This document shows positions 1-56,697 of a stretch of 56,697 bases of DNA, piece by piece; positions within the stretch are counted from its first letter, which is position 1; the number at the start of each line of letters is the position of its first letter. The stretch is from a virus (Duplodnaviria > Caudoviricetes). The stretch spans positions 1 through 56,697 of IMG/VR virus record IMGVR_UViG_3300020171_002227; one strand, 5' to 3'. The position numbers and the translations under genes were made by a program. Below the pieces are notes generated by a model. It saw nothing but the letters and a program-made list of their open reading frames with translations. It had not been told where the DNA came from and ran no database searches.

Positions 1-642
1 ATGAGTGAACAAAAATATAAAATTGGTGATGCTTATGATTTACTTAAGGAATTACCAAGTAAATCTATAGATTTAATTTTAACTGATCCACCATATGGAA
101 TTAAAGTTTCAGCAAAAAGTGTATCCTTAAGGGGTAAAGCGAAAATAACACAACATAAAGATTTTAATTGGGATCAAAATCGATTAGAGAAAAAATATTT
201 TGATGAAATGTTGCGTGTATCAAAAAATCAAATTATATTTGGTGGTAATTATTATACTGATTATTTATATCCTACATCATGTTGGATAGTATGGCATAAA
301 GATAATGGTGATAGTAATTTTTCAGATTGTGATTTAGCTTGGGGCTCATTTAAAACTTCTATTCGATATTTTAAACATCGTTGGCATGGAATGCTTCAAG
401 AAGATATGTCACATAAAGAAGAAAAATTATATCCAACTCAAAAACCATTAAAATTATTTGAATGGATTTTAAAAAAATATTCAAATGAAAACGATTTAAT
501 TTGTGATCCGTTTCTTGGTTCGGGTACAACATTAAGAGCATGTATGAATACTAATCGTAATTGTATTGGATTTGAAATTAATCCAGATTGCGAAAAAATA
601 TATAAAGAGCGATTAATGGTTAATCAAGTAAGGTTTTTATAA
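1..642 (+). CDS. DNA N6-adenine/N4-cytosine methyltransferase (beta class)
   Basis: Catalytic LTDPPY near the N-terminus, YPTQKP, and SAM-binding DPFLGSGTT near the C-terminus. Confidence 0.92.
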   Translation: MSEQKYKIGDAYDLLKELPSKSIDLILTDPPYGIKVSAKSVSLRGKAKITQHKDFNWDQNRLEKKYFDEMLRVSKNQIIFGGNYYTDYLYPTSCWIVWHKDNGDSNFSDCDLAWGSFKTSIRYFKHRWHGMLQEDMSHKEEKLYPTQKPLKLFEWILKKYSNENDLICDPFLGSGTTLRACMNTNRNCIGFEINPDCEKIYKERLMVNQVRFL

Positions 643-1145
643 TGAGAATTTGTGTTGATTCGGATAATTTTATAAATTCAATTACGTCATTGAAAACTAA
701 AAGTTTTTTCAATGTCGATATTACCTATAGGTTTTTATATGACAAGTTAGAACCTAAATTCAAAAAGTACTTACTTGAAAATGATTTAGATAAATCGCGA
801 ATAATAATATATCTTACCGATGATAAAAATAATAAAGTTATTAAAGCGATTGTTAAAAAATACCGCCATCAAATAAAATTTTTAGAATCAGAAACACATG
901 AGATTGGCGCGGCGATAAATAATATTTTTAGAGGTAAGTTAGATCGTAAACAATGCTTAATTGAATTAAGTCATTTTGAGAATCGACATATTTTAAAATG
1001 GTTAGAATCAATTTCAATCGCGTCATATGTTGTGGCGAGAAAAATGTCGGATATCGACAAATATGTAGATTCCCCGTATTTTAGGCATTTAGTTGTTTAT
1101 AGTTTATATGATTGTGGCGCGATTGCGCAATGGGTGAAAAAATAA
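642..1145 (+). CDS. Hypothetical protein
   Basis: 167-aa ORF coupled by TAATG overlaps to both neighbours; no recognised motif. Confidence 0.6.
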   Translation: MRICVDSDNFINSITSLKTKSFFNVDITYRFLYDKLEPKFKKYLLENDLDKSRIIIYLTDDKNNKVIKAIVKKYRHQIKFLESETHEIGAAINNIFRGKLDRKQCLIELSHFENRHILKWLESISIASYVVARKMSDIDKYVDSPYFRHLVVYSLYDCGAIAQWVKK

Positions 1146-1756
1146 TGAAAACAATAATTTTGGATACACGCGAGCGGAATGTTGATTTTATAAAATATCT
1201 AATGAATGCAGCATGTGAAAAAGGATATGAAGTACAACGCGAAGCAATAGCTTTTGGTGATATTAAATATCAAAATATTCATGTAGAACGCAAAGAAATA
1301 AATGATTTATGTTCCAGCGTTTGTGAGGGTAGGATGTTTGATCAAATTTATCAAATGAAAGCCAATCCAGATTACACCTCTATTATTGCTATATCTGGAA
1401 CTTACAATGAATTATGGAAAGATAATAAAAATAAAATACCGCATATAGAAGGCGCTTTACGTCAAATAATGGCGTGGGGTATTCCCGTAATGCAATGTAA
1501 AGATGATGTTGAATTAGTTGATAAAGTACTTAAATTATTTGAATATGATAAACTGGTATTAGTACCAATAAAGCGTGTTGATAAAGATGATAAACTATCT
1601 TTATTTATGTCATTACCGAATGTAGGGAGAGGTGGTGCAAAAAAATTATTCGCAAAGTGGAATAATATGGTTGAACTGTGCACCGCAACAATACCAGAAT
1701 TACAAAAAGTATTAGGACCTAAAAAGGGTGAAAGAGTTTACGATTCCCTTAGATAA
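1145..1756 (+). CDS. ERCC4/XPF-family structure-specific nuclease with C-terminal helix-hairpin-helix
   Basis: ILDTRE, GD, VERKEINDL motifs and HhH LPNVGRGGAKKL…LGPKKG; start moved to ATG 1145 (TAATG overlap). Confidence 0.88.
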   Translation: MKTIILDTRERNVDFIKYLMNAACEKGYEVQREAIAFGDIKYQNIHVERKEINDLCSSVCEGRMFDQIYQMKANPDYTSIIAISGTYNELWKDNKNKIPHIEGALRQIMAWGIPVMQCKDDVELVDKVLKLFEYDKLVLVPIKRVDKDDKLSLFMSLPNVGRGGAKKLFAKWNNMVELCTATIPELQKVLGPKKGERVYDSLR

Positions 1757-1772
1757 TTATAAATACTATTAA
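1751..1772 (+). promoter_or_regulatory. Archaeal-type promoter (GATAAT + TATAAATACTATTAA) upstream of thyX
   Basis: The same motif recurs before other + strand genes (~7016, 7437, 8130, 50755, 51746, 53015, 53412). Confidence 0.6.
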
Positions 1773-1789
1773 AAGAATAAGAGATAGAT

Positions 1790-2371
1790 ATGACAATAGA
1801 ATTATTAGCAATAACACCAGATGCCGAAAAACTGATAGAATTAGCCGGCAGAACAGCATATCAATCACAGGACAGAATTACAGATGAAAGTGCTGCAATT
1901 TTTATAAAAAGACTTATAAAAATGGGTCATACCTCGGTTATCGAGCATGCTTCAGCAACTTTTAAAATAAGTGATGTAAGTCGTGCGTTCAGTCATCAAC
2001 TGGTACGTCATAGAATTGCTTCATATACCCAGAAATCGCAGCGATACTGTAAGGAAGGTGGATTTGAGTTTGTTATACCTAGCGCAATAAATGATCATCC
2101 TGACGCATTACGAATATTTTACGGTTTAATGCATGATGCCGATGTTGCATATACTAAATTACAAGAAATTGGAATAAAAAATGAAGATGCGCGATTTGTT
2201 TTACCGAATGCCTGCACAACAGAAATAGTAATTACTGCAAATTTTAGAATATGGAGACATATTATTGGCCTTAGAACTGATAAAGCCGCACAATGGGAAA
2301 TACGAAATGTCTGTATGGAAATATTAAAGATATTAAAAGCGAAAGCGCCTTCGTGCTTTGGAGATTTATAA
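1790..2371 (+). CDS. thyX: Flavin-dependent thymidylate synthase
   Basis: GHTSVIEH, QLVRHRIASYTQKSQRY signature, EDARFVLP, AQWEIR. Confidence 0.96.
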   Translation: MTIELLAITPDAEKLIELAGRTAYQSQDRITDESAAIFIKRLIKMGHTSVIEHASATFKISDVSRAFSHQLVRHRIASYTQKSQRYCKEGGFEFVIPSAINDHPDALRIFYGLMHDADVAYTKLQEIGIKNEDARFVLPNACTTEIVITANFRIWRHIIGLRTDKAAQWEIRNVCMEILKILKAKAPSCFGDL

Positions 2372-2685
2372 TGAATATATTTATTTTAAATAATGATGAA
2401 CCACATTATTCTATTTCATTATGTTTTTCTTGTGGTTTTTTTACATTTGAGTTTGGTAAAAAATCATTTAATGTTTGGTGGATGCCACAAAAATGTTTAT
2501 TGGGTGAATTATGATAATGAGTAATAAATTTATAAAAAAACTTGGAATGACACTTGATGAACTTTATATTGAAAATAAAATAAAATATAATACATGTACA
2601 CCATTTGAATTAGAAATATATTTCAATAGCAAATCGTTAGAAAATAAAAAACGAATATTATGTGCTGCTGCATTTGGGTGTTAAT

Positions 2686-2886
2686 ATGTGCAATAGTCGA
2701 GGATATCAAAATTGGTTACATGCCGTCGGTGCTACAAGTTCGGTGTTAATGCTTTACGGTGCGGTTATTGTTGGTAGTGGTAATAGTTTAGGCATTATTA
2801 TCATGGTTGTTGGTGCTATATTCCAGCGAATTTCAAGTGAAATAGAATTCAGAAAAATTTCAAGATTAATTGAGGAAAAATCATGA
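2686..2886 (+). CDS. Small membrane protein
   Basis: Two hydrophobic segments; ATG at 2686 follows the stop of a small upstream ORF. Confidence 0.45.
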   Translation: MCNSRGYQNWLHAVGATSSVLMLYGAVIVGSGNSLGIIIMVVGAIFQRISSEIEFRKISRLIEEKS

Positions 2887-3494
2887 AATTTAAAGTAGGT
2901 GATATTCCGTGGAATAAAGGCATCGCTTGTTCTGAAGAAATAAAATTAAAAATTTCTAATAGTAGTAAAGGACGAAAAGCTTGGAATAAAGGCATCGCTT
3001 GTTCTGAAGAATGTAAAAAAAAAAATCGAGAATCACATTTAGGTAAAAATAATGTTTCTTGGAAAGAAAAAATAAAAAAAATATGTTTAATTTGTAATAA
3101 AAAATTTGAAGTTCTTCCATCTTATAGAAATGCTAAATTTTGTTCTAAAAAATGTTTTGGAATTTATGCATCACAAAATTATATAGGTGAAAAATCTTCG
3201 GGATGGAAGGGTGGAATAACAGAAATAAAATATTGTGAAAAATTTAACGAAATATTAAAAGAAAAAATTCGAGATCGTGATGGAAGAGTATGCCAAGAGT
3301 GCGGTAAAATTGAATTAGAAAATGGTAGAAAATTAGATGTTCATCACATACATTATGATAAACCTAATTGTGATCCAGATTTAATTGCTTTATGTATATC
3401 ATGTAATGTTAAATCTAATTATAATAGAGATTATTGGGAAGAATATTTTATGAATAAATTAAAAGAAAGAAATTTATTAAAATTGGAGAAATAA
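2883..3494 (+). CDS. Free-standing HNH homing endonuclease (NUMOD3-like repeats, Zn finger)
   Basis: WNKGIACSEE x2; RDGRVCQECG…LDVHHIHY…LIALCISCN. Confidence 0.85.
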   Translation: MKFKVGDIPWNKGIACSEEIKLKISNSSKGRKAWNKGIACSEECKKKNRESHLGKNNVSWKEKIKKICLICNKKFEVLPSYRNAKFCSKKCFGIYASQNYIGEKSSGWKGGITEIKYCEKFNEILKEKIRDRDGRVCQECGKIELENGRKLDVHHIHYDKPNCDPDLIALCISCNVKSNYNRDYWEEYFMNKLKERNLLKLEK

Positions 3495-3497
3495 TCT

Positions 3498-3983
3498 ATG
3501 GTTAAGTGCGGAATTTTAGGTACTGCCTGTGCGGGAAAAACAACACTCGCGAAACAGTTATCAGAGCATTTTAAATTTAATTTAATTAAAGAAGTTGCAA
3601 GATCATTTTTACCTGTAGATTTAACGGATGAAACCGTACAATATAATATTTTATTTAGACAAATTAAAAATGAGATGTTTTCTGATAGAAGCATGATAAC
3701 TGATCGTACAATTATAGATAATTATATTCATATTGAACGTTCATTTAAACCTAAAATGTATCTTTTAAAATTAGTGCGATCATGGGCAGAAACATATGAT
3801 GTGATAATACTATGTAAAAAACTACCATTTATCGAAGATGGTTTTAGAGAAGATATTGATATGGAAAATGACATAACCCAATTTATGTTATGTAATTTAA
3901 TAGATTATGAAGTGATTGATGGAAATGAAATCGAGCGATTTGAAAAATCTAAAAAAATAATTAACAGGATATATAAATGGTAA
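3498..3983 (+). CDS. P-loop nucleotide kinase (AAA_28/NadR-like)
   Basis: Walker A GTACAGKTT, EVAR, ITDRTIID, EDGFR. Confidence 0.8.
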   Translation: MVKCGILGTACAGKTTLAKQLSEHFKFNLIKEVARSFLPVDLTDETVQYNILFRQIKNEMFSDRSMITDRTIIDNYIHIERSFKPKMYLLKLVRSWAETYDVIILCKKLPFIEDGFREDIDMENDITQFMLCNLIDYEVIDGNEIERFEKSKKIINRIYKW

Positions 3984-4798
3984 GTATAATAGAAAAAACA
4001 ATAACATTGGAAGATAAGAACGAACCCCTAGTTATAATTCCTGTAGGTGATATACATTTAGGTGCGCTCGGAACAAATAAAGTATATTTAAAAAATACAA
4101 TTGAATTTATAAAAAATAAAAAAAATTGTTACATGATCGGCATGGGGGATTATTGTGACTGTATTGTTCCGCAAGATCAAAAGCGATTCGATATAAACGC
4201 GATAGATCCCGCATTCTTACCATACCTAGATAATTTACCAATGTCGCAACTTACAGAATTTAAGCGAATGTTAGAACCGATAAAAGATAGGATAATTTGT
4301 ATGTTACCTGGAAACCATGAAGAGTCAATGAAAAAATATCATTCATTAAACATAATGCGTGAGTTTGAATTAGATTTTAAAGTGCCTATTGGCGAGTATA
4401 TGACATTTTTAAGAATTAAATTTGATCGTGAACAATTTCATACCACACCATTAACATTCTTCTTACAACATGGTTGGTTCGCAGGAAGAAAAGCCGGTGG
4501 TAAAATTAATCAGCTTATGGATACGGCTAATTCATACGGCGCCGATGTTTATATTGTAGGCCATTCGCACTATTTAGGTGTTGAAGTTATGGATAGAGTG
4601 TCAATTGCTGCAAAAGGTAATACATTACTTAAAGAGAAAAAGGTATTTATCAGTTCTGGAACGTTTTTAGAAACAATATCTTTAGGTAGTTCAGGATATT
4701 CAGAGAAAAAGGCATATCCGCCAGCAAAAATTGGTACTGCGCGAATCGATATATACCCGGAACACAGACCAAGACCTGATATACATGTTCGGATTTGA
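3977..4798 (+). CDS. Calcineurin-like metallophosphoesterase
   Basis: GDIHLG, MGDYCD, GNHE, HG and GHSH motifs. Confidence 0.9.
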   Translation: MVSIIEKTITLEDKNEPLVIIPVGDIHLGALGTNKVYLKNTIEFIKNKKNCYMIGMGDYCDCIVPQDQKRFDINAIDPAFLPYLDNLPMSQLTEFKRMLEPIKDRIICMLPGNHEESMKKYHSLNIMREFELDFKVPIGEYMTFLRIKFDREQFHTTPLTFFLQHGWFAGRKAGGKINQLMDTANSYGADVYIVGHSHYLGVEVMDRVSIAAKGNTLLKEKKVFISSGTFLETISLGSSGYSEKKAYPPAKIGTARIDIYPEHRPRPDIHVRI

Positions 4799-5039
4799 GT
4801 TGTTAGTGACGGCAGCAGTATTGGGATCCAATATTGCTAATTTTCCAGCAATTTATAAAATATTAAAAACCAAGCGAGCGAAAGATTTAAGTAGGTTGTC
4901 GTCAATACTATGGTTAATTATAACATTTATTTTAACAATACATGCATTAAATATTGGTGATATTTATTTCATCTTATCGAATGCGGGAATGTTTGTAATA
5001 AATTTAATAATGTTAATACTTATACAAAAATATGGGTGA
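4785..5039 (+). CDS. PQ-loop/SemiSWEET-like three-TM membrane protein
   Basis: 84 aa from ATG 4785; FPAIYKILKTKRAKDLS matches the PQ-loop pattern (PA in place of PQ); three hydrophobic helices. Confidence 0.7.
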   Translation: MFGFELLVTAAVLGSNIANFPAIYKILKTKRAKDLSRLSSILWLIITFILTIHALNIGDIYFILSNAGMFVINLIMLILIQKYG

Positions 5040-5272
5040 ATAAAATGAAAATATATATAATAAGTCAAATTAAAAATTGTAATTATGATACATTTGATTC
5101 AGCGGTTGTGGTTGCTAATAATAAAGATGAAGCAAGATGTATTTATCCAAATAATTGCTCACCGGATCAATGGGTTAATAATCCAATAGACGTTACGGTT
5201 GAAGAAATTGGTGAAGCGGATGTAAAATATACTCAACCGTGTGTTATATTAGCATCATTTAATGCAGGATAA
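5036..5272 (+). CDS. Small hypothetical viral protein
   Basis: 78-aa ORF coupled to neighbours (YDTFDSAVVVA…VILASFNAG). Confidence 0.6.
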   Translation: MNKMKIYIISQIKNCNYDTFDSAVVVANNKDEARCIYPNNCSPDQWVNNPIDVTVEEIGEADVKYTQPCVILASFNAG

Positions 5273-5274
5273 TT

Positions 5275-7014
5275 ATGCGAGAAATAGATGAATATGTAAA
5301 TAAAAGTTCCTGGCGTGAAAAAGCAAACGCAAACTGGAACTATAGTTTTTCCGGTTTACAATCAAGTATTGCTGGAAGATCATTAGCAATTGATGCAATT
5401 GAGAAATTTGGAAAATATGGTAAAAAACATAAAGATGGATTCTACCATTTACATAATTTGGAGGGCGGAATTTACGGCAGATATTGTTCGGGAAATTCTT
5501 TAATGGAATTGCTTCAAAAAGGTCTTTATAATCCAACGGGCGTGAGTGCTAAACCCGCACAACATTTATCCACTGCAATTGATCATCTTATAAATATGAC
5601 TTACCTTTTGACGGGTGAGTGGCAGGGTGCCCAGGCTTGGAGTCATATCGATGTGTTACTTGCACCATATATTAGAAAAGATCAATTAAGTTATGGTGAA
5701 GTAAAACAAGAAATGCAAAAACTTATTTGGGCATTTTCATTCCCTTTACGACCTAATTTTCAATCTCCCTTTTCTAATTTAACATTTGGGTTAAGACCAA
5801 ATAAATATTTTGAAACTTTAACACCGTTTGCGGGTGATGAAATATATAAAGATATGCAATATAAAGATTATCAACGTGAAATTGATATGATAAATCGAGC
5901 GTTTCTTGATACCATGATTGATGGTGCTAATGGTACACCGTTTTCATTCCCATTACCTACTTATAATATTACACCCGACTTTAAATGGAAAAATTTAAAT
6001 AATCCTGAAAGTGTCGAATATAAAATTTTTGAACTTGCTGCAAAATGGGGCACACCATATTTTTCAAATTATATTTCTACTAATATATCTGAGGAGGATA
6101 TGCTTTCTCTTTGTTGTCGGCTCAGGTTGGATACCACTCAAATACAAAAAGTATCTGGCGGTATTTGGAATTTCGGAAATAATACAGGATCACTTGCGGT
6201 TGCTACTATTAATATGTCAAGACTTGGATATTTATCTAACGGTAATGAGAAAAAATTTTATAGACTTTTAGATCAACAATTAAAAGATGTAAAGAATTAT
6301 TTATTATTAAAAAAGCAATATGTAAAAGAAGGCAAAGATTTAGGATTATTTCCAATGACTAATTATTATGTGGGTGATAAAATATTAAAAACATATTTTT
6401 TAACTGTAGGTCTTAATGGATTGAACGAATGTTCAATGAATTTTAGTGACTTAAATATTTTACAAAATGAAAATTGGTGTAATGAGGTATTAAAATATAT
6501 GAGTGATGCGGTATTAGAAATGCAAGTATCAAGTGGTGAATTATTTAATTTTGAGGCTGTCCCAGGAGAAGGAAACTCATATTCACTTGCTAAGATTGAT
6601 CGTGAAAAATTCGATGATATATTTACTCAAGGAACAACTGAGGCACCATATTATAGTGGTAATAGTATGATACCAATGAATATGGATATTTGTGCGGAAA
6701 CAGCATTAAAACATCAAGCACGATTACAACAGAATTATACCGGAGGATCCATATTCCATATCGATGAGGGATTAGAATATAGTCCTATAGCGGTAGCAAA
6801 TTATATAAAACGTGTTTGTAAAGATTATCCATTACCATATGTTACCTGGTCACCCACATTTACTAATTGCGAAGAACATGGTAAATCATTTGGAAAAGAT
6901 ATCTGTTGTGATAAAGGGACAAATTATACACGCGTTGTCGGATATTATCGTCCGGTTAATCGATTAAATATTGGAAAGAAACAAGAATTTGATGAGAAAA
7001 GATTTTTACGATAA
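5275..7014 (+). CDS. nrdD: Anaerobic (class III) ribonucleoside-triphosphate reductase, no ATP cone
   Basis: YHLHNL, QSPFSN, PFSFPLPTYN, SLCCRL, YTGGSIFH and glycyl-radical loop TRVVGYYRPV. Confidence 0.93.
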   Translation: MREIDEYVNKSSWREKANANWNYSFSGLQSSIAGRSLAIDAIEKFGKYGKKHKDGFYHLHNLEGGIYGRYCSGNSLMELLQKGLYNPTGVSAKPAQHLSTAIDHLINMTYLLTGEWQGAQAWSHIDVLLAPYIRKDQLSYGEVKQEMQKLIWAFSFPLRPNFQSPFSNLTFGLRPNKYFETLTPFAGDEIYKDMQYKDYQREIDMINRAFLDTMIDGANGTPFSFPLPTYNITPDFKWKNLNNPESVEYKIFELAAKWGTPYFSNYISTNISEEDMLSLCCRLRLDTTQIQKVSGGIWNFGNNTGSLAVATINMSRLGYLSNGNEKKFYRLLDQQLKDVKNYLLLKKQYVKEGKDLGLFPMTNYYVGDKILKTYFLTVGLNGLNECSMNFSDLNILQNENWCNEVLKYMSDAVLEMQVSSGELFNFEAVPGEGNSYSLAKIDREKFDDIFTQGTTEAPYYSGNSMIPMNMDICAETALKHQARLQQNYTGGSIFHIDEGLEYSPIAVANYIKRVCKDYPLPYVTWSPTFTNCEEHGKSFGKDICCDKGTNYTRVVGYYRPVNRLNIGKKQEFDEKRFLR

Positions 7015-7046
7015 GTATAAATAGTAGTATAGTAATATACTATTAT

Positions 7047-7205
7047 ATGCTAATAATTAAAGACGTTAAAAGATTACATAAGCAATTAGTAAAAGAGCAT
7101 GAGCAACTTATGGCCAATCATGGTGACGGCTTTGAAATTAAGAGTCTTGAATTAGAAATTTTACGTGCTGAAGCATTGTTACGAGATTTAGGGGTTGAGT
7201 TTTAA
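7047..7205 (+). CDS. Small hypothetical protein (52 aa, not in ORF track)
   Basis: MLIIKDVKRL…LGVEF; TATA motif ~30 nt upstream; TAATG overlap with the next ORF. Confidence 0.5.
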   Translation: MLIIKDVKRLHKQLVKEHEQLMANHGDGFEIKSLELEILRAEALLRDLGVEF

Positions 7206-7435
7206 TGATGAAAAAATGCACTAATTTAATTGAAAATATTATTAAAAAAAGTAAAAACCGTAAATGGATATGTAATAGAATTCGTGAATTAGAAAAAATT
7301 GAAAATAAAACCGATAAAGATATTCGTGATTTATGCTCTGCTTATAACACTTTAACTTGGATACCATTTACAAATGATAATGAAATAAATAAATTCTGTC
7401 AAGAATGCGATTCTAATAAATATAGGAATAGTTAA
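7205..7435 (+). CDS. Small hypothetical protein
   Basis: 76-aa ORF in the early cassette. Confidence 0.5.
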   Translation: MMKKCTNLIENIIKKSKNRKWICNRIRELEKIENKTDKDIRDLCSAYNTLTWIPFTNDNEINKFCQECDSNKYRNS

Positions 7436-7534
7436 CTATAAATAGTATTAAGGTTAATATAGTATTGATGACTACTATAAAAAATGTACTAATTTAATTG
7501 AAAATATTATTAAAAAAATTATTTATGTGATCTT

Positions 7535-7729
7535 ATGAAATATTATGGATTTATGGTTTCAGAATTAAGTGGATCAATTGAGGATTTAGAAGGTACTTTT
7601 GATTATAAACCATCACATGAGAGTTGTGGATTTGCATTTGCTAAATGGTTTGAAAATGAGCGCGATAAAGATATTTCAAAATTATACATTATTAATGAAA
7701 TTAAAAATAAACAACTTAAGCGGGATTGA
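7535..7729 (+). CDS. Small hypothetical protein
   Basis: 64-aa ORF preceded by GTGAT. Confidence 0.45.
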   Translation: MKYYGFMVSELSGSIEDLEGTFDYKPSHESCGFAFAKWFENERDKDISKLYIINEIKNKQLKRD

Positions 7730-7735
7730 TTTTTA

Positions 7736-8047
7736 ATGATTACAAAAAAATTTGGCGTAGATTTTACATCTGATGGTGGAGCATTAACTTTAGATGTTGA
7801 AGAAGTTACAAAACCGGGTTCAGATACTAATGTACAATATTATAAAACTCATCCTGATGGTTGGAAAATAACCGCTTATATTAATGAAGATTATTATGAA
7901 TGGATAAATTATTTTGAAGCAAAACATCTAATATATGGAGATGTATGGGGTGATTTTCAATATATAGTTTTTGCCGATAGTGAAGAAGCATTTCAACATT
8001 TCTATAAAAATCATCCACCACATGCTTGGGATTACGGTGATATTTAA
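7736..8047 (+). CDS. Hypothetical protein
   Basis: 103-aa acidic and aromatic ORF. Confidence 0.6.
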   Translation: MITKKFGVDFTSDGGALTLDVEEVTKPGSDTNVQYYKTHPDGWKITAYINEDYYEWINYFEAKHLIYGDVWGDFQYIVFADSEEAFQHFYKNHPPHAWDYGDI

Positions 8048-8160
8048 TGATATTAATAGATTTATTACTATCGGTTATAGCGGGTTTTATTTTGGGTTAT
8101 TTATTTCGAGATGCAACATAAACGTCAACTATAAATACTATTAGGTACAATAGTATATTG

Positions 8161-10194
8161 ATGACTACTATAAAACAAGCCGCTAATATTTTATTATCTG
8201 TTTGTGACGGCGCAATAGCAAAAGACGGTTCTGGTTATACTGCTCCCGATTCATTTTTTGTGCGTGACGTTTTAAGTAAGAATTACTTTACTTATAATCA
8301 AGAGCGTGCAATACATAAAATTTTACTTAAATATAAAAAGCAACTTTTATCATTCAATATTGACTATGATCAACTAAAATTTGAAATTGATGCGCCAGCA
8401 CCAATTACGATAATACCAGTAAAAACTATAATACAAAAATCAAGTGGTATAGACGAAGTCACCATGCCATTTGGAAAGTATAAGGGCATGTCTTTAGAGG
8501 ATGTTTATCATACTGATCCTGGTTATATTACTTGGATAGCAAATAAATTTGATAATGGGTATATTAAAGACTGTGCGATGAATTTAATTAACGGCAAACC
8601 CATTCAAAAAGAAGAACTTGAAATGTCACTTAAAGGTGGCAAGATACTAATTAAATCACCCTTCGCTTATAAAGATAGAATTAAAGAACTACCAGAGCGC
8701 AAGTGGAATGCGGACATTAAAATGTGGGAATGTCCATTGTCAGTATTACGGGCAGTTATATCCGTTTTCCCCGAAGCAAAACTTTCAGTTGAACTTAAAG
8801 CTGAATTGGATAAAGCCGCATCTATCGCAAAACTATCTGGAATGTCATCTGATGCTAATCTAAATATAAAATTCGGTGATCTTGAGCTACTACCTTTCCA
8901 GAGCATTGGTGTAAAGTTTGTGGAGAATGCGGGTGGACGTGCGCTAATCGGCGATGAGATGGGTCTGGGCAAGACTATTCAAGCACTATCTTATCTTAGA
9001 CTACACCCAGAAATAAGACCCGCCCTGATCGTTTGTCCAGCTTCGTTAAAGCTTAACTGGCGCAATGAAGCCGTTAAGTGGTTAGATGTACGAGATAATG
9101 TTTCCGTCATCAATAAAGAAATAATATGTGATAAATCAGTATATATCATAAACTATGACATACTGATAAAGTATCAAGCACAATTATCGGCAATGAAGTT
9201 TAAAGCGATTATATTAGACGAGTCACATTACGTTAAGAATCAGAAGGCAAAGCGAACTGAAGCAACCATAGAGATAGCCAAAGATATCCCCAATAGAATA
9301 CTCTTAACTGGAACGCCAGTTTTAAATAGACCGAGAGAACTATTTACACAATTAAATATTATCGACCCAATATCATATCCGAAGTTTACAACTTTTGCAT
9401 TCAGATATTGTGGCGCAGAAAATACCGACTACGGATGGGACTTTAATGGTGTTAGCCACGCTGAAGAGTTGAATGACAGATTAAAGACAACCATGGTAAG
9501 ACGTACAAAGGCGCAAGTATTACAAGAACTTCCCGATAAGCGCCGCCAGACAATTGTTGTACTGTTGTCAAATGAAGAAGAATATTTTAAAGCGCATAAT
9601 GACTTTACTAAATGGCTTAGAATTAATAAGGGTATTACAACTGATGCAGAACATTTAGTAAGAATTGAAATGTTAAAGCAATTGTCAGCAAAGGGTAAGA
9701 TGGAAGCGATAATTGAAAACATTACTAATTTCTTAGAATCTGGAAAAAAGTTAGTCGTATTCGCGCATCATAAATTTGTAATCGATCAACTTATGAGCGA
9801 GTTTAAAGATATTGCAGTATCACTTACTGGCTCAACGTCTATGGACGACAGGCAGAAAGCGGTGGACGACTTCCAACATAATTCTGATGTAAAACTATTT
9901 ATCGGCAATTTACAGGCTGCGGGGATAGGAATTACACTTACGGCCGCATCAGATGTTATGTTTATTGAGTTTCCGTGGACGCCATCTCAATTATATCAAG
10001 CGGAAGATCGTCTTCATCGCATCGGACAAAAGAACGCTGTTAATGTAATGTATATGACTGGAGAAAATACAATTGATATTGAGATAGCGGAATTAATTCA
10101 AAAAAAAGCAAAAGTGATTGATGCCGTCATTGACGGAAAAGAATCAACCGATTTAAATATAATGAAAAACTTAATTGAAAAATATAGTAATTAA
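8161..10194 (+). CDS. SNF2-family (HARP/SMARCAL1-like) helicase
   Basis: GDEMGLGKT, DESH, LTGTP, QAEDRLHRIGQ; N-terminal MPFGKYKG module; TATA motif 31 nt upstream. Confidence 0.93.
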   Translation: MTTIKQAANILLSVCDGAIAKDGSGYTAPDSFFVRDVLSKNYFTYNQERAIHKILLKYKKQLLSFNIDYDQLKFEIDAPAPITIIPVKTIIQKSSGIDEVTMPFGKYKGMSLEDVYHTDPGYITWIANKFDNGYIKDCAMNLINGKPIQKEELEMSLKGGKILIKSPFAYKDRIKELPERKWNADIKMWECPLSVLRAVISVFPEAKLSVELKAELDKAASIAKLSGMSSDANLNIKFGDLELLPFQSIGVKFVENAGGRALIGDEMGLGKTIQALSYLRLHPEIRPALIVCPASLKLNWRNEAVKWLDVRDNVSVINKEIICDKSVYIINYDILIKYQAQLSAMKFKAIILDESHYVKNQKAKRTEATIEIAKDIPNRILLTGTPVLNRPRELFTQLNIIDPISYPKFTTFAFRYCGAENTDYGWDFNGVSHAEELNDRLKTTMVRRTKAQVLQELPDKRRQTIVVLLSNEEEYFKAHNDFTKWLRINKGITTDAEHLVRIEMLKQLSAKGKMEAIIENITNFLESGKKLVVFAHHKFVIDQLMSEFKDIAVSLTGSTSMDDRQKAVDDFQHNSDVKLFIGNLQAAGIGITLTAASDVMFIEFPWTPSQLYQAEDRLHRIGQKNAVNVMYMTGENTIDIEIAELIQKKAKVIDAVIDGKESTDLNIMKNLIEKYSN

Positions 10195-10634
10195 GTTTTT
10201 ATAATATAATTTAATGTTAAATATGGCGGTCGAATATCGGTAACGTTATGTGTATGTCCCTCAAGATTATGAATAGGATTACCCGTACTATTGTTGGGTT
10301 GGTTCCCGGTTGCAGGACCACCAGTAGTTGTTTTTAATACTGTTCCGCCAGAAGTCGCAATTGCATTTGATACACCCATACCTTGTACAAAACGATCCCG
10401 TATATCAGGAACATTAAATGTTGTTGATCCATCTCCTATACCATAATTAGTACTAATTACACCAAATAAATCTACATAAGTTGTTCTGCTAATTGCTGAA
10501 CCATCACATAATAACCAACCACTTGGTGGGGTAATTATTGTTATTATTTTAATATCGCCAGTTTGAAATCCACGAGCATTTAATAATGTCGCGGTTATAG
10601 TTTCACCGCTCGTCCAATTCACCACGTAAATCAA
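10191..10634 (-). CDS. Tail fibre protein with phage tail-collar domain
   Basis: PPSGWLLCDGSAISRTTYVDLFGVISTNYGIGDGSTTFNVPDIRDRF. Confidence 0.88.
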   Translation of the reverse strand: MIYVVNWTSGETITATLLNARGFQTGDIKIITIITPPSGWLLCDGSAISRTTYVDLFGVISTNYGIGDGSTTFNVPDIRDRFVQGMGVSNAIATSGGTVLKTTTGGPATGNQPNNSTGNPIHNLEGHTHNVTDIRPPYLTLNYIIKT

Positions 10635-10653
10635 CTCCTTTCTTTATTCATAT

Positions 10654-11118
10654 TTAAAACCCTATATCTAAATCTATTGTTAAAGTATAATTAGCTGTTT
10701 TAGTGATACCACTTGTAAGAAGTATTCTATTAAACATTGTTCCGGTATTAGTACTTGTAAATGAACTTGTGCCACCGAAAAATGCTATTTCTTTTATCTG
10801 ACCGCTATTTGCTTGAGCGGCATTAAAAAATGCGCTAAATGTACCAATTTCTGCTGCACGGGTATAAACCGGCGCATTTCGAGTTAATTCACACACTAAT
10901 AAAACACTACCTGCACTTGCCGTTCCTCCGCTATGTCCCACAGCACAATGTTTTATATAACGACTCGCAATACCACCCAAAGCATCTAATGTTAATTGTT
11001 TTCCAGAATTAGTAACGATATTAGGCATTGTTGTTGTACTTATACATTGACCTGTTTGCGCATTATTTAATTTTACTGTAATTTTATTTTTAAATTTTAA
11101 TTGTTCTAAGATTGACAT
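10654..11118 (-). CDS. Putative baseplate/tail-fibre attachment protein
   Basis: NIVTNSGK…AVG…ELTR…IKEIAFF pattern; position after the hub gene. Confidence 0.6.
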   Translation of the reverse strand: MSILEQLKFKNKITVKLNNAQTGQCISTTTMPNIVTNSGKQLTLDALGGIASRYIKHCAVGHSGGTASAGSVLLVCELTRNAPVYTRAAEIGTFSAFFNAAQANSGQIKEIAFFGGTSSFTSTNTGTMFNRILLTSGITKTANYTLTIDLDIGF

Positions 11119-12494
11119 AAGTCCGCCCTCGCATCATACAATGTTCCTCTACCATAATCACATCGCACTTGATTTGTTACTAATTTAAAATTAATTGAAT
11201 TTATACTACTCTCAGTCAATGTTTCCGTGGGTGCTAAGGTTTCATTACTATTTGAATTTAATGCAATTACTAATTTCATTTCTGACTTTTCTAATTCCGT
11301 AATTCGACCTTGTAATACCCGTTGAATACCAATAAATTCAACTAAATAATCACCAATATTAATCTCAACTCTTCCGGTAAGATATTTTAATTTTATTTTA
11401 TTAATTACAAAATAATCATTAATAGATTCGATATCATCAATAATATGAACTTGTTCCCCCTGCATAAATGTTGTAATATAATAAGCATTCATCACAATAT
11501 CATTATACATTAATGGTTCTTTATATTTTTCAAGATAGTTATTACAATATGCCACAGTATCTTGGCGGGTTTTAAGCCATTTATTTGTAATTCCTTTTGT
11601 AAATCTACCATATGTAGCAATACTTACTAGTGACTCTCGTGAAGCAAATATTGGATATGCATATGAATAATCGGCATTAATAACAACATTTAGAGCGGGT
11701 GCGGTATTAAATGTAACTTTTTTTATATCTTTTTCAACTGAATAATCATTAGGTGATTGTTCTACACTATCTAATAATATTTTTATAGTATTAGGTGCTT
11801 CAGTTAATGTAAATATAGTTGTACTACCATCACCAGCAAAAATATCTATTGTACTATAATTAATATTATCACCGGTTACTCTTATATCATTACACATTTC
11901 ATTATGTTCTTTTTTCCACTCTTGGAATATTGCATTGCTACTAGAAGAACTTCTTGATATGGTTGTACCACTGACATCATTGCCTCGTGGTTCAAAATAA
12001 ATGTTTTTATTAGAATCGGTATATATTAACCATCCTAAAGCCTCTGTAAGTTTTGAAAAAATACTACTAATGTAATCATCAGCAAGAAAACGTTTAATTG
12101 TTGTACCACTTGCTTGTGTAATTGGTGTTAAATCGGTATAATTATTTATTAAATTTGTAAATATCTCTTCGGGGGTTGTATCTGTAAAAACTTGTTGTGC
12201 AATTGTGCGATTTAAAATTTCCGCAGAACTATACGCCTCACACTCATAAAAATTCTTTTTATTATTTGTTTTTATACGACCACGGAATATTCCAATTCCA
12301 TTAAATTGAAGTAATATTTCTACATGTGGATCAAAACCTATAAATCCAGACAAGTTATCAATTTGTCGGGATACTGTAAATTTTAAACAATCTAAAAGTT
12401 TTTCAAGTTCTCTCTCTAAAGTAAAATCTATAATATAAGTAATAATATTAACATTAGTACTACCAACGATATAATATAATGAATAGGCTGTCAT
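11106..12494 (-). CDS. Putative baseplate hub / tail-tip protein
   Basis: Second gene after the tape measure; IFRGRI, YTDSNKNIYFEPR, SIATYG patterns typical of hub proteins. Confidence 0.65.
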   Translation of the reverse strand: MTAYSLYYIVGSTNVNIITYIIDFTLERELEKLLDCLKFTVSRQIDNLSGFIGFDPHVEILLQFNGIGIFRGRIKTNNKKNFYECEAYSSAEILNRTIAQQVFTDTTPEEIFTNLINNYTDLTPITQASGTTIKRFLADDYISSIFSKLTEALGWLIYTDSNKNIYFEPRGNDVSGTTISRSSSSSNAIFQEWKKEHNEMCNDIRVTGDNINYSTIDIFAGDGSTTIFTLTEAPNTIKILLDSVEQSPNDYSVEKDIKKVTFNTAPALNVVINADYSYAYPIFASRESLVSIATYGRFTKGITNKWLKTRQDTVAYCNNYLEKYKEPLMYNDIVMNAYYITTFMQGEQVHIIDDIESINDYFVINKIKLKYLTGRVEINIGDYLVEFIGIQRVLQGRITELEKSEMKLVIALNSNSNETLAPTETLTESSINSINFKLVTNQVRCDYGRGTLYDARADLCQS

Positions 12495-12922
12495 GACATC
12501 ACGTTCGTTCCTTCTAAGAATGATAAATCACACGATAGTCTTGGATCGCCGCCTTCTTGTCGAATTCGTACATTATCAAAAGTTCCAATAAGTGTATATC
12601 CAGATGTTTGACCACTCCAATCCACCACATCGATTTTAAATTGAGTGTTATAGGCGTTTGTTACTAAATTAAGACAAGTATCAATAGCTGTCATAGGTAT
12701 ATCAAATGATAAATTAGCTTGCGATGTTACTCCTGTTATACTAACGGTATCTACCTTTCCTTGTAAAAGCCGTCCTGATGTTTCAGTTGTATTATCTACA
12801 ATAGGTAAGGCAAATTGCATTGCACCATTATTACGTGTAATTTCAAAAGTATTAGAATGATCAAGAGAATATTTTAAAACATATCCACTGGTTTCTGTGC
12901 CCTGATATATATTTATTGTCAT
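12491..12922 (-). CDS. Putative distal tail protein
   Basis: 143-aa beta-rich ORF immediately after the tape measure gene. Confidence 0.5.
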   Translation of the reverse strand: MTINIYQGTETSGYVLKYSLDHSNTFEITRNNGAMQFALPIVDNTTETSGRLLQGKVDTVSITGVTSQANLSFDIPMTAIDTCLNLVTNAYNTQFKIDVVDWSGQTSGYTLIGTFDNVRIRQEGGDPRLSCDLSFLEGTNVMS

Positions 12923-14145
12923 ATTACACCTGAACGTTTCGAATGTGCGTAAAATGTTCGTTCAATTTTTTTAACGATATCATCGATATCCACATCTTTT
13001 TCGATGCGACCGATATTGAAAACGTTATTAACGGTTGTTCCCCCACCAAATTTATTCATTTTCGATAGAGGAATAACTGCTTCAGGACCACGTTCGCCTA
13101 TCATGGCTATTGTCGGTCGATTGACGATGCCGCCTTCAGCCATCCAAGGGTGTGAATCCGCCTCGGAACTTGACGTTACCCATGGTCGTGAATCCACGGA
13201 ACCTCTATTCATTTTGTTTTGAATCCAATTCCATGCATTTCGAAGAGGTGCTAATATTGCATCAGTGACTCCTCCCCAAACATCCGACAACCAGGTTTTT
13301 GCAGTATTAAGCGGTCCGCTAATTTTTGCTGAAATTCCATTCCAGATATTCGTCAGCCAAGTTATGAAATCTTCTAACGGTTTACGAATTTGTACTGGAA
13401 CTTCCGTCCATGACATGAACAACCAGTTCTTAAAACCTTGTAAAGCGTTAATTACTACCGTCGAAACAGCCTTCCATCCTTCACCTAAATATGTAGCAAA
13501 TCCGGAAAATGCGGAACTAATACCCGCGAAAAGGTTGTTCCAGCCTTCACCAAACTGTGTCATCAAGGAATTCCAGGCCGCGCCAACCATTTCAAATATA
13601 GGTATGCCGGACAATAGTGCTATCGGATTGGCAAAATTGGATATGGCCGCTAAAACCCCGCCTATAATTGTTACACTCTCACCGATATCGGTGCCCATCT
13701 TAGTCAATACTGGCATAACATTATAATAAAATGGCAATATCAAATATTTCAGTAACATTCCCATTATCGGTTTTAAAATAGTTAAAAAGAATTGCGCCAG
13801 TGGATATAAAGTAAGTTGTAATACCGTTGTTATCATCTTAAGTATTGCTTGAATTGGTGCCAAACTCATTATGGCATCAGATACGACTTTCACGGCCGCA
13901 ATTAATAGGCCTATTTTCGCCACAAGACCCACAAAACCGCCTACTTCAGCACCTTTTTGCAGTCCGCCCCTTACCATCTGTGACATTGAAAAAGTTTTTC
14001 CTGATAGCATTTCGCTTGCCATAGAAAGATGTTTCGATAGGGATTTCCCCATTTTTTTAGCAGTTTTTTCGAAATTGGTCTCTATTGACGCGGCATCAAC
14101 TTCCCCGGTAATTTTTACGTGGAAATGCCCTATATCTTCTGTCAA
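12919..14145 (-). CDS. Tape measure protein (short, 408 aa)
   Basis: Periodic Trp/Phe amphipathic repeats; C-terminal MAEGGIVNRPTIAMIGERGPEAVIPL; follows the chaperone locus. Confidence 0.85.
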   Translation of the reverse strand: MTEDIGHFHVKITGEVDAASIETNFEKTAKKMGKSLSKHLSMASEMLSGKTFSMSQMVRGGLQKGAEVGGFVGLVAKIGLLIAAVKVVSDAIMSLAPIQAILKMITTVLQLTLYPLAQFFLTILKPIMGMLLKYLILPFYYNVMPVLTKMGTDIGESVTIIGGVLAAISNFANPIALLSGIPIFEMVGAAWNSLMTQFGEGWNNLFAGISSAFSGFATYLGEGWKAVSTVVINALQGFKNWLFMSWTEVPVQIRKPLEDFITWLTNIWNGISAKISGPLNTAKTWLSDVWGGVTDAILAPLRNAWNWIQNKMNRGSVDSRPWVTSSSEADSHPWMAEGGIVNRPTIAMIGERGPEAVIPLSKMNKFGGGTTVNNVFNIGRIEKDVDIDDIVKKIERTFYAHSKRSGVI

Positions 14146-14759
14146 AATTCATTTTCCCCATGTATTTTACCATGACAATGTATACATAATGGAACTAATT
14201 TCCAGGATTTTCCATTACATCCTTGATCTTTATCCGAATCAACATGATGAACTGATAATCGTCTAATTTTTCCAGTTTTAGTTATATTATCTTTTTCATC
14301 TATACCACAATTAACACATTTTCTACCATATTGATTACGTATTTCTTCCCTTTTCTTATTATTAAATTTAATACAATATGGTTCAAAAGAAATACCACCT
14401 TGCCAATTATAATGATTTTTACCACTCATTTTTTCTTTTACTTCTTCTGACATCACATGTGTTGTGCCTATATGTGCTATACGATTTTTATTTTTACTTT
14501 CTTCAGTGGGATGTTTTCCATACATGAAATGATTAATTCCACACATATCGGGTCGTTTTTTATTTAATTTTGATTGTCTTATTTTTTCTTTAACTTCCGG
14601 TCTATTAGCGGGATTATTTTCACCACATAAATGTGAATGTTTTTTATCTTTATTTCCTGAAGTTAACCCCTTTTTAGATTCAGAATCTTTTCGTATTTTA
14701 TCATTAGTTTCTTTAGTTAAACCTTTATTCCAAGGATGATATCCTTTTTTTATATACAT
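14142..14759 (-). CDS. Free-standing HNH homing endonuclease
   Basis: PWNKG, NUMOD3-like segments, RKCVNCG…LSVHHVD…LVPLCIHCH. Confidence 0.85.
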   Translation of the reverse strand: MYIKKGYHPWNKGLTKETNDKIRKDSESKKGLTSGNKDKKHSHLCGENNPANRPEVKEKIRQSKLNKKRPDMCGINHFMYGKHPTEESKNKNRIAHIGTTHVMSEEVKEKMSGKNHYNWQGGISFEPYCIKFNNKKREEIRNQYGRKCVNCGIDEKDNITKTGKIRRLSVHHVDSDKDQGCNGKSWKLVPLCIHCHGKIHGENEF

Positions 14760-14761
14760 AT

Positions 14762-15294
14762 TTAACCCAGCATTTCCGATATTGCTTTCTTAATGGCGTT
14801 TTCCATATTTATATTTTGATATTCAGTATATAACGGTATAAGTTTTGAATATATTTCTATCTCGTATGTACTCATCGCATCCACACTTTCAGGTTGTATA
14901 CCCATTGTCATAAACCAAAACTTATTTATATATGGATTAATTTCTTTATCAGATTTTAATCCTTTCCAACAACTTCTAATGATTTTTTTTTATCATTTCT
15001 AAGATTGTTATATGCGTCAATCTCCTCAAAAAGATAGTCGCCTAATATAGATGGTAATTCGTTTTGAAGATATTCCATCGTGTTAGGAAAAGGCGCAGTA
15101 ACAATACATTTATGTACTGTTAAAGTACGAAGTTGTCCATATTTTGGTGAAACTTCAATGGTCTTTCCTTTTGCCTGCACATTAGATACTATATCCAAAA
15201 TATCATTTTGCGCGCCAAATGTAATTCGTTTTATTGTTACTTCTGGTTTTCCTTCGCCATCCCAAAATTCACTTATATCTAAAATTCTTGTCAT
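14762..15294 (-). CDS. Tail assembly chaperone, -1 frameshifted long form
   Basis: A9 slippery run at 14983-14991; the -1 frame is open from there to TAA at 14762 (…IIRSCWKGLKSDKEINPYINKFWF…ISEMLG). Confidence 0.75.
14956..15294 (-). CDS. Tail assembly chaperone, short form
   Basis: 112-aa ORF between tail tube and tape measure, ending near a KKK slippery site. Confidence 0.8.
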   Translation of the reverse strand: MTRILDISEFWDGEGKPEVTIKRITFGAQNDILDIVSNVQAKGKTIEVSPKYGQLRTLTVHKCIVTAPFPNTMEYLQNELPSILGDYLFEEIDAYNNLRNDKKKSLEVVGKD

Positions 15295-15304
15295 TTTAAT
15301 CTCC

Positions 15305-16249
15305 TTAGGGCATTGTCGCGGTACTATTCACACATTGAACCATTAAAGTTTCAGGTATGATATCTATTGTTTCCATTAATTCTTGTTCCACGGCTTGACT
15401 TCCATATCCATGTCTATCAATAACTGCATGACCGAATCTAAAGAGCCATTGGTTTAATGCTGCACTGGTTTCACCATTATCAAGTTTAATTAATGCTCCA
15501 ACTTGACCAGAAATATGCCCGCTACTCGGTCCGGTATCTTTACCGTATGTCTTTGCAAGATATGTTGCAGGATCATCGAATGCGTGTGTGGTTGTTACAT
15601 CATATGTTCTTTGCCGCATATCATAACGCGAGCCGAATCTACTACCTAATGCGTGTTTTATCGCCGCGTTATTCGTAATTGTTAATTCAACCGATTCCGT
15701 TTGAGCAATTGCCGTGCCGGTAGGATATTCAAATGTACCTTGCGAGAATGGAAAAACCTTAGTGCTACATTGATATTGTGTTACGCTGCTTGACGTTCTA
15801 AGTTCATTAGTGTACATCAGAGTTAATGATACTTTAGCGGGATCATCTCCTACAGCAGTTGTAATTTTACAATCACCAATAATAGCGCCAAGATACTTCC
15901 TTACATATCCTGATACACCGTTTTCAATTGTCATTGACGGTGGTTTATTTGCTTCAGTAAAGGTATGATAATACGGCGCTGCGGCACCAGAAGTTGTGAT
16001 ATCTCCTAAAACACCCTTCATAAACCAGGGATTAGTTAAATCAAATTCTAAACTTAACGCGCCTTCGAATTTATTTGCGAATGATCCAACAGCACTTCGA
16101 CTGCCTAATCTAAAAATTCGTTTGAAGTTATTTTTAATATCCACATTTCGTATGGTTGTGTTTTCGCCAAAAATCTTATTTGCAATCGCTCCGCTCGCAA
16201 AAATGTCCTCGTAACCAAAATGGATATAGGTGTGTTCTCCGCCTACCAT
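15305..16249 (-). CDS. Major tail tube protein
   Basis: 314 aa, beta-rich; YYHTFT…PPSMTIE…YLGAII; lies between terminator and chaperone genes; late motif upstream. Confidence 0.8.
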   Translation of the reverse strand: MVGGEHTYIHFGYEDIFASGAIANKIFGENTTIRNVDIKNNFKRIFRLGSRSAVGSFANKFEGALSLEFDLTNPWFMKGVLGDITTSGAAAPYYHTFTEANKPPSMTIENGVSGYVRKYLGAIIGDCKITTAVGDDPAKVSLTLMYTNELRTSSSVTQYQCSTKVFPFSQGTFEYPTGTAIAQTESVELTITNNAAIKHALGSRFGSRYDMRQRTYDVTTTHAFDDPATYLAKTYGKDTGPSSGHISGQVGALIKLDNGETSAALNQWLFRFGHAVIDRHGYGSQAVEQELMETIDIIPETLMVQCVNSTATMP

Positions 16250-16343
16250 GATGGCTCACCAACTGTTATATTATCTATCATAAATTATACCTTTACTTAC
16301 TTACTACTTATTAATAGTGAATATCACTATATCTAAAAGTATA

Positions 16344-16357
16344 AATTTCATTTATAA
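16344..16357 (-). promoter_or_regulatory. Putative late promoter motif TTATAAATGAAATT
   Basis: Identical 14-mer at five intergenic sites upstream of structural genes. Confidence 0.7.
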
Positions 16358-16378
16358 GTAGGCATAAATTAAAAAGAG

Positions 16379-16783
16379 TTATATAGATGTTCTATATTTT
16401 AATGCGGAAACTTCCACAATGTATTGGTGAAAATTAATATAGCTTGCAATTTTTCTTTCGCTGCTTTTTTTAAATATATCAAAACCTGTTAAGGTTTTTC
16501 TGTTTGTGCGGATTATACGTTTTATCTCATCTCTGTCAGCTAACATTCTATCACGAGATTTCGAACGGATATCAATCGTAACATATATTTCATTTTGATA
16601 TGAAGTGTAGCCTAAACCTTTAGGAGTTTCAATTACATTGAGGGTATAGATTTTTATGGCATCATAGCTTCCAAAATCATGAAGTTTAATAGTATCATCA
16701 TAATAAAATTTAGGAAGTGCGGCATTTGCTTCATTCCAATTATCATTAAGAACATTATAAATTAGGAGTTCTTCATCGGTCAT
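16379..16783 (-). CDS. Putative tail terminator protein
   Basis: 134 aa, VTIDIRS…EIKRII; directly upstream of the tail tube gene. Confidence 0.6.
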   Translation of the reverse strand: MTDEELLIYNVLNDNWNEANAALPKFYYDDTIKLHDFGSYDAIKIYTLNVIETPKGLGYTSYQNEIYVTIDIRSKSRDRMLADRDEIKRIIRTNRKTLTGFDIFKKSSERKIASYINFHQYIVEVSALKYRTSI

Positions 16784-17409
16784 TATATTAAACCTCTGTT
16801 ACTTAATTTTTTCATAAAATGTTCTTCCCAATAATCTTTATTTATGTTAGCTTTACTATTACAAGAAACACATAACGCAATTAAATCGGGTTTACAATTT
16901 TTTTTATCATAATGGATGTGGTGGCACGTTAATTTTTTACCATTTTCTTGTTCGGTTTTTCCGCATTCTTGACAAACTCTACCATCACGTTCTCTCACTT
17001 TTTCTTTTCTAATTTCATTAAAATCTTTACAATATGGTAAAAATGATCGACCATCTATCCACGCCGGATTTTTATCACCAGAGTGTAAACCAATTTGTGA
17101 TTCAGATATTTTCTTTTTTGTTTCTTCTGAAAATATCCTTCCTTTATTGGCATTAGAATAATTTTGTAAATTTTCGTTAGTTAGATTTTCCTTTCTATGT
17201 GATATAGATATTTTTTGTTTTGTTTTTTCACTATGTTTATAATTTTTATGTATTTCTGACATTTTTCTTTTAGTTTCTTCGGAATGTTTACGTCCACTTT
17301 GACCCACAGACATTTTTCTTTTAGTTTCTTCAGAACGTTTTTTACCTTTTTTAGCTTCAGACATTTTTATTTTAGTTTCTTCTGAATGTTTTTTACCTTT
17401 AAATGTCAT
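16783..17409 (-). CDS. Free-standing HNH homing endonuclease with NUMOD3 repeats
   Basis: KHSEETKRKMS repeats; RDGRVCQECG…HHIHY…LIALCVSCN. Confidence 0.88.
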   Translation of the reverse strand: MTFKGKKHSEETKIKMSEAKKGKKRSEETKRKMSVGQSGRKHSEETKRKMSEIHKNYKHSEKTKQKISISHRKENLTNENLQNYSNANKGRIFSEETKKKISESQIGLHSGDKNPAWIDGRSFLPYCKDFNEIRKEKVRERDGRVCQECGKTEQENGKKLTCHHIHYDKKNCKPDLIALCVSCNSKANINKDYWEEHFMKKLSNRGLI

Positions 17410-18308
17410 TAGAAGTACCTGGGAGATATTATTTGCTCATGTTTAAGTAATCGTTTATCCGCCTGTTCAATCCACTTTTCCCATCGATCTTTAGTATCGA
17501 GCACGGATCCCATAGTTGATTGAGGGTATACGATATTTAAATCCTCTTTGCCGCCAATAATATATGCCGCTGTTAATAAAATTGTCGCCATTCGTATGTC
17601 GCCGTCAACCGATGTTTTACCATAATCATAAGTAACACGAACGTTTGAACGTTGTCGTAGCGGGTAATGGTTAACGAAGTATATTATCCCACGTTCTGCA
17701 TTTATCCAATAATCCTGTGAGCGACCTTCCGTATAAGTGGTAATAAAATCTATCCATGTACTACCATCCCACACTTCAATTTTATTAGTTCCGGATACAA
17801 ACGGTCTAATATCACGATGTTTTAAATAAAGTGCAATTCTTGTTGAATAATCATATGGATAAGCGCCATAACCCTGATATCGGTCCTGTATGCGCACATC
17901 ATGGGTTTCATTTGTTACGCGAGTCTTGCGCCATGTATTATGAGTTTTTTCATCAACTTGATCACACATATCACTAATTATCTGTTCAACTTCATATCTT
18001 GTTGGATTAGTGATATCAGTAAATGCGGCACGCCCCATAAAGGATGCAACATCTCGCGGTGTGCAATAATATTCTTCATCGGCTTGAAATGGATCCGAAT
18101 AATCACTATAAACTGTATTTCCGCTATCAAAAAATCTTAAACGATACCAATGTGAAGAAGTGCCATTTTCATCATAATAAGTATTATTAGTAATAATTTG
18201 TGATGTCAACGTTGAATAACTTGCACTTTGTAATATACTTCGTTCAATTATAGCATAATTCCAAGATGCTTCGGTATTCGGTATAGTAAAATTAATATAA
18301 TTTCCCAT
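17409..18308 (-). CDS. Head-tail adaptor protein with N-terminal FN3-like domain
   Basis: YCTPRDVASF…VRVTYDYG…DIRMATILLTA pattern; N-terminal YYDENG…WYRLRF…SDYSDP. Confidence 0.7.
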   Translation of the reverse strand: MGNYINFTIPNTEASWNYAIIERSILQSASYSTLTSQIITNNTYYDENGTSSHWYRLRFFDSGNTVYSDYSDPFQADEEYYCTPRDVASFMGRAAFTDITNPTRYEVEQIISDMCDQVDEKTHNTWRKTRVTNETHDVRIQDRYQGYGAYPYDYSTRIALYLKHRDIRPFVSGTNKIEVWDGSTWIDFITTYTEGRSQDYWINAERGIIYFVNHYPLRQRSNVRVTYDYGKTSVDGDIRMATILLTAAYIIGGKEDLNIVYPQSTMGSVLDTKDRWEKWIEQADKRLLKHEQIISPRYF

Positions 18309-18310
18309 TT

Positions 18311-19729
18311 TTAATCCTCTTTACTTATTATTTTTATTAAATCTTTTTGACCGGTAGCAATAGGTTTAAATGTTACAAATCTTGCAATAATACAATCAAT
18401 ACTATAATTTCCAGCCTTTAATATTATATCAATAACATAATTTTTATCAATACTATAATTTCCAGCCTTTAATATTATATCAATAACATAATTTTTATCA
18501 ATAGTACCTTTTAATATTGTATCAATAACATAATTTTTATCACCCGGGTTTTTCAATAAAATATCAATAACATAATTTTTATCAATATTTGCATCCTTTA
18601 ATAGAATATCAATTATATAATTTTTATCTGTGTTTAATTTTTTAAATAATAAATCAATTATATAATTTTTATCAACATTTGAATTTTTTAATAGAATATC
18701 AATTATATAATTTTTATCAACATTCGGATTTTTTAATAGAATATCAATAACATAATTTTTATCAACATTCAGATTTTTTAATAAAATATCAATTATATAA
18801 TTTTTATCTGTGTTTAATTTTTTAAATAAGGAATCAATGGTATAAAGTTTTATATATATTGGCTGATATAGTCTTCTATGAAATGGATTTATGTTGGTTT
18901 CAAAAACGGTTGCTGTTGGTTCAATGGCGGCGTATTTACGTGTAAATATCCAATCTCCTTGTACAGCACTATTATAACTTGTGAAACCTACAGCCGATGT
19001 TGATGCTTGTGGATTAGCAGTATTAAAAGGAGAATTCGTTAATTGTACATTATCTTGATAATAATGAACATTATTACTTAACCAAACTATTTTAAATGTA
19101 TGCCACTCATTTGGTTTATAGTTTGTTGTTGTTGTTGGATAAGTAGCGCCATCTCCATGTTGAATAATAACACCACTAGACCACAACAATTGTGCTATAT
19201 GACCAAATTGATCTCTAAACCCAAGACCTGATGCGAGATTGGATCCATCCGGTATATAACCCCTAATTTCTACTATAGCGGGGTCATTATATAATAACTT
19301 TGAACTTAAAACTCGCCAGTTTGTATCTCCCATATATGTTATAATACTATTTGAAATAGAAGCTCCGGCAGTATATCCTTCCCATTTTGTTGTATCAAGC
19401 GTTGTTCCGGGAAAGTCATCAAAGAAATCAAATGTATTATTCCCACTACCACCATCACTCACCGCAGCATTTCCATAATACAAATAATAAGTCCAAACAG
19501 AAGCGGGAGTTGAAGAAGTCTTAAACCAAACATTAGCATAAGATGAATTAACTTTTGATTCAATCCAATAACTAAGTTCATTACCATTAGTATCAGAAAA
19601 TCTAATATCGGAAAAATCCGATTTCATATGAACTCTATAAGGCACTACCACCTTAATTTGATAATCGAGAATAGATGTGGGATTAACCACATCTATTCTC
19701 GCCCTATATCGCCATGAAGTATATACCAT
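18311..19729 (-). CDS. DUF2341/lectin-like virion adhesin with C-terminal repeats
   Basis: DFSDIRFSD…LSYWIE…YLYYGN…FDFFDDF (DUF2341), a concanavalin-like segment, then a repeat tract. Confidence 0.8.
   Translation of the reverse strand: MVYTSWRYRARIDVVNPTSILDYQIKVVVPYRVHMKSDFSDIRFSDTNGNELSYWIESKVNSSYANVWFKTSSTPASVWTYYLYYGNAAVSDGGSGNNTFDFFDDFPGTTLDTTKWEGYTAGASISNSIITYMGDTNWRVLSSKLLYNDPAIVEIRGYIPDGSNLASGLGFRDQFGHIAQLLWSSGVIIQHGDGATYPTTTTNYKPNEWHTFKIVWLSNNVHYYQDNVQLTNSPFNTANPQASTSAVGFTSYNSAVQGDWIFTRKYAAIEPTATVFETNINPFHRRLYQPIYIKLYTIDSLFKKLNTDKNYIIDILLKNLNVDKNYVIDILLKNPNVDKNYIIDILLKNSNVDKNYIIDLLFKKLNTDKNYIIDILLKDANIDKNYVIDILLKNPGDKNYVIDTILKGTIDKNYVIDIILKAGNYSIDKNYVIDIILKAGNYSIDCIIARFVTFKPIATGQKDLIKIISKED
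18395..18850 (-). repeat. Coding tandem repeat, mostly 45 nt (DKNY[I/V]ID[I/L/T]xxKxxxx), 9 full copies plus degenerate flanks
   Basis: Visible in both DNA and translation; boundaries approximate. Confidence 0.9.
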
Positions 19730-19730
19730 T

Positions 19731-20102
19731 TTACGATTGTACGGTTGATGTTACTGAAATAAGTCCAGCGGTTAATCCAGATGTCATGGAATTTGTTACA
19801 GTTGTTTTAAAATATTTTGCATCCGGCATAATTGGAACGGTGAATCTATGCGCACCACCCGCACTTAACATACTCATATTGAACGTTGCGTATGCAACAG
19901 TATCATAATTACTATTATCAACACTTGTCCAAATATTACAAGTTATAGGACCTGATGCATTTGCGGGTCCACTACATTGCATTGTAACTGCAAATTGTAT
20001 AGCAGTTGTTAAATCTAATGCATAACTACTACCCATTACTGATGACAATCCCGCACTAATTAAAAGATCAGTTATAAAATTACTTACTTGTTTTGTGTAC
20101 AT
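19731..20102 (-). CDS. Putative virion structural protein
   Basis: S/T/A-rich beta protein in the late operon. Confidence 0.55.
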   Translation of the reverse strand: MYTKQVSNFITDLLISAGLSSVMGSSYALDLTTAIQFAVTMQCSGPANASGPITCNIWTSVDNSNYDTVAYATFNMSMLSAGGAHRFTVPIMPDAKYFKTTVTNSMTSGLTAGLISVTSTVQS

Positions 20103-20458
20103 TTTACCTCCGTATTACCCGATTCATTAATATGTAAAACATAATTTTGTGTTCCTAACAGATATTCAATATATCGATTTTCTTTAGTTCCTTGTATTTT
20201 AATATAGTTTCTACGTACAAAAAATAATTTATCTTCTTTACTAAGATTAATTACAAACTTTGGTAAAAAGGGATTTAAATCACCACAATCGATTTTTTTA
20301 GATAATTCTAATGTAAAAGGATATAAACCAAATCGTACAATTTTTGATTGATCTATATCTTTAAAAAGATTTTCCTTTCCCGTTTCCAAGTCGAATTGGG
20401 GTAATGCGGTACCATCCTTATATTCAGCTATCCAAAAATATTTAAGTTTCGCGATCAT
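20084..20458 (-). CDS. Hypothetical protein
   Basis: 124-aa ORF (WIAEYKDGTALPQFD) coupled to neighbours. Confidence 0.6.
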   Translation of the reverse strand: MIAKLKYFWIAEYKDGTALPQFDLETGKENLFKDIDQSKIVRFGLYPFTLELSKKIDCGDLNPFLPKFVINLSKEDKLFFVRRNYIKIQGTKENRYIEYLLGTQNYVLHINESGNTEVKCTQNK

Positions 20459-20622
20459 TTAGTTTCAGTTACAGAATTTCCCGCTAAACCGGCAATCGCC
20501 CCAATTGCACCCATAATTATGTTTGATAATAATTGATTATCGGGTACATAAATGGTAGCAACCGATGCGGCAAGTACAATACCGAATATAGCGCAAATTG
20601 CAAATTTTACTTGATCCATCAT
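20455..20622 (-). CDS. Small two-TM membrane protein (holin-like; not in ORF track)
   Basis: 55 aa MMDQVKFAICAIFGIVLAASVATIY…IIMGAIGAIAGLAG…; AGGTGA RBS; ATGA overlap with the next gene. Confidence 0.6.
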   Translation of the reverse strand: MMDQVKFAICAIFGIVLAASVATIYVPDNQLLSNIIMGAIGAIAGLAGNSVTETK

Positions 20623-20636
20623 TTTATCACCTTTAT

Positions 20637-21197
20637 TTATATTTCATCATATCGGAACGTACACGATTCCGTGGTTTGAGTTCCTTGGGTTGCATTCGTG
20701 CTAACAGCGACTTGAGTTACAACCGCTTTTGATTTTTCAGCTATTTCATGCGCAGTACTATCAATAATAAACGGATTTCCAACTACCGAACTTGTCGCTA
20801 ATGTAATACCGGAAGATACTTGCATATAATATTGATGTCCCGATGTCATCAATAATCCCGTTGTTCCCGTTGTACCAGATGCTTGATAATAATTGGTTAA
20901 TGGACATCCAATATCGCCCGAAGCACGATATCCTATATATAATGCTCCACTTGTACCATAATTCCATCCAATTGCACCATCACAATACCATCTAATATTA
21001 TCAACTCTTGTAAAACTTCCCGATATTGCTAATACGTGATGTTTCCAAAAACTATAATTAACTCCTACCGCTGGAATCGGAATTGAGTTCGCCGTTCCGG
21101 GTGCGACACTATCCATTGTACAATATCGCGCCGATGTTAAATCGGTATATGTTGGTGTTATACCATTTAATTCTTGAACACTTACAGTTGCAACCAT
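20637..21197 (-). CDS. Putative virion structural protein
   Basis: T/S/G-rich, ends FRYDEI; AGGAG RBS and late motif upstream. Confidence 0.65.
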   Translation of the reverse strand: MVATVSVQELNGITPTYTDLTSARYCTMDSVAPGTANSIPIPAVGVNYSFWKHHVLAISGSFTRVDNIRWYCDGAIGWNYGTSGALYIGYRASGDIGCPLTNYYQASGTTGTTGLLMTSGHQYYMQVSSGITLATSSVVGNPFIIDSTAHEIAEKSKAVVTQVAVSTNATQGTQTTESCTFRYDEI

Positions 21198-21241
21198 ATT
21201 ATTCTCCTTTTAAAATTTTCATAAACTATGTTAATAATATG

Positions 21242-21255
21242 AATTTCATTTATAA
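21242..21255 (-). promoter_or_regulatory. Putative late promoter motif TTATAAATGAAATT
   Basis: Exact copy of the 14-mer. Confidence 0.7.
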
Positions 21256-21379
21256 AGTATAAAGAATATTAACTATGGATTTAAAAAGATTCCTAATTTA
21301 ACCAAAATAAAACATGTAATGCTTATTACAATTATTTCTAAAATAACTGCAATAAGTAATTGTTTATCTAAATAATTCA

Positions 21380-22420
21380 TTACCACTCCTCACCCGCTAT
21401 AATGCGCTCATAAAGTCTTAGATAGTTCTCAGACATAACCCTAATTGAAAACTCTTCCGCACGCTTTCGGCAATCTTCAGGCTTAATTGTGTCAACAAGT
21501 TTCATTGCTGATTTAATTTCGCCAATATTCATGGTAAATAGTCCAGATTTTCTATGTTGTACGATCTCAGGCATAGCACCGCGAGGAGCGGTTATAACGG
21601 GTGTTCCCGAAGCAAGTGCTTCTACTACTACAAGACCAAACGGTTCGTTCCAGAGTATTGGTAAGACTAATGCACGTGCATTAGCGAGTAACTCTCGTTT
21701 CTTTTCTTCAGATACATTACCCAAATATTTTATATTTTTACCATCACAAGAATTCATAATACTTAAAACATATGATGGATCATTAACAAAAATATCCTCG
21801 CCAGCAACTAATAATTTGTTCCCAGATTCTCGACAAGCCTGGATGGCTTCGTGACAACCTTTCATGCGGCTAATACGGCTTAAAAATAAAAAGTAATCTC
21901 CTTTCTTTTCATTATAAATGTAATTATTTAAATCTATGCCATTATAAGCACATTCTAAATGTATTCCTAAAATGCCGCTTGCTTCAGCACAATGAGCATT
22001 ACTGATCCCAATAAGGTTCATTTTAGGTATACCAGGCGGTGGATTTTGAAAATTACACTGGTTATGCAAAACTCCACATAATTTTATATTTAATTCTTTT
22101 AATTTATTATAATGCATATATGCATATTTTTGATGTGTATTTTCTTCCAAAATATCTATATGATTAGTTTCCAAGTATTTCATCACAACATCCATTGCTT
22201 GTTTTTCATGTGAAAAATGATAATTTATATTTGGTTCACATACTTCTACCACCTTTATAGGTTCTGGTAATTTACTGCCTTTAGGGGCAAAAACAACTAC
22301 CTCATGTCTCATTTTACTAAATTCGACTGCTTTTTCCGCGACCAATTTTTCTATCCCGGCGTAACCTTCAAAGGGATACCTAAGTGGATAAATTGTTGTA
22401 CTTAAAATTCCTATTTTCAT
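21380..22420 (-). CDS. GT4-family glycosyltransferase
   Basis: YNGID, FLSRISRMKG, EPFGLVVVEALASGTPVI. Confidence 0.92.
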   Translation of the reverse strand: MKIGILSTTIYPLRYPFEGYAGIEKLVAEKAVEFSKMRHEVVVFAPKGSKLPEPIKVVEVCEPNINYHFSHEKQAMDVVMKYLETNHIDILEENTHQKYAYMHYNKLKELNIKLCGVLHNQCNFQNPPPGIPKMNLIGISNAHCAEASGILGIHLECAYNGIDLNNYIYNEKKGDYFLFLSRISRMKGCHEAIQACRESGNKLLVAGEDIFVNDPSYVLSIMNSCDGKNIKYLGNVSEEKKRELLANARALVLPILWNEPFGLVVVEALASGTPVITAPRGAMPEIVQHRKSGLFTMNIGEIKSAMKLVDTIKPEDCRKRAEEFSIRVMSENYLRLYERIIAGEEW

Positions 22421-23175
22421 ATTATTTTCTCCAATTTAATATTTTTCATTTTCTTACTACCATGACAATGCATACATAATGGTTTTAAATTCCATGGCTT
22501 ACCATTGCAACCTTGCTCTTTATCCTCATCAATATGATGTACTGATAACTTTATTAATTTATTAGTTTTAGTAATATTATCTTTTTCATCTATACCACAA
22601 ATAACACACTTTCTATTATATTGTTCTCTTACTTCTTCTTTTTTCTTTTCATTAAATTTAATACAATATGGTTCAAAAGAAATACCGCCTTTCCACGAGG
22701 CATTCTTTTCAAGATTATGTTTATTCATTGCGGAATCTGACATTCTTTTTCGCGATATGTCGGAAAAACATTTACCTTTATTTATAGATATTTTACCTTT
22801 ATTTTCATTAGATATTTTTTCTTTGTGTTCTTTCGAACAATGTTTATCTTTAAATGGATTATTTACTCTAGAATGGTGTCCTTGAATATATTTTGGTATG
22901 CCATGCCATTTATGATGTTCTTTTATAATAATTTCTACTCGACAAGGACATTCACAATATACTTTTGGTTTCTCGTTTTTTAACCATTCTTTATACGATT
23001 GCGATAAAATTCTATTTATTCCTTTATTATAACCAATTTGTAATCCTACTTTACCTTTATTCCACGGTATTTGTAATCCTACTTTACCTTTATTCCACGG
23101 TATTTTATTTCTATGTTTTTTCTTATGTTCTTCAGATTGTTTATAACCTACGCGTGGCATTTTTATATCCCTCAA
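22417..23175 (-). CDS. Free-standing HNH homing endonuclease
   Basis: IPWNKGKVGLQ repeat, CECPC, RKCVICG…SVHHID…LCMHCH; true start may be ATG 23160. Confidence 0.85.
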   Translation of the reverse strand: MRDIKMPRVGYKQSEEHKKKHRNKIPWNKGKVGLQIPWNKGKVGLQIGYNKGINRILSQSYKEWLKNEKPKVYCECPCRVEIIIKEHHKWHGIPKYIQGHHSRVNNPFKDKHCSKEHKEKISNENKGKISINKGKCFSDISRKRMSDSAMNKHNLEKNASWKGGISFEPYCIKFNEKKKEEVREQYNRKCVICGIDEKDNITKTNKLIKLSVHHIDEDKEQGCNGKPWNLKPLCMHCHGSKKMKNIKLEKII

Positions 23176-24079
23176 TAGTTTGTTTTAATCCATCTTCTAA
23201 CGATACTTTAGGTTTCCAATCTAATAATACTTTAGCCTTATGGATAACTAAACACATATGATTCATTGCATTAAGTTTAGTATCATTAATATGAACAATT
23301 TTGCTTGAACTATTAGTTAATTTAATAATTAATTGTGCTATTTTATTTACATTAGTTTCAACACCACTACCAAAATTAAACAATTCTCCCTCTATGTGCG
23401 GTGTTTCTATACACTTAATATAACCCTCAATAAGATCACTAATGTGATACATATCCCTAGTTTGTTCACCATCACCATGAATTATTAAATCTTTATTATT
23501 TAAAGCATTATAAATAAATGATGGAATAACATTAGGAAAAGATTGTCTTTCAGAATACACATTACCCGATGCCGTCATTACAACACCTAAATGATATAAA
23601 TCATAATACTGTTTACCTATAATCGCTTGCATAGATTTTGTCATCCCATAAATATCTGACTCATATAATGCTTTATATCCATCATTCTCCGCAACAGGTA
23701 TTATTGATGGGTTTTTCCCATAGATGTGGTCTGAGGCAGCAATTATAACACGCTTAATATTACCTTGTTTTCTGCAAGCCTCAAGTAAGTTAACGGTTCC
23801 TTGTACGTTGACACTGAATGCCAGCATTGGATTATTTATGCACGTTGATACATGGCTTATGGCAGCAAGATGAACCACCATATCGATGTTATTTATTGCG
23901 AATTCAATATCTTCATATCGTCTAATATCGCCAGTTATCTGATGCGCTAATGGATTAATTCTCTTGTTCCCAAATCCCGGTAAGGAATTGTCCATAGAAT
24001 ATACCTCAGAAATCTCTACAAGTCTATCGATGAGATGACTACCAATAAATCCCGCACCGCCGGTTACTAATATTCTCAT
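23141..24079 (-). CDS. NAD-dependent nucleotide-sugar epimerase/dehydratase
   Basis: TGGAGFIGSH, HLAA, YGMTK (YxxxK), GDGEQTRD. Confidence 0.93.
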   Translation of the reverse strand: MRILVTGGAGFIGSHLIDRLVEISEVYSMDNSLPGFGNKRINPLAHQITGDIRRYEDIEFAINNIDMVVHLAAISHVSTCINNPMLAFSVNVQGTVNLLEACRKQGNIKRVIIAASDHIYGKNPSIIPVAENDGYKALYESDIYGMTKSMQAIIGKQYYDLYHLGVVMTASGNVYSERQSFPNVIPSFIYNALNNKDLIIHGDGEQTRDMYHISDLIEGYIKCIETPHIEGELFNFGSGVETNVNKIAQLIIKLTNSSSKIVHINDTKLNAMNHMCLVIHKAKVLLDWKPKVSLEDGLKQTIEGYKNATRRL

Positions 24080-24080
24080 T

Positions 24081-24218
24081 TTAAAACTCCAAAACTTTAT
24101 TTAATTTTTTATACCATCTATCAACGCAATCATTACACATTGTAGGCGGTAACCAACTTTGAAGTTCATACCAATCTTTATCATATAATATTAAACCGTT
24201 GCATGTATCACATTTCAT
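24081..24218 (-). CDS. Small CxxC…CxxC protein (45 aa, not in ORF track)
   Basis: MKCDTCNG…MCNDCVDRW…; fills the gap between operon genes. Confidence 0.45.
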   Translation of the reverse strand: MKCDTCNGLILYDKDWYELQSWLPPTMCNDCVDRWYKKLNKVLEF

Positions 24219-24224
24219 TTTAAT

Positions 24225-25310
24225 TCACCATTGTTCTCCATTTTTTAATCCAATTAATATTTTCTCAAATCGCTTTGACATACATTCCACACTAAAGTTA
24301 TCTTCAACTAATTTTCGACAATCGCGCGGATTAATAATATCAATTGAATTAACAAAAGCCTTCATGTGATTATAATCCCGTGCAATAAATCCGTTCGTGC
24401 CAGATTCTATGATTTCGGGTAATGCACCCATATTAGATGCTATTACTGGTGTACCACACGATAACGCTTCCACAGTAGTTAAACCAAAGGATTCGTGAAA
24501 TCCTACAGGGAATAAATAACATTTGGCTTTCTGCATTAACTTAAGTTTTGCGCGTTGATGAGTATGATCTTGTGGCAATGGAACATATTTAATATTATCA
24601 TGACCTTTAATCATCTCTAAACATTCTAACCCGTGTTTATAGTGTTCTGGATGACTAACCATATCGCCAGACATAACTAAATTAATGCCAGTTTCTATCG
24701 CTAATTTAATTGCAATCATGGGATTTTTTGTTGGATGAAATCTTGCTAACCAAAGGAAATAATCTTCTTTATCTTCATCGAATTTATAAAAATCCGTATC
24801 TACTCCGAGATGGGCATATTTAGATGTTGCGGGTATTTTACCGGTTGATCCGTGTTGATTCTCCCACGGCGTGCCTTCAAATCCCGTTCCACCACGTATG
24901 CCAGATTCAAATTGATTACGCGAGTTGACAATGACATTAAATGGAGGTTGTGGTCTTGCATAAAAATTCCCGATCATATAGCAAGCAACTTCCATTTTTT
25001 CTTTAAATGAATGTAATTGTTGCGCAACCATTTTTCCATGGCTCATATCGAGTATGACATCCGAATCAATTATATCCTTTTTATAAGTAACATATGCTTG
25101 CGCCTCAGCAATCCAATCCGCTTGCGCGCATGTATTCTGTAGTCGATTTACTTTAAAAGGATATTCTATAGCATCATTCTTAGCCGCATAAAGTATTACT
25201 TCATGTCCTAATTTAGTTAAACCACACGCAAGGTCATAAATAAATATTTCCCCGCCGTATGAAGTTGGCGGAGTTGTGTAGGTCGTTGTACTTAAAATTG
25301 AAATTTTCAT
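24225..25310 (-). CDS. GT4-family glycosyltransferase
   Basis: PPTSYGGE, ARFHPTKN, ESFGLTTVEALSCGTPVI. Confidence 0.92.
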   Translation of the reverse strand: MKISILSTTTYTTPPTSYGGEIFIYDLACGLTKLGHEVILYAAKNDAIEYPFKVNRLQNTCAQADWIAEAQAYVTYKKDIIDSDVILDMSHGKMVAQQLHSFKEKMEVACYMIGNFYARPQPPFNVIVNSRNQFESGIRGGTGFEGTPWENQHGSTGKIPATSKYAHLGVDTDFYKFDEDKEDYFLWLARFHPTKNPMIAIKLAIETGINLVMSGDMVSHPEHYKHGLECLEMIKGHDNIKYVPLPQDHTHQRAKLKLMQKAKCYLFPVGFHESFGLTTVEALSCGTPVIASNMGALPEIIESGTNGFIARDYNHMKAFVNSIDIINPRDCRKLVEDNFSVECMSKRFEKILIGLKNGEQW

Positions 25311-25342
25311 TAATAATCTATCCTATAATGCTATAATAGTAT

Positions 25343-26848
25343 TTATACTTTTCTATTTTGTAGGGATGGGCTCAATTTTCGTATTGTTTTTTTCTCAATT
25401 TCAGTTATAAATTCTTTAGTATTAGCATCTTTGTTAGCTTGCGCTTGAATTTCTACTAATCGTTCAGCACTTACAACGGTATTCCTCATTACCGGTCTCT
25501 TATAATTCATCAAATCCGTATCAAAATCTTCATCTAAATGCCCACCCTCAATCGCCATTTTATAAAGTTGTGTTCCCGGATAAGGTGTTGCGAAAAAGAA
25601 ACTTACATAAATAGCTCCAGCTTCACTTAACTTTTTACCCATTTCAATACTTTGATACATCTCTTCTTCCGTTTCATCTGGAAAACCCATAACAATGTTT
25701 ACAGGAGTCTTGATTCCTATCGCATTCAACACTTTCATTAGAGATAATATATCCATTTTATCTAATCTAATTTTTCCAGAACAATATTTATCAATAATAC
25801 GTTGTGAACCAGATTCAAGTGGAAATGCCATCTGATAAAAACCCGCATCATAAAGCATCTGTATAAATGGTATATCTATCGCCCATTTACCATCAATCTC
25901 CTGTGATTTATCAAAAAAATCAATAAGATTAACGCCATTTATACCTAAGAATTTTAATCCTTCATTCTGTATTGCGGTAAATAATTTACATGTTCTATCT
26001 TTATGTGATAATAAACTATCATCTTCAAAATAAATACGCTTAACGCCTAACTTCTTTAATTCTTTTATCTCTAATAAAGTTCGATCTAATGAATGTAATC
26101 TTAGTTTACCTATATCCTTTTTCTTACCTGATATATGACAATATGCGCAATGGAAGCGGCAACCTCTTGATGTAAGTATTGCTGAAGACAATTCCCCATC
26201 ACACGCTGTTACATCTCGTATATCATATTTATCCATGGGTAATTTATTCCATGCTGGCATGGGTAGATTATCAAGATTTTTTTCAAAACAAGTTTCATCA
26301 ACTTCATTAACTATAATTCTACCATATCGCATGTATGCCCAACCCGGTATGTTCTCAATATTCTCTAATATAACTCTTGGAAATATTATTTCTCCTTCAG
26401 TTAAACAAACACCATCAAAATAACCCGTAACTAAAAAACGTTCATAAATTGCTCTGGCATTAGTGCCACCGACATATATTTTAATATTTGAATTCATATC
26501 CTTTATAGCTTTTGCAGTTTTTATAACCATATTAGTTTGCGATGTAAAATTAGAATTAATACCAACAAAAGTATAATCACCATTCTTTACATATTCGGCT
26601 ATTTCATTAAAGCTCATACCAACTTTTATAAGACCATTATCTTGTGGCACAAATCGGAATAAAGTATTTTTTAAATCACTACCGTCACCAATATTGGCAT
26701 CTAAAATATCTGTTAGTATACCATTTTTTTCAAGTGCTGCGGCAAGATATAACAAGCTCAATGATCCATCCGGTTTCGGTATTTCTATCGGCATCAATTG
26801 TGATGGCGTATATATTAAAAGTCCCTTATTTATAACAAACGATTCCAT
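25343..26848 (-). CDS. B12-binding radical SAM protein
   Basis: LSLLYLAA…VGG B12-binding region; TSRGCRFHCAYC; FEDD; GFPDET; TPYPGT. Confidence 0.9.
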   Translation of the reverse strand: MESFVINKGLLIYTPSQLMPIEIPKPDGSLSLLYLAAALEKNGILTDILDANIGDGSDLKNTLFRFVPQDNGLIKVGMSFNEIAEYVKNGDYTFVGINSNFTSQTNMVIKTAKAIKDMNSNIKIYVGGTNARAIYERFLVTGYFDGVCLTEGEIIFPRVILENIENIPGWAYMRYGRIIVNEVDETCFEKNLDNLPMPAWNKLPMDKYDIRDVTACDGELSSAILTSRGCRFHCAYCHISGKKKDIGKLRLHSLDRTLLEIKELKKLGVKRIYFEDDSLLSHKDRTCKLFTAIQNEGLKFLGINGVNLIDFFDKSQEIDGKWAIDIPFIQMLYDAGFYQMAFPLESGSQRIIDKYCSGKIRLDKMDILSLMKVLNAIGIKTPVNIVMGFPDETEEEMYQSIEMGKKLSEAGAIYVSFFFATPYPGTQLYKMAIEGGHLDEDFDTDLMNYKRPVMRNTVVSAERLVEIQAQANKDANTKEFITEIEKKTIRKLSPSLQNRKV

Positions 26849-27479
26849 AAGTCACCAAATTTACATAATAAAGTTTAGATATATTATATTTCATATTCAA
26901 ATTATTTAATAACACTATAATACTTTCATCGTTAAATAGTTGTTGATGCCAAATATGCTTATATTTGGCATCGGATATTGCAGAAACACATTTAGCCATT
27001 GTAGTAGGATGCTCTAAGGTAGCTTTAATTTCTTGTCGATCTATTTTATCATCATAACCACAATAAGTATTAACCACATTCTTATCTGAATGCGACATTT
27101 CACCAACAGTCCATTCAGATTCACATGGTAATGTTATTACAATTTTATTTTTTGTAACTCTCTTTGCATCTTGTAAAGCTTTTAATGGATCGGCAACATG
27201 TTCAAGTACATCACCAAAAACTATTGTATCAAATGTATTATTTTTAAATGGTAAATTTAAAGCATCACCACGAACAAATTTAGGATCTTTCAACCATAGC
27301 GGCAACCAAACATCGCAGTCAAAAAACATAATCTCATTTATATATCGTTTAGTTGGATAACTTGGATACCATCTTTCAAATGCCCATAGACTGGTATCAT
27401 TACAACCCACATCTAATATTTTATTATCTGAATTACGCACAATAAACTCAAATCGATGCATTTGTAAACTAGGTATCAT
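26826..27479 (-). CDS. Class I SAM-dependent methyltransferase
   Basis: ILDVGC, GDALNLPF…FDTI, DVLEHV; start MIPSL matches the paralog at 31389-32051. Confidence 0.85.
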   Translation of the reverse strand: MIPSLQMHRFEFIVRNSDNKILDVGCNDTSLWAFERWYPSYPTKRYINEIMFFDCDVWLPLWLKDPKFVRGDALNLPFKNNTFDTIVFGDVLEHVADPLKALQDAKRVTKNKIVITLPCESEWTVGEMSHSDKNVVNTYCGYDDKIDRQEIKATLEHPTTMAKCVSAISDAKYKHIWHQQLFNDESIIVLLNNLNMKYNISKLYYVNLVTYGIVCYK

Positions 27480-27480
27480 T

Positions 27481-28575
27481 TCACCACTCCTCACCATTTA
27501 TAATTTGATTATAAATCTCAAGATGTTTCTTAGCCATAACAATTCTGTCGAATCTATTTAACATATCATCACGACATTTTATTGTATCAATTTTATCTAT
27601 ATTATTTATTGCATTTCTCATTTCGTCAATGTTATTACAAAGTAACCCAGTTTCTTTATCCTTTACAATTTCGCATGGTGCACCATGATTAAAAGTTATA
27701 ACCGGTGTTCCACATGATAATGATTCAATCATTACCAATCCAAAACCCTCCCTATAAAGAACGGGGAACAAAAATGCCTTAGCATTTTGAATAAGTTGTC
27801 GTTTAGTGTATTGATGATTACTATCATTTTGTAATTCAATATATTTAATATTATCATATCCAATTATAGATTTTAAATACGCATCACGTAATGACTTATA
27901 AATATTATCTGGTTCACCGCAAGCAATAATAAGATTAAATTTCATTTCTTTTGCCAAGCTTATAGCGATGTCAATACCCTTATGTTGCAATAAACTACCA
28001 AAATAAATAAAATAATTGCTTTTATCATACTTAGGTAAATAAAAATTCGTATTAGTTCCAAAATGTATAAATCTTACAGATTCATTTTTACCCGTATATC
28101 CAACTTTTTCATACCAAGGTGTTCTTTCAAAACCATTTAATCCATTTGCGGCGGCAAATTGTGAACTTTTTGATGGAACCAATATGTTATGTGCTTTCTG
28201 ATTCCAACTAAATCCAAAATAAGTACATGTTACGTTTTTATACCCCTCATCATATAATGAATTATTAAAAATTTTTGAATGACTAAAATCATGTACAAAA
28301 TCAGATTTCTTTAAATCATCTTTATATTTATTAAACAGTTTATGCTCTAACGTAGGATTACAATCATCACGTAATGGTATTTCTACAAGCTTACCACCTT
28401 TAGGTATTTGTGAACCCACTGGCGCATAAAGTATAACTTCATGACCCAATTCAATATATGCGCACGCTAAATCCCAAATAAAGATTTCCGCGCCCCAGCC
28501 ACACGGTGGACATGTATGTGAAGTATTAGATATTATAGATATTTTCATTTTTTTATTTCCTGAAATAATTGCCAA
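27481..28575 (-). CDS. GT4-family glycosyltransferase
   Basis: PPCGWGAE, HKGID, EGFGLVMIESLSCGTPVI. Confidence 0.92.
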   Translation of the reverse strand: MAIISGNKKMKISIISNTSHTCPPCGWGAEIFIWDLACAYIELGHEVILYAPVGSQIPKGGKLVEIPLRDDCNPTLEHKLFNKYKDDLKKSDFVHDFSHSKIFNNSLYDEGYKNVTCTYFGFSWNQKAHNILVPSKSSQFAAANGLNGFERTPWYEKVGYTGKNESVRFIHFGTNTNFYLPKYDKSNYFIYFGSLLQHKGIDIAISLAKEMKFNLIIACGEPDNIYKSLRDAYLKSIIGYDNIKYIELQNDSNHQYTKRQLIQNAKAFLFPVLYREGFGLVMIESLSCGTPVITFNHGAPCEIVKDKETGLLCNNIDEMRNAINNIDKIDTIKCRDDMLNRFDRIVMAKKHLEIYNQIINGEEW

Positions 28576-29195
28576 CTTTTCTGTGAACTAATTAGAGCAT
28601 CCTCAGACGATATACGAGGAAAATGTGGTATATGAACGACCTCAACATCTCGCATACATATAAATTTTATATGTTTCCACATTCTCCATAAAAATTCTTG
28701 GCACCAATGTGTGGCACAACCTTTAAATTCTTCTCTAAAATTTATAAAATATTTTCTATTAAAACAACAAAATCCTTCAGGTAAATCGTATGATTTAAAA
28801 TAAAATTCTTCAAAGTTTTTGCGCGTTTCAAGACTATTTATCATCATAAGTTTGCCAGCATATAATTTATCGTTACCATATTTTTCTATATATTCACTTA
28901 GTCTCTCTAAATAATCCGGATATACTATTAAATCTAAACTCCATAAATGAATATATTCACCATGAGAAACTTTAAATCCCTCGTTCATCAATTTACCAAT
29001 TCGATCGGTGGGAACCAAAATATTATTTATTTTAATACCATTATATAAAATATAATCAGTATCTATTATTTTGTTGCCGCAAATTATTATTTCAAAATCT
29101 TTAAATGTTTGATTTACTAAAAAATCTATACAATGCTTTAAATTATTATCAGTAAATGTTCCATAAACCGGAATTATAAAGGAAAATTTAACCAT
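28545..29195 (-). CDS. GT2/GT-A-like glycosyltransferase
   Basis: FSFIIPVY…QTFKDFEIII…NEGFKVSHGEYI; DxD degenerate (SLD). Confidence 0.75.
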   Translation of the reverse strand: MVKFSFIIPVYGTFTDNNLKHCIDFLVNQTFKDFEIIICGNKIIDTDYILYNGIKINNILVPTDRIGKLMNEGFKVSHGEYIHLWSLDLIVYPDYLERLSEYIEKYGNDKLYAGKLMMINSLETRKNFEEFYFKSYDLPEGFCCFNRKYFINFREEFKGCATHWCQEFLWRMWKHIKFICMRDVEVVHIPHFPRISSEDALISSQKSWQLFQEIKK

Positions 29196-30693
29196 GTCTT
29201 AACACCTCTATTTTTTGTTCAATCTCATCAATAGTGATGGGTATATTACCTTCATGTTCGCACGCAACAGCTGCACCTAAACTGCCTATAATAGAACTAA
29301 TAACAATATTACCACATACTTTATATGCTAAGGATGATACTGCTAACATTGCATCTCCAGCACCAGTCGCATCAATTAAACAAGATACAAAACTATCAAG
29401 CGCAAAGAAATCTTTAGGTTTATTATTACCATCTCGATATGTTAATGTTCCACGCTCACCCAATTTTAGAATAAGATTTTTGGCACCAGACTTTTTATAT
29501 AATTCTAATCCTAAAGGTCTTACACCGGTATCTTGATCACCTAATGCAAATCTTGCCTCTTTTTCATTGGGTAAAATTAAATCAAAATTTTTAAAATCTA
29601 ATATGTTTCCCCATCGATTATTAACCTGCGTATCTGCAACACGCATAATATTTTTAGGTATTAAAGATGCTAAATAGTTAGACGTAAATTTATTAAATAT
29701 TCCGTGTCTAAAATCACTGAATATAATGATATCTGTAGGAGTTTTCATTATATCTTTTAGCTCATCTAATATCTTATTAGATATCATTCTATTATCCACG
29801 GTATTTACTTGGAGTAATTTATAACCATCAACCCAAAATCTTTCCTTTAATGTTGTGGGTCGACTATCAATAATTGGTTTAAAATTTATATCAACTAAAT
29901 CATTAATAACAAAATTTGCTAAATTATCATTACCTAATACTGTTGTAAATGTTACATCTGCGCCTAAACTTTTTAAGTGTTTAGCGACAATACCGGCACC
30001 ACCTATGAATGTTTTTTCTGATTCTCGTTTTACGCTAAAAGTGGGAGTTTTTGCGGTCTGACCTATTAAAGAACAGTATGAATATTTGTCAACGATAGTA
30101 TCTCCCACTACATGTACTTTAATATTTTTAAATTGATGTAAGATATTACTTAAATCATCAAAATTAATATTTTCAGATTCCATTATAGTAAGTAATTTAT
30201 CTATAGTGAGCTTTGGTTTGTGCATAGCTAATAATTTTGTAGATGAATAAACAACATCCCCCGGACTATAAATACATTTTCCACCATATGATTCTACAGC
30301 ATCAATTTCTTCTTGAGTTTTTGGATTATGACCATCTTTATATTCGAATCCCTTACAAAAAAAATCAGGTTGTATTTTCAATATATTTTCAATAGGTGTT
30401 GGATTTTCATCAATAATAACAAAATCTATCATTTCTAAAGCCGCTAAATTTTCTGCACGTAATTGTTGAGGTATATAAGGACGATCTTCCCCTTTAGATA
30501 TATATTTATCACAAGTTAAACTTGCAATAAGAATATCAGCTTGATTTTTTGCATATTGCAAATATCTCAAATGTCCAACGTGGATCACATCGAAACAACC
30601 ATGTCCAATAATAACCGTTTTATTTCTTGGGAATTTACCAATAATATCACAAATTTCATCAACACTTTTAATTTTATTAAGATAATTTAACAT
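29188..30693 (-). CDS. Bifunctional nucleotidyltransferase / PfkB sugar kinase (HldE-like, reversed domain order)
   Basis: N-terminal GCFDVIHVGH; C-terminal VVGDTIVDKY, PNEKEA, DATGAGDA. Confidence 0.88.
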   Translation of the reverse strand: MLNYLNKIKSVDEICDIIGKFPRNKTVIIGHGCFDVIHVGHLRYLQYAKNQADILIASLTCDKYISKGEDRPYIPQQLRAENLAALEMIDFVIIDENPTPIENILKIQPDFFCKGFEYKDGHNPKTQEEIDAVESYGGKCIYSPGDVVYSSTKLLAMHKPKLTIDKLLTIMESENINFDDLSNILHQFKNIKVHVVGDTIVDKYSYCSLIGQTAKTPTFSVKRESEKTFIGGAGIVAKHLKSLGADVTFTTVLGNDNLANFVINDLVDINFKPIIDSRPTTLKERFWVDGYKLLQVNTVDNRMISNKILDELKDIMKTPTDIIIFSDFRHGIFNKFTSNYLASLIPKNIMRVADTQVNNRWGNILDFKNFDLILPNEKEARFALGDQDTGVRPLGLELYKKSGAKNLILKLGERGTLTYRDGNNKPKDFFALDSFVSCLIDATGAGDAMLAVSSLAYKVCGNIVISSIIGSLGAAVACEHEGNIPITIDEIEQKIEVLRHG

Positions 30694-31388
30694 TTTAGAA
30701 CCTTAGATTTTTTACTATTATGACAATGCATACATAACGGAACTAATCGCCATGGTTTTCCCTTACAACCTTGTTCTTTATCACTATCTACATGATGAAC
30801 TGATAATTTATTAAATTTACCCGTTTTAGTAATATTATCTTTTTCTTCTCTTACACAAATAACACATTTTCTTCCATATTGCTCTCGCACTTCTTCTTTT
30901 CTTTTTTCATTAAACTTAGGACAATATGGTTCAAATGACTTTCCACCCTGCCAATTAGATGATAATTCACCACATAATCCGGTATGAGATTTAGATAATT
31001 TGCTTTTAGTCTCTTCTGTTCTTTTTATACCTAAAATTTTACCCTTATTACTATTTCCTATTTTTTTATTATGATCTTCGGTATTATGTTTTCCATACCT
31101 TGGATTTTTATCGCCATTTTTAGATTCTGACATTTTTTTTATACTTTCTTCAGAATGACGTTTTCCATACCATGGATTTTTATCACCAATTAATGATTGT
31201 GATATTTTTTTTCGCACTTCAGGATTTTTACATGGATTATTATTAATTATTTGATGACCTACAATATATTTAGGAATTCCCATAGATTTATGTTGTCTTT
31301 TAATAATAATTTCTTTACCACATCCACATTGACAAAAATGTTTACCTTGATTTTCTATAATAAACATTTTTATTTTATTCCCGCGCAT
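30687..31388 (-). CDS. Free-standing HNH homing endonuclease
   Basis: CQCGCG, NPWYGKRHSEE (NUMOD3), RKCVIC…SVHHVD…LCMHCH. Confidence 0.85.
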   Translation of the reverse strand: MRGNKIKMFIIENQGKHFCQCGCGKEIIIKRQHKSMGIPKYIVGHQIINNNPCKNPEVRKKISQSLIGDKNPWYGKRHSEESIKKMSESKNGDKNPRYGKHNTEDHNKKIGNSNKGKILGIKRTEETKSKLSKSHTGLCGELSSNWQGGKSFEPYCPKFNEKRKEEVREQYGRKCVICVREEKDNITKTGKFNKLSVHHVDSDKEQGCKGKPWRLVPLCMHCHNSKKSKVLKC

Positions 31389-32051
31389 CTATTTTCTCCA
31401 CGCAATACACGCCAATGATACAAAATTCAAACAACTATAATGTATATTGTAAATATGCCAATCCCATTCATTTTTATCAAAATTACTTTCGATTAATTTA
31501 GTAAAAGTTTCTTCATTAAAGAACCTCTGGTGATGGATGTGATGGAAGTCCACATCATCTAATGCATCACTACATAACCCGGATGGATGTCTAATACTAC
31601 AATCCTTACTTAATTCATGCATATCCTCACCATTAGCAATATGGGTATCTCTTGTTATGAATCTTTGCACATAAGGACTATCTTGTAACCATTTATATTC
31701 ATTTGGCACTGTTATAATAATTCTATCTCGCGTTAATCGTTTTCCTTCTTTTAATACGATATCAACATCATTTATATGTTCAAGTATATCTCCGTAAATA
31801 ACGGTATCGATTGAACGATCTGGTAGTGGTATGTTTTCTGCAAATGCACGAATGAATTTAAATCCTAGTGTATTATTCCATTGATCGCAATCCACGAGAG
31901 TCACCGATTTAATATGCGGCGGATTCGTTATAGACTCTTGTGGTATTGGATATCTCCATTGCGCATGATCCGCACAACCAATATCCAACACATCACCTAT
32001 AGCAAACCTTGTCTGAAACTCAAATCTATGCATCATTAAACTTGGTATCAT
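31389..32051 (-). CDS. Class I SAM-dependent methyltransferase
   Basis: VLDIGC, AENIPLPDRSIDTV, DILEHI, ITVPN. Confidence 0.85.
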   Translation of the reverse strand: MIPSLMMHRFEFQTRFAIGDVLDIGCADHAQWRYPIPQESITNPPHIKSVTLVDCDQWNNTLGFKFIRAFAENIPLPDRSIDTVIYGDILEHINDVDIVLKEGKRLTRDRIIITVPNEYKWLQDSPYVQRFITRDTHIANGEDMHELSKDCSIRHPSGLCSDALDDVDFHHIHHQRFFNEETFTKLIESNFDKNEWDWHIYNIHYSCLNFVSLACIAWRK

Positions 32052-32315
32052 TTCTTTTCATCCATTCTAAACATTGTTGGGTTCTTGCATTCATGTGGTA
32101 AATCCGCTCTTACCATCGTGCAACACCATACGCACCATATATACGGATGATCATTTTCGTATCTAATTCCTACCATATTTATATCCTCACCAATCTTTTT
32201 TTAATAATTTACTTATGTTTTCTCTGCTCGATTTATATTTTAATATAAGTATTCTTGTTTTTTAGTTGCGAGTTCAACTTTATTATTTCTTTTTTACATA
32301 TCGAATAAATATATA

Positions 32316-33113
32316 TTATGGATTCACCCCATATTTTTTACATAATAAATTATATTTATTAGTGCTTACAATTGCGACATCTTCAGGATCAAAAAATTTT
32401 ACAAAGGGTGGAATTGGATAACTCATTATTCGTTGTATTGCGGCTCTACCATCAGATACAAATTTAAGATTATTTTCGTATATTAATCTAACATAAAATT
32501 CAATATTAGCCGGACCAGTTCTTCCATTATAAGATTCATCCCAACCACCAATTTTTCTCGCGTATATTGTTGGAAATGATTCATTACGACTATAACAAGT
32601 TCGATGATCTACTAAAGTTCCATTAGGCGCGTCTAATTTTGGATCCATTCTAAATTGTGGTAATACAGTAAACATTTTAGTATTAAATTCTTCATAAAAT
32701 GTAGAAAACGGATCTTCTAAATTTGATTTTAATTTTGGTAAACCATAAATAATTTGTGGTGCGGACAAACAATACCCCGCTTCATTATATTGATAATGTA
32801 TGTCAATCCAATATGGATTCATATAAGTGTAATCACTAAGTATAATTGTATATTGTCCCGTAGCTTTTTCTAAACATTGATTTAAGGAACTATTGTGTGA
32901 GTGATAATCGGATTGATTTTGTGGTTCAAAATGAATTACATTGATTTTATTTTCTTGCGCCCAATTCTTCACTATTGTCGCACGTCTATTATACAATTTA
33001 TCTGACCATACTATCTCAAATTCGGATTTTAAAAATGTTTGCTTTTTAAAACTTTCAAAAAGCATATCACATCCACCATACCGGTGCGTACACAATAAAA
33101 TACTAATTTTCAT
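32316..33113 (-). CDS. GT2/GT-A-like glycosyltransferase
   Basis: ISILLCT…QTF…FEIVWSD…IGGWDESY; tandem paralog of 33110-33907. Confidence 0.75.
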   Translation of the reverse strand: MKISILLCTHRYGGCDMLFESFKKQTFLKSEFEIVWSDKLYNRRATIVKNWAQENKINVIHFEPQNQSDYHSHNSSLNQCLEKATGQYTIILSDYTYMNPYWIDIHYQYNEAGYCLSAPQIIYGLPKLKSNLEDPFSTFYEEFNTKMFTVLPQFRMDPKLDAPNGTLVDHRTCYSRNESFPTIYARKIGGWDESYNGRTGPANIEFYVRLIYENNLKFVSDGRAAIQRIMSYPIPPFVKFFDPEDVAIVSTNKYNLLCKKYGVNP

Positions 33114-33907
33114 GGATTAACTCCATATTTCTTACATAGTATATTATATCTTCTTGTATTTATAGTCATGTCCATTTCTTCTGATAAAAATTCTGTAAAT
33201 GGTGGTATTGAATAAGACATTATCCTATATATTTCCGCTCGACCATCACAAGCAATTTTACAATTAGCTTCATATTGTAATCTTAATCCAAATTCCAAAT
33301 TAGATTGCCCGGCTCTATTGTTATAATTTTCATCCCAACCACCAATTTCTCTACCTAATTTAGTGGGAAATGATTCATTTCTATTATACCAATAATGGAA
33401 ATCAATCAAAGCGCCATTTTGTAATTGTAACTTCGGATCCATATTAAATATAGGCAGCAATTTAAACATATCGATATTAAAATCTTCATAAAATATCGAG
33501 ATGGGATGTTCTAAACTACTGCATAGTTTTGGTAAACCATAAATTCTTTGCGGTGCAGATAAGCAATATCCCGATTGATGGTATGCATAATGAATTTCCA
33601 TCCAATGCGGTAACATGTAGGTATAGTCTCCGATACATATTATACACTCACCAGATGCTTTATTTAAACATTCATTTAATACACTACTATGAACATGGTA
33701 ATTAGACTGCGTCTTAGGTTCGAAATGTATGATGTTAATACCGTTATCTTTTGCCCAAACATAGACTAAATCTTTACGCTCTTTATATAATTTATCGCAC
33801 CACACTAATTCATATTCATTTTTATCAAATGTCTGATGTTCTAAACCAGCAAAAAGCATATCTACGCCACCCCAACGGTGCGTAGTTAATATAATCGACA
33901 CCTTCAT
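33110..33907 (-). CDS. GT2/GT-A-like glycosyltransferase
   Basis: VSIILTT…QTF…YELVWCD…IGGWDENY. Confidence 0.75.
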   Translation of the reverse strand: MKVSIILTTHRWGGVDMLFAGLEHQTFDKNEYELVWCDKLYKERKDLVYVWAKDNGINIIHFEPKTQSNYHVHSSVLNECLNKASGECIICIGDYTYMLPHWMEIHYAYHQSGYCLSAPQRIYGLPKLCSSLEHPISIFYEDFNIDMFKLLPIFNMDPKLQLQNGALIDFHYWYNRNESFPTKLGREIGGWDENYNNRAGQSNLEFGLRLQYEANCKIACDGRAEIYRIMSYSIPPFTEFLSEEMDMTINTRRYNILCKKYGVNP

Positions 33908-34674
33908 ATTTTATCTCCAAAATAATTTAATAAATTTCTTTCTCTTAATTTTTCCATAAAATGCTCTTCCCAATAATTACGATTAAAATTAGCTTTACCA
34001 TGACAACTACTACATAAAGTAATTAAATCCGGATAACAATCTTCCTTTTTATAATGAATATGATGAACCGATAATTTTCTACCATTTTCTAATTCTGTTT
34101 TATTACATTTTTGACAAATTCTATCATCACGAATTCGTATTTCTTCCCTTAATTCCTCTGTCCATCTTTCACAATATTTTATTTCGGTAATTCCACCCTT
34201 CCAATTAGGATTATTTTCACGGCTACTGGCTTCTGATAATTTCTTTCTAGTTTCATAGGAGGGATATTTTCCTTTATTAACTTCTGATAATTTTTTCTTA
34301 TGTTCTTCAGATTTAGGTTTATCTTTATGAAATTCAGATATTTTTTGCCTCACCTCTAATCTTTTAGCGGGATTATTATCACCTGATAATCTTCCTAAAT
34401 TTTTTTTACTTATTTTTTGTTTTGCTTCTTCAGTTTGTTTTTTACCTTTTCGATGTGATGGTTTACCTTTTTTACTATCAGATATTTTCTTTTTATGTTC
34501 TTCTGATTTAGGTTTATCTTTATGTGTTTCAGACATTATTTTACTAATATCATCATCTATTATAGGAAAATTAGGAAAGGACGCAACATACATATTAAAA
34601 TTAATATTATGTTTTCTTAAATGAAGATTATTTATATATTTAAAATTTTTATGACAAATTTGGCATTCAACCAT
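33904..34674 (-). CDS. Free-standing HNH homing endonuclease with N-terminal C2H2-like finger and NUMOD3 repeats
   Basis: CQICH…HLRKH; KPKSEEHKKK repeats; RDDRICQKC…SVHHIHY…LCSSCH. Confidence 0.87.
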   Translation of the reverse strand: MVECQICHKNFKYINNLHLRKHNINFNMYVASFPNFPIIDDDISKIMSETHKDKPKSEEHKKKISDSKKGKPSHRKGKKQTEEAKQKISKKNLGRLSGDNNPAKRLEVRQKISEFHKDKPKSEEHKKKLSEVNKGKYPSYETRKKLSEASSRENNPNWKGGITEIKYCERWTEELREEIRIRDDRICQKCNKTELENGRKLSVHHIHYKKEDCYPDLITLCSSCHGKANFNRNYWEEHFMEKLRERNLLNYFGDKI

Positions 34675-34682
34675 AAAACTAC

Positions 34683-35936
34683 TTACTCCTTTTTCATTAA
34701 TTTTTCTGTGGGTTTATATTTCTTTTCTAATTTTTCTCTCCAAGCAATAGCTTCATCAAACGTTAACTTGGATGTTGATATCCGACAAACTGTATGTGAA
34801 TATTCTCCGGGAATTCCCTTATAGTGCGATCGACATTTTTTATTAAATTTTAAATCATATTTTTCTGAATTTTCGTAAATATCCGAACCCGGAAAGATTG
34901 AAAGTATAGTAAAGTCAACATCGTGAGGAGCGGTTCGTTCAACAAATTCATCCATTTTTTGTAAACTATCCGGACTTTCATGTGGCAAACAAATTATAAA
35001 TAATTCCTTTAAATTAATGCCCGCAGATTTAATCATATTACAAACTTTTTCAGCATTTTCAATATCAATATTTTTATTGATGATATTTAATATTTCAGGA
35101 TCAGCACTCTCAATTCCAACGGCAATTTCTATACATCCTGCTTCAGACATAATAGATATAATTTTTTTATTAAGACTTTCCACTCGCGATAAACACCTCC
35201 ACTTTATATCCAATGGTGTAACTAATTCACAAAATTCTTTAAGTCGTCGCTTATTGCTTACGAACTCATCATCAAAAAAAACGAATGAATTAATATTATA
35301 CTTTTCTTTAATTTCCACGATTTCTTTTATCATATTTTCCGCTGAACGATATCTAACTTTACTTCCGGGTAATTGATATTTACAACAGAACGCACATTTT
35401 CCCCAAGAACATCCTTTAGATGTAATCATAGTAGTGCTTGGTATTCCACGTAATTTATAATTTTCAGCATACATTTTTATATCAAGTATGCTGCGATCAG
35501 GAAATGGTATTTCATCTAAATTCTCAATCTTTATTTCCGTATAAATCTTTTTAATATTCGGATAATCTTTTAATATCTGTAAGCTTGCAATCTCACCCTC
35601 ACCAATAACGATTGCATCAGCCCACATACAATCTTGCGCCATGAGGGTAGGATGTGGACCGCCTACCACGAACTTGGCGGATATGTTATTCTTCTTTAAC
35701 AGTATCATTGCTTCCTTAGCGTATTCCAAATTGGGCGTTGCTACGTAAATAAAGAATATATCCCCCTTTATATCTGAATAATCTTTATCACTTTCCATAT
35801 CAATTAGTTGTATATTATTATAACCATGTTCCTTGAAGAAAGAACTCAAAGTTAAAAGTCCAAGGGGAGGAAATACAAACTTCGAAATTAAATATGGACT
35901 TATTGGGTTCACAAGTATTATACGTAAATCATTCAT
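34683..35936 (-). CDS. B12-binding radical SAM protein
   Basis: PPLGLLTL, VVGGPHPT, IGEGE, TSKGCSWGKCAFC, FFDDEF, GIES. Confidence 0.92.
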   Translation of the reverse strand: MNDLRIILVNPISPYLISKFVFPPLGLLTLSSFFKEHGYNNIQLIDMESDKDYSDIKGDIFFIYVATPNLEYAKEAMILLKKNNISAKFVVGGPHPTLMAQDCMWADAIVIGEGEIASLQILKDYPNIKKIYTEIKIENLDEIPFPDRSILDIKMYAENYKLRGIPSTTMITSKGCSWGKCAFCCKYQLPGSKVRYRSAENMIKEIVEIKEKYNINSFVFFDDEFVSNKRRLKEFCELVTPLDIKWRCLSRVESLNKKIISIMSEAGCIEIAVGIESADPEILNIINKNIDIENAEKVCNMIKSAGINLKELFIICLPHESPDSLQKMDEFVERTAPHDVDFTILSIFPGSDIYENSEKYDLKFNKKCRSHYKGIPGEYSHTVCRISTSKLTFDEAIAWREKLEKKYKPTEKLMKKE

Positions 35937-35960
35937 TTAAATCAGCCTTTATATGCTATC

Positions 35961-35980
35961 ATAGTATATATAGTTATCGC
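35961..35980 (-). promoter_or_regulatory. BRE-TATA promoter (GCGATAAC-TATATATA) for the glycosylation operon
   Basis: Archaeal promoter consensus ~30 nt upstream of ATG 35936; similar element at ~37741-37756. Confidence 0.55.
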
Positions 35981-36079
35981 ATTAATTAATATCTACCTTT
36001 AATATTCATTATATATAATTTTTTGAGGCATAGCTTTAAATACTATTAAAACATATATAGGATTGAGCGTGATAAAATC

Positions 36080-36319
36080 ATGACCAAAATGACAAAAATA
36101 CCACCAGCCGAGTACAGTAAAGATAAGGGAATACGAGGACTTATACAGATTGCAACCCAATCTCGCGATAAGAATGCGCTTCCAGAAAGAATTGAAATAG
36201 TGACTCGATATTTCGCTAAGTTCAAAACAAGAATGGTAAAACAGAACGCGCCAATATCTGACGCTGAAGAAAAAGAAATTATGTCAATACTCAATGAAAT
36301 CATCCACAGGAGTGAATAA
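36080..36319 (+). CDS. Small hypothetical protein (early cassette)
   Basis: 79 aa; TTTAAATACTATTAA and GTGAT upstream. Confidence 0.55.
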   Translation: MTKMTKIPPAEYSKDKGIRGLIQIATQSRDKNALPERIEIVTRYFAKFKTRMVKQNAPISDAEEKEIMSILNEIIHRSE

Positions 36320-36479
36320 ACATGTCAGGAAATCCATACTTCGGAAAAACCACTAAATCTTTTAAAGAAGCTTGTGAATCGATGCATACTGAAGATCATA
36401 CAAAACGTATGAATGAGTTGCACCACACTGACTATGTGACGCCAAGAAATCATAAACCAAGAAAAATAAAAATCAGTAA

Positions 36480-36716
36480 GTGGTCAAAATGAAACCTGAA
36501 GAATTAAAAACCTTTTTTATGTCTAAAGGGCTTAAACCTAAACTGACATCGTTTACTACCCTTATTGGCGATGTAAAATATAAACTGGGTAAGAATAGTC
36601 TAAAGAAATTCATAAGATATGACGGCGGATGGACAAAAGTCTGGTCGGCATATTATAAAGATATCTCAATCAATCCTGAAACTGGAAAACTACATATCGA
36701 AAAATATATAAGGTGA
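36480..36716 (+). CDS. Small basic hypothetical protein
   Basis: 78-aa ORF in the + strand cassette. Confidence 0.5.
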   Translation: MVKMKPEELKTFFMSKGLKPKLTSFTTLIGDVKYKLGKNSLKKFIRYDGGWTKVWSAYYKDISINPETGKLHIEKYIR

Positions 36717-36839
36717 AATCACGTGTGAAGAAATCGAAAATTTGGAAATCGAGGTATTGGTTCAGCGTGAAAAAATTAGAATTCTAACCATGCGTCTGGA
36801 CGATCTTACAATGAAATTTAAACGGCATGTGACGAATCC

Positions 36840-37040
36840 ATGACAGGTTATAATTTACCGCCGGGTGTAAATGAGTGTGACATACCCGGCAATAGACATA
36901 TAGATGTTTTATGGGAAAAAGAAGCTGAAAAGTTTTGCGAAAATTGCGAAGATGTTGGCGGTTGCGATAAAGATATCGGCTTATGTCAACACGCCCGCAA
37001 ATTCGAAAAACATTTCGAATCAATATTAAATCTTTATTAA
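36840..37040 (+). CDS. Small Cys-rich hypothetical protein
   Basis: GYNLPPGVNECDIPGN…CENC. Confidence 0.55.
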   Translation: MTGYNLPPGVNECDIPGNRHIDVLWEKEAEKFCENCEDVGGCDKDIGLCQHARKFEKHFESILNLY

Positions 37041-37045
37041 TTTTT

Positions 37046-37693
37046 TTAAATATTACTTATTTGCATTGCGCCATTTTCGGTAAATGCATTTGATATCCCG
37101 TGACGACATTGAATCGAGGTATCCGCCCAAATTTTATATCCTCTTTCTCGGGCCTTCTTGCAAAATTCGAAGTCTTCCGAACGTCCTACACCAACATTTT
37201 CAGGATCTTCGAAACTTAACGTCCATTCGAAGTATGGCTTTTTTAAGTTCTTGAATACTGAAGTATGTATTAAACAACACCCCATTCCAATAAAGTCCGC
37301 TTCCACCATTTGACCTGGAGTATAACTTATTGCACGTTTTCCAGATGGTTGAACTTCATGCCATATTGCTGGTTCTATCGGTTGCGCACGGGTAAAATAT
37401 ACTCCTGTGCAAATTGGTAAATTATGTGCCATCAATCGCGCGATGGTGTCCGGTGGGCATATTACATCCGTGTCTAGAAAAAACACAAATTCCGCCTTAG
37501 CATCTAATGCAGCACGGACGATCTCGTTACGGCTCATGTCTATGGGGACTCCGCGCGATACTGTAAAACTGGCAGGAACATTTACTTGAAGATTACGAAA
37601 ACCTAAACACCAATCCATGGAAACAGTATCCTTATGGGGCATTCCGATCATTACTTTTACATTCTCTGAACCCAATTCCCAAGCTCCTGGCAT
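37046..37693 (-). CDS. GT-A fold glycosyltransferase
   Basis: SRNEIV, FFLDTD (DxD), GMGCCLI, SEDFEFC, CRH. Confidence 0.85.
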   Translation of the reverse strand: MPGAWELGSENVKVMIGMPHKDTVSMDWCLGFRNLQVNVPASFTVSRGVPIDMSRNEIVRAALDAKAEFVFFLDTDVICPPDTIARLMAHNLPICTGVYFTRAQPIEPAIWHEVQPSGKRAISYTPGQMVEADFIGMGCCLIHTSVFKNLKKPYFEWTLSFEDPENVGVGRSEDFEFCKKARERGYKIWADTSIQCRHGISNAFTENGAMQISNI

Positions 37694-37951
37694 CTTAAAT
37701 CATCTCGTTAATCATATCTAATACTATATAGTTAAAGCACTATATATAGTTATCTATATAATCTCAACATGACAAGATTTACATTCATCATGACAGCAAT
37801 GATGCAAGATAAGACGATATGTCATTCCTGCGAACTGATCTTTCATGAGTTGTAATACTTCTACCCGCTCCGGCATCATTCATCCATAAAACTAAACCCG
37901 GAATATTTTTCCGTGATTCAGTTCGACCAATATTCGCATGTGGTTCTATTC

Positions 37952-38380
37952 TCATGATATTTCTAATAACCGATTATATTTAATATCGATAAAATTTAAA
38001 AACACAGATGCTGAATACTGATTGGTAATTTTTCCATGTAAGCAATTTGTACCATCATTATCTATTAAGGGTATTATCGGATCCGCTAAATCAATTGCTC
38101 TAAGATTTATTCCTTGATAATAATATTGACGATCACTTGAAGTCATACTTGATGTCATAAAAAAACTAATATCGTAATTTATCGGTCCCGGTCCATTTCC
38201 CGTAAACATTATTTGTTGAACATTTGCCCTATTAGAAAATCCACTTGCATGAAAGTCAAAGGTTGTTCCTACTCCACTACATTGCCCGGATGATCCTATC
38301 TGTGTTGTTCTAAAGGGTATTACCGTTTGCTGATTTAAAATTTCCCTTACTGAAAACGCTGAAATATTCTTTATTACCAT
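37952..38380 (-). CDS. Putative virion structural protein
   Basis: 142 aa, AGGAG RBS, downstream of the capsid genes. Confidence 0.55.
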   Translation of the reverse strand: MVIKNISAFSVREILNQQTVIPFRTTQIGSSGQCSGVGTTFDFHASGFSNRANVQQIMFTGNGPGPINYDISFFMTSSMTSSDRQYYYQGINLRAIDLADPIIPLIDNDGTNCLHGKITNQYSASVFLNFIDIKYNRLLEIS

Positions 38381-38442
38381 AAAATTGTCTCCTTAAAAAT
38401 TATTATTTAACCCATGACTGCGTTTCCGCAATATACCGGATT

Positions 38443-38483
38443 AAAAAATATAGTATATAAGTAACTTGCACTACTTATATACT
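38443..38483 (-). terminator. 12-bp perfect hairpin followed by a T tract
   Basis: AGTATATAAGTA (38452-38463) pairs with TACTTATATACT (38472-38483); ATATTTTTT follows on the - strand; the arms could alternatively be TATA boxes. Confidence 0.45.
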
Positions 38484-38502
38484 TTAACTACATAGTTATC
38501 GA

Positions 38503-38883
38503 CTAATAACCGACTACCATATAGCTTATATTCATTCCACTGTTCATTCCACTCATTTCACTACTTGTTGCTACCCAAATACCAAATTGCGCTGATATAA
38601 ATGCACCAGTATTTCCAACAACATAAGTTCCTGTAGCATTCGCGGATACTTGACCAAGTGTAGGATTTAAATGTGGTGATGTAACCACACTAATTCCAGT
38701 ATTAATGGTTGTTTTAACCGCCGCTGAAGTTACCGCTGCTGTTGCGAGTGTTAATTGTCCGAATTCAAGTCTTAATGCGCCGGATTTCTGACGTTTATCG
38801 TTGGTATACGGCGTTCCTCTTAGATCGCCGAAAAACCTACCGTCATCCATTGTGAATAAGCCCGCTCTGCCACTTACTGACAT
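38503..38883 (-). CDS. Putative capsid decoration/minor head protein
   Basis: Small A/T/S/G-rich protein after the MCP, ends YMVVGY. Confidence 0.55.
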   Translation of the reverse strand: MSVSGRAGLFTMDDGRFFGDLRGTPYTNDKRQKSGALRLEFGQLTLATAAVTSAAVKTTINTGISVVTSPHLNPTLGQVSANATGTYVVGNTGAFISAQFGIWVATSSEMSGMNSGMNISYMVVGY

Positions 38884-38897
38884 AGTTTATTCACTCC

Positions 38898-39173
38898 TTA
38901 ATATCCGATTGCGATCCAAGAACCTGAGCAAACTGCGGGTATAGTTAGTAAAACCATTCCATTTGTACTAATACTTGTTACGACTGCGCCTGATGCGGGC
39001 ATACTATTATAGACCTGCGTTTGGAATATTACACAACTTGCTAATGTGGTTGAAATTAAAAGTGTATCAGCTATTGCTGTTGCACCCCACCCACCAGCAC
39101 CCATTGCTGCGCCTGGATATCCGCCTCTAAGCGGTGATGCCGCTTTAAAATGTTCTGTATATGAACTTGTCAT
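38898..39173 (-). CDS. Putative capsid decoration/minor head protein
   Basis: Immediately after the MCP, GAGGT RBS, ends WIAIGY like its neighbour. Confidence 0.55.
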   Translation of the reverse strand: MTSSYTEHFKAASPLRGGYPGAAMGAGGWGATAIADTLLISTTLASCVIFQTQVYNSMPASGAVVTSISTNGMVLLTIPAVCSGSWIAIGY

Positions 39174-39202
39174 TATTTTTTACCTCTTATAAAACTTGAA
39201 GT

Positions 39203-40180
39203 TTATTTCAAGTCCCTGATCTTTCCCTGAGTGTTGAATCTTGTACAGATTAACTCACCCATAGTTCTAAACAGACCTTCATCACCAAGATAATTGATGC
39301 CAAATGGATCTTTCTTAGACATACCGGACTCGAAGTACATAGTCGGTAATGCGACTTTGAACGCGAGATAGTCAGTATCTAAGATATAGATTCTGCTTAT
39401 TGTGTCCTGCACAACATCTTTAGATGGTATGATAGGAATGCCCTGGTATGTTGCAACGTTAAAGCCTGCTTCAGCACCGGGGATACCTTTTACGCCACCA
39501 TATGTCGGAACTACAAGTTCTCTACCCATAAATCTCTGTTGGGCTTGAAGTGCTTGCTGTATTCTTTCAATGGTATCATAACCAGTCACGATGATCTTAG
39601 GATTAGCACCCTTAACTCTTAACTCTGTAAGGGCGGTATCGAGCATATCAATGGTGAAAGTTCTATCCACATCCGAATTATGATTCACATATGCGTCTGC
39701 CCATGAATTGGCTGTATCTGATCGGTCAATGCTATATATATCTGAATCGCCAGCACCTACAACGGCATCTTCAGCAAGACTTGAACATACACGATCAATG
39801 GATTCAACGTTGTTTCCTGCAACGGTTGTAACGTCACCTAAAAGCATTTTATTGATCATTTCAGCATGATGTTTGCCCATTTCCTCTCTCATGACCTTCA
39901 TGACATCTCCAAGACCGTCGTCTTTTGTGCCTAAGAACGTTTCCATTTCAGAAGCGTTAAAGCTATGAGCGATGATCTTTGGTTTTGTTGAAAGTTCCTT
40001 AAAAGTAGGTTTGATTGTGTCTGGTAAAGTTGCGTTTTCTCCAACACCGCCGCCACTTAAGGCTGCCCTATTGGTGATAACTCTCCATCCACTTTTCTCC
40101 CAAACTATTTTTGGTAACAGTGCAAATATATTTTGCTCTTGGTTTAATTGCGACCAAATTTTTGCACCAAATATCGGGTT
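39203..40180 (-). CDS. Major capsid protein (HK97 fold), exon 2 (325 codons + stop)
   Basis: Frame is open 78 codons upstream of the track's Met (NPIFGAKIWSQLNQEQNIFALLPK…GWRVIT…ENATLP…KPKIIAH); C-terminal YQGIPIIPS…QGKIRDLK. Confidence 0.9.
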   Translation of the reverse strand, partial: NPIFGAKIWSQLNQEQNIFALLPKIVWEKSGWRVITNRAALSGGGVGENATLPDTIKPTFKELSTKPKIIAHSFNASEMETFLGTKDDGLGDVMKVMREEMGKHHAEMINKMLLGDVTTVAGNNVESIDRVCSSLAEDAVVGAGDSDIYSIDRSDTANSWADAYVNHNSDVDRTFTIDMLDTALTELRVKGANPKIIVTGYDTIERIQQALQAQQRFMGRELVVPTYGGVKGIPGAEAGFNVATYQGIPIIPSKDVVQDTISRIYILDTDYLAFKVALPTMYFESGMSKKDPFGINYLGDEGLFRTMGELICTRFNTQGKIRDLK

Positions 40181-40926
40181 CTGTTCTCTAAAAAATAATA
40201 TGATTTATTGAATCTACACATTTACAAACATTTTCATTTATTTCATGTTCCCAAAATCTATAAACAATAAAACCTTTTTCTTTAAGAAGTTTATCACGAA
40301 TTTTATCTTTTTCTATTATATTTGGAAGATTATGCCAATAATCACCATCGCACTCAACGATAATATTATCATTAATTAAAAAATCAACTCTAAATTTTTC
40401 TAACATAGAAACTTGTTCCGTATAATCAATATTACGATTTTTTAACTCTTGTGCAATTTTTTTTTCTATTGATGATGATTTTCCACCTTGATTTTTTCGT
40501 GATGTTAATACAGCCTTACGAGCCCGATTAGACCTTTCTTCTGCATTAAATCTTTCTTTATAGGTTTCTTTTTGTTTTTCGATAATTTCAGGATTATTAA
40601 TATATGTTTGTGTAAGTGTATTTGAAATTTGCTTTATAATTTCAGGATTATCAATATATGTTTGTTTAAGCGTTTCACCTTGTTTAGTTCCCTTATTTTG
40701 AAACTGTTCTGAATTTTTACGAGCAACTAATTGACTATTTCGATATGTTTCATCTTGCCAATTTTCTGTTTTTCTTTTGCTCATTTTTTCTTTATATTCA
40801 GGATGATCTTTAAACAATTTTTTTAACCTTTTTGAAGCAACTTCAAATGATTCATTTCGACCCATAATTATACCTTAAACTTATAAATAAGTATCCCAAT
40901 ATAATTAATCATACTACTTTTTAAAA
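40181..40926 (-). mobile_element. Archaeal bulge-helix-bulge intron (746 nt) in the MCP gene
   Basis: CGGGU/ACCCG exon helix, AGA bulge, GUUU/GAAC 4-bp helix, AUU bulge, 19-bp intron stem; canonical cuts rejoin the frame. Confidence 0.9.
40188..40865 (-). CDS. Intron-encoded Vsr/DUF559-like (PD-(D/E)xK) endonuclease
   Basis: SSIEKKI…VDFL…VECDGDYWH…DKIRD…GFIVYRFWE; basic N-terminal repeats (QTYIDNPEII / QTYINNPEII). Confidence 0.88.
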   Translation of the reverse strand: MGRNESFEVASKRLKKLFKDHPEYKEKMSKRKTENWQDETYRNSQLVARKNSEQFQNKGTKQGETLKQTYIDNPEIIKQISNTLTQTYINNPEIIEKQKETYKERFNAEERSNRARKAVLTSRKNQGGKSSSIEKKIAQELKNRNIDYTEQVSMLEKFRVDFLINDNIIVECDGDYWHNLPNIIEKDKIRDKLLKEKGFIVYRFWEHEINENVCKCVDSINHIIF

Positions 40927-41040
40927 ATAAACACCCGTAGTGGTACTGAGCACTGGACTATCCGCTTTCTGCAATTCAAGGCCACGGCCGTAATAATACT
41001 CTTCCATGTCCTTTACTGTTTTAACATAGTTTCTTACCAT
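40927..41040 (-). CDS. Major capsid protein, exon 1 (38 codons; not in ORF track)
   Basis: AAGGAG RBS; MVRNYVKTVKDMEEYYYGRGLELQKADSPVLSTTTGVY, then TTT TAA if unspliced. Confidence 0.88.
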
Positions 41041-41060
41041 TTCTTTATTTCTCCTTTATT

Positions 41061-41693
41061 TTAATAATGCGCACTATTTGATTTCTGAGAATCAAGCATA
41101 TTTAATTCTTCCCATGACATTTTGCTTATGTCTTTAAATGTTACGCTCGCGCCCTTCTCAATTGGATGTCCGCTATCCACTTTAGGTTTTGCGGTCATTT
41201 GTGAAGGAGTCAATCCCATACCCTTCAATATTTCTTCAACTTGTGATTTAGTGACATTTATGTTTATATCGCTCTTTGAAGGTGAAGATGTTGATGGGGT
41301 TGCGATTGGTGCCGGTGCGGCTGCTGATTGCTGTATCTGATCAGTTGGTGCAGGAGGCATCGGTGGTGCTGCTGGTGCGCCTATCTTGCTAAGAATCTCT
41401 TGTAGTAATGCAAGAATTTGGGACATCGCATCGCCTTGACTAGGAGCGGTCATTTCTTCTGAGCCGTCACCGTTAGGTGCTGGTGCTTCAGGAGGAAAAT
41501 CTGCTTTCTTAGTTTCAGTTCCTTTATCCTCTATTTTTTTACTCGTTCCGCCTAATTTGTCCTCAAGATGCGCTGCATCGGGTGTTGACTCGTTTGGGTC
41601 AAAATCCTTTTCTTCAGCTTTCTTAAGGTATGTGTTTATTTCTGCGGCCGTCTTTCTTAAGTCAGCAACAGAATATTGTTTTAAATCTACCAT
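41061..41693 (-). CDS. Putative capsid scaffolding protein
   Basis: Acidic, P/A-rich low-complexity protein directly upstream of the MCP; C-terminal ISKMSWEEL helix. Confidence 0.65.
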   Translation of the reverse strand: MVDLKQYSVADLRKTAAEINTYLKKAEEKDFDPNESTPDAAHLEDKLGGTSKKIEDKGTETKKADFPPEAPAPNGDGSEEMTAPSQGDAMSQILALLQEILSKIGAPAAPPMPPAPTDQIQQSAAAPAPIATPSTSSPSKSDININVTKSQVEEILKGMGLTPSQMTAKPKVDSGHPIEKGASVTFKDISKMSWEELNMLDSQKSNSAHY

Positions 41694-41732
41694 ATTGTTC
41701 CTCTTTAATTGTTTTAATACCCAAACGGGCTA

Positions 41733-42500
41733 TTAATGTGATTTTTGCGCAAAATAATGTTTATCGGTTTCTTTTTCTGTTGGTTTTCGTTTTAATCTTG
41801 CGGCTTCTTGTTCTTTTGATTCTTTATAAGATGTCTGCAATGAAGAATTTCTTACATTATCACTCTCTTTCATAACTGCTTCGATTATTTCCGCAGATTT
41901 TCCGATCGGTTTTATTTTAGTATCTTCATCGGCTGCTTGCTGTCGCCTTCGTGCGGCTTCCATTTCTTTTAATTGCTCTGGCGATCTTTCAGCTTTTTGA
42001 CAAATTGAACAAGTGTGTTCCGCTTTGGCAACTTTATCGTCACCCTCAACAACAACATTTCCGCCTTCTTTTTTACATGATGCGATAATTTTCTCAATTG
42101 CAGATATATCCGCTTCACCATCGCGCATCCATCCTTCCATAACTTTTTCAAATTTATCAGTAACATCTGGACAAGTTGCAACTTTATTTATGAACTCCTT
42201 TAAGACTTCATTAGCGTCAAAATGTGGGTTGCTCTTATTGAATTTTTCAAGTATTGCCCACGCCTTCATTTTATCATTTGGTAGATACTTCTCAATGCGA
42301 GGATCATAAGATTTTTTAGATTCTAAAGGTTTTCCATCTTTATCACGCTCAGTTCTTGTAACTGGTTCATCCTCATCTGGAATATAATCTTTAGGATATT
42401 TATCTTTTTGAATCTCAAACGTGTTGTCGTCTTTCAATACCACTGTATCTCCGGTTTTTGCTATACCAATAATGTCTTCTGCGAGTATGAGTTCAATCAT
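41733..42500 (-). CDS. Charged hypothetical head-module protein
   Basis: 255 aa, K/E-rich, late motif upstream. Confidence 0.6.
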   Translation of the reverse strand: MIELILAEDIIGIAKTGDTVVLKDDNTFEIQKDKYPKDYIPDEDEPVTRTERDKDGKPLESKKSYDPRIEKYLPNDKMKAWAILEKFNKSNPHFDANEVLKEFINKVATCPDVTDKFEKVMEGWMRDGEADISAIEKIIASCKKEGGNVVVEGDDKVAKAEHTCSICQKAERSPEQLKEMEAARRRQQAADEDTKIKPIGKSAEIIEAVMKESDNVRNSSLQTSYKESKEQEAARLKRKPTEKETDKHYFAQKSH

Positions 42501-42518
42501 AATATTTTTCCTTTTATT

Positions 42519-42651
42519 ACTAACAATATAAATTTCATTTATAATATGATAAAAATTAAATTAATCTTCATCAAATGTTGTGAATATACTCAAAAGTAGT
42601 ACAATTACAACTAACAATATAAATTTCATTTATAATATGATAAAAATTAAA
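42519..42651. repeat. 42-bp exact direct repeat (42519-42560, 42610-42651), each containing the late promoter motif
   Basis: ACTAACAATATAAATTTCATTTATAATATGATAAAAATTAAA occurs twice. Confidence 0.9.
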
Positions 42652-43240
42652 ATGATCTAAATTCAACTATATTCTGCATTAATAAAAAGAAAAATGCTAC
42701 AGTATTTATAGGTTCCATATTTCTATTGCGCAATACCGAATGTCCACCATAAAAATGACAACTTTTTGGTATGTAAATTACATCTTCTTTATTGATATGA
42801 TGTGCATTAGAATTTTCAAACCACATATTTAAAGGATTAAAACCTAAATTTCGATTACGTTTATTAGTATATCTTTTATTACCCTCTTTACCTTTAGGTG
42901 TTTTTTGATATTCTTTATTACATCCTTTAAGTTCTTCTTTATTATCTTGATAATATTCTTTAATTTCCTCTTTGTGATTTTCACGATATTTTTTAGAACT
43001 TTCTTTAATTTCCTCTTTATTTTCTTGATAATATTCTTTACGTTTTTCTTTTGTATCTTGATAATATTCCTTTTGATATTTTTTAGAGTGTTCTTTACGT
43101 TTTTCTTTTGTATCTTGATAATATTCCTTTTGATATTTTTTAGAATAGTCTTTAGAGCATTCCTTAGAACAGAACACTTGCGTACTATGCTGGGTTTTAA
43201 ATTCTTTACCACAAATTAAACAATTAAGTATATGTACCAT
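42647..43240 (-). CDS. HNH-like endonuclease with Zn finger and K/E/Y-rich repeats
   Basis: CLICG…FCSKEC; SKKYQKEYYQDTKEKRKE repeat; NAHHINKEDVIYIPKSCH. Confidence 0.65.
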   Translation of the reverse strand: MVHILNCLICGKEFKTQHSTQVFCSKECSKDYSKKYQKEYYQDTKEKRKEHSKKYQKEYYQDTKEKRKEYYQENKEEIKESSKKYRENHKEEIKEYYQDNKEELKGCNKEYQKTPKGKEGNKRYTNKRNRNLGFNPLNMWFENSNAHHINKEDVIYIPKSCHFYGGHSVLRNRNMEPINTVAFFFLLMQNIVEFRSF

Positions 43241-43465
43241 TTATTTAAAATCCACAATATTCAAAACCTTATGTCCAAAATGCTTTAATTCGGTAATTTT
43301 ACTTTCAAGTTCTTCCTTAGTTGCGCCGATAAAATCAATTTTTCCATCTTTCGATTGATAGTTAATTTTATAGGCTTTCTGAATGGCATCTTTAATTATA
43401 TCCATATCGTCTTGTTGTTTTCCGTATGCCACGGAAAGTTGCATATCTAAATCCTTAATGTTCAT
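43241..43465 (-). CDS. Small hypothetical protein
   Basis: ATG 43465 overlaps the zeta-like gene stop (ATGA). Confidence 0.5.
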   Translation of the reverse strand: MNIKDLDMQLSVAYGKQQDDMDIIKDAIQKAYKINYQSKDGKIDFIGATKEELESKITELKHFGHKVLNIVDFK

Positions 43466-44394
43466 AAAATCCTCTTTGATGGTGAATAGGATGAATCCCA
43501 AAGTTCATATTCATCAACTAAATCTTTATATTTCTTTTGCGCTTCATTTATATTATTGCCTTCTTTTGCAATCCAATGCAACGGGATATATCTACCCGTT
43601 GTCATAAATCTCCTTGTTGCGCGAATTATTAATAATTCCACATTTGCCTGCACGGATACAACTTTAATTTTATAGCCAAGTTCTTTTAATCTTGCTATTT
43701 TCTTAGTTTCTTTTTCAACATCTCTCATCGTACCATCAATAATAATATTTCGCCTTTCAGCTAAACTACGTTCAATAAGCCTATCATGAATATCACGAGC
43801 TTCATCATGATACAGCATAGCATTTACACCAGTATATCCCGGTAATCGTTCTTGAATATCATCTGAATTCACATATGTAAAATCGGAACCCTTCACACCC
43901 TTATGTTTTAAAATTGTAGATTTTCCTGATGCTGGTGGACCACCGACTAATAAAGCCGCCGGCGTTTCACCATTTTTAGGTAACGAATTATCACCAATAA
44001 ACTCTTCCATAATTCTTTCATGTAATATTAATCTTTCTGGCGTATATCCACCAGTATTACTATACATGTTTTTTGATGTTCTGCCGTTATTAACGCCATC
44101 TAAAACCTTATATAATTTTGATACATTTGGCATGGAATGTATAGACTCCCACGCATGATCTAAGGTATAAGATATATTTGTTTGTGGTTGCGATTCGGCG
44201 ACTTCCCGTGACTCATAGTATATACCGCCATGTTTACCACGCTGCAATGATACACCTTTAGGCGCATCATTAGCATCTTCAACATAAACTCGTGTTTTTT
44301 TAATTTCAGATTTTTGAACACCGTTAAAAAATTTACTCATGAAGTCATTAATTACTTGTATGTCGTTTTCCTTATAACCTAATTTTGTTTGCAT
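43462..44394 (-). CDS. Zeta-toxin-like P-loop kinase with N-terminal repeated tag
   Basis: GGPPASGKST, VNSDDI, NIIIDGT, RFMTTGRYIP; tag KKTRVYVEDANDAPKG…GKHGGIYYE. Confidence 0.85.
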   Translation of the reverse strand: MQTKLGYKENDIQVINDFMSKFFNGVQKSEIKKTRVYVEDANDAPKGVSLQRGKHGGIYYESREVAESQPQTNISYTLDHAWESIHSMPNVSKLYKVLDGVNNGRTSKNMYSNTGGYTPERLILHERIMEEFIGDNSLPKNGETPAALLVGGPPASGKSTILKHKGVKGSDFTYVNSDDIQERLPGYTGVNAMLYHDEARDIHDRLIERSLAERRNIIIDGTMRDVEKETKKIARLKELGYKIKVVSVQANVELLIIRATRRFMTTGRYIPLHWIAKEGNNINEAQKKYKDLVDEYELWDSSYSPSKRIL

Positions 44395-45266
44395 CAGAAT
44401 ACCCCCATTTCCCGTAATATATTTAATCTTCCCTCTTTATATTTATATCTATCAGATGTTATGGTATCAGTAGGATATAAATATCTATTTGGTATCTTCG
44501 CTTGACTTCCCCCAACAATTTGCCTATAATCTTCTGCTAATATTTCATCCAAACTTTCGTACATTGCATTTAAACTTACACCATAATGCATTTGTACATA
44601 TTGCGCATACTTTTTAAATTTCTCATACTCAATTTTTTGAAATTCTAATTGTGTTTTTATATCTTTAAAGTTTATAAATTTATGTACTTTGGTATGTCCG
44701 ACTTCATGAATAATTGTAACGGCTCGTTTATCCTCAGTTATAAAGGATAGTTCTTCAGGTGTATAATTTGCTTCCTTTAAAATATCTTTTAACTCATCCA
44801 CCCATTCAGCATACTCGTGTTCAGATGTCGCAGGTAAATAAATATTTGTGGGATCATTAGATGATACAAAAGCAAATGCATTCGATATATTTAAGGGTAA
44901 TAAATTAAGTGTGACTCCACCCAAATCAATATTATGTTTCTTAATTAATCCATTTATATACTCTATTGATGTTGGTGCCGTGGAAGTATATTCATCATCA
45001 CCCATCATTAACATCACGTTTAAAAACTTTTGTGAATCTACAAATATGGTTTCAACACGGTTTTTTACTTGTTGTGCGGCAGGTTTAGACCTTTCCATGT
45101 CATCACTTATATAATACTGGCCGCCACGTTTACCTTCTTGTAGTTTAGCGCCCGGCGGTGCTTCAGCGGGATTTTTTACATAAACTTTAGCTTTTTTAAT
45201 TCGTGTATTGAATGATTTAATCCAATCGGCACTTTCACCACCAATATCTAAAATTATTGTTTTCAT
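44394..45266 (-). CDS. Zincin-like metallopeptidase with N-terminal repeated tag
   Basis: IIHEVGH…EILAEDY; tag KKAKVYVKNPAEAPPG…GKRGGQYY. Confidence 0.7.
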   Translation of the reverse strand: MKTIILDIGGESADWIKSFNTRIKKAKVYVKNPAEAPPGAKLQEGKRGGQYYISDDMERSKPAAQQVKNRVETIFVDSQKFLNVMLMMGDDEYTSTAPTSIEYINGLIKKHNIDLGGVTLNLLPLNISNAFAFVSSNDPTNIYLPATSEHEYAEWVDELKDILKEANYTPEELSFITEDKRAVTIIHEVGHTKVHKFINFKDIKTQLEFQKIEYEKFKKYAQYVQMHYGVSLNAMYESLDEILAEDYRQIVGGSQAKIPNRYLYPTDTITSDRYKYKEGRLNILREMGVF

Positions 45267-46519
45267 GGTAAATCTCCAACATCTTGGTCATGAAATCTAA
45301 GTTCAACGTTTCGACAATACACTTCCCTATCTTCACCAATCGTTAATATTTCTCGTTCATTTCCCATATATGCATGTGACATAAATGTTGACCAAATTTT
45401 ATCTTTTGGTATTTTTGTACTTAATATAAAACCATGTAATTGTTGGCTACCTGCAAACTTTTCCGCAACTTCGGGTTTTAATGTCCATGAACTTAATGAA
45501 TTAGATTTAACCAAAACCTTATTTTCATCTGACTCTACATCATATCCATTTATTAAATTAAATTCCTGTCGTGTTGTTCCCCTATAGATAGTAATTTCAT
45601 TGGTGTTAGGAAACATTACATCTAAAAATGATCTTGTTAATTGTTTTTGTATTTTAACATAATTATCAACTAATTCTTGCGGATATTTTCCGTGTAATTC
45701 TTGAAGTTTAACATCTATATCCTTTACCGCATCATGATATCTAATTTCGCCACCAAATTGTCTTTTAATTGAATCTTTTAATAATAATGCTAAATCAGAT
45801 GAACTTGATTGTTCCCAATCCTCTTTTGATTCTTCATGAAATTCAACATATTTACCATCATACAACATATTATAAAATTCATTTGTTGCTTCAATTACTA
45901 TTGTACTTTTCATATCATTTTTCATTATGTCATTAACATAATTTTTAAATTGTTCATTTAAATCAATTTTTCCAGTTTTATTAAAATTATCTATAATTGG
46001 CGTTAAAAATCTAACAACAGGAAGTCTTTTTGTTACAATATTTGTAAAATCTACAAATTGCGTAGCATTTAAACGACTATACTTTCCAGTATCTATTATA
46101 TTCTTAATAAATTCTAATCCACTTAAATCAATTCTATATGCAATTTTTGTATTAACGCCAACATCAACATCATTATTATATAACATTATATGTAACCCAT
46201 TTTGATCAATTCTTTCAGCAACTTTTTGACGCACTATTGGCTCTTTATCATTAATCAATTTATGTAAATGTTCCATATCACATTTATGGGCCGCTAACCA
46301 CCGAATATTAGTATCAGTATCACTAGTAAAAAAATTTATAATTTTTATATCATTTGTATGTTGTAAAACAAATTTACGCTCATCATATGCTCTATTTTTT
46401 AATTCATCACCACTACCATCATCTATTTTTTGTCTATATACAGATTCAAATGATATCGGTTGTTTATATTTACTTGGATATATTGATGATGATAGAGGTT
46501 GAATTGTCTTACCCCTCAT
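45263..46519 (-). CDS. Putative ADP-ribosyltransferase (R-S-E type) with N-terminal HEAT/LRV-like repeats
   Basis: IYRG…LSSWT…VAEKFA…NEREIL; DTNIRWLAA / DKEPIVRQKVA repeats; first ATG at 46519. Confidence 0.65.
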   Translation of the reverse strand: MRGKTIQPLSSSIYPSKYKQPISFESVYRQKIDDGSGDELKNRAYDERKFVLQHTNDIKIINFFTSDTDTNIRWLAAHKCDMEHLHKLINDKEPIVRQKVAERIDQNGLHIMLYNNDVDVGVNTKIAYRIDLSGLEFIKNIIDTGKYSRLNATQFVDFTNIVTKRLPVVRFLTPIIDNFNKTGKIDLNEQFKNYVNDIMKNDMKSTIVIEATNEFYNMLYDGKYVEFHEESKEDWEQSSSSDLALLLKDSIKRQFGGEIRYHDAVKDIDVKLQELHGKYPQELVDNYVKIQKQLTRSFLDVMFPNTNEITIYRGTTRQEFNLINGYDVESDENKVLVKSNSLSSWTLKPEVAEKFAGSQQLHGFILSTKIPKDKIWSTFMSHAYMGNEREILTIGEDREVYCRNVELRFHDQDVGDLP

Positions 46520-46610
46520 AATAATGACCACCTTGCGGACATTCTTCAATCTTTACACCTTTTGGCGCATCAGAAGGATTTTTCACATAGACTTTAGCTT
46601 TGTGTATCAT
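46509..46610 (-). CDS. 33-aa tag-only ORF, out of frame with the downstream ART-like ORF (not in ORF track)
   Basis: MIHKAKVYVKNPSDAPKGVKIEECPQGGHYYEG*; ATGA overlap with the upstream gene. Confidence 0.75.
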   Translation of the reverse strand: MIHKAKVYVKNPSDAPKGVKIEECPQGGHYYEG

Positions 46611-46984
46611 AATTCACGCAAAACTTTATTTCCATTACTATTTAAATGGTATACCGTTTTATGTTTGTCCGTTCGACTATCGATTAAATTTAATCGCCCC
46701 AACGCTTTTAATGAATCAACCATACCCGAAGAAGACATTTTATCGTTCTCTATAGTAATGTCACCACTTCTAAAATAACCTAAAACTTGTATATCATGAT
46801 GGCTTAAATCGAGATGTATTAAAGACTTCTTAATATTATCTGGATGTATCTCAATGGTCCAACTTCTTAGAATATCTCCAGTCTCATCATCAAAAGCAGA
46901 TATCTTCAAGAATTTAGCAGACATAATATCGCTTACTGGTATGCCCTGTGAGTTTAAATATCTTTCGGTTTTCATTTCAACCAT
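46607..46984 (-). CDS. Hypothetical protein (possible C-terminal winged helix)
   Basis: 125 aa; LKALGRLNLI…YHLNSNG. Confidence 0.5.
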   Translation of the reverse strand: MVEMKTERYLNSQGIPVSDIMSAKFLKISAFDDETGDILRSWTIEIHPDNIKKSLIHLDLSHHDIQVLGYFRSGDITIENDKMSSSGMVDSLKALGRLNLIDSRTDKHKTVYHLNSNGNKVLREL

Positions 46985-49900
46985 TTCCTAACAACATATT
47001 TCTTAAAAAATGACCATTTTAATGGATGATTTGCCGCTAATTGCGTTAAAGACGCGCGCTTCGCATCATCACTATATCTTAAAATTCGATCGACCGTTTG
47101 ATAGAATTCAGCAAAAGTTTCACCATTATTTCTATTTGCGTATTCTTTACTTTGATACCCCTCTGTCTGCCAAATATCCAACCATTCATTACGCAGAGTG
47201 TTGGATTTAAATTCCTGTTTCATCAACATTCGATATTTCTTCCATTGCTTTTCTTCGAACAACGTAATATTTAAATCGCGGTTTTCTTTTAACCGATGCA
47301 AAATACCATACAACGCACCATATCCTTTATCGTAATATGTTAGTGCATTTGTATGCATATCCACCATAAGACCTAATTCTCGCGCATAATTAATATCATC
47401 TAATATTTTTTCTATGTTTTCAGAACTAATTAATACTTTATGTGTTTTAAGTATTTCGACCATTTTACGATAATCATCCACACTATCAATATCCGCAATA
47501 CCTTTGATTGATGGATCGGGTATTGCATCAACACTACTCATCATTTGTTTATAAACAAAATGTCCAACTTCATGATGTATAATTCCCGCCATTTCATAAT
47601 CATCATAAATGTGTATTTCATTTGAAACATAATCAGCACAGCCACCATAAGTTGAAGTATGATCTTTACCCTCACGATCTTTCCAATTAAATTCCCTAAT
47701 GTAAGTTTTACCTAAAAATTTTATTACTGGTTTGTCGCTTTTTAAAGATGAATATTTAAATGACTCAGAACACTCTATAACCTTATTACCAATATCTGTT
47801 GGTAAATCATTAGCACTAACTAATATCCGTGCCGCATTCATATCAAAAACATCATACTTATCAGACAATTTTGTAATATCATTATATATTTCTGTTGAAC
47901 CTTTATAATATGGTGTCGCTTTTAATTCATCATAAGTTTGTATTTTTTGTGGTTCTATAATATCTGATTGATTTTCTTTTGGTGCTTCGGGTTTTGTTTG
48001 TGATGCTTCAGTTTCATAATAATGTCCACCATGTTTACCTTCTTGAAGTTTTGCTCCCGGTGGTGCTTCAGCAGGATTTTTAACATAAACTTTTGCTTTT
48101 TGAATATTACTTTCATTCAACCAATCATGAACTATTTTATATTGTTCTGGAGATTCATTTTTTAATTGTTCTGGTGCAATTATATAAAAAGTTGCAAGTC
48201 GTATTAAACCTTCAAATTCATCTCCACCATAATTAATATTTTTTAATTTATTTATTGCTTCATGTCCACGTTGTGCATCATTTGTGAAACGTTGATGAAA
48301 ACCCTCATGTATAGCAGTTTCTATCATTTGTGGAACCTTTCGTTTACTTTCTAAATATTGACCATTTAATATTGGATCTTCACCCATTGGTGCGGGTTTC
48401 CAAGCAAGAGTGCTTGATTTATATGTGTTTGGTTCTACAAATACCACCCCCTGAGCAAAATGTCCCAAATTAGATTGCGTATCAGTATATAATTTTAATT
48501 CTTTAATTCTTCCTTGCGATACTTCGGATGCTAATAATTGACCAATTTTAGATAATTCACTCACATCTTCTATTTTTTCTGATTGAGATAATAAATTATT
48601 TATTTTATTATTATTTTGTTCGGATGTTATTGGTGATATATTTGATGGTAAACTTTCGTAATAATGTCCGCCATGTTTACCCTCTTGAAGTCTTACGCTA
48701 GGTGGCGCATCGGAAGGTTGTTTTACATAAATTTTTGCTTTTTGAACTTTTTTATTATCTAATTTTTCTTCAGTTCGAACCATCTCAGCATGTTCTTTTG
48801 CTGTTAACGGTTTTCTAGAACCATCGGGTGCAACAGATTCTTCCGTATCATGATCTATTAATAGTCCACCACGGTATGTTACATATTTATTAATTTCAAT
48901 AGCATATAATTGTTTATGTGCATCTTCTTTAGTTGGATGTGTTCCTAATTTTTTGCCCGCCTCAGAATAAACACAAAATTTATCACCGCATTGACGAATA
49001 TATTTCTGTATGGGAATCGCTTTGACTAATGCCTTACCGATATTTGATCTTAAATAATCCATATACTTATCGGGTATGTCTGATACCCACACAAAATCTG
49101 GATCGTGTTTTTCTTCAACATTTCGCCACGCATTCCATAATCGCGCAACAATATTATCGCCGCTGGTGTGCGATGTATTCATAAAATTATCAATGGCAAT
49201 AACTTTATCTTTACGATCTTTAACTTGCGCAAAAATGTTTTGTACTTTTTTCACATTATCCGCAACTTCTTTATGTTCTGCTCTAAATTCTGGCAAACGC
49301 ATTACAGTATCTTTATCTGTAAGATTTCTTGCCGCCCACGCATAAAAGTTATAGACTTCAGGTAATCGTTTATCGATAAAATCAAAACTTCTATTTATTT
49401 CTTCATCATTTGCGGTGCCGGTAGATATTTTAGTATAAACATTAAGTAAATCTTTTAATTCTCGACCTTCGCGCCATTTATCCATTCTATTATAAGATTC
49501 ATTGCCGATAACATCTTCTAAACTCTTAACTTTTATTTGTGGTGGTTTTTTCTCACTTTCGGTATTAACCACACCACGTAAATAATCCATGTATTGTTTA
49601 GCCGTACGTTCAATGAATGAAAATTCACGACCGGTATCCCATAATTCAAGCCATAGAGTGGCAATTATATCTAAACCTGATGTGTGTGCCGTACCGATAA
49701 AATTATCAATCGCGATAGTTTTATCTTTACGATCTTTAGCTTGCGCAAATTCATTAATTAATTTTTTAATATTTTCTGCAATTTTTCTATGTTCTAATGC
49801 ATAGACCATATCAGGCGCAAGTACTTCGTCTTCCCGACCTTCAAAATAATACATTTGATATATTTTTGGTAAATTAGTTTGTATAAATTGAAAATTTCGA

Positions 49901-50685
49901 TTTATATCTTGATCAGTTGCTTTACCACTAGATATTTTTGCGTATGTTTCAAGTAAATCTTTTAATTCACGGCCTTCTTTAAACGTCTCCATATGCGCAT
50001 AAGAATCATTACCTACAACATCTTGTAAACTCTTAACATCCATTTTAGGCGCTTTTTGTTCGCGCTCAATCTGTTCACGTTTACTTTTATTACCAATCTC
50101 TTCAGTTTCGTAATACTTACCGCCTTTCTCACCGGTATAGACGTGTGAACCTTGCGGCGCATCCGCAGGATATTTAACATAAACTCTGGCTTTCTGAACT
50201 TTAATTCCTTTGGCTAATTTGTTTACGGAATCGATCAACGCTTCTTGGTTTGCCGGAGTTTCTACAATCGACCACTCCCAGTTTTCGATTCCGGTGAGGT
50301 TATTATAGCAGCCACGCTCTTGATCACATACGGGCGTCTTATCCGTAGCACGTCCTCCAAGTGAAAACCCGGTATATTGCTTATCAAGTATAGCTTGCCA
50401 GGTTTTATGATCGGTTTCATAATTACTAAAAATTTCAGCAGTAAGATAAAGTCCGGGTTGACCGCTGGGTGCCGTCTTATACTCAAACGCAACAATACGC
50501 CCCACGGGGTGATTGCTATGGGAATCGATTACTGGCGCGCCTCTCGCCATAAATATTTCCATAATACCACGATCACGGAATTCAGTTAATACATCAATGT
50601 AATCATTTTGGCGATCTACCACGGATATACTTCCCCACCCGCTGAAGAGTCTGCGATTTACATTATCTTTATTAATATTAACCAT
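46972..50685 (-). CDS. Prohead protease (HK97-type) fused to multiple cargo domains
   Basis: N-terminal FSGWGS…VDRQND…HSNHPVG…YTGFSLGG…EWSIVETPAN; then three tags, a duplicated domain and two HExxH domains. Confidence 0.88.
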   Translation of the reverse strand: MVNINKDNVNRRLFSGWGSISVVDRQNDYIDVLTEFRDRGIMEIFMARGAPVIDSHSNHPVGRIVAFEYKTAPSGQPGLYLTAEIFSNYETDHKTWQAILDKQYTGFSLGGRATDKTPVCDQERGCYNNLTGIENWEWSIVETPANQEALIDSVNKLAKGIKVQKARVYVKYPADAPQGSHVYTGEKGGKYYETEEIGNKSKREQIEREQKAPKMDVKSLQDVVGNDSYAHMETFKEGRELKDLLETYAKISSGKATDQDINRNFQFIQTNLPKIYQMYYFEGREDEVLAPDMVYALEHRKIAENIKKLINEFAQAKDRKDKTIAIDNFIGTAHTSGLDIIATLWLELWDTGREFSFIERTAKQYMDYLRGVVNTESEKKPPQIKVKSLEDVIGNESYNRMDKWREGRELKDLLNVYTKISTGTANDEEINRSFDFIDKRLPEVYNFYAWAARNLTDKDTVMRLPEFRAEHKEVADNVKKVQNIFAQVKDRKDKVIAIDNFMNTSHTSGDNIVARLWNAWRNVEEKHDPDFVWVSDIPDKYMDYLRSNIGKALVKAIPIQKYIRQCGDKFCVYSEAGKKLGTHPTKEDAHKQLYAIEINKYVTYRGGLLIDHDTEESVAPDGSRKPLTAKEHAEMVRTEEKLDNKKVQKAKIYVKQPSDAPPSVRLQEGKHGGHYYESLPSNISPITSEQNNNKINNLLSQSEKIEDVSELSKIGQLLASEVSQGRIKELKLYTDTQSNLGHFAQGVVFVEPNTYKSSTLAWKPAPMGEDPILNGQYLESKRKVPQMIETAIHEGFHQRFTNDAQRGHEAINKLKNINYGGDEFEGLIRLATFYIIAPEQLKNESPEQYKIVHDWLNESNIQKAKVYVKNPAEAPPGAKLQEGKHGGHYYETEASQTKPEAPKENQSDIIEPQKIQTYDELKATPYYKGSTEIYNDITKLSDKYDVFDMNAARILVSANDLPTDIGNKVIECSESFKYSSLKSDKPVIKFLGKTYIREFNWKDREGKDHTSTYGGCADYVSNEIHIYDDYEMAGIIHHEVGHFVYKQMMSSVDAIPDPSIKGIADIDSVDDYRKMVEILKTHKVLISSENIEKILDDINYARELGLMVDMHTNALTYYDKGYGALYGILHRLKENRDLNITLFEEKQWKKYRMLMKQEFKSNTLRNEWLDIWQTEGYQSKEYANRNNGETFAEFYQTVDRILRYSDDAKRASLTQLAANHPLKWSFFKKYVVRKWLK

Positions 50686-50712
50686 TTTTAATCTCTCGTA
50701 TCTATCATTATC

Positions 50713-50726
50713 AATTTCATTTATAA
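50713..50726 (-). promoter_or_regulatory. Putative late promoter motif TTATAAATGAAATT
   Basis: Exact copy upstream of the protease gene; back-to-back with a + strand TATAAATACTA at 50755. Confidence 0.7.
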
Positions 50727-50786
50727 ACTATAATAAATTTAATAGTAGAAAACTATAAATACTAATAAAACAATATGTAAACTACT

Positions 50787-51191
50787 ATGATAGCAAAAAA
50801 TGAACTTATGGAAGGAATAGAAATTTCAAAACCGTGTTGGGAACTTGAATATTGTCCATATGGCGCTTTAGTAGAAAATTCTGAACCAAAAGAAGAATTA
50901 ACAAGAGATACATGTTCAGTATTTGGACATATTTGTCCAGTATTTTCCTATGCAGAACCATTTATTGATGATGAAAACATTTATGATTTTGTAAAATTTA
51001 TTTCAATACCGGAACATGAATATCTTGTGGTTCCAATTGAAATAATGAATGAATATCCTGATGTAGAAAAAAGTATAAGTGAATATTCCTGGGAAGACGA
51101 TGGTTATTGGTATCTCGAAGAAGATAACGATGCAGAAATATTTATAAATGCTGCCAAGATAGATACCAATGAATTAGAAGTAATTGAGTAA
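50787..51191 (+). CDS. Acidic Cys-containing hypothetical protein
   Basis: KPCWELEYCPYG…CSVFGHICPVF; own TATA motif. Confidence 0.65.
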   Translation: MIAKNELMEGIEISKPCWELEYCPYGALVENSEPKEELTRDTCSVFGHICPVFSYAEPFIDDENIYDFVKFISIPEHEYLVVPIEIMNEYPDVEKSISEYSWEDDGYWYLEEDNDAEIFINAAKIDTNELEVIE

Positions 51192-51193
51192 AT

Positions 51194-51730
51194 TTATTTA
51201 CTCATTCTTTTTTTAATAATTTGTCCCGCTTTGGATTTTCCTTCATTGAATGCTGGTCGCATAAAAGGTTTCGGTTCCGTACCTTTTATTGCCATATTTT
51301 TTGCAATCGACCACGCAATACCTAAAATATCCGCGTTATAAGATTTACCATTCAACATGGTGTTTTTATTTTTGCGATAAGTCAACTTTAAGTCTGTTTT
51401 CTTGCGCCACAACCACGAATAAATTGCATCTATTGGCGGGAAATGTGGTGAGCTACCGAATTCTACGTAGCCGGCGTACAGGGCGCTATAACCTATTTCT
51501 TTATGTAAAAATTGTTCCTTGTCTACCACTAACGAATTTGCCAAGAAACCAGTATCGAAAGCGCCGTCTTCATCTCGTAAATTAGAATCGGATGTCGTAC
51601 CTATATAATCCGCAATATCGTTTAAGGCTTGATCCGATTTCTTCTCAATTGCTTTTTTAATTGCATCATATAATTTAATATTATTATCAAGTTTAATTAT
51701 CAATTTAGGCATCATAAGTATGTTTTTCAT
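51194..51730 (-). CDS. HK97 gp10-like neck/tail-completion protein
   Basis: DTGFLANSL…YAGYVEFGS…GTEPKPFMRPAF. Confidence 0.85.
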   Translation of the reverse strand: MKNILMMPKLIIKLDNNIKLYDAIKKAIEKKSDQALNDIADYIGTTSDSNLRDEDGAFDTGFLANSLVVDKEQFLHKEIGYSALYAGYVEFGSSPHFPPIDAIYSWLWRKKTDLKLTYRKNKNTMLNGKSYNADILGIAWSIAKNMAIKGTEPKPFMRPAFNEGKSKAGQIIKKRMSK

Positions 51731-51924
51731 TTTTAGAGCGATAACTATAAATACTCACAAGTACTTAGTAAGTTATTATGTCAGACATCAAATCAATACT
51801 CATTCATCTAACAAATGATGAATACAATTGTCTGATAGAAATAAAAGACAAACTAAAAATGTCATGGAAAAGATTATTAATATATCCATTCCATGATAAT
51901 ATAAAAACAAAGGAGAAATAAACA

Positions 51925-52320
51925 ATGGTAACAACAGTAGCAGGCGTTCACAATGGTGGCGCAGTATCAGTAGTATATAGCTTCCCAGTTAATGGTGAAG
52001 TTGCAATTGGGCAGACAATGATCAAATATACAGGAATGTTCCCGTCAGAGGAATCACTTCTGTCAATGGTTCGTGCAGAAACGAATTGTAAACAGACAAT
52101 GATTGTCTCCGCCGTGGTCGTTGATCAGGCATATCGTGAGAATAACTATACCTGTCCATCAGCACAGTTTATGGACGGCACTGAAGCTCCAGTAGAAGCC
52201 AAATATACAACCAATCACTATGAAGCCGCGAGACCAACAGTTCTTATGAATGGATTTAGTGTAAAAGCAAAAGTCCTTGGAATGAGACAGTTTGAAGTTA
52301 GTGGTGCTGGAAAAAACTAA
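51925..52320 (+). CDS. Hypothetical protein
   Basis: 131 aa, strong AAGGAG RBS. Confidence 0.65.
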   Translation: MVTTVAGVHNGGAVSVVYSFPVNGEVAIGQTMIKYTGMFPSEESLLSMVRAETNCKQTMIVSAVVVDQAYRENNYTCPSAQFMDGTEAPVEAKYTTNHYEAARPTVLMNGFSVKAKVLGMRQFEVSGAGKN

Positions 52321-52355
52321 TAGGGGAACAAGGATCGACACCGTCCACCAATAAG

Positions 52356-52646
52356 ATGGTGGAGGTTAAATCCCCAGAAGTCCCTATTGTAAAGGAGATC
52401 CCGACAATGATAGCACCAGATAACGCAGAATGTCCCAATAATGCAGACTATCCCGAAGAAAAAATAGTAGAAGAACATAACCCCAATTATGTGCCACTGT
52501 ATTTCTCAGCAATAGTATTTGCTCTTATCATACTCAGTTATATATACTGTGCTATGACAGGGCTTGAAGTCAATCTGTATAGAGAAATTGGTGCTATTAG
52601 CATCTCTGGAATAATTACAGCCGCATGCTGGTATCTGAATAAATAG
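52356..52646 (+). CDS. Membrane protein with two C-terminal TM segments
   Basis: Acidic P-rich N-terminus followed by hydrophobic helices. Confidence 0.55.
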   Translation: MVEVKSPEVPIVKEIPTMIAPDNAECPNNADYPEEKIVEEHNPNYVPLYFSAIVFALIILSYIYCAMTGLEVNLYREIGAISISGIITAACWYLNK

Positions 52647-52671
52647 AGTAAACTCTATTTATTATTTTTTT
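52638..52671 (+). terminator. Hairpin plus T tract
   Basis: AATAAATAGAG-TAAA-CTCTATTTATT followed by ATTTTTTT at the gene end. Confidence 0.6.
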
Positions 52672-53046
52672 CATAATTGTGAGGAAATATGAAAGTATAT
52701 CGCATATATATAGATATTTCAAATAAAAATGCAGCAGAAGAAATTTTGTTAGAATTTAATGAAAATTCTCAAGCACGATGGCACATGCTTGAATTAGATA
52801 CAGATACAAAAGAACAAACAAGAATTATTTAAATGAGGAATAAAAATGGATATATATAATTTCATGAATCAAAAATTATCCGCTGCAAAACGTAAAGAAA
52901 AAACTAATATAAACTTTCCATATTTAAATAGATTAATGGAAACAAGTACACAAAAATAGTCAGAAAAATCTATCGCGGAATGTAATTTTTTTCAATTTTT
53001 TCTTAATCAATAACTATAAATACTATTAAGATTAATATAACAATTA

Positions 53047-53379
53047 ATGATAAAGAATAAATCCTTAATTGTTATAATAATCATATTAGTATTATGTGAT
53101 ATTACAACAACTATAGTAGGTTTAAATATGGGATTAGTTGAATCTAACGTTATTACCCTTCAATTCTTAAATCAATTTGGAAATATTACCGGTCTTATTA
53201 TATCATCAATCCTGAAATTATCATTATTAATTGGAACTATATTAATAATTAATAAATTCAATATCATTATACCGCAAACGATCAAAAGTATTTGCATTAA
53301 CACCATCTTAATTATTGTAATAATTACAACATCACAAGCAATTTTAAATAATATCTTGTTAATTATAGTACTATTATGA
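53047..53379 (+). CDS. DUF5658-like membrane protein
   Basis: DITTTIVGLNMGLVESN motif, three hydrophobic helices, own TATA motif. Confidence 0.65.
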   Translation: MIKNKSLIVIIIILVLCDITTTIVGLNMGLVESNVITLQFLNQFGNITGLIISSILKLSLLIGTILIINKFNIIIPQTIKSICINTILIIVIITTSQAILNNILLIIVLL

Positions 53380-53815
53380 GATGGTAATACTTTACTATCA
53401 ATATAGAAAGGTATAAATACTATAAAGACTAATATAGGATTGAGCGTGATAAAACATGATAGAACTAAATCTGGAGATAGCAAAAGAACTTGCGCGAATG
53501 AACACGAACTATCAGGAAAATATATTTCCTATAATTCAACTACTCATGACAAGTAGGGCGGCGATGTAAAATGTCAACTAAAGCGAATGTAAAATCAAGA
53601 ACTAGAAAGACTCACACAAGAATACACAACCATCTTACTTTAAGTAAAACAGGATATAGACCGACAGGCACTAATACTACTGTAAATATTAAAATCGCTA
53701 AAAGAGGATAATCATGATCACAATAGAACAAATTAAAAAAAACCTATTACAAAATTGCGCTAATATGTCATTAAATATTTGTCCTGATTGTCCATCGAAA
53801 AAACAATGTTGTAAA

Positions 53816-54532
53816 TTAGCATATCAAAGATTTAATTCCAGAAATTAAATCTTCTTTTATTTTAGCTAATTTTCCACCTTTCTTTTTTAATTTATTATGA
53901 CATTCTAAACAATATGTAATTCCGTTATTTAAATCCCATAATATTTCACAATTTAAAGCATCTTCTATTTTTGTAATATTATATTCTTTAATAATTTCTT
54001 TGCGTGATTTAATATGATGAACTTCTAAATATGTTCCACGAATATTACAACATTGACAAGTAAAATTATCTCTTCCGAATATCTGGAATCTCCATTCTTT
54101 ATATTTATCAGAATTTCTTATTATATTATTCAATGTTGAAATACCGCCTTTCCAATTTGAAGATTTATCTCCTATAAGTAATTTAATAGCTTCAGATATT
54201 TTTCTTTTATGTTCTTCAGATTTTGGTTTACCTTTATGAATTTTAGATATTTTTTTTCGAGTTTCTTTAGATATTTCCCTTTTAGCTTCAGACATTTTTC
54301 TTTTAGTTTCTTCGGAAAGTATTTTACCTTTCTCACTTTCAGATATTTTTCTTTTAGTTTCTTCGGAATGTTTTTTACCTTTAAAACCATTATGTTCATT
54401 ATGTCCATTAATATATTTAGGTATGCCATCATATTTATGTGACGATTTTATAATAATTTCACCTTCACACCCGCAAGCGCAAATTATTTTAGGTTGACCA
54501 TCTTCTAACCATTTTATATAAGATGGATGCAT
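53816..54532 (-). CDS. Free-standing HNH homing endonuclease with NUMOD3 repeats
   Basis: CACGC, KHSEETKRKIS, RDNFTCQCC…LEVHHI…NGITYCLECH. Confidence 0.88.
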   Translation of the reverse strand: MHPSYIKWLEDGQPKIICACGCEGEIIIKSSHKYDGIPKYINGHNEHNGFKGKKHSEETKRKISESEKGKILSEETKRKMSEAKREISKETRKKISKIHKGKPKSEEHKRKISEAIKLLIGDKSSNWKGGISTLNNIIRNSDKYKEWRFQIFGRDNFTCQCCNIRGTYLEVHHIKSRKEIIKEYNITKIEDALNCEILWDLNNGITYCLECHNKLKKKGGKLAKIKEDLISGIKSLIC

Positions 54533-54534
54533 AT

Positions 54535-56697
54535 CTAAAACGCCCGAACGACGCCCGACCTACAGTTCGGGTGAGCAACCCAATTACGATATTCCCACTT
54601 AGGACCGTTATTTTTTACGCTCATTTCCTTAACGATAGAATTTAAACGGTCTAAACTAACACCTTTACCATTTCCCTCTAATTCAACTTGCTTTGCGATA
54701 TCCATACACGTTTTAGACGTTCGAGAATCACTTTTTACTGCCCACTTATATAAATTCTCACTATCGGGATCACTCTTTTTGAATGACATCTCTCTACCCG
54801 TCATCGCGGCTGCATGAACTTCGGTTTTCGCTATACGTTCCAGACGATATTTCTCAATATCTCCCGCTTCCCGCATCTCTTTTACCATATTTTGTGTAGA
54901 AAATGTCTTAGGATTTTTAAATCCAGCAGTAATGATCTCATTCATGCGTCCAGAAGTGGATTTTGATAAATTTTCATAAGAATCCCATAACGTATGACGA
55001 TCCGTAATCGATTTTAACGCCATAACATCAATTTTACTAAAATCTATCGCTTTTCCGACAAGTTCACCAACATATCTCTGACCTTCACGGTATGACATCT
55101 CAAGATGCCTACGAGTATGCGCTTCCATTTTGTAAATGGCATCATCCAAACATTTTTTAACAAAACGCTCTTGCTCTGCACCCGCAAATTTATCGGTACT
55201 ATTAAGTATTTTAGCAATTTCTTCTTCAAAAATTTTATTTAATTCATTTTTGAATTTTTTTACTTGATATGTGTCAGCTTCTTGCCCGTCATACTTTAGA
55301 ATTTCAAGTTCATCATCGTGGTTTTTTTTTAACTCAATGAACTTATCTTCCATCTTCTGTATATTAATGTTTATACTACGTCCACCAGCTTTATCCACTT
55401 CTTCAGGCTCGTCTCCAAGCATATCTCGATAGTTTGTATGCAAGCGTTGAATAAGTTGCCTGGTTTCGCTTAAATCGCTCTGTAACGATATCGAATGACC
55501 CGGATTTATATCTTTTGATTGCTTATATTCTTCAAGTAAGTTATCATAATGTTCGGTGGTATTATGTAATAACGCCTCAATACGTTTTCGCTTATTTTCG
55601 TCCGTTCTTGGCTGTAAATGTTGCATCGGGGTAGGTTTTTGCGTATCATAATAGTAAGATCCTCGTGGACTTCGCAACACTTTAACGCCCTGCGGCGCTT
55701 CTTTTGGATGTTTTACATAAATTCTTGCCTTTTGAATGCCCATTTTGATATCGCTATCATTAAAAGTGTCATTTTCATTACCTTGTTCTGGATTTGATGT
55801 AAATCCACCACCGGGTTCGTTAACACCACCATCGGGATTACCGAATCCGCCGGCACTTTGATCTTGCGACTCACCAGAATACTTAAAATCAAACACATCT
55901 TCTTCACCGAGATCAACCTTGAAGCCCATTTGCAACATTGATTGTGCAATACCAACTTTTGTCTGTTGTTCGTTCAATTCTCGCTGCTTATTTTCTTCAA
56001 ATGGCGATTGTAATACATATTTCCAATCGTTGACATTCAACCAATGTAATAATTCAGGCATTATATGATCGTTATATACTGCTATTCCTGATTCGGCAGC
56101 CATATTTGTAATATCAATTTGTGTTGAATCAGCATTAAGCCCGCCCGCACCCGCGGTATCACCAATAAATATATTCGTAACACCATACATGGACGCAATA
56201 GTCCTTCGGATTTCATCACGCACTGGTATATACTGCATTTCTTCAAGCGTATCCATGAACTTTATGAATTCCATACCCGATCCTGTCCCATTGCCCTCAC
56301 CCTCTAGGAACATTTTAGGGATATAATGCGGATCTTTATTTAATTTATCGTCAACATCTTTCCAAAATTCATACGCCGAATCAGGATTAGATGTTTTCAT
56401 GGCAAGAACGCCTTTAGGTAAATGTGCTTCGCTATATGATCGATAAATATACTCAACCATATTAGTTAATGTTAATGTATATTGCCACAATGTAACTATG
56501 GGCGAGAAACCATAAAGACTGCTAGGGGAGTATTTCGAATTACCACACCAAATATGAACGCCATTTCTTCTGACCATTATAACACTATTAGGTACGGTAC
56601 AACAGTAGACTTTTCCATTGTAATTTAATTTATTAATTACTTTAGTTTTAATTCCTGGTTCACCAGAATATTTTATAGTATCTATACCGGATATATT
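54535..56697 (-). CDS. Portal protein fused to a MuF-like head morphogenesis domain (5'-truncated, intein-containing)
   Basis: Frame is open to the window edge; LYGFSPI…PKGVL…EMQY…IASMYGV portal motifs; C-terminal RIAKTE…DSRTSKTC…HPNCRS (MuF). Confidence 0.85.
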   Translation of the reverse strand, partial: NISGIDTIKYSGEPGIKTKVINKLNYNGKVYCCTVPNSVIMVRRNGVHIWCGNSKYSPSSLYGFSPIVTLWQYTLTLTNMVEYIYRSYSEAHLPKGVLAMKTSNPDSAYEFWKDVDDKLNKDPHYIPKMFLEGEGNGTGSGMEFIKFMDTLEEMQYIPVRDEIRRTIASMYGVTNIFIGDTAGAGGLNADSTQIDITNMAAESGIAVYNDHIMPELLHWLNVNDWKYVLQSPFEENKQRELNEQQTKVGIAQSMLQMGFKVDLGEEDVFDFKYSGESQDQSAGGFGNPDGGVNEPGGGFTSNPEQGNENDTFNDSDIKMGIQKARIYVKHPKEAPQGVKVLRSPRGSYYYDTQKPTPMQHLQPRTDENKRKRIEALLHNTTEHYDNLLEEYKQSKDINPGHSISLQSDLSETRQLIQRLHTNYRDMLGDEPEEVDKAGGRSININIQKMEDKFIELKKNHDDELEILKYDGQEADTYQVKKFKNELNKIFEEEIAKILNSTDKFAGAEQERFVKKCLDDAIYKMEAHTRRHLEMSYREGQRYVGELVGKAIDFSKIDVMALKSITDRHTLWDSYENLSKSTSGRMNEIITAGFKNPKTFSTQNMVKEMREAGDIEKYRLERIAKTEVHAAAMTGREMSFKKSDPDSENLYKWAVKSDSRTSKTCMDIAKQVELEGNGKGVSLDRLNSIVKEMSVKNNGPKWEYRNWVAHPNCRSGVVRAF
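56539..56697 (-). mobile_element. C-terminal end of an intein in the portal protein
   Basis: YNGKVYCCTVPNSVIMVRRNGVHIWCGN followed by Ser(+1): intein blocks F and G. Confidence 0.88.

Follow-up and report, generated by a model that had tools for sequence, protein, structure and literature searches.

The window, that is the whole stretch of 56,697 nt of viral DNA analysed here, carries a single gene for the major capsid protein (MCP). The gene is located on the minus strand in two parts, which are separated by an element with an open reading frame (ORF) of its own:

40927..41040, minus strand: MCP exon 1, 38 codons, MVRNYVKTVKDMEEYYYGRGLELQKADSPVLSTTTGVY
40188..40865, minus strand: intron ORF, 225 aa, homing endonuclease of the Vsr/DUF559 type with the nuclease domain at residues ~130-222
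39203..40180, minus strand: MCP exon 2 (P0001), 325 codons plus stop, HK97-type major head protein

A break of the MCP frame after codon 38 (40927) and its resumption at 40180 had been described in a first-pass annotation of this DNA, and both were present at these coordinates. The frame of exon 1 continues for one codon past the break and then reaches TAA. In the first 78 codons of exon 2 no in-frame ATG, GTG or TTG occurs, which agrees with the earlier reading that this segment is devoid of ATG. Joined to each other, the two exons encode an MCP of 363 aa. Exon 2 matched Pfam SU10_MCP (6.1e-8) and the PHROG 24667 major head protein (6.3e-65) and showed 39% identity to the MCPs of Haloarcula tailed viruses. 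The intervening element (40926..40181, minus strand) comprises 746 nt and contains the ORF plus 61 and 7 nt of non-coding sequence.

Among 89 MCP loci, 76 were uninterrupted, 10 were cut by contig ends and three were interrupted, so that the allele evidence consists of three alleles and two independent sites. Besides the window, these are L087, in which the element occupies the same site as in the window (592/743 nt identical), and L001, whose MCP is 94% identical and which carries a related element 24 nt downstream of the window's site (nuclease 43% identical; 408/702 nt of the intron identical).

At the two junctions the transcript can fold into a motif of the bulge-helix-bulge (BHB) type with the following parts:

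40941..40946, minus strand: outer exon helix, 5' strand GUACCA, pairs with 40164-40169 in the minimum-energy co-fold
40933..40937, minus strand: exon helix H1, 5' strand CGGGU, 5/5 pairs with 40175-40179
40929..40932, minus strand: central 4-bp helix, exon strand GUUU, 4/4 pairs with 40183-40186, one of them G-U
40926..40928, minus strand: 5' bulge AUU, predicted cut 40927/40926, at the position required by the homologues
40907..40925, minus strand: intron stem H2, 5' arm, 19 contiguous pairs with 40187-40205, three of them G-U
40187..40205, minus strand: intron stem H2, 3' arm, overlaps the last codons and the stop of the ORF
40183..40186, minus strand: central helix, intron strand GAAC, the exon-pairing segment, pairs with GUUU
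40180..40182, minus strand: 3' bulge AGA, predicted cut 40181/40180
40175..40179, minus strand: exon helix H1, 3' strand ACCCG, pairs with CGGGU
40164..40169, minus strand: outer exon helix, 3' strand UGGUGC, pairs with GUACCA in the minimum-energy fold

All pairs of H1, the central helix and H2 as well as the bulges were checked by script. Every pair of the fold proposed in the first-pass annotation (5 bp, 3 nt, 4 bp, 3 nt, 19 bp) was found, and the GUACCA/UGGUGC extension of the exon helix that it had also proposed forms in the minimum-energy fold. According to the available text of PMC4090602, a BHB is defined by a 4-bp helix between two 3-nt bulges, and in tRNAs the first two anticodon bases lie in this helix. 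The window has two 3-nt bulges on opposite strands with a 4-bp helix between them (4/4 pairs), and the flanking helices of the hBHBh' form are also present (H1 with 5 bp plus the 6-bp outer extension, H2 with 19 bp).

When both strands of the window were scored, the MCP site was the top BHB with 28 paired positions. The next real match had 22, and the best BHBs in four block shuffles had 21, 21, 22 and 25. The minimal 13-pair BHB was found 1553 times in the window versus 1249-1320 times in block shuffles. The minimal pattern occurs at chance frequency, and the MCP site exceeds chance only once the helices are extended. The co-fold of the junctions had an energy of -36.2 kcal/mol in the window versus -13.4 +/- 2.4 in 300 shuffles, and that of L001 had -24.5 versus -13.7 +/- 2.7 in shuffles. 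In the minimum-energy fold a 5x5 internal loop takes the place of the 4-bp central helix; the explicit BHB model had -26.2 compared to -36.2, a value that also counts outer pairs absent from the model. A register shifted by 1 nt tied at 28 pairs, with a central helix composed entirely of Watson-Crick pairs. Read from the sequence, cuts in this shifted register would leave UAA at the joint, and therefore correct splicing would demand that the enzyme favour the productive one of two equally scoring registers.

Cuts placed behind the second nucleotide in both bulges would give the in-frame joint GVY-NP. The first-pass annotation had predicted this joint and a 363-aa MCP, and had made its reading depend on homologues having an N-terminus like exon 1 and the same junction. 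Both features were found: five uninterrupted relatives (L002-L006) have such an N-terminus, read ...TTTGVYNP(I/A)... and align without a gap at the predicted joint. If the joint is moved by one nucleotide in either direction, a stop or Tyr in place of Asn results, a residue absent from those five homologues. Such shifted joints fail in the window and in L087; L001 is compatible with the predicted cuts, but its joint is ambiguous by +/-1. Measured from the joints, the stem ends are set back into the intron by 1 nt on the 5' side and by 6 nt on the 3' side, exactly as BHB geometry demands. This spacing of 1 + 6 nt holds in the three interrupted alleles, with only the sum of 7 tested in L001 because of its ambiguous joint. 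These comparisons indicate that the joint is set by protein homology and the stem by complementarity, each independently of the other.

We consider it probable, with a probability of roughly 0.7, that the single MCP gene of this archaeal tailed virus harbors a mobile archaeal BHB intron. The gene would be transcribed with the 746-nt element inside, and the 19-bp intron stem would bring the two junctions together in the pre-mRNA. The intron segment GAAC would then pair with the exon segment GUUU and the exons with each other via CGGGU and ACCCG, yielding a helix-bulge-helix-bulge-helix motif. EndA of the host would cut after the second nucleotide of each bulge, and RtcB would join the exons to an in-frame MCP mRNA of 363 codons and probably circularise the excised intron. 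The intron-encoded nuclease would presumably cut uninterrupted MCP alleles in co-infecting relatives, whereby the intron would spread. We infer that the reaction is carried out by EndA and RtcB and that these enzymes are those of the host.

The two other interrupted alleles were compared with the window pair by pair. In H2 of L087, one pair is changed from U-A to C-G on both sides, which is a compensatory change, and one further pair from U.G to C-G. A central pair is changed from U-A to U.G; the exon-pairing segment, here GGAC, still pairs and the central helix has 4/4 pairs, two of them G-U. H1 of this allele has 4 bp after a broken first pair (C x A), and H2 has 17 bp with one U x U mismatch and one 1-nt bulge. 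In L001, the exon-pairing segment CUUG faces AAAG in the exon, whereas GAAC faces GUUU in the window. The central helix of L001 has 3/4 pairs, H1 has 7/8 with one mismatch, and H2 has 15 bp with one 1-nt bulge. Both alleles can be described as having relaxed motifs in which the geometry of the window is kept. A more tentative and rather doubtful extension is that the elements represent a mobile family of protein-spliced introns of archaeal viruses that is retargeted via the 4-nt exon-pairing segment. Such an intron could be a selfish element, could serve viruses as a weapon against each other and, as a lock, could tie capsid synthesis to EndA and RtcB of the host; this would be the first prokaryotic virus whose structural mRNA needs the tRNA-splicing machinery. 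The proposed retargeting, with GAAC at one site and CUUG at the other, resembles the internal guide sequence of group I introns.

The intron ORF begins with a separate ATG, 61 nt downstream of the joint, has its own Shine-Dalgarno-like AAGGU, and ends with a stop located 7 nt before exon 2. Residues 130-222 matched Pfam MTES_1575 (5.5e-13, 49.2 bits, cut-off 38.2) and DUF559 (1.8e-11, 44.3 bits, cut-off 20.6), and the ORF also matched PHROG 559. The best PDB match was 3r3p_A, 'Mobile intron protein' (E 0.0016), which we take to come from a phage group I intron. The window ORF contains the motif VECDGDYWH, and (V/I)ECDGDYWH is common to all three copies. A search of the ORF for a LAGLIDADG Pfam domain gave no match at E<=0.01. 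By these similarities the ORF would encode an active homing enzyme.

Homing endonucleases are also found in self-splicing introns, and the element might be a group I intron or another ribozyme with its core within the ORF, the BHB-like fold then representing a P1/P10-like pairing plus a peripheral stem. We regard this as unlikely. Phage genes commonly contain group I introns that carry homing endonucleases, the best match of the nuclease among solved structures (3r3p_A) was deposited as a mobile intron protein, and the window obeys the group I splice-site rule that the exon ends in U and the intron in G. Of the three alleles, however, the window is the only one in which this rule holds: the L087 intron ends in A, and none of the three protein-compatible joints of L001 combines U and G. 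With Rfam 15, no intron family matched anywhere in the window at the gathering threshold, and no group I or II model matched the window element or L001 at E<=10. The first-pass annotation had held that some 70 non-coding nucleotides are too few for a ribozyme. The count stands, with 68 nt outside the ORF versus ~200 nt of constrained RNA expected of a group I intron, but it is insufficient as an argument by itself, because ORFs can overlap ribozyme cores. When the ORFs of the window and L087 were compared, each of the nine full 25-codon blocks had synonymous and nonsynonymous changes and no more than 10 consecutive codons were identical, and thus the ORF contains no conserved block of ~200 nt. 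In the available text of PMC6125680, group I introns with homing endonucleases are described for DPANN archaea, the likely host lineage of the virus, but the 39 archaeal group I introns given there are all located in rRNA genes and the 21 with Pfam matches all encode LAGLIDADG enzymes. Taken as a whole, the comparison of alleles and models disfavours a ribozyme.

Three further possibilities were considered and rejected. A group II intron had no Rfam match, and the ORF encodes a nuclease rather than a reverse transcriptase. For an intein, the frame of exon 1 would have to remain open, but it reaches TAA one codon past the joint, and the internal ORF starts with a separate ATG. For translational bypass, no matching landing codon was seen in the sequence, and to our knowledge no known hop comes anywhere near 746 nt.

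In exon 1, the window differed from L087 by 15 synonymous and 3 nonsynonymous codons and from L001 by 12 synonymous and 1 nonsynonymous codon, and the third comparison among the interrupted alleles gave 18 synonymous and 2 nonsynonymous differences, each over 38 codons; codon comparisons with L003 were left out owing to an alignment offset of one codon. These differences indicate purifying selection on exon 1 in all interrupted alleles, which argues that exon 1 is still expressed as protein. Such selection would also fit a separate peptide. The element could then stay in the RNA, giving rise to a 39-aa N-terminal peptide and a re-initiated or non-canonical product of exon 2, or the genomes could be defective; both variants appear quite improbable. 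Phage genes that an inserted endonuclease gene divides into halves with separate translation are known, one example being the split DNA polymerase of group B magroviruses (PMC5434244, in the part available). The endonuclease stop 7 nt before exon 2 and in-frame ATGs located 11-19 codons into exon 2 of L087 and L001 are in line with re-initiation. These ATGs, however, are at different, non-conserved positions, and the window offers neither ATG, GTG nor TTG for 78 codons. Two separate products would also leave unexplained the distances of exactly 1 and 6 nt between stem ends and homologue-defined joints in three alleles and the fact that, at the second site, the 4-nt segment is complementary to another exon sequence. 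Against defective genomes, the three diverged alleles have intact exons with many synonymous changes, and three runs, each from a different study, had DNA contigs with the element.

Matching data were found in 13 sequencing runs, one of them RNA, and the RNA run X10 and the DNA runs X1, X2 and X6 were compared. Runs X1-X8, whose DNA contains this virus, come from sites of groundwater or drinking water. The matching contigs of the X10 metatranscriptome cover neither junction. The joint 40927>40180 was found in none of the contigs of X10, which lacks coverage of the junctions, X1, X2 and X6. Record 4 of X1, a DNA contig, spans both junctions with 0 differences. X6 contained an uninterrupted variant reading ...TTTGVYNP, whose sequence is not identical to the window and which seems to belong to another strain. 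Judged from the sequences of the three alleles, the MCP transcript would be spliced.

The 19-bp ends could alternatively be terminal inverted repeats of an element excised at the DNA level, or form a stem that is cut by another double-strand-specific RNase. The ends are inverted repeats in DNA too, a compensatory change fits repeats as well as a stem, and the uninterrupted variant of X6 comes from a DNA run that also holds the element. Nevertheless, we consider this explanation very improbable. The element encodes a homing-type nuclease only and neither a transposase nor a recombinase, a precise deletion was present in no contig of the three DNA runs, with X1 record 4 being intact, and the uninterrupted X6 sequence, as mentioned, looks like a different strain. 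Moreover, exon-intron and exon-exon pairings outside the repeats would not be expected.

The BHB intron reading presupposes a host with the archaeal splicing enzymes. Among 50,697 phage records, all matches of the MCP (9/9) and of the portal protein (10/10) were archaeal viruses. By these matches the virus belongs to an archaeal-virus lineage, which makes an EndA-bearing host plausible. In 185,579 species genomes, both relatives of the MCP (2/2) were located in archaeal MAGs, one labelled Candidatus Pacearchaeota, and in each of these MAGs an EndA gene was detected above the Pfam cut-off. Binning of viral contigs into MAGs is weak evidence for the host. A DPANN-like archaeon with a small genome, living in groundwater, is the probable host. 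Neither EndA nor RtcB was found in the viral record, and the virus probably needs the tRNA-splicing machinery of its host for its shell; as the record is only ~61% complete, it is not certain that the enzymes would be the host's and not the virus's own. It is a matter of speculation whether splicing could also time late expression or limit the host range.

Mobile rRNA introns with homing endonucleases, of the I-DmoI and I-PorI type, occur in Crenarchaeota. Like these, the element of the window is long, bounded by a BHB, contains a homing endonuclease ORF and resides in a highly conserved part of an essential gene, and splicing by EndA and RtcB is presumed. Unlike these, it interrupts a viral protein-coding gene, its nuclease is of the Vsr/DUF559 type rather than LAGLIDADG, and its carrier is not a crenarchaeon but a tailed virus with relatives among euryarchaeal and DPANN-associated viruses. 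According to the available text of PMC6125680, homing endonuclease genes are present in BHB introns of archaea. In the literature surveyed, archaeal BHB introns are described for tRNA and rRNA, with cbf5 as essentially the sole mRNA case; EndA-dependent splicing of the cbf5 pre-mRNA is established (PMC2738675, in the part available). The crenarchaeal cbf5 intron likewise has a BHB-like motif in a protein-coding transcript, is cut by EndA and yields an in-frame mRNA. As described in the same part of that source, cbf5 introns are 33-39 nt long, without an ORF, cellular and vertically inherited with gains and losses, whereas the intron of the window has 746 nt, contains a nuclease gene, is viral and occurs at two sites. 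The archaeal tRNA intron at position 37/38 provides a further parallel. According to the available text of PMC4090602 it has an exon helix followed by 4 exon nucleotides that pair with the intron, a 5' bulge of two exon nucleotides and one intron nucleotide, and a 3' bulge of two intron nucleotides and one exon nucleotide, and the same arrangement is seen here. After splicing, the MCP exons would fold into a hairpin that resembles an anticodon arm in having a loop of 7 nt. In contrast to the tRNA intron, the element is located in an mRNA without a tRNA body and is ~30-60 times longer than the medians of 12-25 nt given in the same text.

Group I introns with homing endonucleases in structural and replication genes of phages, such as that of PhiPA3 (PMC11620839, in the part available), are likewise mobile, come with an endonuclease and interrupt an essential gene of a virus. 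Here the domain of the nuclease is related to an intron-encoded enzyme (3r3p_A), and as in phage group I introns the element may have a role in competition between co-infecting viruses. It differs from them in having no detectable ribozyme and not keeping the splice-site rule, and its splicing would depend on host proteins instead of being autocatalytic. Archaeal-type introns have also been suggested in protein genes of rudiviruses, namely putative 12-bp 'introns' (Peng et al., as cited in the available part of PMC2738675). As presented there, these 12-bp insertions are in-frame and have no ORF, splicing was not shown and a BHB analysis is not given. Viral examples in the literature surveyed do not extend further than this suggestion. 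A literature search found no precedent for a BHB intron in a viral capsid gene, in line with the first-pass annotation, which knew of none.

If the BHB intron reading is true, it would mean that EndA and RtcB can act as a general mRNA-splicing system, that mobile BHB introns are not limited to crenarchaeal rRNA genes or LAGLIDADG enzymes, and that a virus can tie an essential late gene to tRNA-processing enzymes of its host. The strict hBHBh' motif in an mRNA offers a testable substrate for the choice of EndA between two equally paired registers. The finding also draws attention to one way in which capsid genes of metagenomic archaeal viruses become mis-annotated as "truncated".

Further occurrences of the element were sought by short patterns and via the nuclease family. 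Nine loci matched a 16-mer from the 5' non-coding part of the intron and one locus matched a 19-mer pattern built on the 3' junction; all ten were chance matches without similarity to the MCP or the nuclease, and L178, a DNA-pattern match, was located inside an unrelated ORF. Of 117 relatives of the nuclease found, 80 were kept. Around these relatives, the totals from a scorer for contiguous BHBs were 10-20 and did not exceed chance level; the scorer also missed the relaxed motif of L001. Relaxed BHB candidates fusing long open frames were present at 58 of 73 loci, a test which does not discriminate. Besides the window and L087, 70 nuclease-family loci had no flanking stem above chance. In the gapless search for flanking stems, which covered 72 nuclease-family loci, the window ranked first with 46, all others reaching at most 37, and the runner-up, L048, was a free-standing gene between two intact genes.

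The major capsid protein (MCP) gene lies in two pieces on the minus strand of a single 56.7-kb virus record, which IMG/VR classes as a provirus and whose completeness is estimated by CheckV at ~61%. Its parts are as follows:

start 41040, last codon ending at 40927, minus strand: MCP exon 1, a 38-codon ORF reading MVRNYVKTVKDMEEYYYGRGLELQKADSPVLSTTTGVY
40865..40188, minus strand: intron ORF, 225 codons
40180..39203, minus strand: MCP exon 2 (P0001), an open frame of 325 codons

The exon-1 frame reaches a TAA one codon past 40927, and the first 78 codons of exon 2 contain no ATG, GTG or TTG. The frame break after 40927, the resumption at 40180 and the lack of ATG over 78 codons reported in the first-pass annotation were thus confirmed. 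P0001 was recognized as the major head protein (Pfam SU10_MCP, 6.1e-8; PHROG 24667, 6.3e-65). The internal ORF encodes a Vsr/DUF559-type nuclease domain (Pfam MTES_1575, 5.5e-13; DUF559, 1.8e-11), with 3r3p_A, a "Mobile intron protein", as closest solved structure (E 0.0016), and its own start is preceded by AAGGU 8 nt upstream. The element is AT-rich: its GC content is 0.253, whereas the exons reach 0.412 and the window as a whole 0.322.

The position of the joint was deduced from five viral contigs with uninterrupted MCP genes (L002, L003, L004, L005 and L006; 80, 79, 48, 50 and 47% identity; 362-385 aa). All five read continuously across the predicted joint as ...T(T/Q)GVYN(P/A)(I/V)(F/Y)GA..., so that the previously proposed in-frame GVY/NP joint has a matching N-terminus and no gap in these homologues. 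The window allows a single workable joint, since shifting both cuts by -1 creates a stop and by +1 a Tyr, compared to Asn in 5/5 homologues. Among 89 loci searched by tblastn with the full-length L003 MCP (window, L001-L006 and the further MCP loci L087-L168), 76 were uninterrupted through the N-terminus (75 single-HSP loci and L002), 10 were cut by contig ends and three were interrupted, namely the window, L001 and L087. A second HSP of L002 located ~1.9 kb upstream was dismissed as spurious and L002 was counted as uninterrupted.

To the junctions we applied the geometry of the tRNA 37/38 bulge-helix-bulge (BHB) motif, in which each strand, 5' as well as 3', is composed of a helix, a 4-nt central helix, a 3-nt bulge and a helix, with cuts after the second nucleotide of each bulge; this geometry agrees with the description in excerpts of PMC4090602. 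The 5' side of the window reads CGGGU-GUUU-[AU|U]-19-bp stem and the 3' side stem-GAAC-[AG|A]-ACCCG, each pair being verified by script, and the scheme initially described (5-bp exon helix, 4-bp helix, 3-nt bulges, 19-bp stem) is therefore present pair for pair. The minimal motif of 4+4+5 pairs was not significant, with 1553 occurrences in the window compared to 1249-1320 in four block shuffles. With extended helices, the MCP site ranked top of both strands with 28 paired positions, compared to 22 for the next real site and maxima of 21, 21, 22 and 25 in the four shuffles. Co-folding of the two junction stretches gave -36.2 kcal/mol compared to -13.4 ± 2.4 kcal/mol for 300 shuffles. Two results count against this simple picture, however. 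The minimum-energy fold has a 5x5 internal loop in place of the 4-bp helix between the bulges, and a register shifted by 1 nt (40926-40929/40179-40182) also forms 28 pairs, with an all Watson-Crick central helix (UGUU/AACA), but its ligation, as read from the sequence, would place UAA at the joint.

The two other interrupted alleles allowed a comparison of the motif. In L087, a metagenome contig whose MCP is 85% identical to that of the window, a 753-nt element (592/743 nt identical) interrupts the gene at the same codon as in the window. Here the central-helix partner is GGAC rather than GAAC and pairing with GUUU is kept; within the stem, a U.G pair has become C-G, a U-A pair has become C-G through changes in both strands, and a G.U pair is replaced by a U x U mismatch; the pair of the exon-exon helix adjoining the 3' bulge is lost by a synonymous GGU to GGC exchange. 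In L001, a viral contig with 94% MCP identity, the interruption is located 24 nt downstream, after ...GAKV, and the 735-nt element (L001 2266-3000) encodes a nuclease 43% identical to that of the window. Its 5' end is GGCGCC-AAAG-[UA|U]-UUUAA(U)AUAGUGAUAU and its 3' end AUAUCACUAU-UUAGA-CUUG-[AG|U]-GGAGCC, giving 7/8 pairs in the exon-exon helix, 3/4 in the central helix and 15 plus a single bulged U in the intron stem (co-fold -24.5 vs. -13.7 ± 2.7). The pairings GAAC/GUUU at the window site and CUUG/AAAG in L001 indicate that the exon-pairing segment of the intron changes in step with the exon. The first U of the intron is common to all three alleles, as is a 5-bp intron-proximal helix, which reads UUUAA/UUAGA in the window and in L001 and UCUAA/UUAGA in L087. 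In 3/3 the stem lies within the intron, set back from the 5' joint by 1 nt and from the 3' joint by 6 nt, as demanded by the BHB geometry; for L001, whose joint is uncertain by ±1 nt, the test is confined to the sum of 7. The two sites suggest that the element has moved within the N-terminal motif that is most conserved in the MCP. A single U is bulged out after the fifth intron-stem pair in both L087 (385) and L001 (2272), in contrast to a paired A at this place in the window, and this U bulge may be conserved.

Exon 1 differs among the interrupted alleles (comparisons with L003, shifted by one codon in the alignment, being left out) by 15 synonymous and 3 nonsynonymous codons between window and L087, 12 and 1 between window and L001, and 18 and 2 between L087 and L001 (38 codons each), and judged from these counts is under purifying selection. 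Unspliced, the exon-1 peptide would be a 39-residue orphan, and we regard it as improbable that splicing does not occur or that the protein is made in two pieces.

A self-splicing ribozyme intron is unlikely as well, albeit slightly less so. Excerpts of PMC6125680 list 39 archaeal group I introns, many from Woesearchaeota, Pacearchaeota and Micrarchaeota; each is assigned to an rRNA gene, and LAGLIDADG ORFs are present in 21. The window has the U at the 5' exon end and the G at the intron end that group I splicing requires, but in L087 the last intron nucleotide is A, and the rule is broken at all three protein-compatible L001 joints. Rfam 15 matched nothing in the whole window at the gathering threshold, and relaxing the limit to E<=10 brought up no intron family either (window 40000-41150; L001 2050-3150). 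Only 68 nt of the element lie outside the ORF, close to the ~70 nt estimated before. In the ORF, 38 codons differ synonymously and 58 nonsynonymously between window and L087; such differences are present in 9/9 full 25-codon blocks and identical codons occur in runs of at most 10, which leaves no conserved block to hide a catalytic core.

In the metatranscriptome run X10, 11% of the sampled words were present and four contigs mapped to the window, 0/4 across a junction; one of them lies within the nuclease ORF (40608-40794; one difference; depth 3). The element is present in DNA contigs of the sequencing runs X1, X2 and X6, with record 4 of X1 covering 40019-41011 without differences. Processing at the DNA level or by another RNA pathway appears very improbable. 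In X6, two contigs have a loose end at ~40952 and continue as ...TTTGVYNP without the element, so that one and the same DNA run contains the element and an uninterrupted variant. A homing nuclease would find its targets in just such a coexistence of interrupted and uninterrupted relatives.

With gene anatomy and comparative support directly observed, we consider the element to be a BHB intron spliced by the archaeal splicing endonuclease EndA and the ligase RtcB, with a probability of roughly 0.7. The same interpretation in the first-pass annotation is supported by the homologue-defined joint, the extended-helix score and the two further alleles. The MCP gene would be transcribed with the element included, the long stem together with the exon-intron and exon-exon pairings would build a strict BHB with flanking helices on both sides (hBHBh'), EndA would cut both bulges, and RtcB would ligate the exons and probably circularize the intron. 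The nuclease would be translated from its own start and presumably cut uninterrupted alleles, thereby driving homing. The enzymatic steps are inferred from the established archaeal splicing of tRNA, rRNA and cbf5 (excerpts of PMC4090602 and PMC2738675). Any EndA should be able to process the strict motif of the window, but the relaxed motifs of L087 and L001 may need one of broad specificity.

Several findings concern the host. The MCP had nine matches among 50,697 phage records, all from archaeal tailed viruses (eight Haloarcula virus records, one Methanofastidiosa virus), and the ten records matching the portal were all Haloarcula viruses. Two relatives turned up in a prokaryote scan with one genome per species. 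Each lies in a small archaeal MAG (about 1.2 and 0.5 Mb; one labelled Candidatus Pacearchaeota), and a splicing endonuclease scoring above the Pfam cut-off is encoded in both MAGs. Neither EndA nor RtcB was matched in the viral record at its ~61% completeness. Public runs with the sequence are mostly labelled groundwater and drinking-water metagenomes. The window also encodes ThyX, NrdD, a SNF2 helicase, many sugar-modifying enzymes and the following nuclease, none of them decisive for the host:

1112-1756, plus strand: ERCC4 nuclease domain with C-terminal helix-hairpin-helix, XPF/Hef-like architecture

This architecture is mainly archaeal and eukaryotic and thus fits an archaeal host.

In agreement with the earlier claim of novelty, full-text searches of the open literature retrieved no description of a BHB intron from a viral capsid gene or from any tailed archaeal virus. 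The nearest precedent, cited in an excerpt of PMC2738675, are putative 12-bp introns in an archaeal rudivirus, whose splicing was not demonstrated. The excerpts of the magrovirus paper PMC5434244 on related viruses describe a split DNA polymerase and free-standing LAGLIDADG genes and mention no capsid intron. Endonuclease-bearing BHB introns are known; the viral, protein-coding setting and the nuclease family are new.

Including the MCP intron ORF, the 56.7 kb contain eight nuclease genes. The other seven comprise six homing-endonuclease-like ORFs of the NUMOD3 and/or HNH type and one NUMOD3-only ORF:

14142-14759, 16783-17409, 22417-23175, 30687-31388, 33904-34674 and 53816-54532, minus strand: ORFs of this set
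2883-3494, plus strand: further ORF of the same set

The ORF at 14142-14759 has a weak HNH match and nothing else. These ORFs sit between genes, often abutting the stops and starts of their neighbours, and in the window-wide scan none was flanked by a BHB above the chance range; a weak pair (34671/33954) lies inside one ORF (33904-34674). Two further regions were noted:

43462-44394 and 45263-46549, minus strand: head-module proteins with a Zeta-toxin/AAA_33-like kinase domain (8.2e-24) and a DRAT-like ADP-ribosyltransferase domain (7.3e-9)
21380-37693, minus strand: glycan-modification block of roughly 16 kb with interspersed endonuclease genes

The kinase-domain and DRAT-like proteins adjoin a protein of 1237 aa that resembles prohead proteases only faintly. 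The block encodes four glycosyltransferases, two B12-binding radical SAM enzymes, three methyltransferases, a GDP-mannose-dehydratase-like epimerase and a cytidylyltransferase-sugar kinase fusion; for a virus, a glycan-modification module of this size is unusual, and it may be host-derived.

Follow-up and report, generated by a model that had tools for sequence, protein, structure and literature searches.

Archaeal tRNA and rRNA introns depend on proteins for their removal: EndA cuts both bulges of a BHB motif, and RtcB ligates the exons and circularises the intron. By the canonical BHB rule, each cut falls after the second base of its bulge. I-DmoI, I-PorI and the Aeropyrum pernix rRNA introns are examples of archaeal BHB introns that encode LAGLIDADG enzymes, and BHB introns in cbf5 pre-mRNA were reportedly described by Watanabe in 2002. 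In phage T4, the genes td, nrdB and sunY carry group I introns with homing endonucleases. Passages of the review literature place BHB introns chiefly in rRNA and tRNA genes and describe a homing endonuclease as a frequent companion (PMC8598171). Passages of a 2009 study state that archaeal pre-mRNA splicing had been confirmed only for cbf5, that the cbf5 introns are too short for a nuclease and no ORF-bearing form had been found, and that putative 12-bp introns in an archaeal virus had never been shown to splice (PMC2738675). A 2025 structure paper on the splicing endonuclease cites the cbf5 work for introns of protein-coding genes, and a term search of its text met no protein-coding case other than cbf5 (PMC12397907). 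Excerpts of papers on magroviruses and Poseidoniales viruses mention inserted nuclease genes and no introns (PMC5434244, PMC11706807). In the literature that we searched, with most subscription journals outside it, we found no protein-coding or viral gene described as holding a BHB intron that encodes a homing endonuclease. Within that reach, protein-coding BHB introns were confined to cellular cbf5 and were short and ORF-less, and nuclease-bearing ones were confined to rRNA genes and encoded LAGLIDADG enzymes.

We analysed a stretch of 56,697 nt (the window), which is the whole of an IMG/VR virus record labelled provirus and estimated to be 61% complete. Comparative sequence analysis leads us to read a 746-nt insert in its major capsid gene as a protein-dependent archaeal BHB intron with an EDxHD-type nuclease in a tailed archaeal virus, and we put the probability of this reading at about 85%. 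The window encodes a portal, a protease-like protein, the capsid protein, a tail tube and a collar, the head and tail set of a tailed virus, together with ThyX, NrdD, an ERCC4-type nuclease, an SNF2 helicase and a large sugar-modification module. Searches found no tRNA gene in the window and no EndA match in the record as it stands, at 61% completeness. All nine matches of the capsid protein among named phages (50,697 records) were to Haloarcula tailed viruses or a Methanofastidiosa virus, and the sole matches in species-representative genomes were one 'archaeon' MAG at 55% and one Pacearchaeota MAG at 46%. Among its 1,617 protein relatives many are marine and about 60% identical, and one is named from a Poseidoniales MAG. 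Judged by these matches, the host of the virus is archaeal.

The capsid gene lies on the minus strand in two parts, separated by the insert:

40927..41040, minus strand: capsid gene exon 1, 38 codons (MVRNY...TTTGVY), homologous to the N-termini of the uninterrupted capsid genes L002-L006
40181..40926, minus strand: putative BHB intron, 746 nt, splitting the major capsid gene after codon 38
39203..40180, minus strand: capsid gene exon 2, 325 codons plus stop, SU10_MCP (Pfam) and PHROG 24667

Exon 2 matched SU10_MCP with an E value of 6e-8 and PHROG 24667 (major head protein) with an E value of 6e-65. Read without splicing, exon 1 runs into a stop two codons into the insert (GVYF, then stop); joined to exon 2, it gives a predicted product of 363 aa. 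The GC content of the insert is 25.3%, against 41-42% in the exons. In five uninterrupted homologues (contigs L002-L006), ...TTTGVY reads directly into NPIFGAK... across the predicted junction, and the joining of ...GTTTAT to AACCCG... is the sole junction that restores their reading frame. Only one pair of cut points gives the homologues' sequence, because the bases beside the junction in the window differ. The following elements make up the motif:

40933..40937, minus strand: outer helix, 5' strand, exon 1 CGGGU, pairing with 40175..40179
40175..40179, minus strand: outer helix, 3' strand, exon 2 ACCCG
40929..40932, minus strand: central 4-bp helix, exon strand GUUU, pairing with 40183..40186 at 4/4 positions, one of them G-U
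40183..40186, minus strand: central helix, intron strand GAAC
40926..40928, minus strand: 5' bulge AUU, predicted cut after AU, between 40927 and 40926
40180..40182, minus strand: 3' bulge AGA, predicted cut after AG, between 40181 and 40180
40907..40925, minus strand: inner helix, 5' arm, intron bases +2..+20
40187..40205, minus strand: inner helix, 3' arm, last six ORF codons, TAG stop and one base, intron bases -25..-7

The motif has the strict hBHBh' form: the outer helix has 5 bp, the central helix 4 bp and the inner helix 19 bp, and each of the two bulges has 3 nt. Cuts placed by the canonical rule coincide with the junction that protein homology requires, and the joined frame reads ..TTTGVYNPIFGAK.. 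as in the uninterrupted homologues. This agrees with the first-pass annotation of the sequence, which had called the insert a BHB intron: the geometry is canonical, and the gene that it interrupts codes for a protein of an archaeal-type virus. The junction scores 15/16 (central 4/4, outer 5/6, inner 6/6, the last extending to 19 bp), and 1 of 3720 neighbouring boundary pairs scores equally. When boundaries were scanned over the whole window, with 2033 loose hits on the plus and 2603 on the minus strand, outer and inner helix together came to 24 at this boundary pair and to at most 18 at all others on both strands. The one neighbouring pair with an equal score is a register shifted by one base (40927..40180); it is BHB-like as well, with four Watson-Crick central pairs and a computed energy of -25.4 kcal/mol versus -26.2 kcal/mol for the homology-defined register, but it brings a frameshift and a stop.

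Since the last six codons of the ORF and its stop form the 3' arm of the inner helix (40205..40187 pairing with 40925..40907 over 19 bp), coding and splicing constraints overlap at this end of the insert, as the same annotation had proposed. It had also described a stem of 5 bp, closed by a 7-nt loop, that the exons form once ligated, and this structure is indeed present. Its interpretation as an anticodon-arm-like target for reverse splicing gained no support: any hBHBh' intron leaves such a structure behind, and the loop is not independent evidence because its 4 + 2 + 1 nt follow from that form. A screen of the window for further ORFs split by BHB introns supported none (181 hits on the plus and 345 on the minus strand, versus 262 and 918 in a control with a meaningless pairing rule), and its perfect-score hits at gene junctions were within chance.

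Within the insert, two features were delimited:

40188..40865, minus strand: homing-endonuclease-like ORF, 225 aa, with a helical net-basic N-terminal region and a Vsr/DUF559 (EDxHD) domain
40881..40897, minus strand: conserved non-coding motif, GGGATACT plus TATA-like TTTATAA, with the nuclease ATG about 17 nt downstream

The description of the intron as nearly all one ORF, with basic N-terminal repeats and a nuclease of Vsr/DUF559 rather than LAGLIDADG type, was confirmed. The ORF occupies 678 of the 746 inserted bases (91%). Its residues 1-127 are net basic (28 K+R versus 18 D+E), with the motif NPEII repeated at residues 73 and 91, and residues 7-126 are modelled as a helical repeat region. 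Using Pfam, the C-terminal part was assigned to MTES_1575 (E 5.5e-13) and DUF559 (E 1.8e-11); at E values up to 1, the only other match was a chance one to SecD-TM1, and no LAGLIDADG domain was found. NUMOD3 was not matched in the window nuclease at E values up to 1, and PF07460 is precomputed for many of its relatives. By sequence, the best solved relatives are 3r3p (I-Bth0305I, E 0.0016) and the DUF559 protein 3hrl. An AlphaFold model of the nuclease, built on 20 relatives (pLDDT 87.5), retrieved 3r3p first in Foldseek, with an E value of 1.5e-5 and a TM score, taken over the target, of 0.78. The next-best fold matches were 3hrl, 1cw0 and 1vsr, with E. coli Vsr among them. The nuclease and 3r3p share 24% identity over about 97 residues. 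Three residues, D173, H178 and D187, do not vary in the 20-sequence alignment of relatives, and a fourth, E171, reaches at least 90% conservation. In our own mapping of the columns, these four residues fit the E/D/H/D signature that passages of the original description define for the EDxHD family (PMC3239194).

The GGGATACT/TATA-like motif occurs nowhere else in the window. It aligns in all nine nuclease introns, across three insertion sites, at about 17-25 nt before the start codon. Possibly the nuclease is expressed from it as from an archaeal promoter.

Searched against protein sequences, the nuclease returned 136 proteins at E <=0.001, all with a DUF559 or related Vsr-type domain and many with NUMOD3 in addition, and DNA was fetched for 85 nuclease loci (5 viral and 80 metagenomic). 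The first-pass annotation had named, as a result that would refute its reading, homologues of the ORF that occur only free-standing and have no BHB flanks. This is not what the loci show: 8 of the 85 lie between BHB flanks within the same split capsid gene, namely L012-L018 and L007 (the latter on the L001 contig), which makes seven contigs in addition to the window. According to tblastn, capsid exons flank these loci on either side, except that a contig end leaves some with one flank only, and they include all the closest relatives of the nuclease. Junctions of these introns were reconstructed from the protein alignment. There are four insertion sites within about 45 nt, three of which hold the nuclease:

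Site 0, inside the second Thr codon of STTTG: ORF-less introns of 32 nt (L016) and 40 nt (L013)
Site 1, between GVY and NPIF: nuclease introns in the window, L012 and L015; ORF-less 35-nt intron in L014
Site 2, between GAKV and WSQ: nuclease introns in L001, L017, L014, L016 and L013 (incomplete in L013, where the contig stops short of the 3' splice site)
Site 3, within the Gln codon of WSQ: nuclease intron in L018

Three contigs (L013, L014 and L016) have two introns in one capsid gene, one of each pair being an ORF-less mini-intron of 32-40 nt. All 11 complete introns score 13-15 out of 16, with 0-7 local alternatives as good among about 2500-3700. Several of these junctions are placed by homology only within 1-2 nt, and the mini-introns by homology and motif together; the local control took in every offset within 30 nt on both sides and covers this freedom of placement. 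The central helix has 4/4 pairs in nine of the 11 introns and 3/4 in two. In the relatives the outer helix has 4-5 of 6 pairs, a mismatch being frequent. The mini-introns of 32, 35 and 40 nt keep the BHB motif and restore the frame. In minimum-free-energy folding, an internal loop replaces the 4-bp central helix, both in the window and in the mini-intron of L014.

These comparisons bear on three other explanations of the insert. The first is a free-standing homing endonuclease gene that has inserted into the capsid gene and stays in the RNA, with the capsid gene dead, its protein made in two pieces or an internal start in use. Seven other HNH/NUMOD3-type nuclease genes do stand free elsewhere in the window, distant relatives of the intron ORF sit between complete genes, and the record is an incomplete one labelled provirus. 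We nevertheless consider this improbable, for exon 1 stays open and conserved as protein, with synonymous change, in seven further contigs; the earliest in-frame start codon of exon 2 is codon 79; the BHB motif lies at the homology-defined junction (within 1-2 nt) in 11 of 11 introns; and frame-breaking ORF-less mini-inserts persist in three contigs.

The second is a ribozyme that carries the nuclease, be it a self-splicing intron of group I or group II or some other kind, as in the case of I-Bth0305I in phage recA; this appears very improbable. As stated in parts of the respective papers, group I introns do carry EDxHD nucleases (PMC3239194) and archaea do have group I introns (PMC6125680). 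Against this, an Rfam search of the whole window gave no family at the gathering score, and with E values of up to 10 the region 39900..41200 yielded only a chance-level snoRNA match (E 10) and no intron or ribozyme family. What lies outside the ORF amounts to 61 and 7 nt only, and the related introns of 32-40 nt in the same gene cannot be ribozymes.

Translational hopping is the third. Ribosomes hop over an insert in T4 gene 60, and they might bypass this one in the same manner, given a stop codon two codons past the junction and a hairpin. We give this explanation hardly any credence: the inserts reach 746-891 nt, no matching take-off and landing codons were seen in the junction sequences, and hopping leaves the precise BHB geometry at four sites unexplained.

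A BHB intron, the reading we prefer, is further supported by covariation. The 4-nt central strand of the intron varies between sites and matches the local exon each time (3/4 in two introns), as the exon/intron strands illustrate:

Site 0: GUCU/GGAU, GUCU/AGAU
Site 1: GUUU/GAAC, GUUU/GGAC, GUCU/GGAA
Site 2: AAAG/CUUG, AAGG/CUUU, AAAG/CUUU
Site 3: GAGU/GCUC

At site 1, the two exons form 4-5 of 6 pairs with each other in the four carriers, versus 1-3 in eleven alleles without an intron there, and this difference arises through synonymous codons common to the carriers. At site 2, carriers pair no better than non-carriers, since the codons for the conserved Gly-Ala...Trp-Ser are self-complementary in any case.

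A small maximum-likelihood tree was computed for 17 nucleases, nine of them intron-borne and eight free-standing; the latter were chosen from the top of the hit list, 69 others being left out, and the tree has a midpoint root only. All nine intron-borne nucleases group together in a single clade, with support of 95/94, and the free-standing ones fall outside it. Insertion sites are interleaved within the clade: the site-1 nucleases of the window and L012 have those of L016 and L013, at site 2, as their sister group. This topology would fit one capture of a nuclease into an intron, followed by moves between neighbouring sites.

Taken further, the data would describe a mobile family of introns that depends on host enzymes and colonises essential genes of archaeal viruses. 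In this account, a free-standing homing-nuclease cassette became an intron once a small number of complementary bases gave it a likeness of the tRNA splice motif, and then moved among at least three nuclease sites (four sites in all) within 45 nt, leaving ORF-less mini-introns behind. We give this wider account an even chance. The suggestion of the first-pass annotation that a homing nuclease can be rendered harmless by short complementary flanks fits the free-standing state of the distant relatives, as far as sequence can tell.

The steps envisaged are as follows. In the pre-mRNA, the last bases of exon 1 would form the central helix with the intron's 3' end and the outer helix with the first bases of exon 2, and the inner helix would arise between the two intron ends; this would place the splice sites in 3-nt bulges 4 bp apart. 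Host EndA would presumably cut this transcript after the second base of each bulge, and the exons would be ligated by host RtcB, which would probably also close the intron into a circle; splicing would yield the 363-aa capsid protein. The nuclease is possibly transcribed from the TATA-like element inside the intron. Being of the EDxHD/Vsr type, it might cut intron-less capsid alleles of co-infecting relatives, with repair copying the intron in and co-converting the adjacent exon markers. Once the nuclease decays, what is left would be ORF-less mini-introns that still splice and that may protect against the matching nuclease.

Current mobility of the intron is plausible. It is unlikely, in our estimation, that the insert is a genuine BHB intron whose nuclease no longer drives homing here, or never did, being in decay or serving as an interference weapon against co-infecting relatives, with the different sites as old events or the result of sliding. 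The existence of ORF-less mini-introns indicates that the nuclease is dispensable for upkeep of the intron, the helix arms have nothing in common from one site to another, not even where the nucleases are sisters, and an intron nuclease used in phage competition has been reported (PMC11620839). On the other hand, the ORF is intact and its catalytic residues are conserved across the 20 relatives, the capsid proteins of the window and L001 are 94% identical and yet have the intron at different sites, and co-conversion fits the site-specific synonymous signatures in the exons.

The environmental data place the window sequence in groundwater and drinking-water metagenomes, with small shares in two sediment metatranscriptomes, which are on record as RNA; a third run was only guessed to be RNA. 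Assembled contigs were used for the comparison with four sequencing runs. RNA contigs of X15 cover the exons at 88-99% identity, and three of them run from exon 1 into GVY-NP... without an intron but differ in sequence from the window; they may be spliced messages or come from intron-less relatives. In X12, one RNA contig of 191 nt lies inside the nuclease ORF, with a single difference. A DNA contig of X2 has the site-1 intron and, replacing 40147..40153, 109 other letters; this suggests a second insert of roughly 100 nt near sites 2 and 3.

Beyond the capsid gene, no signal for BHB introns was obtained. When 77 distant loci were screened for a BHB motif together with an open frame, 20 of 77 were candidates; moving the 3' search window by 180 nt, as a control, gave 19 of 77. 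A stricter BHB screen flagged L067/L068 and L026; Pfam analysis of the flanking frames did not support L067/L068 as split genes, and the upstream flank of L026 was too short for this analysis. Pfam was run on 95 of 104 flanking frames, which covered both flanks at 47 loci and the downstream flank only at L082; the frames left out were, as near-duplicates, those of L011, L033 and L079 and the upstream frame of L082, and, by oversight, those of L048. In these 95 frames, many of which had no Pfam match, no locus had one Pfam family divided between the two sides of its nuclease gene. Loci with a match on either side had different families there (terminase/methylase, DeoC/GatB), and another distant locus has a T4-type Gp23 capsid protein followed by an unassigned ORF. 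By this comparison, the roughly 77 distant relatives look free-standing, also in bacterial phages and cells, and the BHB association is, on the evidence of these loci, a property of one nuclease subclade in this capsid gene.

If true, the wider account would provide a live example of protein-spliced introns arising de novo in coding genes and would make capsid production dependent on the tRNA-splicing machinery of the host. The series of different sites, double introns, mini-introns and synonymous codons gives a testable picture of how the simplest type of intron is gained, moves and decays. There is also a practical side: truncated calls are numerous in public annotations of this capsid family and are probably unrecognised split genes.

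How does this locus compare with the systems described so far? As passages of the literature describe them, archaeal rRNA BHB introns are likewise protein-dependent and carry a homing-endonuclease ORF (PMC8598171, PMC2738675), and they too exist as ORF-less deletion derivatives beside ORF-bearing forms, in numbers and positions that vary between close strains. In contrast to them, the intron described here would reside in a viral protein-coding gene, its enzyme is of the Vsr/DUF559 (EDxHD) instead of the LAGLIDADG type, and the exon part of its motif is built from codons. With the cbf5 introns of Desulfurococcales and Sulfolobales, as presented in parts of Yokobori 2009, it shares the location in a protein-coding gene and the need of splicing for the frame, and the short cbf5 forms (16-44 nt) resemble the mini-introns of 32-40 nt (PMC2738675). 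Whereas the accessible text describes the cbf5 introns as cellular, ORF-less and limited to a single site, we find a viral gene, four sites and a 225-aa nuclease (PMC2738675).

Among enzymes of solved structure, the nuclease is closest to I-Bth0305I from the group I intron in recA of Bacillus phage 0305phi8-36. According to portions of its description, both have the E/D/H/D residues and a place in an intron of an essential phage gene, and the multidomain build of I-Bth0305I, with an N-terminal DNA-binding region, may have its counterpart in the window nuclease (PMC3239194). I-Bth0305I, as far as those portions go, belongs to a self-splicing ribozyme of a bacterial phage, in contrast to the host-enzyme-dependent BHB intron of an archaeal-type virus that we propose. 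The group I introns of T4 are comparable as selfish cassettes of nuclease plus intron that sit in conserved viral genes and are neutralised by RNA splicing. They rely on the RNA's own chemistry, unlike the present intron, which would use the tRNA-splicing machinery of the host; because splicing would be outsourced in this way, its non-coding cost is only about 70 nt. Set against the published cases within our reach, an essential virus gene would here rely on tRNA-type splicing by the host, and the nuclease in the intron belongs to a different family.

Two BHB introns interrupt a single capsid gene in three metagenome contigs, one lacking an ORF (32-40 nt) and the other bearing a nuclease gene, and the micro-exons that separate the paired introns are just 24-40 nt long:

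L013:160-199, ORF-less intron; 240-end, nuclease-bearing intron
L014:273-307, ORF-less intron; 332-1217, nuclease-bearing intron
L016:323-354, ORF-less intron; 395-1285, nuclease-bearing intron

A DNA contig assembled from sequencing run X2, which represents a different sample, carries the site-1 nuclease intron together with 109 other letters in place of 7 window bases (40147-40153). This replacement is located near intron sites 2 and 3 of the capsid gene and looks like an additional ORF-less insert of ~100 nt.

Public gene calls for the capsid family include many shortened proteins (246-318 aa, 74-100% identity), while full-length ones comprise 361-366 aa. The window's own public capsid call is one of the shortened proteins. 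The entries concerned are P0123, P0124, P0126, P0133-P0141, P0144 and P0243. On one 107,662-nt contig, a shortened capsid call occurs together with a relative of the intron nuclease. The shortened calls are probably unrecognised intron-split genes.

Within the window, a BHB register shifted by one base (40180-40927) has 4 Watson-Crick central pairs and a computed energy approximately equal to that of the main register, and the message resulting from it would be frameshifted. Mis-splicing may arise from the shifted register, or its presence may indicate that the enzyme measures from the outer helix.

In the related virus contig L002, where the capsid gene is uninterrupted, the ORF preceding it contains a stretch (940-1020, ..SDAPVTTTTEGVYNPVYG..) resembling the capsid N-terminus around the intron hot spot; the remainder of this protein is unrelated.

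Seven further homing-endonuclease-like ORFs (NUMOD3/HNH, plus one zinc-finger/HNH-like) are encoded in the window:

2883-3494, plus strand
16783-17409, 22417-23175, 30687-31388, 33904-34674, 53816-54532 and 42647-43240, minus strand

These appear to be free-standing. In six of the seven, the ORF start lies at the stop of the upstream gene or no more than 2 nt from it, and a 511-nt gap precedes the ORF at 2883. The conserved motif upstream of the capsid-intron nuclease was present at none of the seven.

Several stop/start gene junctions are also spanned by BHB-like folds with scores of 15 or 16 out of 16 (16745-16824, 34674-34747, 18290-18393 and 29156-29291, all minus strand), which were taken as chance because a control pairing rule yields more such matches.

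Nuclease genes are also interspersed within a cluster of ~15 kb that encodes sugar and modification functions, and two other genes of note lie amid the head genes:

21380-35936, minus strand, four glycosyltransferases, an NAD-dependent epimerase/dehydratase, two B12-binding radical SAM enzymes, three methyltransferases and a PfkB kinase fused to a cytidylyltransferase
43462-44394, minus strand, Zeta-toxin-like P-loop kinase domain protein
45263-46549, minus strand, protein with a DRAT-like (ADP-ribosyltransferase) domain

Follow-up and report, generated by a model that had tools for sequence, protein, structure and literature searches.

In T4, the capsid targeting sequence is a peptide of some 10 residues at the N-terminus, which is unstructured and is removed by gp21; in encapsulins, short portable cargo-loading peptides serve as labels by which diverse cargo docks on the inside of an HK97-fold shell. 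In the sections of PMC3012670 drawn on here, the T4 internal proteins are diverse defence proteins with only the capsid targeting sequence in common, which are encapsidated into the scaffolding core. P1 DarA, according to passages of PMC12810830, attaches to the inside of the capsid and has an N-terminal piece removed by the prohead protease. Excerpts of Iyer et al. 2017 (PMC5512222) report polyvalent proteins to be scarce in archaea, and a junction module comparable to that described below is not named in the abstract, the LPD section and the passages of this paper. The locus compared with these systems lies in a window of 56,697 bases (the whole stretch of DNA that was analysed) and encodes a recurrent module which, judging from sequence, is probably a label for building enzymes into the capsid.

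Module copies and their host genes in the window

The window contains seven copies of a 32-aa module, all on the minus strand. The seven copies of the preliminary description are confirmed in place, as a strict regular expression applied to the six-frame translation gave seven full matches across the 56,697 bases and no others, while the mini-ORF peptide, searched against all six frames of the record, scored 7/7 candidate copies (E 2.8e-21 to 3.6e-7).

55645..55737, minus strand: module in the portal/MuF linker of the portal-MuF fusion (P0007 residues 318-354; regular expression and peptide search)
50107..50199, minus strand: polyprotein module copy 1, directly behind the N-terminal prohead protease domain (P0006 residues 160-197; regular expression and peptide search)
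48655..48747, minus strand: polyprotein module copy 2, ahead of the first HExxH domain (regular expression and peptide search)
48013..48105, minus strand: polyprotein module copy 3, ahead of the second HExxH domain (regular expression and peptide search)
46512-46610, minus strand: module in the mini-ORF (46509..46610; peptide search)
45111..45200, minus strand: module near the N-terminus of the HExxH protein (residues 20-57 of 290 aa; regular expression and peptide search)
44212..44304, minus strand: module near the N-terminus of the zeta-toxin-like kinase (residues 27-65; regular expression and peptide search)

All seven copies lie between the portal and capsid genes, and in their alignment 8 columns are invariant (K, Y, V, A, P, G, Y, Y) and the mean column identity is 63%. 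They are under purifying selection, with pN/pS of 0.19-0.62 and below 1 in 21/21 pairs. The copies at 48013-48105 and 45111-45200 share 27/32 residues, with some 9 synonymous and 6 non-synonymous differences (pS 0.42, pN 0.08), in agreement with the earlier claim that selection acts on the peptide despite synonymous divergence.

54535-56697, minus strand: portal-MuF fusion gene, open at the window end (phrog_18178 1.5e-32, PF04233 2e-5, TIGR01641 7.8e-7)
46972..50685, minus strand: polyprotein gene, 1237 aa (translation and domain searches)
48295-48309, minus strand: first HExxH of the polyprotein, HEGFH (translation)
47560-47577, minus strand: second HExxH of the polyprotein, HHEVGH (translation)
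46607..46984, minus strand: 125-aa protein just upstream of the mini-ORF, whose N-terminal domain is fused straight to two modules in another virus (P0039)
45263..46519, minus strand: ADP-ribosyltransferase (ART) gene, DRAT-like, from an internal ATG (PF07357 7.3e-9)
44394-45266, minus strand: HExxH protein gene, 290 aa (P0002; translation)
43462-44394, minus strand: zeta-toxin-like kinase gene (PF06414 8.2e-24)
43241..43501, minus strand: 86-aa ORF 3' of the kinase, whose homologue P0116 has a module at its C-terminal end

The host genes as first described (portal-MuF, protease polyprotein, zeta-like kinase, HExxH protein and ART) accord with the matches in Pfam, PHROGs and NCBIfam. The polyprotein comprises, in order, an HK97-type protease, a module, two 47%-identical repeats of about 170 aa, a DUF5661-like 'KFCVYS...AIE' motif, a module, a zincin-like domain, a module and a second zincin-like domain; its N-terminal protease matches phrog_9427 (1.6e-11) and TIGR01543 (4.4e-4), with Pfam S78 at just 0.0085, below the cut-off. 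The HExxH protein aligns with the C-terminal zincin unit of the polyprotein (70/202 identical, E 5e-18) and is, on this alignment, a paralogue of it. The module is 84% identical between P0002 and the last polyprotein unit, against about 26% over the rest of the alignment, and in this pair, by sequence comparison, has thus changed far less than the domain that follows. Unrelated cargo behind the copies at 48013-48105 and 45111-45200 was considered and rejected, as these two zincin units are paralogues.

The mini-ORF, initially taken for a separate module ORF, is the N-terminus of the ART gene detached by a frameshift, because the close relative L008 has both fused in frame, its orthologue containing, within a single 430-aa frame, the module (28/32 identical) as well as the ART (69.8% over 341 aa). 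In the window, the mini-ORF ends in gag ggg taa and is overlapped in the next frame by the ART ATG (46517-46519), the GGGG run at 46512-46515 being the site of the one-base frame change at which the N-terminus is cut off; a Logan contig of run X1 crosses this junction without a gap.

Extent and domain order of the module family

A profile built from the seven window copies, as proposed in the preliminary description, matched 581 cluster representatives at E<=1e-3, 100 of them passing E<=1e-10, with diverse domains behind the module and often 2-5 module copies per protein. The consensus over 261 instances is [ILV]xK[AS][RK][VI]Y[VI]xxPx[ED][AV]PxGxxVQxGPRGGxYY[E][TS]. Pfam searches of P0001-P0007 at E<=0.1 and of 148 matched proteins at E<=1e-4 found no family over the module, LPD1-40 and other named polyvalent-protein domains included, and no NCBIfam model covers it in 12 proteins at E<=0.01; a PDB sequence match was also absent, so none of these three resources assigns the module to a known domain with another role. 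In PHROGs it occurs only as positions 17-54 of phrog_24083 (1233 positions, unknown function). The module is a real, widespread, conserved, portable and uncatalogued domain family.

In a tally of 51 matched proteins, the module lies upstream of ART (13/13), topoisomerase IB (7/7), RelA-SpoT (5/5), SAM lyase (4/4) and GNAT (6/7) domains, and only downstream of portal (5/5), protease (4/4) and DUF192 (3/3) domains. Within head-gene clusters its order relative to anchor and cargo domains is thus strict. Multi-domain combinations among the matches include portal-SAM lyase-RelA, TopoIB-NUDIX and GNAT-ART. The first module starts within the first 60 residues in 77/148 proteins, many copies are internal, and the module is the protein end in 11/148; tandem pairs are kept in at least six proteins (P0064, P0083, P0117, P0127, P0139 and HVTV-1 gp116). 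Of the earlier statement that each copy precedes a different domain, the interchangeability of downstream effector domains is upheld in hundreds of proteins, while two window copies precede paralogous zincins and tandem pairs elsewhere stand at the extreme C-terminus.

Among cultured viruses, the module was found only in the Haloarcula viruses HVTV-1, HVTV-2, HCTV-1, HCTV-5 and HCTV-16, within head-gene clusters; in HVTV-1 all modules are encoded by genes 113, 115 and 116, which have the portal gene (112) on one side and the protease and capsid genes (119, 120) on the other. The window capsid protein (39203-40141) is 39.5% identical to residues 130-457 of HVTV-1 gp120 (E 1e-60), the window portal 31% to gp112 (E 1.5e-31) and the window MuF 27% to gp114 (E 9e-18). 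By these similarities the head module of the window is related to that of the HVTV-1 group (Druskaviridae), which does not imply membership of the window in this family. L011 has five consecutive module-led genes, one of them a zeta-protease fusion, while L020 encodes a module-TopoIB-MuF protein adjoining an XkdF/S78 protease; linkage to MuF, portal and head genes is found in L009 as in L020 and HVTV-1. The confinement of the module to head genes claimed earlier holds wherever the context is visible (window, L008, L011, L020 and HVTV-1), with no occurrence outside virion-gene contexts there. As one matched protein carries a Bacilli MAG label, the restriction of the module to archaeal viruses is uncertain.

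The polyprotein is one gene in the window and two in L008, where the second begins about 20 aa ahead of a module, and HVTV-1 genes 115 and 116 are a single gene in HCTV-5. Judging from these gene splits and fusions, module and cargo move as one unit. Copies in one virus are somewhat more alike than copies from different viruses (identity 0.54 vs 0.45; reached by 2/2000 label shuffles), which fits a shared virus-specific partner, though common descent and amino-acid composition are further possible explanations.

Predicted fold

AlphaFold2 predicts the module as a three-stranded beta-meander (core pLDDT 86-88), often preceded by a short helix and flanked by acidic, disordered, E/D/G/S/P-rich segments with net charges of -2.7 and -3.4 per 30 aa. 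WW domains are likewise three-stranded meanders, of about 35 residues, with the pattern P-x-G ... G-[RK]-x-Y-Y and signature tryptophans; the module has the meander and this local pattern but lacks the tryptophans, and no Pfam WW match was obtained in P0001-P0007 at E<=0.1. Fold searches with the very small model returned nothing significant, and a tandem-WW entry appeared in Foldseek at E 1.3 and TM 0.23 only.

Proposed function and alternatives

The reading that the module is a docking domain marking archaeal tailed-virus proteins for incorporation into the assembling head is put forward tentatively, with a little under even confidence, on account of the conserved domain, the tag-linker-cargo anatomy, the strict order, the head-gene context, the mobility of module and cargo, and the T4 precedent. 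For its mechanism, we infer that the module binds a receptor in the procapsid (and which protein this is), that the linkers are cleaved, and that the tagged proteins are present in virions and injected. The module would fold into a three-stranded beta-meander with an acidic disordered linker on either side. The Lys, Arg/Lys and three Tyr of its conserved face would bind a single receptor within the procapsid, common to all copies, for which the best candidates are the scaffold, the N-terminal region of the capsid protein and the protease-scaffold polyprotein. The domain fused behind it (ART, zeta kinase, zincin, topoisomerase IB, RelA-SpoT, GNAT, SAM lyase or MuF) would thereby be built in, and the head protease or the zincins may then cut the flanking linkers, freeing the cargo for ejection with the DNA.

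Several observations count against docking. The halovirus proteins have a conserved tandem module pair at the extreme C-terminus with nothing after it, and the first polyprotein module of L008 retains its N-terminal half alone. A tag on portal- or protease-fused proteins is redundant, yet the module is always there in the tallied proteins. The ART gene of the window is out of frame with its module, so either the tag is dispensable for the ART protein or the gene is decaying. The lack of a matched binding fold for the predicted model also weighs against docking.

The main rival, which is possible though rather unlikely, is that the module is a processing junction recognised by the prohead protease or the co-encoded zincins, the polyproteins being cut inside the head and packaged via the portal or protease fusion or a short N-terminal leader. 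It would suit the presence of modules wherever an anchor (portal, protease or DUF192) meets cargo or one cargo domain follows another, the need of portal-fused effectors to be cut off to leave the virion, and a window polyprotein that starts with a protease and contains two HExxH domains. Stand-alone cargo proteins have a leader of 10-40 aa ahead of the module, possibly the removed part. In the abstract of Iyer et al. (PMC5512222), zincin-like peptidases are inferred to process polyvalent proteins, and in those of PMC12810830 the prohead protease removes an N-terminal fragment of about 9 kDa from P1 DarA. However, a 32-residue folded domain conserved across haloarchaeal and low-GC viruses far exceeds the known needs of head-protease sites, its most conserved segment (KxRVYV) is a predicted beta-strand within the fold and so a poor substrate, and the C-terminal tandem pairs separate nothing.

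The tandem pairs kept in at least six proteins bear on an improbable third reading, co-assembly, in which modules bind each other and the polyprotein and 12-fold portal gather monovalent cargo into an internal body. Tandem duplication is common for pairing domains, and valency follows role, with three copies in the polyprotein and one per cargo protein. A tandem-module model reached pLDDT 80 and pTM 0.68, but the BFVD model of an 84%-identical HVTV-1 protein disagrees with it (rmsd 13 A, TM 0.51), so the packing of paired modules is not reproducibly predicted.

Generic DNA binding by the module is unlikely, and we give very little weight to its tethering internal proteins to the packaged genome, or to another ligand, for joint exit. 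The candidate surface residues (Lys, Arg/Lys, three Tyr), the many partners acting on DNA or nucleotides (topoisomerase IB, ligase, ParB, SAM lyase) and the MuF/gp7-type proteins fused adjacent to the module would be in keeping with it. The module cores, however, have a mean net charge of 0.03 (range -8 to +9), with 47% positive and 44% negative, and lie between acidic flanks. In tailed-phage assembly, head proteins are incorporated ahead of DNA entry, and tethering to the genome cannot explain such loading. Of the portable packaging or DNA-binding tag first suggested, portability and selection on the peptide thus stand, and DNA binding is disfavoured. Equally improbable is an inert structured spacer, a small stable fold spread by recombination that merely separates domains in long virion proteins, since its place between many unrelated domains and disordered linkers is outweighed by several near-invariant residues (K 221/261, Y 252/261, P 251/261, two G and YY), by the strict order relative to cargo, and by N-terminal modules on single-domain cargo proteins where no spacer is required.

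A broader form of the docking reading, which we consider doubtful, is that one folded 'address domain', a single procapsid receptor and cleavable linkers form a universal loading code of archaeal tailed viruses (haloarchaeal to DPANN-associated and marine) for portal, protease-scaffold and all ejected effectors. If so, effector genes could pass freely from virus to virus as module-cargo units, and 32-50 extra residues would suffice to bring any protein into these capsids. The family comprises hundreds of uncatalogued members flagging candidate virion-delivered effectors of archaeal viruses, and offers a simple sequence marker with which candidate anti-defence and host-takeover enzymes can be sought in archaeal viromes. 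It leads to a testable claim on the selection of internal head proteins, with HVTV-1 on Haloarcula as a cultivable carrier, and the module, if its docking function is true, could be used to load chosen proteins into the capsids of archaeal viruses.

Comparison with known systems

Encapsulin peptides differ from the module in being C-terminal, unstructured and some 10 residues in length, and their setting is a cellular nanocompartment that has neither portal nor DNA. The P1 proteins DarA, Hdf and DarB are, in passages of PMC12810830, large defence-countering head-loaded proteins, a likeness to the proposed role of the module proteins; the Dar proteins are loaded via dedicated helpers and protein-specific N-termini without a repeated shared domain, and have no sequence relation to the module. 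Docking by the module plausibly resembles the use of the T4 capsid targeting sequence, which, as far as the sections of PMC3012670 go, is likewise a short shared element ahead of diverse defence-related proteins, which enter the prohead core and are later ejected; it is linked to the head protease and N-terminal, as many module copies nearly are. Unlike that sequence, to which it has no sequence relation, the module is a 32-residue predicted fold, internal, multi-copy, sometimes C-terminal, and present on portal and protease too. Its cargo and neighbours are like those of the polyvalent and MuF-fused effectors of phages and conjugative elements in the excerpts of Iyer et al. 2017 (PMC5512222), comprising ART, GNAT, RelA-SpoT, zeta kinase and zincins with methylase/helicase neighbours, and one module-bearing match contains PF18760 (ART-PolyVal). 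As in polyvalent proteins, which are defined by several disparate activities in one virus- or plasmid-encoded polypeptide, the window polyprotein combines a protease with two HExxH domains, and the module proteins are linked to MuF, portal and head genes, as seen in the portal-MuF fusion of the window.

Head genes and module copies in the window

The head genes concerned are all encoded on the minus strand and are as follows.

54535–56697, minus strand: portal fused to a MuF/SPP1-gp7-like domain (phrog_18178, E 1.5e-32; PF04233, E 2e-5; TIGR01641, E 7.8e-7)
46972–50685, minus strand: polyprotein of 1237 aa (domain order and profile matches)
45263–46519, minus strand: DRAT-like ART (PF07357, E 7.3e-9)
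44394–45266, minus strand: HExxH protein (HEVGH motif)
43462–44394, minus strand: zeta-toxin-like kinase (PF06414, E 8.2e-24)

The N-terminus of the polyprotein is an HK97-type protease (phrog_9427, E 1.6e-11; TIGR01543, E 4.4e-4; the Pfam S78 match, E 0.0085, falls short of the cut-off), followed in order by a module, two repeats of ~170 aa (47% identical), the motif KFCVYS...AIE, a second module, HEGFH, a third module and HHEVGH. A viral contig search found no relatives of this polyprotein (P0006). Right behind the KFCVYS...AIE motif, the stretch INKYVTYRGG (48874–48894, minus strand; polyprotein residues 598–604) looks like a decayed module start, and the related locus L010 has a full module directly behind the same motif.

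A strict regular expression run in six frames over the 56,697 bases gives exactly seven full matches, all on the minus strand and none elsewhere, as the preliminary description had listed them, and the mini-ORF peptide, searched against all six frames of the record, picks out the same seven places (7/7 candidates, E 2.8e-21 to 3.6e-7). The alignment of the seven copies has 8 invariant columns and a mean column identity of 63%. The near-identity reported for two copies with many synonymous differences is confirmed, since 48013–48105 and 45111–45200 share 27/32 residues and differ by ~9 synonymous and 6 non-synonymous changes. In all 21 copy pairs of the window, pN/pS is 0.19–0.62 (Nei-Gojobori counts). 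The accompanying claim that each copy precedes unrelated cargo fails for this pair, whose cargo domains are paralogous: an alignment of the 290-aa HExxH protein to the last polyprotein unit has 70 identities in 202 columns (E 5e-18). By hand count, 33 of the 70 identities sit in the first 60 columns, the part holding the module, which is thus far better conserved than the duplicated domain that follows.

The mini-ORF and the ART gene

The mini-ORF is not a gene of its own but the N-terminal part of the ART gene, from which a one-base frame change has separated it. It comprises 33 codons ending in ...tat tat gag ggg taa, and the ART start codon (ATG, 46517–46519) overlaps it in the next frame beside a GGGG run (46512–46515). 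In the close relative L008, a single 430-aa frame joins a module that shares 28/32 residues with the mini-ORF to the orthologue of the ART (69.8% over 341 aa), from which the assignment follows. A Logan contig of the groundwater metagenome run X1, the best DNA holder of the window, covers 45933–47100 without gaps, and the frame change is therefore reproduced in the X1 assembly, which may stem from the same sample as the window and whose contigs cannot reveal minor variants. The frame change may be a real mutation, programmed frameshifting at GGG-TAA or an assembly artefact. A variant X1 contig agrees with the window from 46894 to 46516, where the mini-ORF module ends, continues with ~470 unrelated bases and rejoins at 46011; since it leaves the window sequence exactly at 46516, the module end behaves as a recombination or divergence breakpoint.

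Lineage and other features of the window

The window is a provirus record in IMG/VR with a completeness of 61% (CheckV). Its capsid protein (39.5% identity, E 1e-60), portal (31%, E 1.5e-31) and MuF domain (27%, E 9e-18) are homologous to those of the cultured Haloarcula virus HVTV-1, and the head module therefore belongs to an archaeal tailed-virus lineage. The same module system occurs on a contig binned in a Candidatus Pacearchaeota MAG, and a DPANN host is plausible. Runs X2–X6, with small shares, were left out of the habitat evidence.

The major capsid gene is seemingly split (39203–41693, minus strand). The frame 39203–40141 corresponds to residues 130–457 of HVTV-1 gp120 and has no start codon at the homologous beginning, while the terminal stretch of a 210-aa ORF (41061–41693, minus strand) resembles gp120 around residues 100–115. 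A DUF559/MTES_1575 endonuclease gene (40188–40865) lies between the two parts, with the same layout in L008 (flanks 94–95% identical), and by its gene layout the split looks like an endonuclease-bearing intron or similar insertion. The portal N-terminal part at the cut end of the window (56533–56640, minus strand) has an intein-like end, ...VHIWCGNS, and residues 20–55 match the RNR-intein part of phrog_12229; LAGLIDADG/Hom_end inteins are present in the related portals P0124 and P0030, and the related locus L020 has inteins in the protease and an adjoining gene. Homing-endonuclease genes are unusually dense and spread over the replication, tail, glycosylation and head modules, comprising six of NUMOD3 type (2883–3494, 16783–17409, 22417–23175, 30687–31388, 33904–34674 and 53816–54532), besides further endonuclease genes of HNH type (42647–43240) and DUF559 type (40188–40865). 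A high density is likewise reported for HVTV-1 and HCTV-5 (PMC3950731). A 14-kb sugar/modification block between tail and head genes (21380–35936, minus strand) encodes four GT1/GT4 and one GT2 glycosyltransferases, a GDP-mannose dehydratase-like NAD-dependent epimerase/dehydratase, a PfkB kinase-cytidylyltransferase fusion, two B12-binding radical SAM enzymes and methyltransferases. Between the portal and protease genes, four small plus-strand ORFs (50787–53379; 134, 131, 96 and 110 aa) match no family, and a gp10/Neck1-like gene (51194–51730, minus strand) lies within this island.

Spread of the module family

A profile of the seven copies matches 581 proteins at E<=1e-3 among 1.84 billion cluster representatives (100 at E<=1e-10, 7 at E<=1e-30). 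Among the best 150 of the 581, one is the kinase of the window itself, and local hmmsearch detects one or more modules in all but one of the other 149; the exception, P0115 (3223 aa), was dropped, leaving 148. At domain E<=1e-3, these 148 proteins carry one (56 proteins), two (75), three (14), four (2) or five (1) copies. The consensus of 261 instances is [ILV]xK[AS][RK][VI]Y[VI]xxPx[ED][AV]PxGxxVQxGPRGGxYY[E][TS], with flanks rich in E, D, G, S and P.

A word-index search with a wider module alignment scored 7999 candidates, of which 85 proteins reach E<=1e-5, with source names such as 'phage head maturation protease', 'DNA topoisomerase I' and 'zeta toxin [Haloarcula virus HCTV-16]'. Matches also come from a Halobacteria MAG and marine-sediment metagenomes, one portal-bearing protein is labelled as from a Bacilli MAG, and one match carries PF18760 (ART-PolyVal). 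In tblastn against 50,697 phage records, multi-copy queries find only the Haloarcula viruses HVTV-1, HVTV-2, HCTV-1, HCTV-5 and HCTV-16 (7 and 8 records), whereas a single window copy matches none. An ESM Atlas search with P0035 gave no usable match.

Partner domains and gene neighbourhoods

The diverse cargo anticipated from a profile of the seven copies is borne out by the Pfam neighbours in the 148 proteins, among which Pfam never matches the module itself. Head-assembly neighbours are Phage_portal, Peptidase_S78/XkdF, DUF5661 and DUF192, while enzyme neighbours comprise topoisomerase IB, exoenzyme- and DRAT-type ARTs, RelA_SpoT, GNAT, SAM lyase, zeta toxin, NUDIX, poly(A) polymerase head, ATLF-like peptidase, PI3/PI4-kinase-like domains, DNA ligase and rubrerythrin.

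Position of the module relative to partner domains in 51 proteins (coordinates entered by hand; overlapping clan hits, HEAT, partial GAF and intein/LAGLIDADG left out)
ART: module upstream, 13/13
Topoisomerase IB: module upstream, 7/7
RelA-SpoT: module upstream, 5/5
SAM lyase: module upstream, 4/4
GNAT: module upstream, 6/7
Portal: module downstream only, 5/5
Protease: module downstream only, 4/4
DUF192: module downstream only, 3/3

DUF192 (COG1430) repeatedly takes the N-terminal 'anchor' place of portal or protease (P0108, P0113, P0147 and L020 547–2586), with modules next and ART or TopoIB cargo after them.

Related loci were searched with the alignment of the three closest copies; the seven-copy alignment has no conserved stretch. 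L008 has seven copies in the gene order of the window. L011, a 7.7-kb Pacearchaeota MAG contig, has five consecutive module-led genes encoding two ART-like proteins, one unknown protein, a zeta-kinase-protease fusion and a long acidic protein. A match of the ORF behind its protease gene (module plus long acidic region) to the C-terminal part of HVTV-1 gp119 was set aside as unreliable, as it appears only with composition correction switched off. In L020, a module-TopoIB-MuF gene adjoins an intein-bearing XkdF/S78 protease and a DUF192-ART protein. Three of the 401 genomes searched from the phylum of L011 and L020 contain the module. In HVTV-1 the copies are confined to genes 113 (a weak match), 115 (at the N-terminus of the 'zeta toxin') and 116 (a C-terminal tandem of two), which stand between the portal (112)/MuF (114) genes and the protease (119)/capsid (120) genes, while in HCTV-5 the tandem pair forms the C-terminus of the zeta/ParB protein itself. 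Gene fission or fusion occurs just upstream of the module unit (window versus L008; HVTV-1 115/116 versus HCTV-5 114; the 125-aa window protein P0005 versus P0039), so module and cargo move together.

Predicted structure

The structure prediction proposed in the preliminary description (AlphaFold2, 57-row wider alignment) gives a single module with mean pLDDT 74 (core 86–88) and three predicted strands, KAKVYV, LQE and HYYETE. The predicted tandem pair (7 rows; pLDDT 80, pTM 0.68) has a helix at its N-terminus that packs ahead of the first module; its rmsd from the BFVD model of an 84%-identical HVTV-1 protein is 13 A, and the two-module arrangement is therefore uncertain. In BFVD, the tandem model matches the fold of archaeal-virus proteins, namely HVTV-1 gp116, R4TLX6 (1293 aa) and three proteins labelled 'uncultured archaeal virus', one of them an XkdF-like protease by name. 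Searches for a known fold return none with the single module (Foldseek PDB best E 3.1; VIA wide best Z 2.6) or the tandem model (Foldseek PDB best E 0.95; VIA wide without Z>=2), and the best PDB sequence match has E 0.61; for a predicted domain so small, fold novelty is not implied. A WW-like identity, considered as a candidate, found no support. A proline-rich stretch in the N-terminal part of the capsid protein (41346–41378) was dropped as a candidate ligand because it is not conserved in HVTV-1 gp120.

Proposed function

The recurrent anatomy, a short helix, beta-meander, acidic disordered linker and cargo repeated behind head-assembly anchors, is what an address label for head-internal proteins would be expected to show. 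Judged from sequence, we tentatively favour a docking label combined with release in the linkers: the module would address the cargo behind it to the head interior, and the linkers would be cut, freeing effectors from the portal to leave the particle. Such cleavage is expected because portal-fused effectors need cutting free and the polyprotein has a head protease and zincins; zincins have been proposed as processing enzymes of polyvalent proteins (excerpt of PMC5512222). Module copies are slightly more alike within a virus (identity 0.538, 38 pairs) than between viruses (0.448, 152 pairs; reached in 2/2000 shuffles), which is weak evidence for docking because ancestry and composition confound it.

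Against a docking label, proteins already fused to portal or protease have no need of the tag, the module stands at the protein end in 11/148, the ART of the window is not in frame with its own tag, and L008 retains only half of one copy. The main rival, a pure processing junction, is less probable. Module-module co-assembly is improbable; a two-copy complex prediction scored 0.00 in a run without controls, which speaks neither for nor against self-association. Still less credence is given to binding of nucleic acid or another ligand; the module core has a mean charge of 0.03 (47% positive, 44% negative) and acidic flanks. An inert spacer is equally hard to credit.

Comparison with known systems

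No such module is named in the excerpts of literature surveyed by topic words; since a survey of this kind does not retrieve motifs by sequence, an earlier description is possible. The nearest precedent for such a label is the set of T4 internal proteins tagged with a capsid targeting sequence (CTS), which is the only element common to these otherwise diverse defence proteins (excerpt of PMC3012670), and the module system, known here from sequence, can be likened to them as well as to the P1 Dar proteins (excerpt of PMC12810830). The cargo repertoire is the same as that of polyvalent and MuF-fused proteins (excerpt of PMC5512222). Unlike the T4 CTS, P1 Dar and polyvalent proteins, the module is a predicted folded, repeated domain present also on portal and protease, and it occurs in archaeal viruses, where polyvalent proteins are reported to be scarce (excerpt of PMC5512222).
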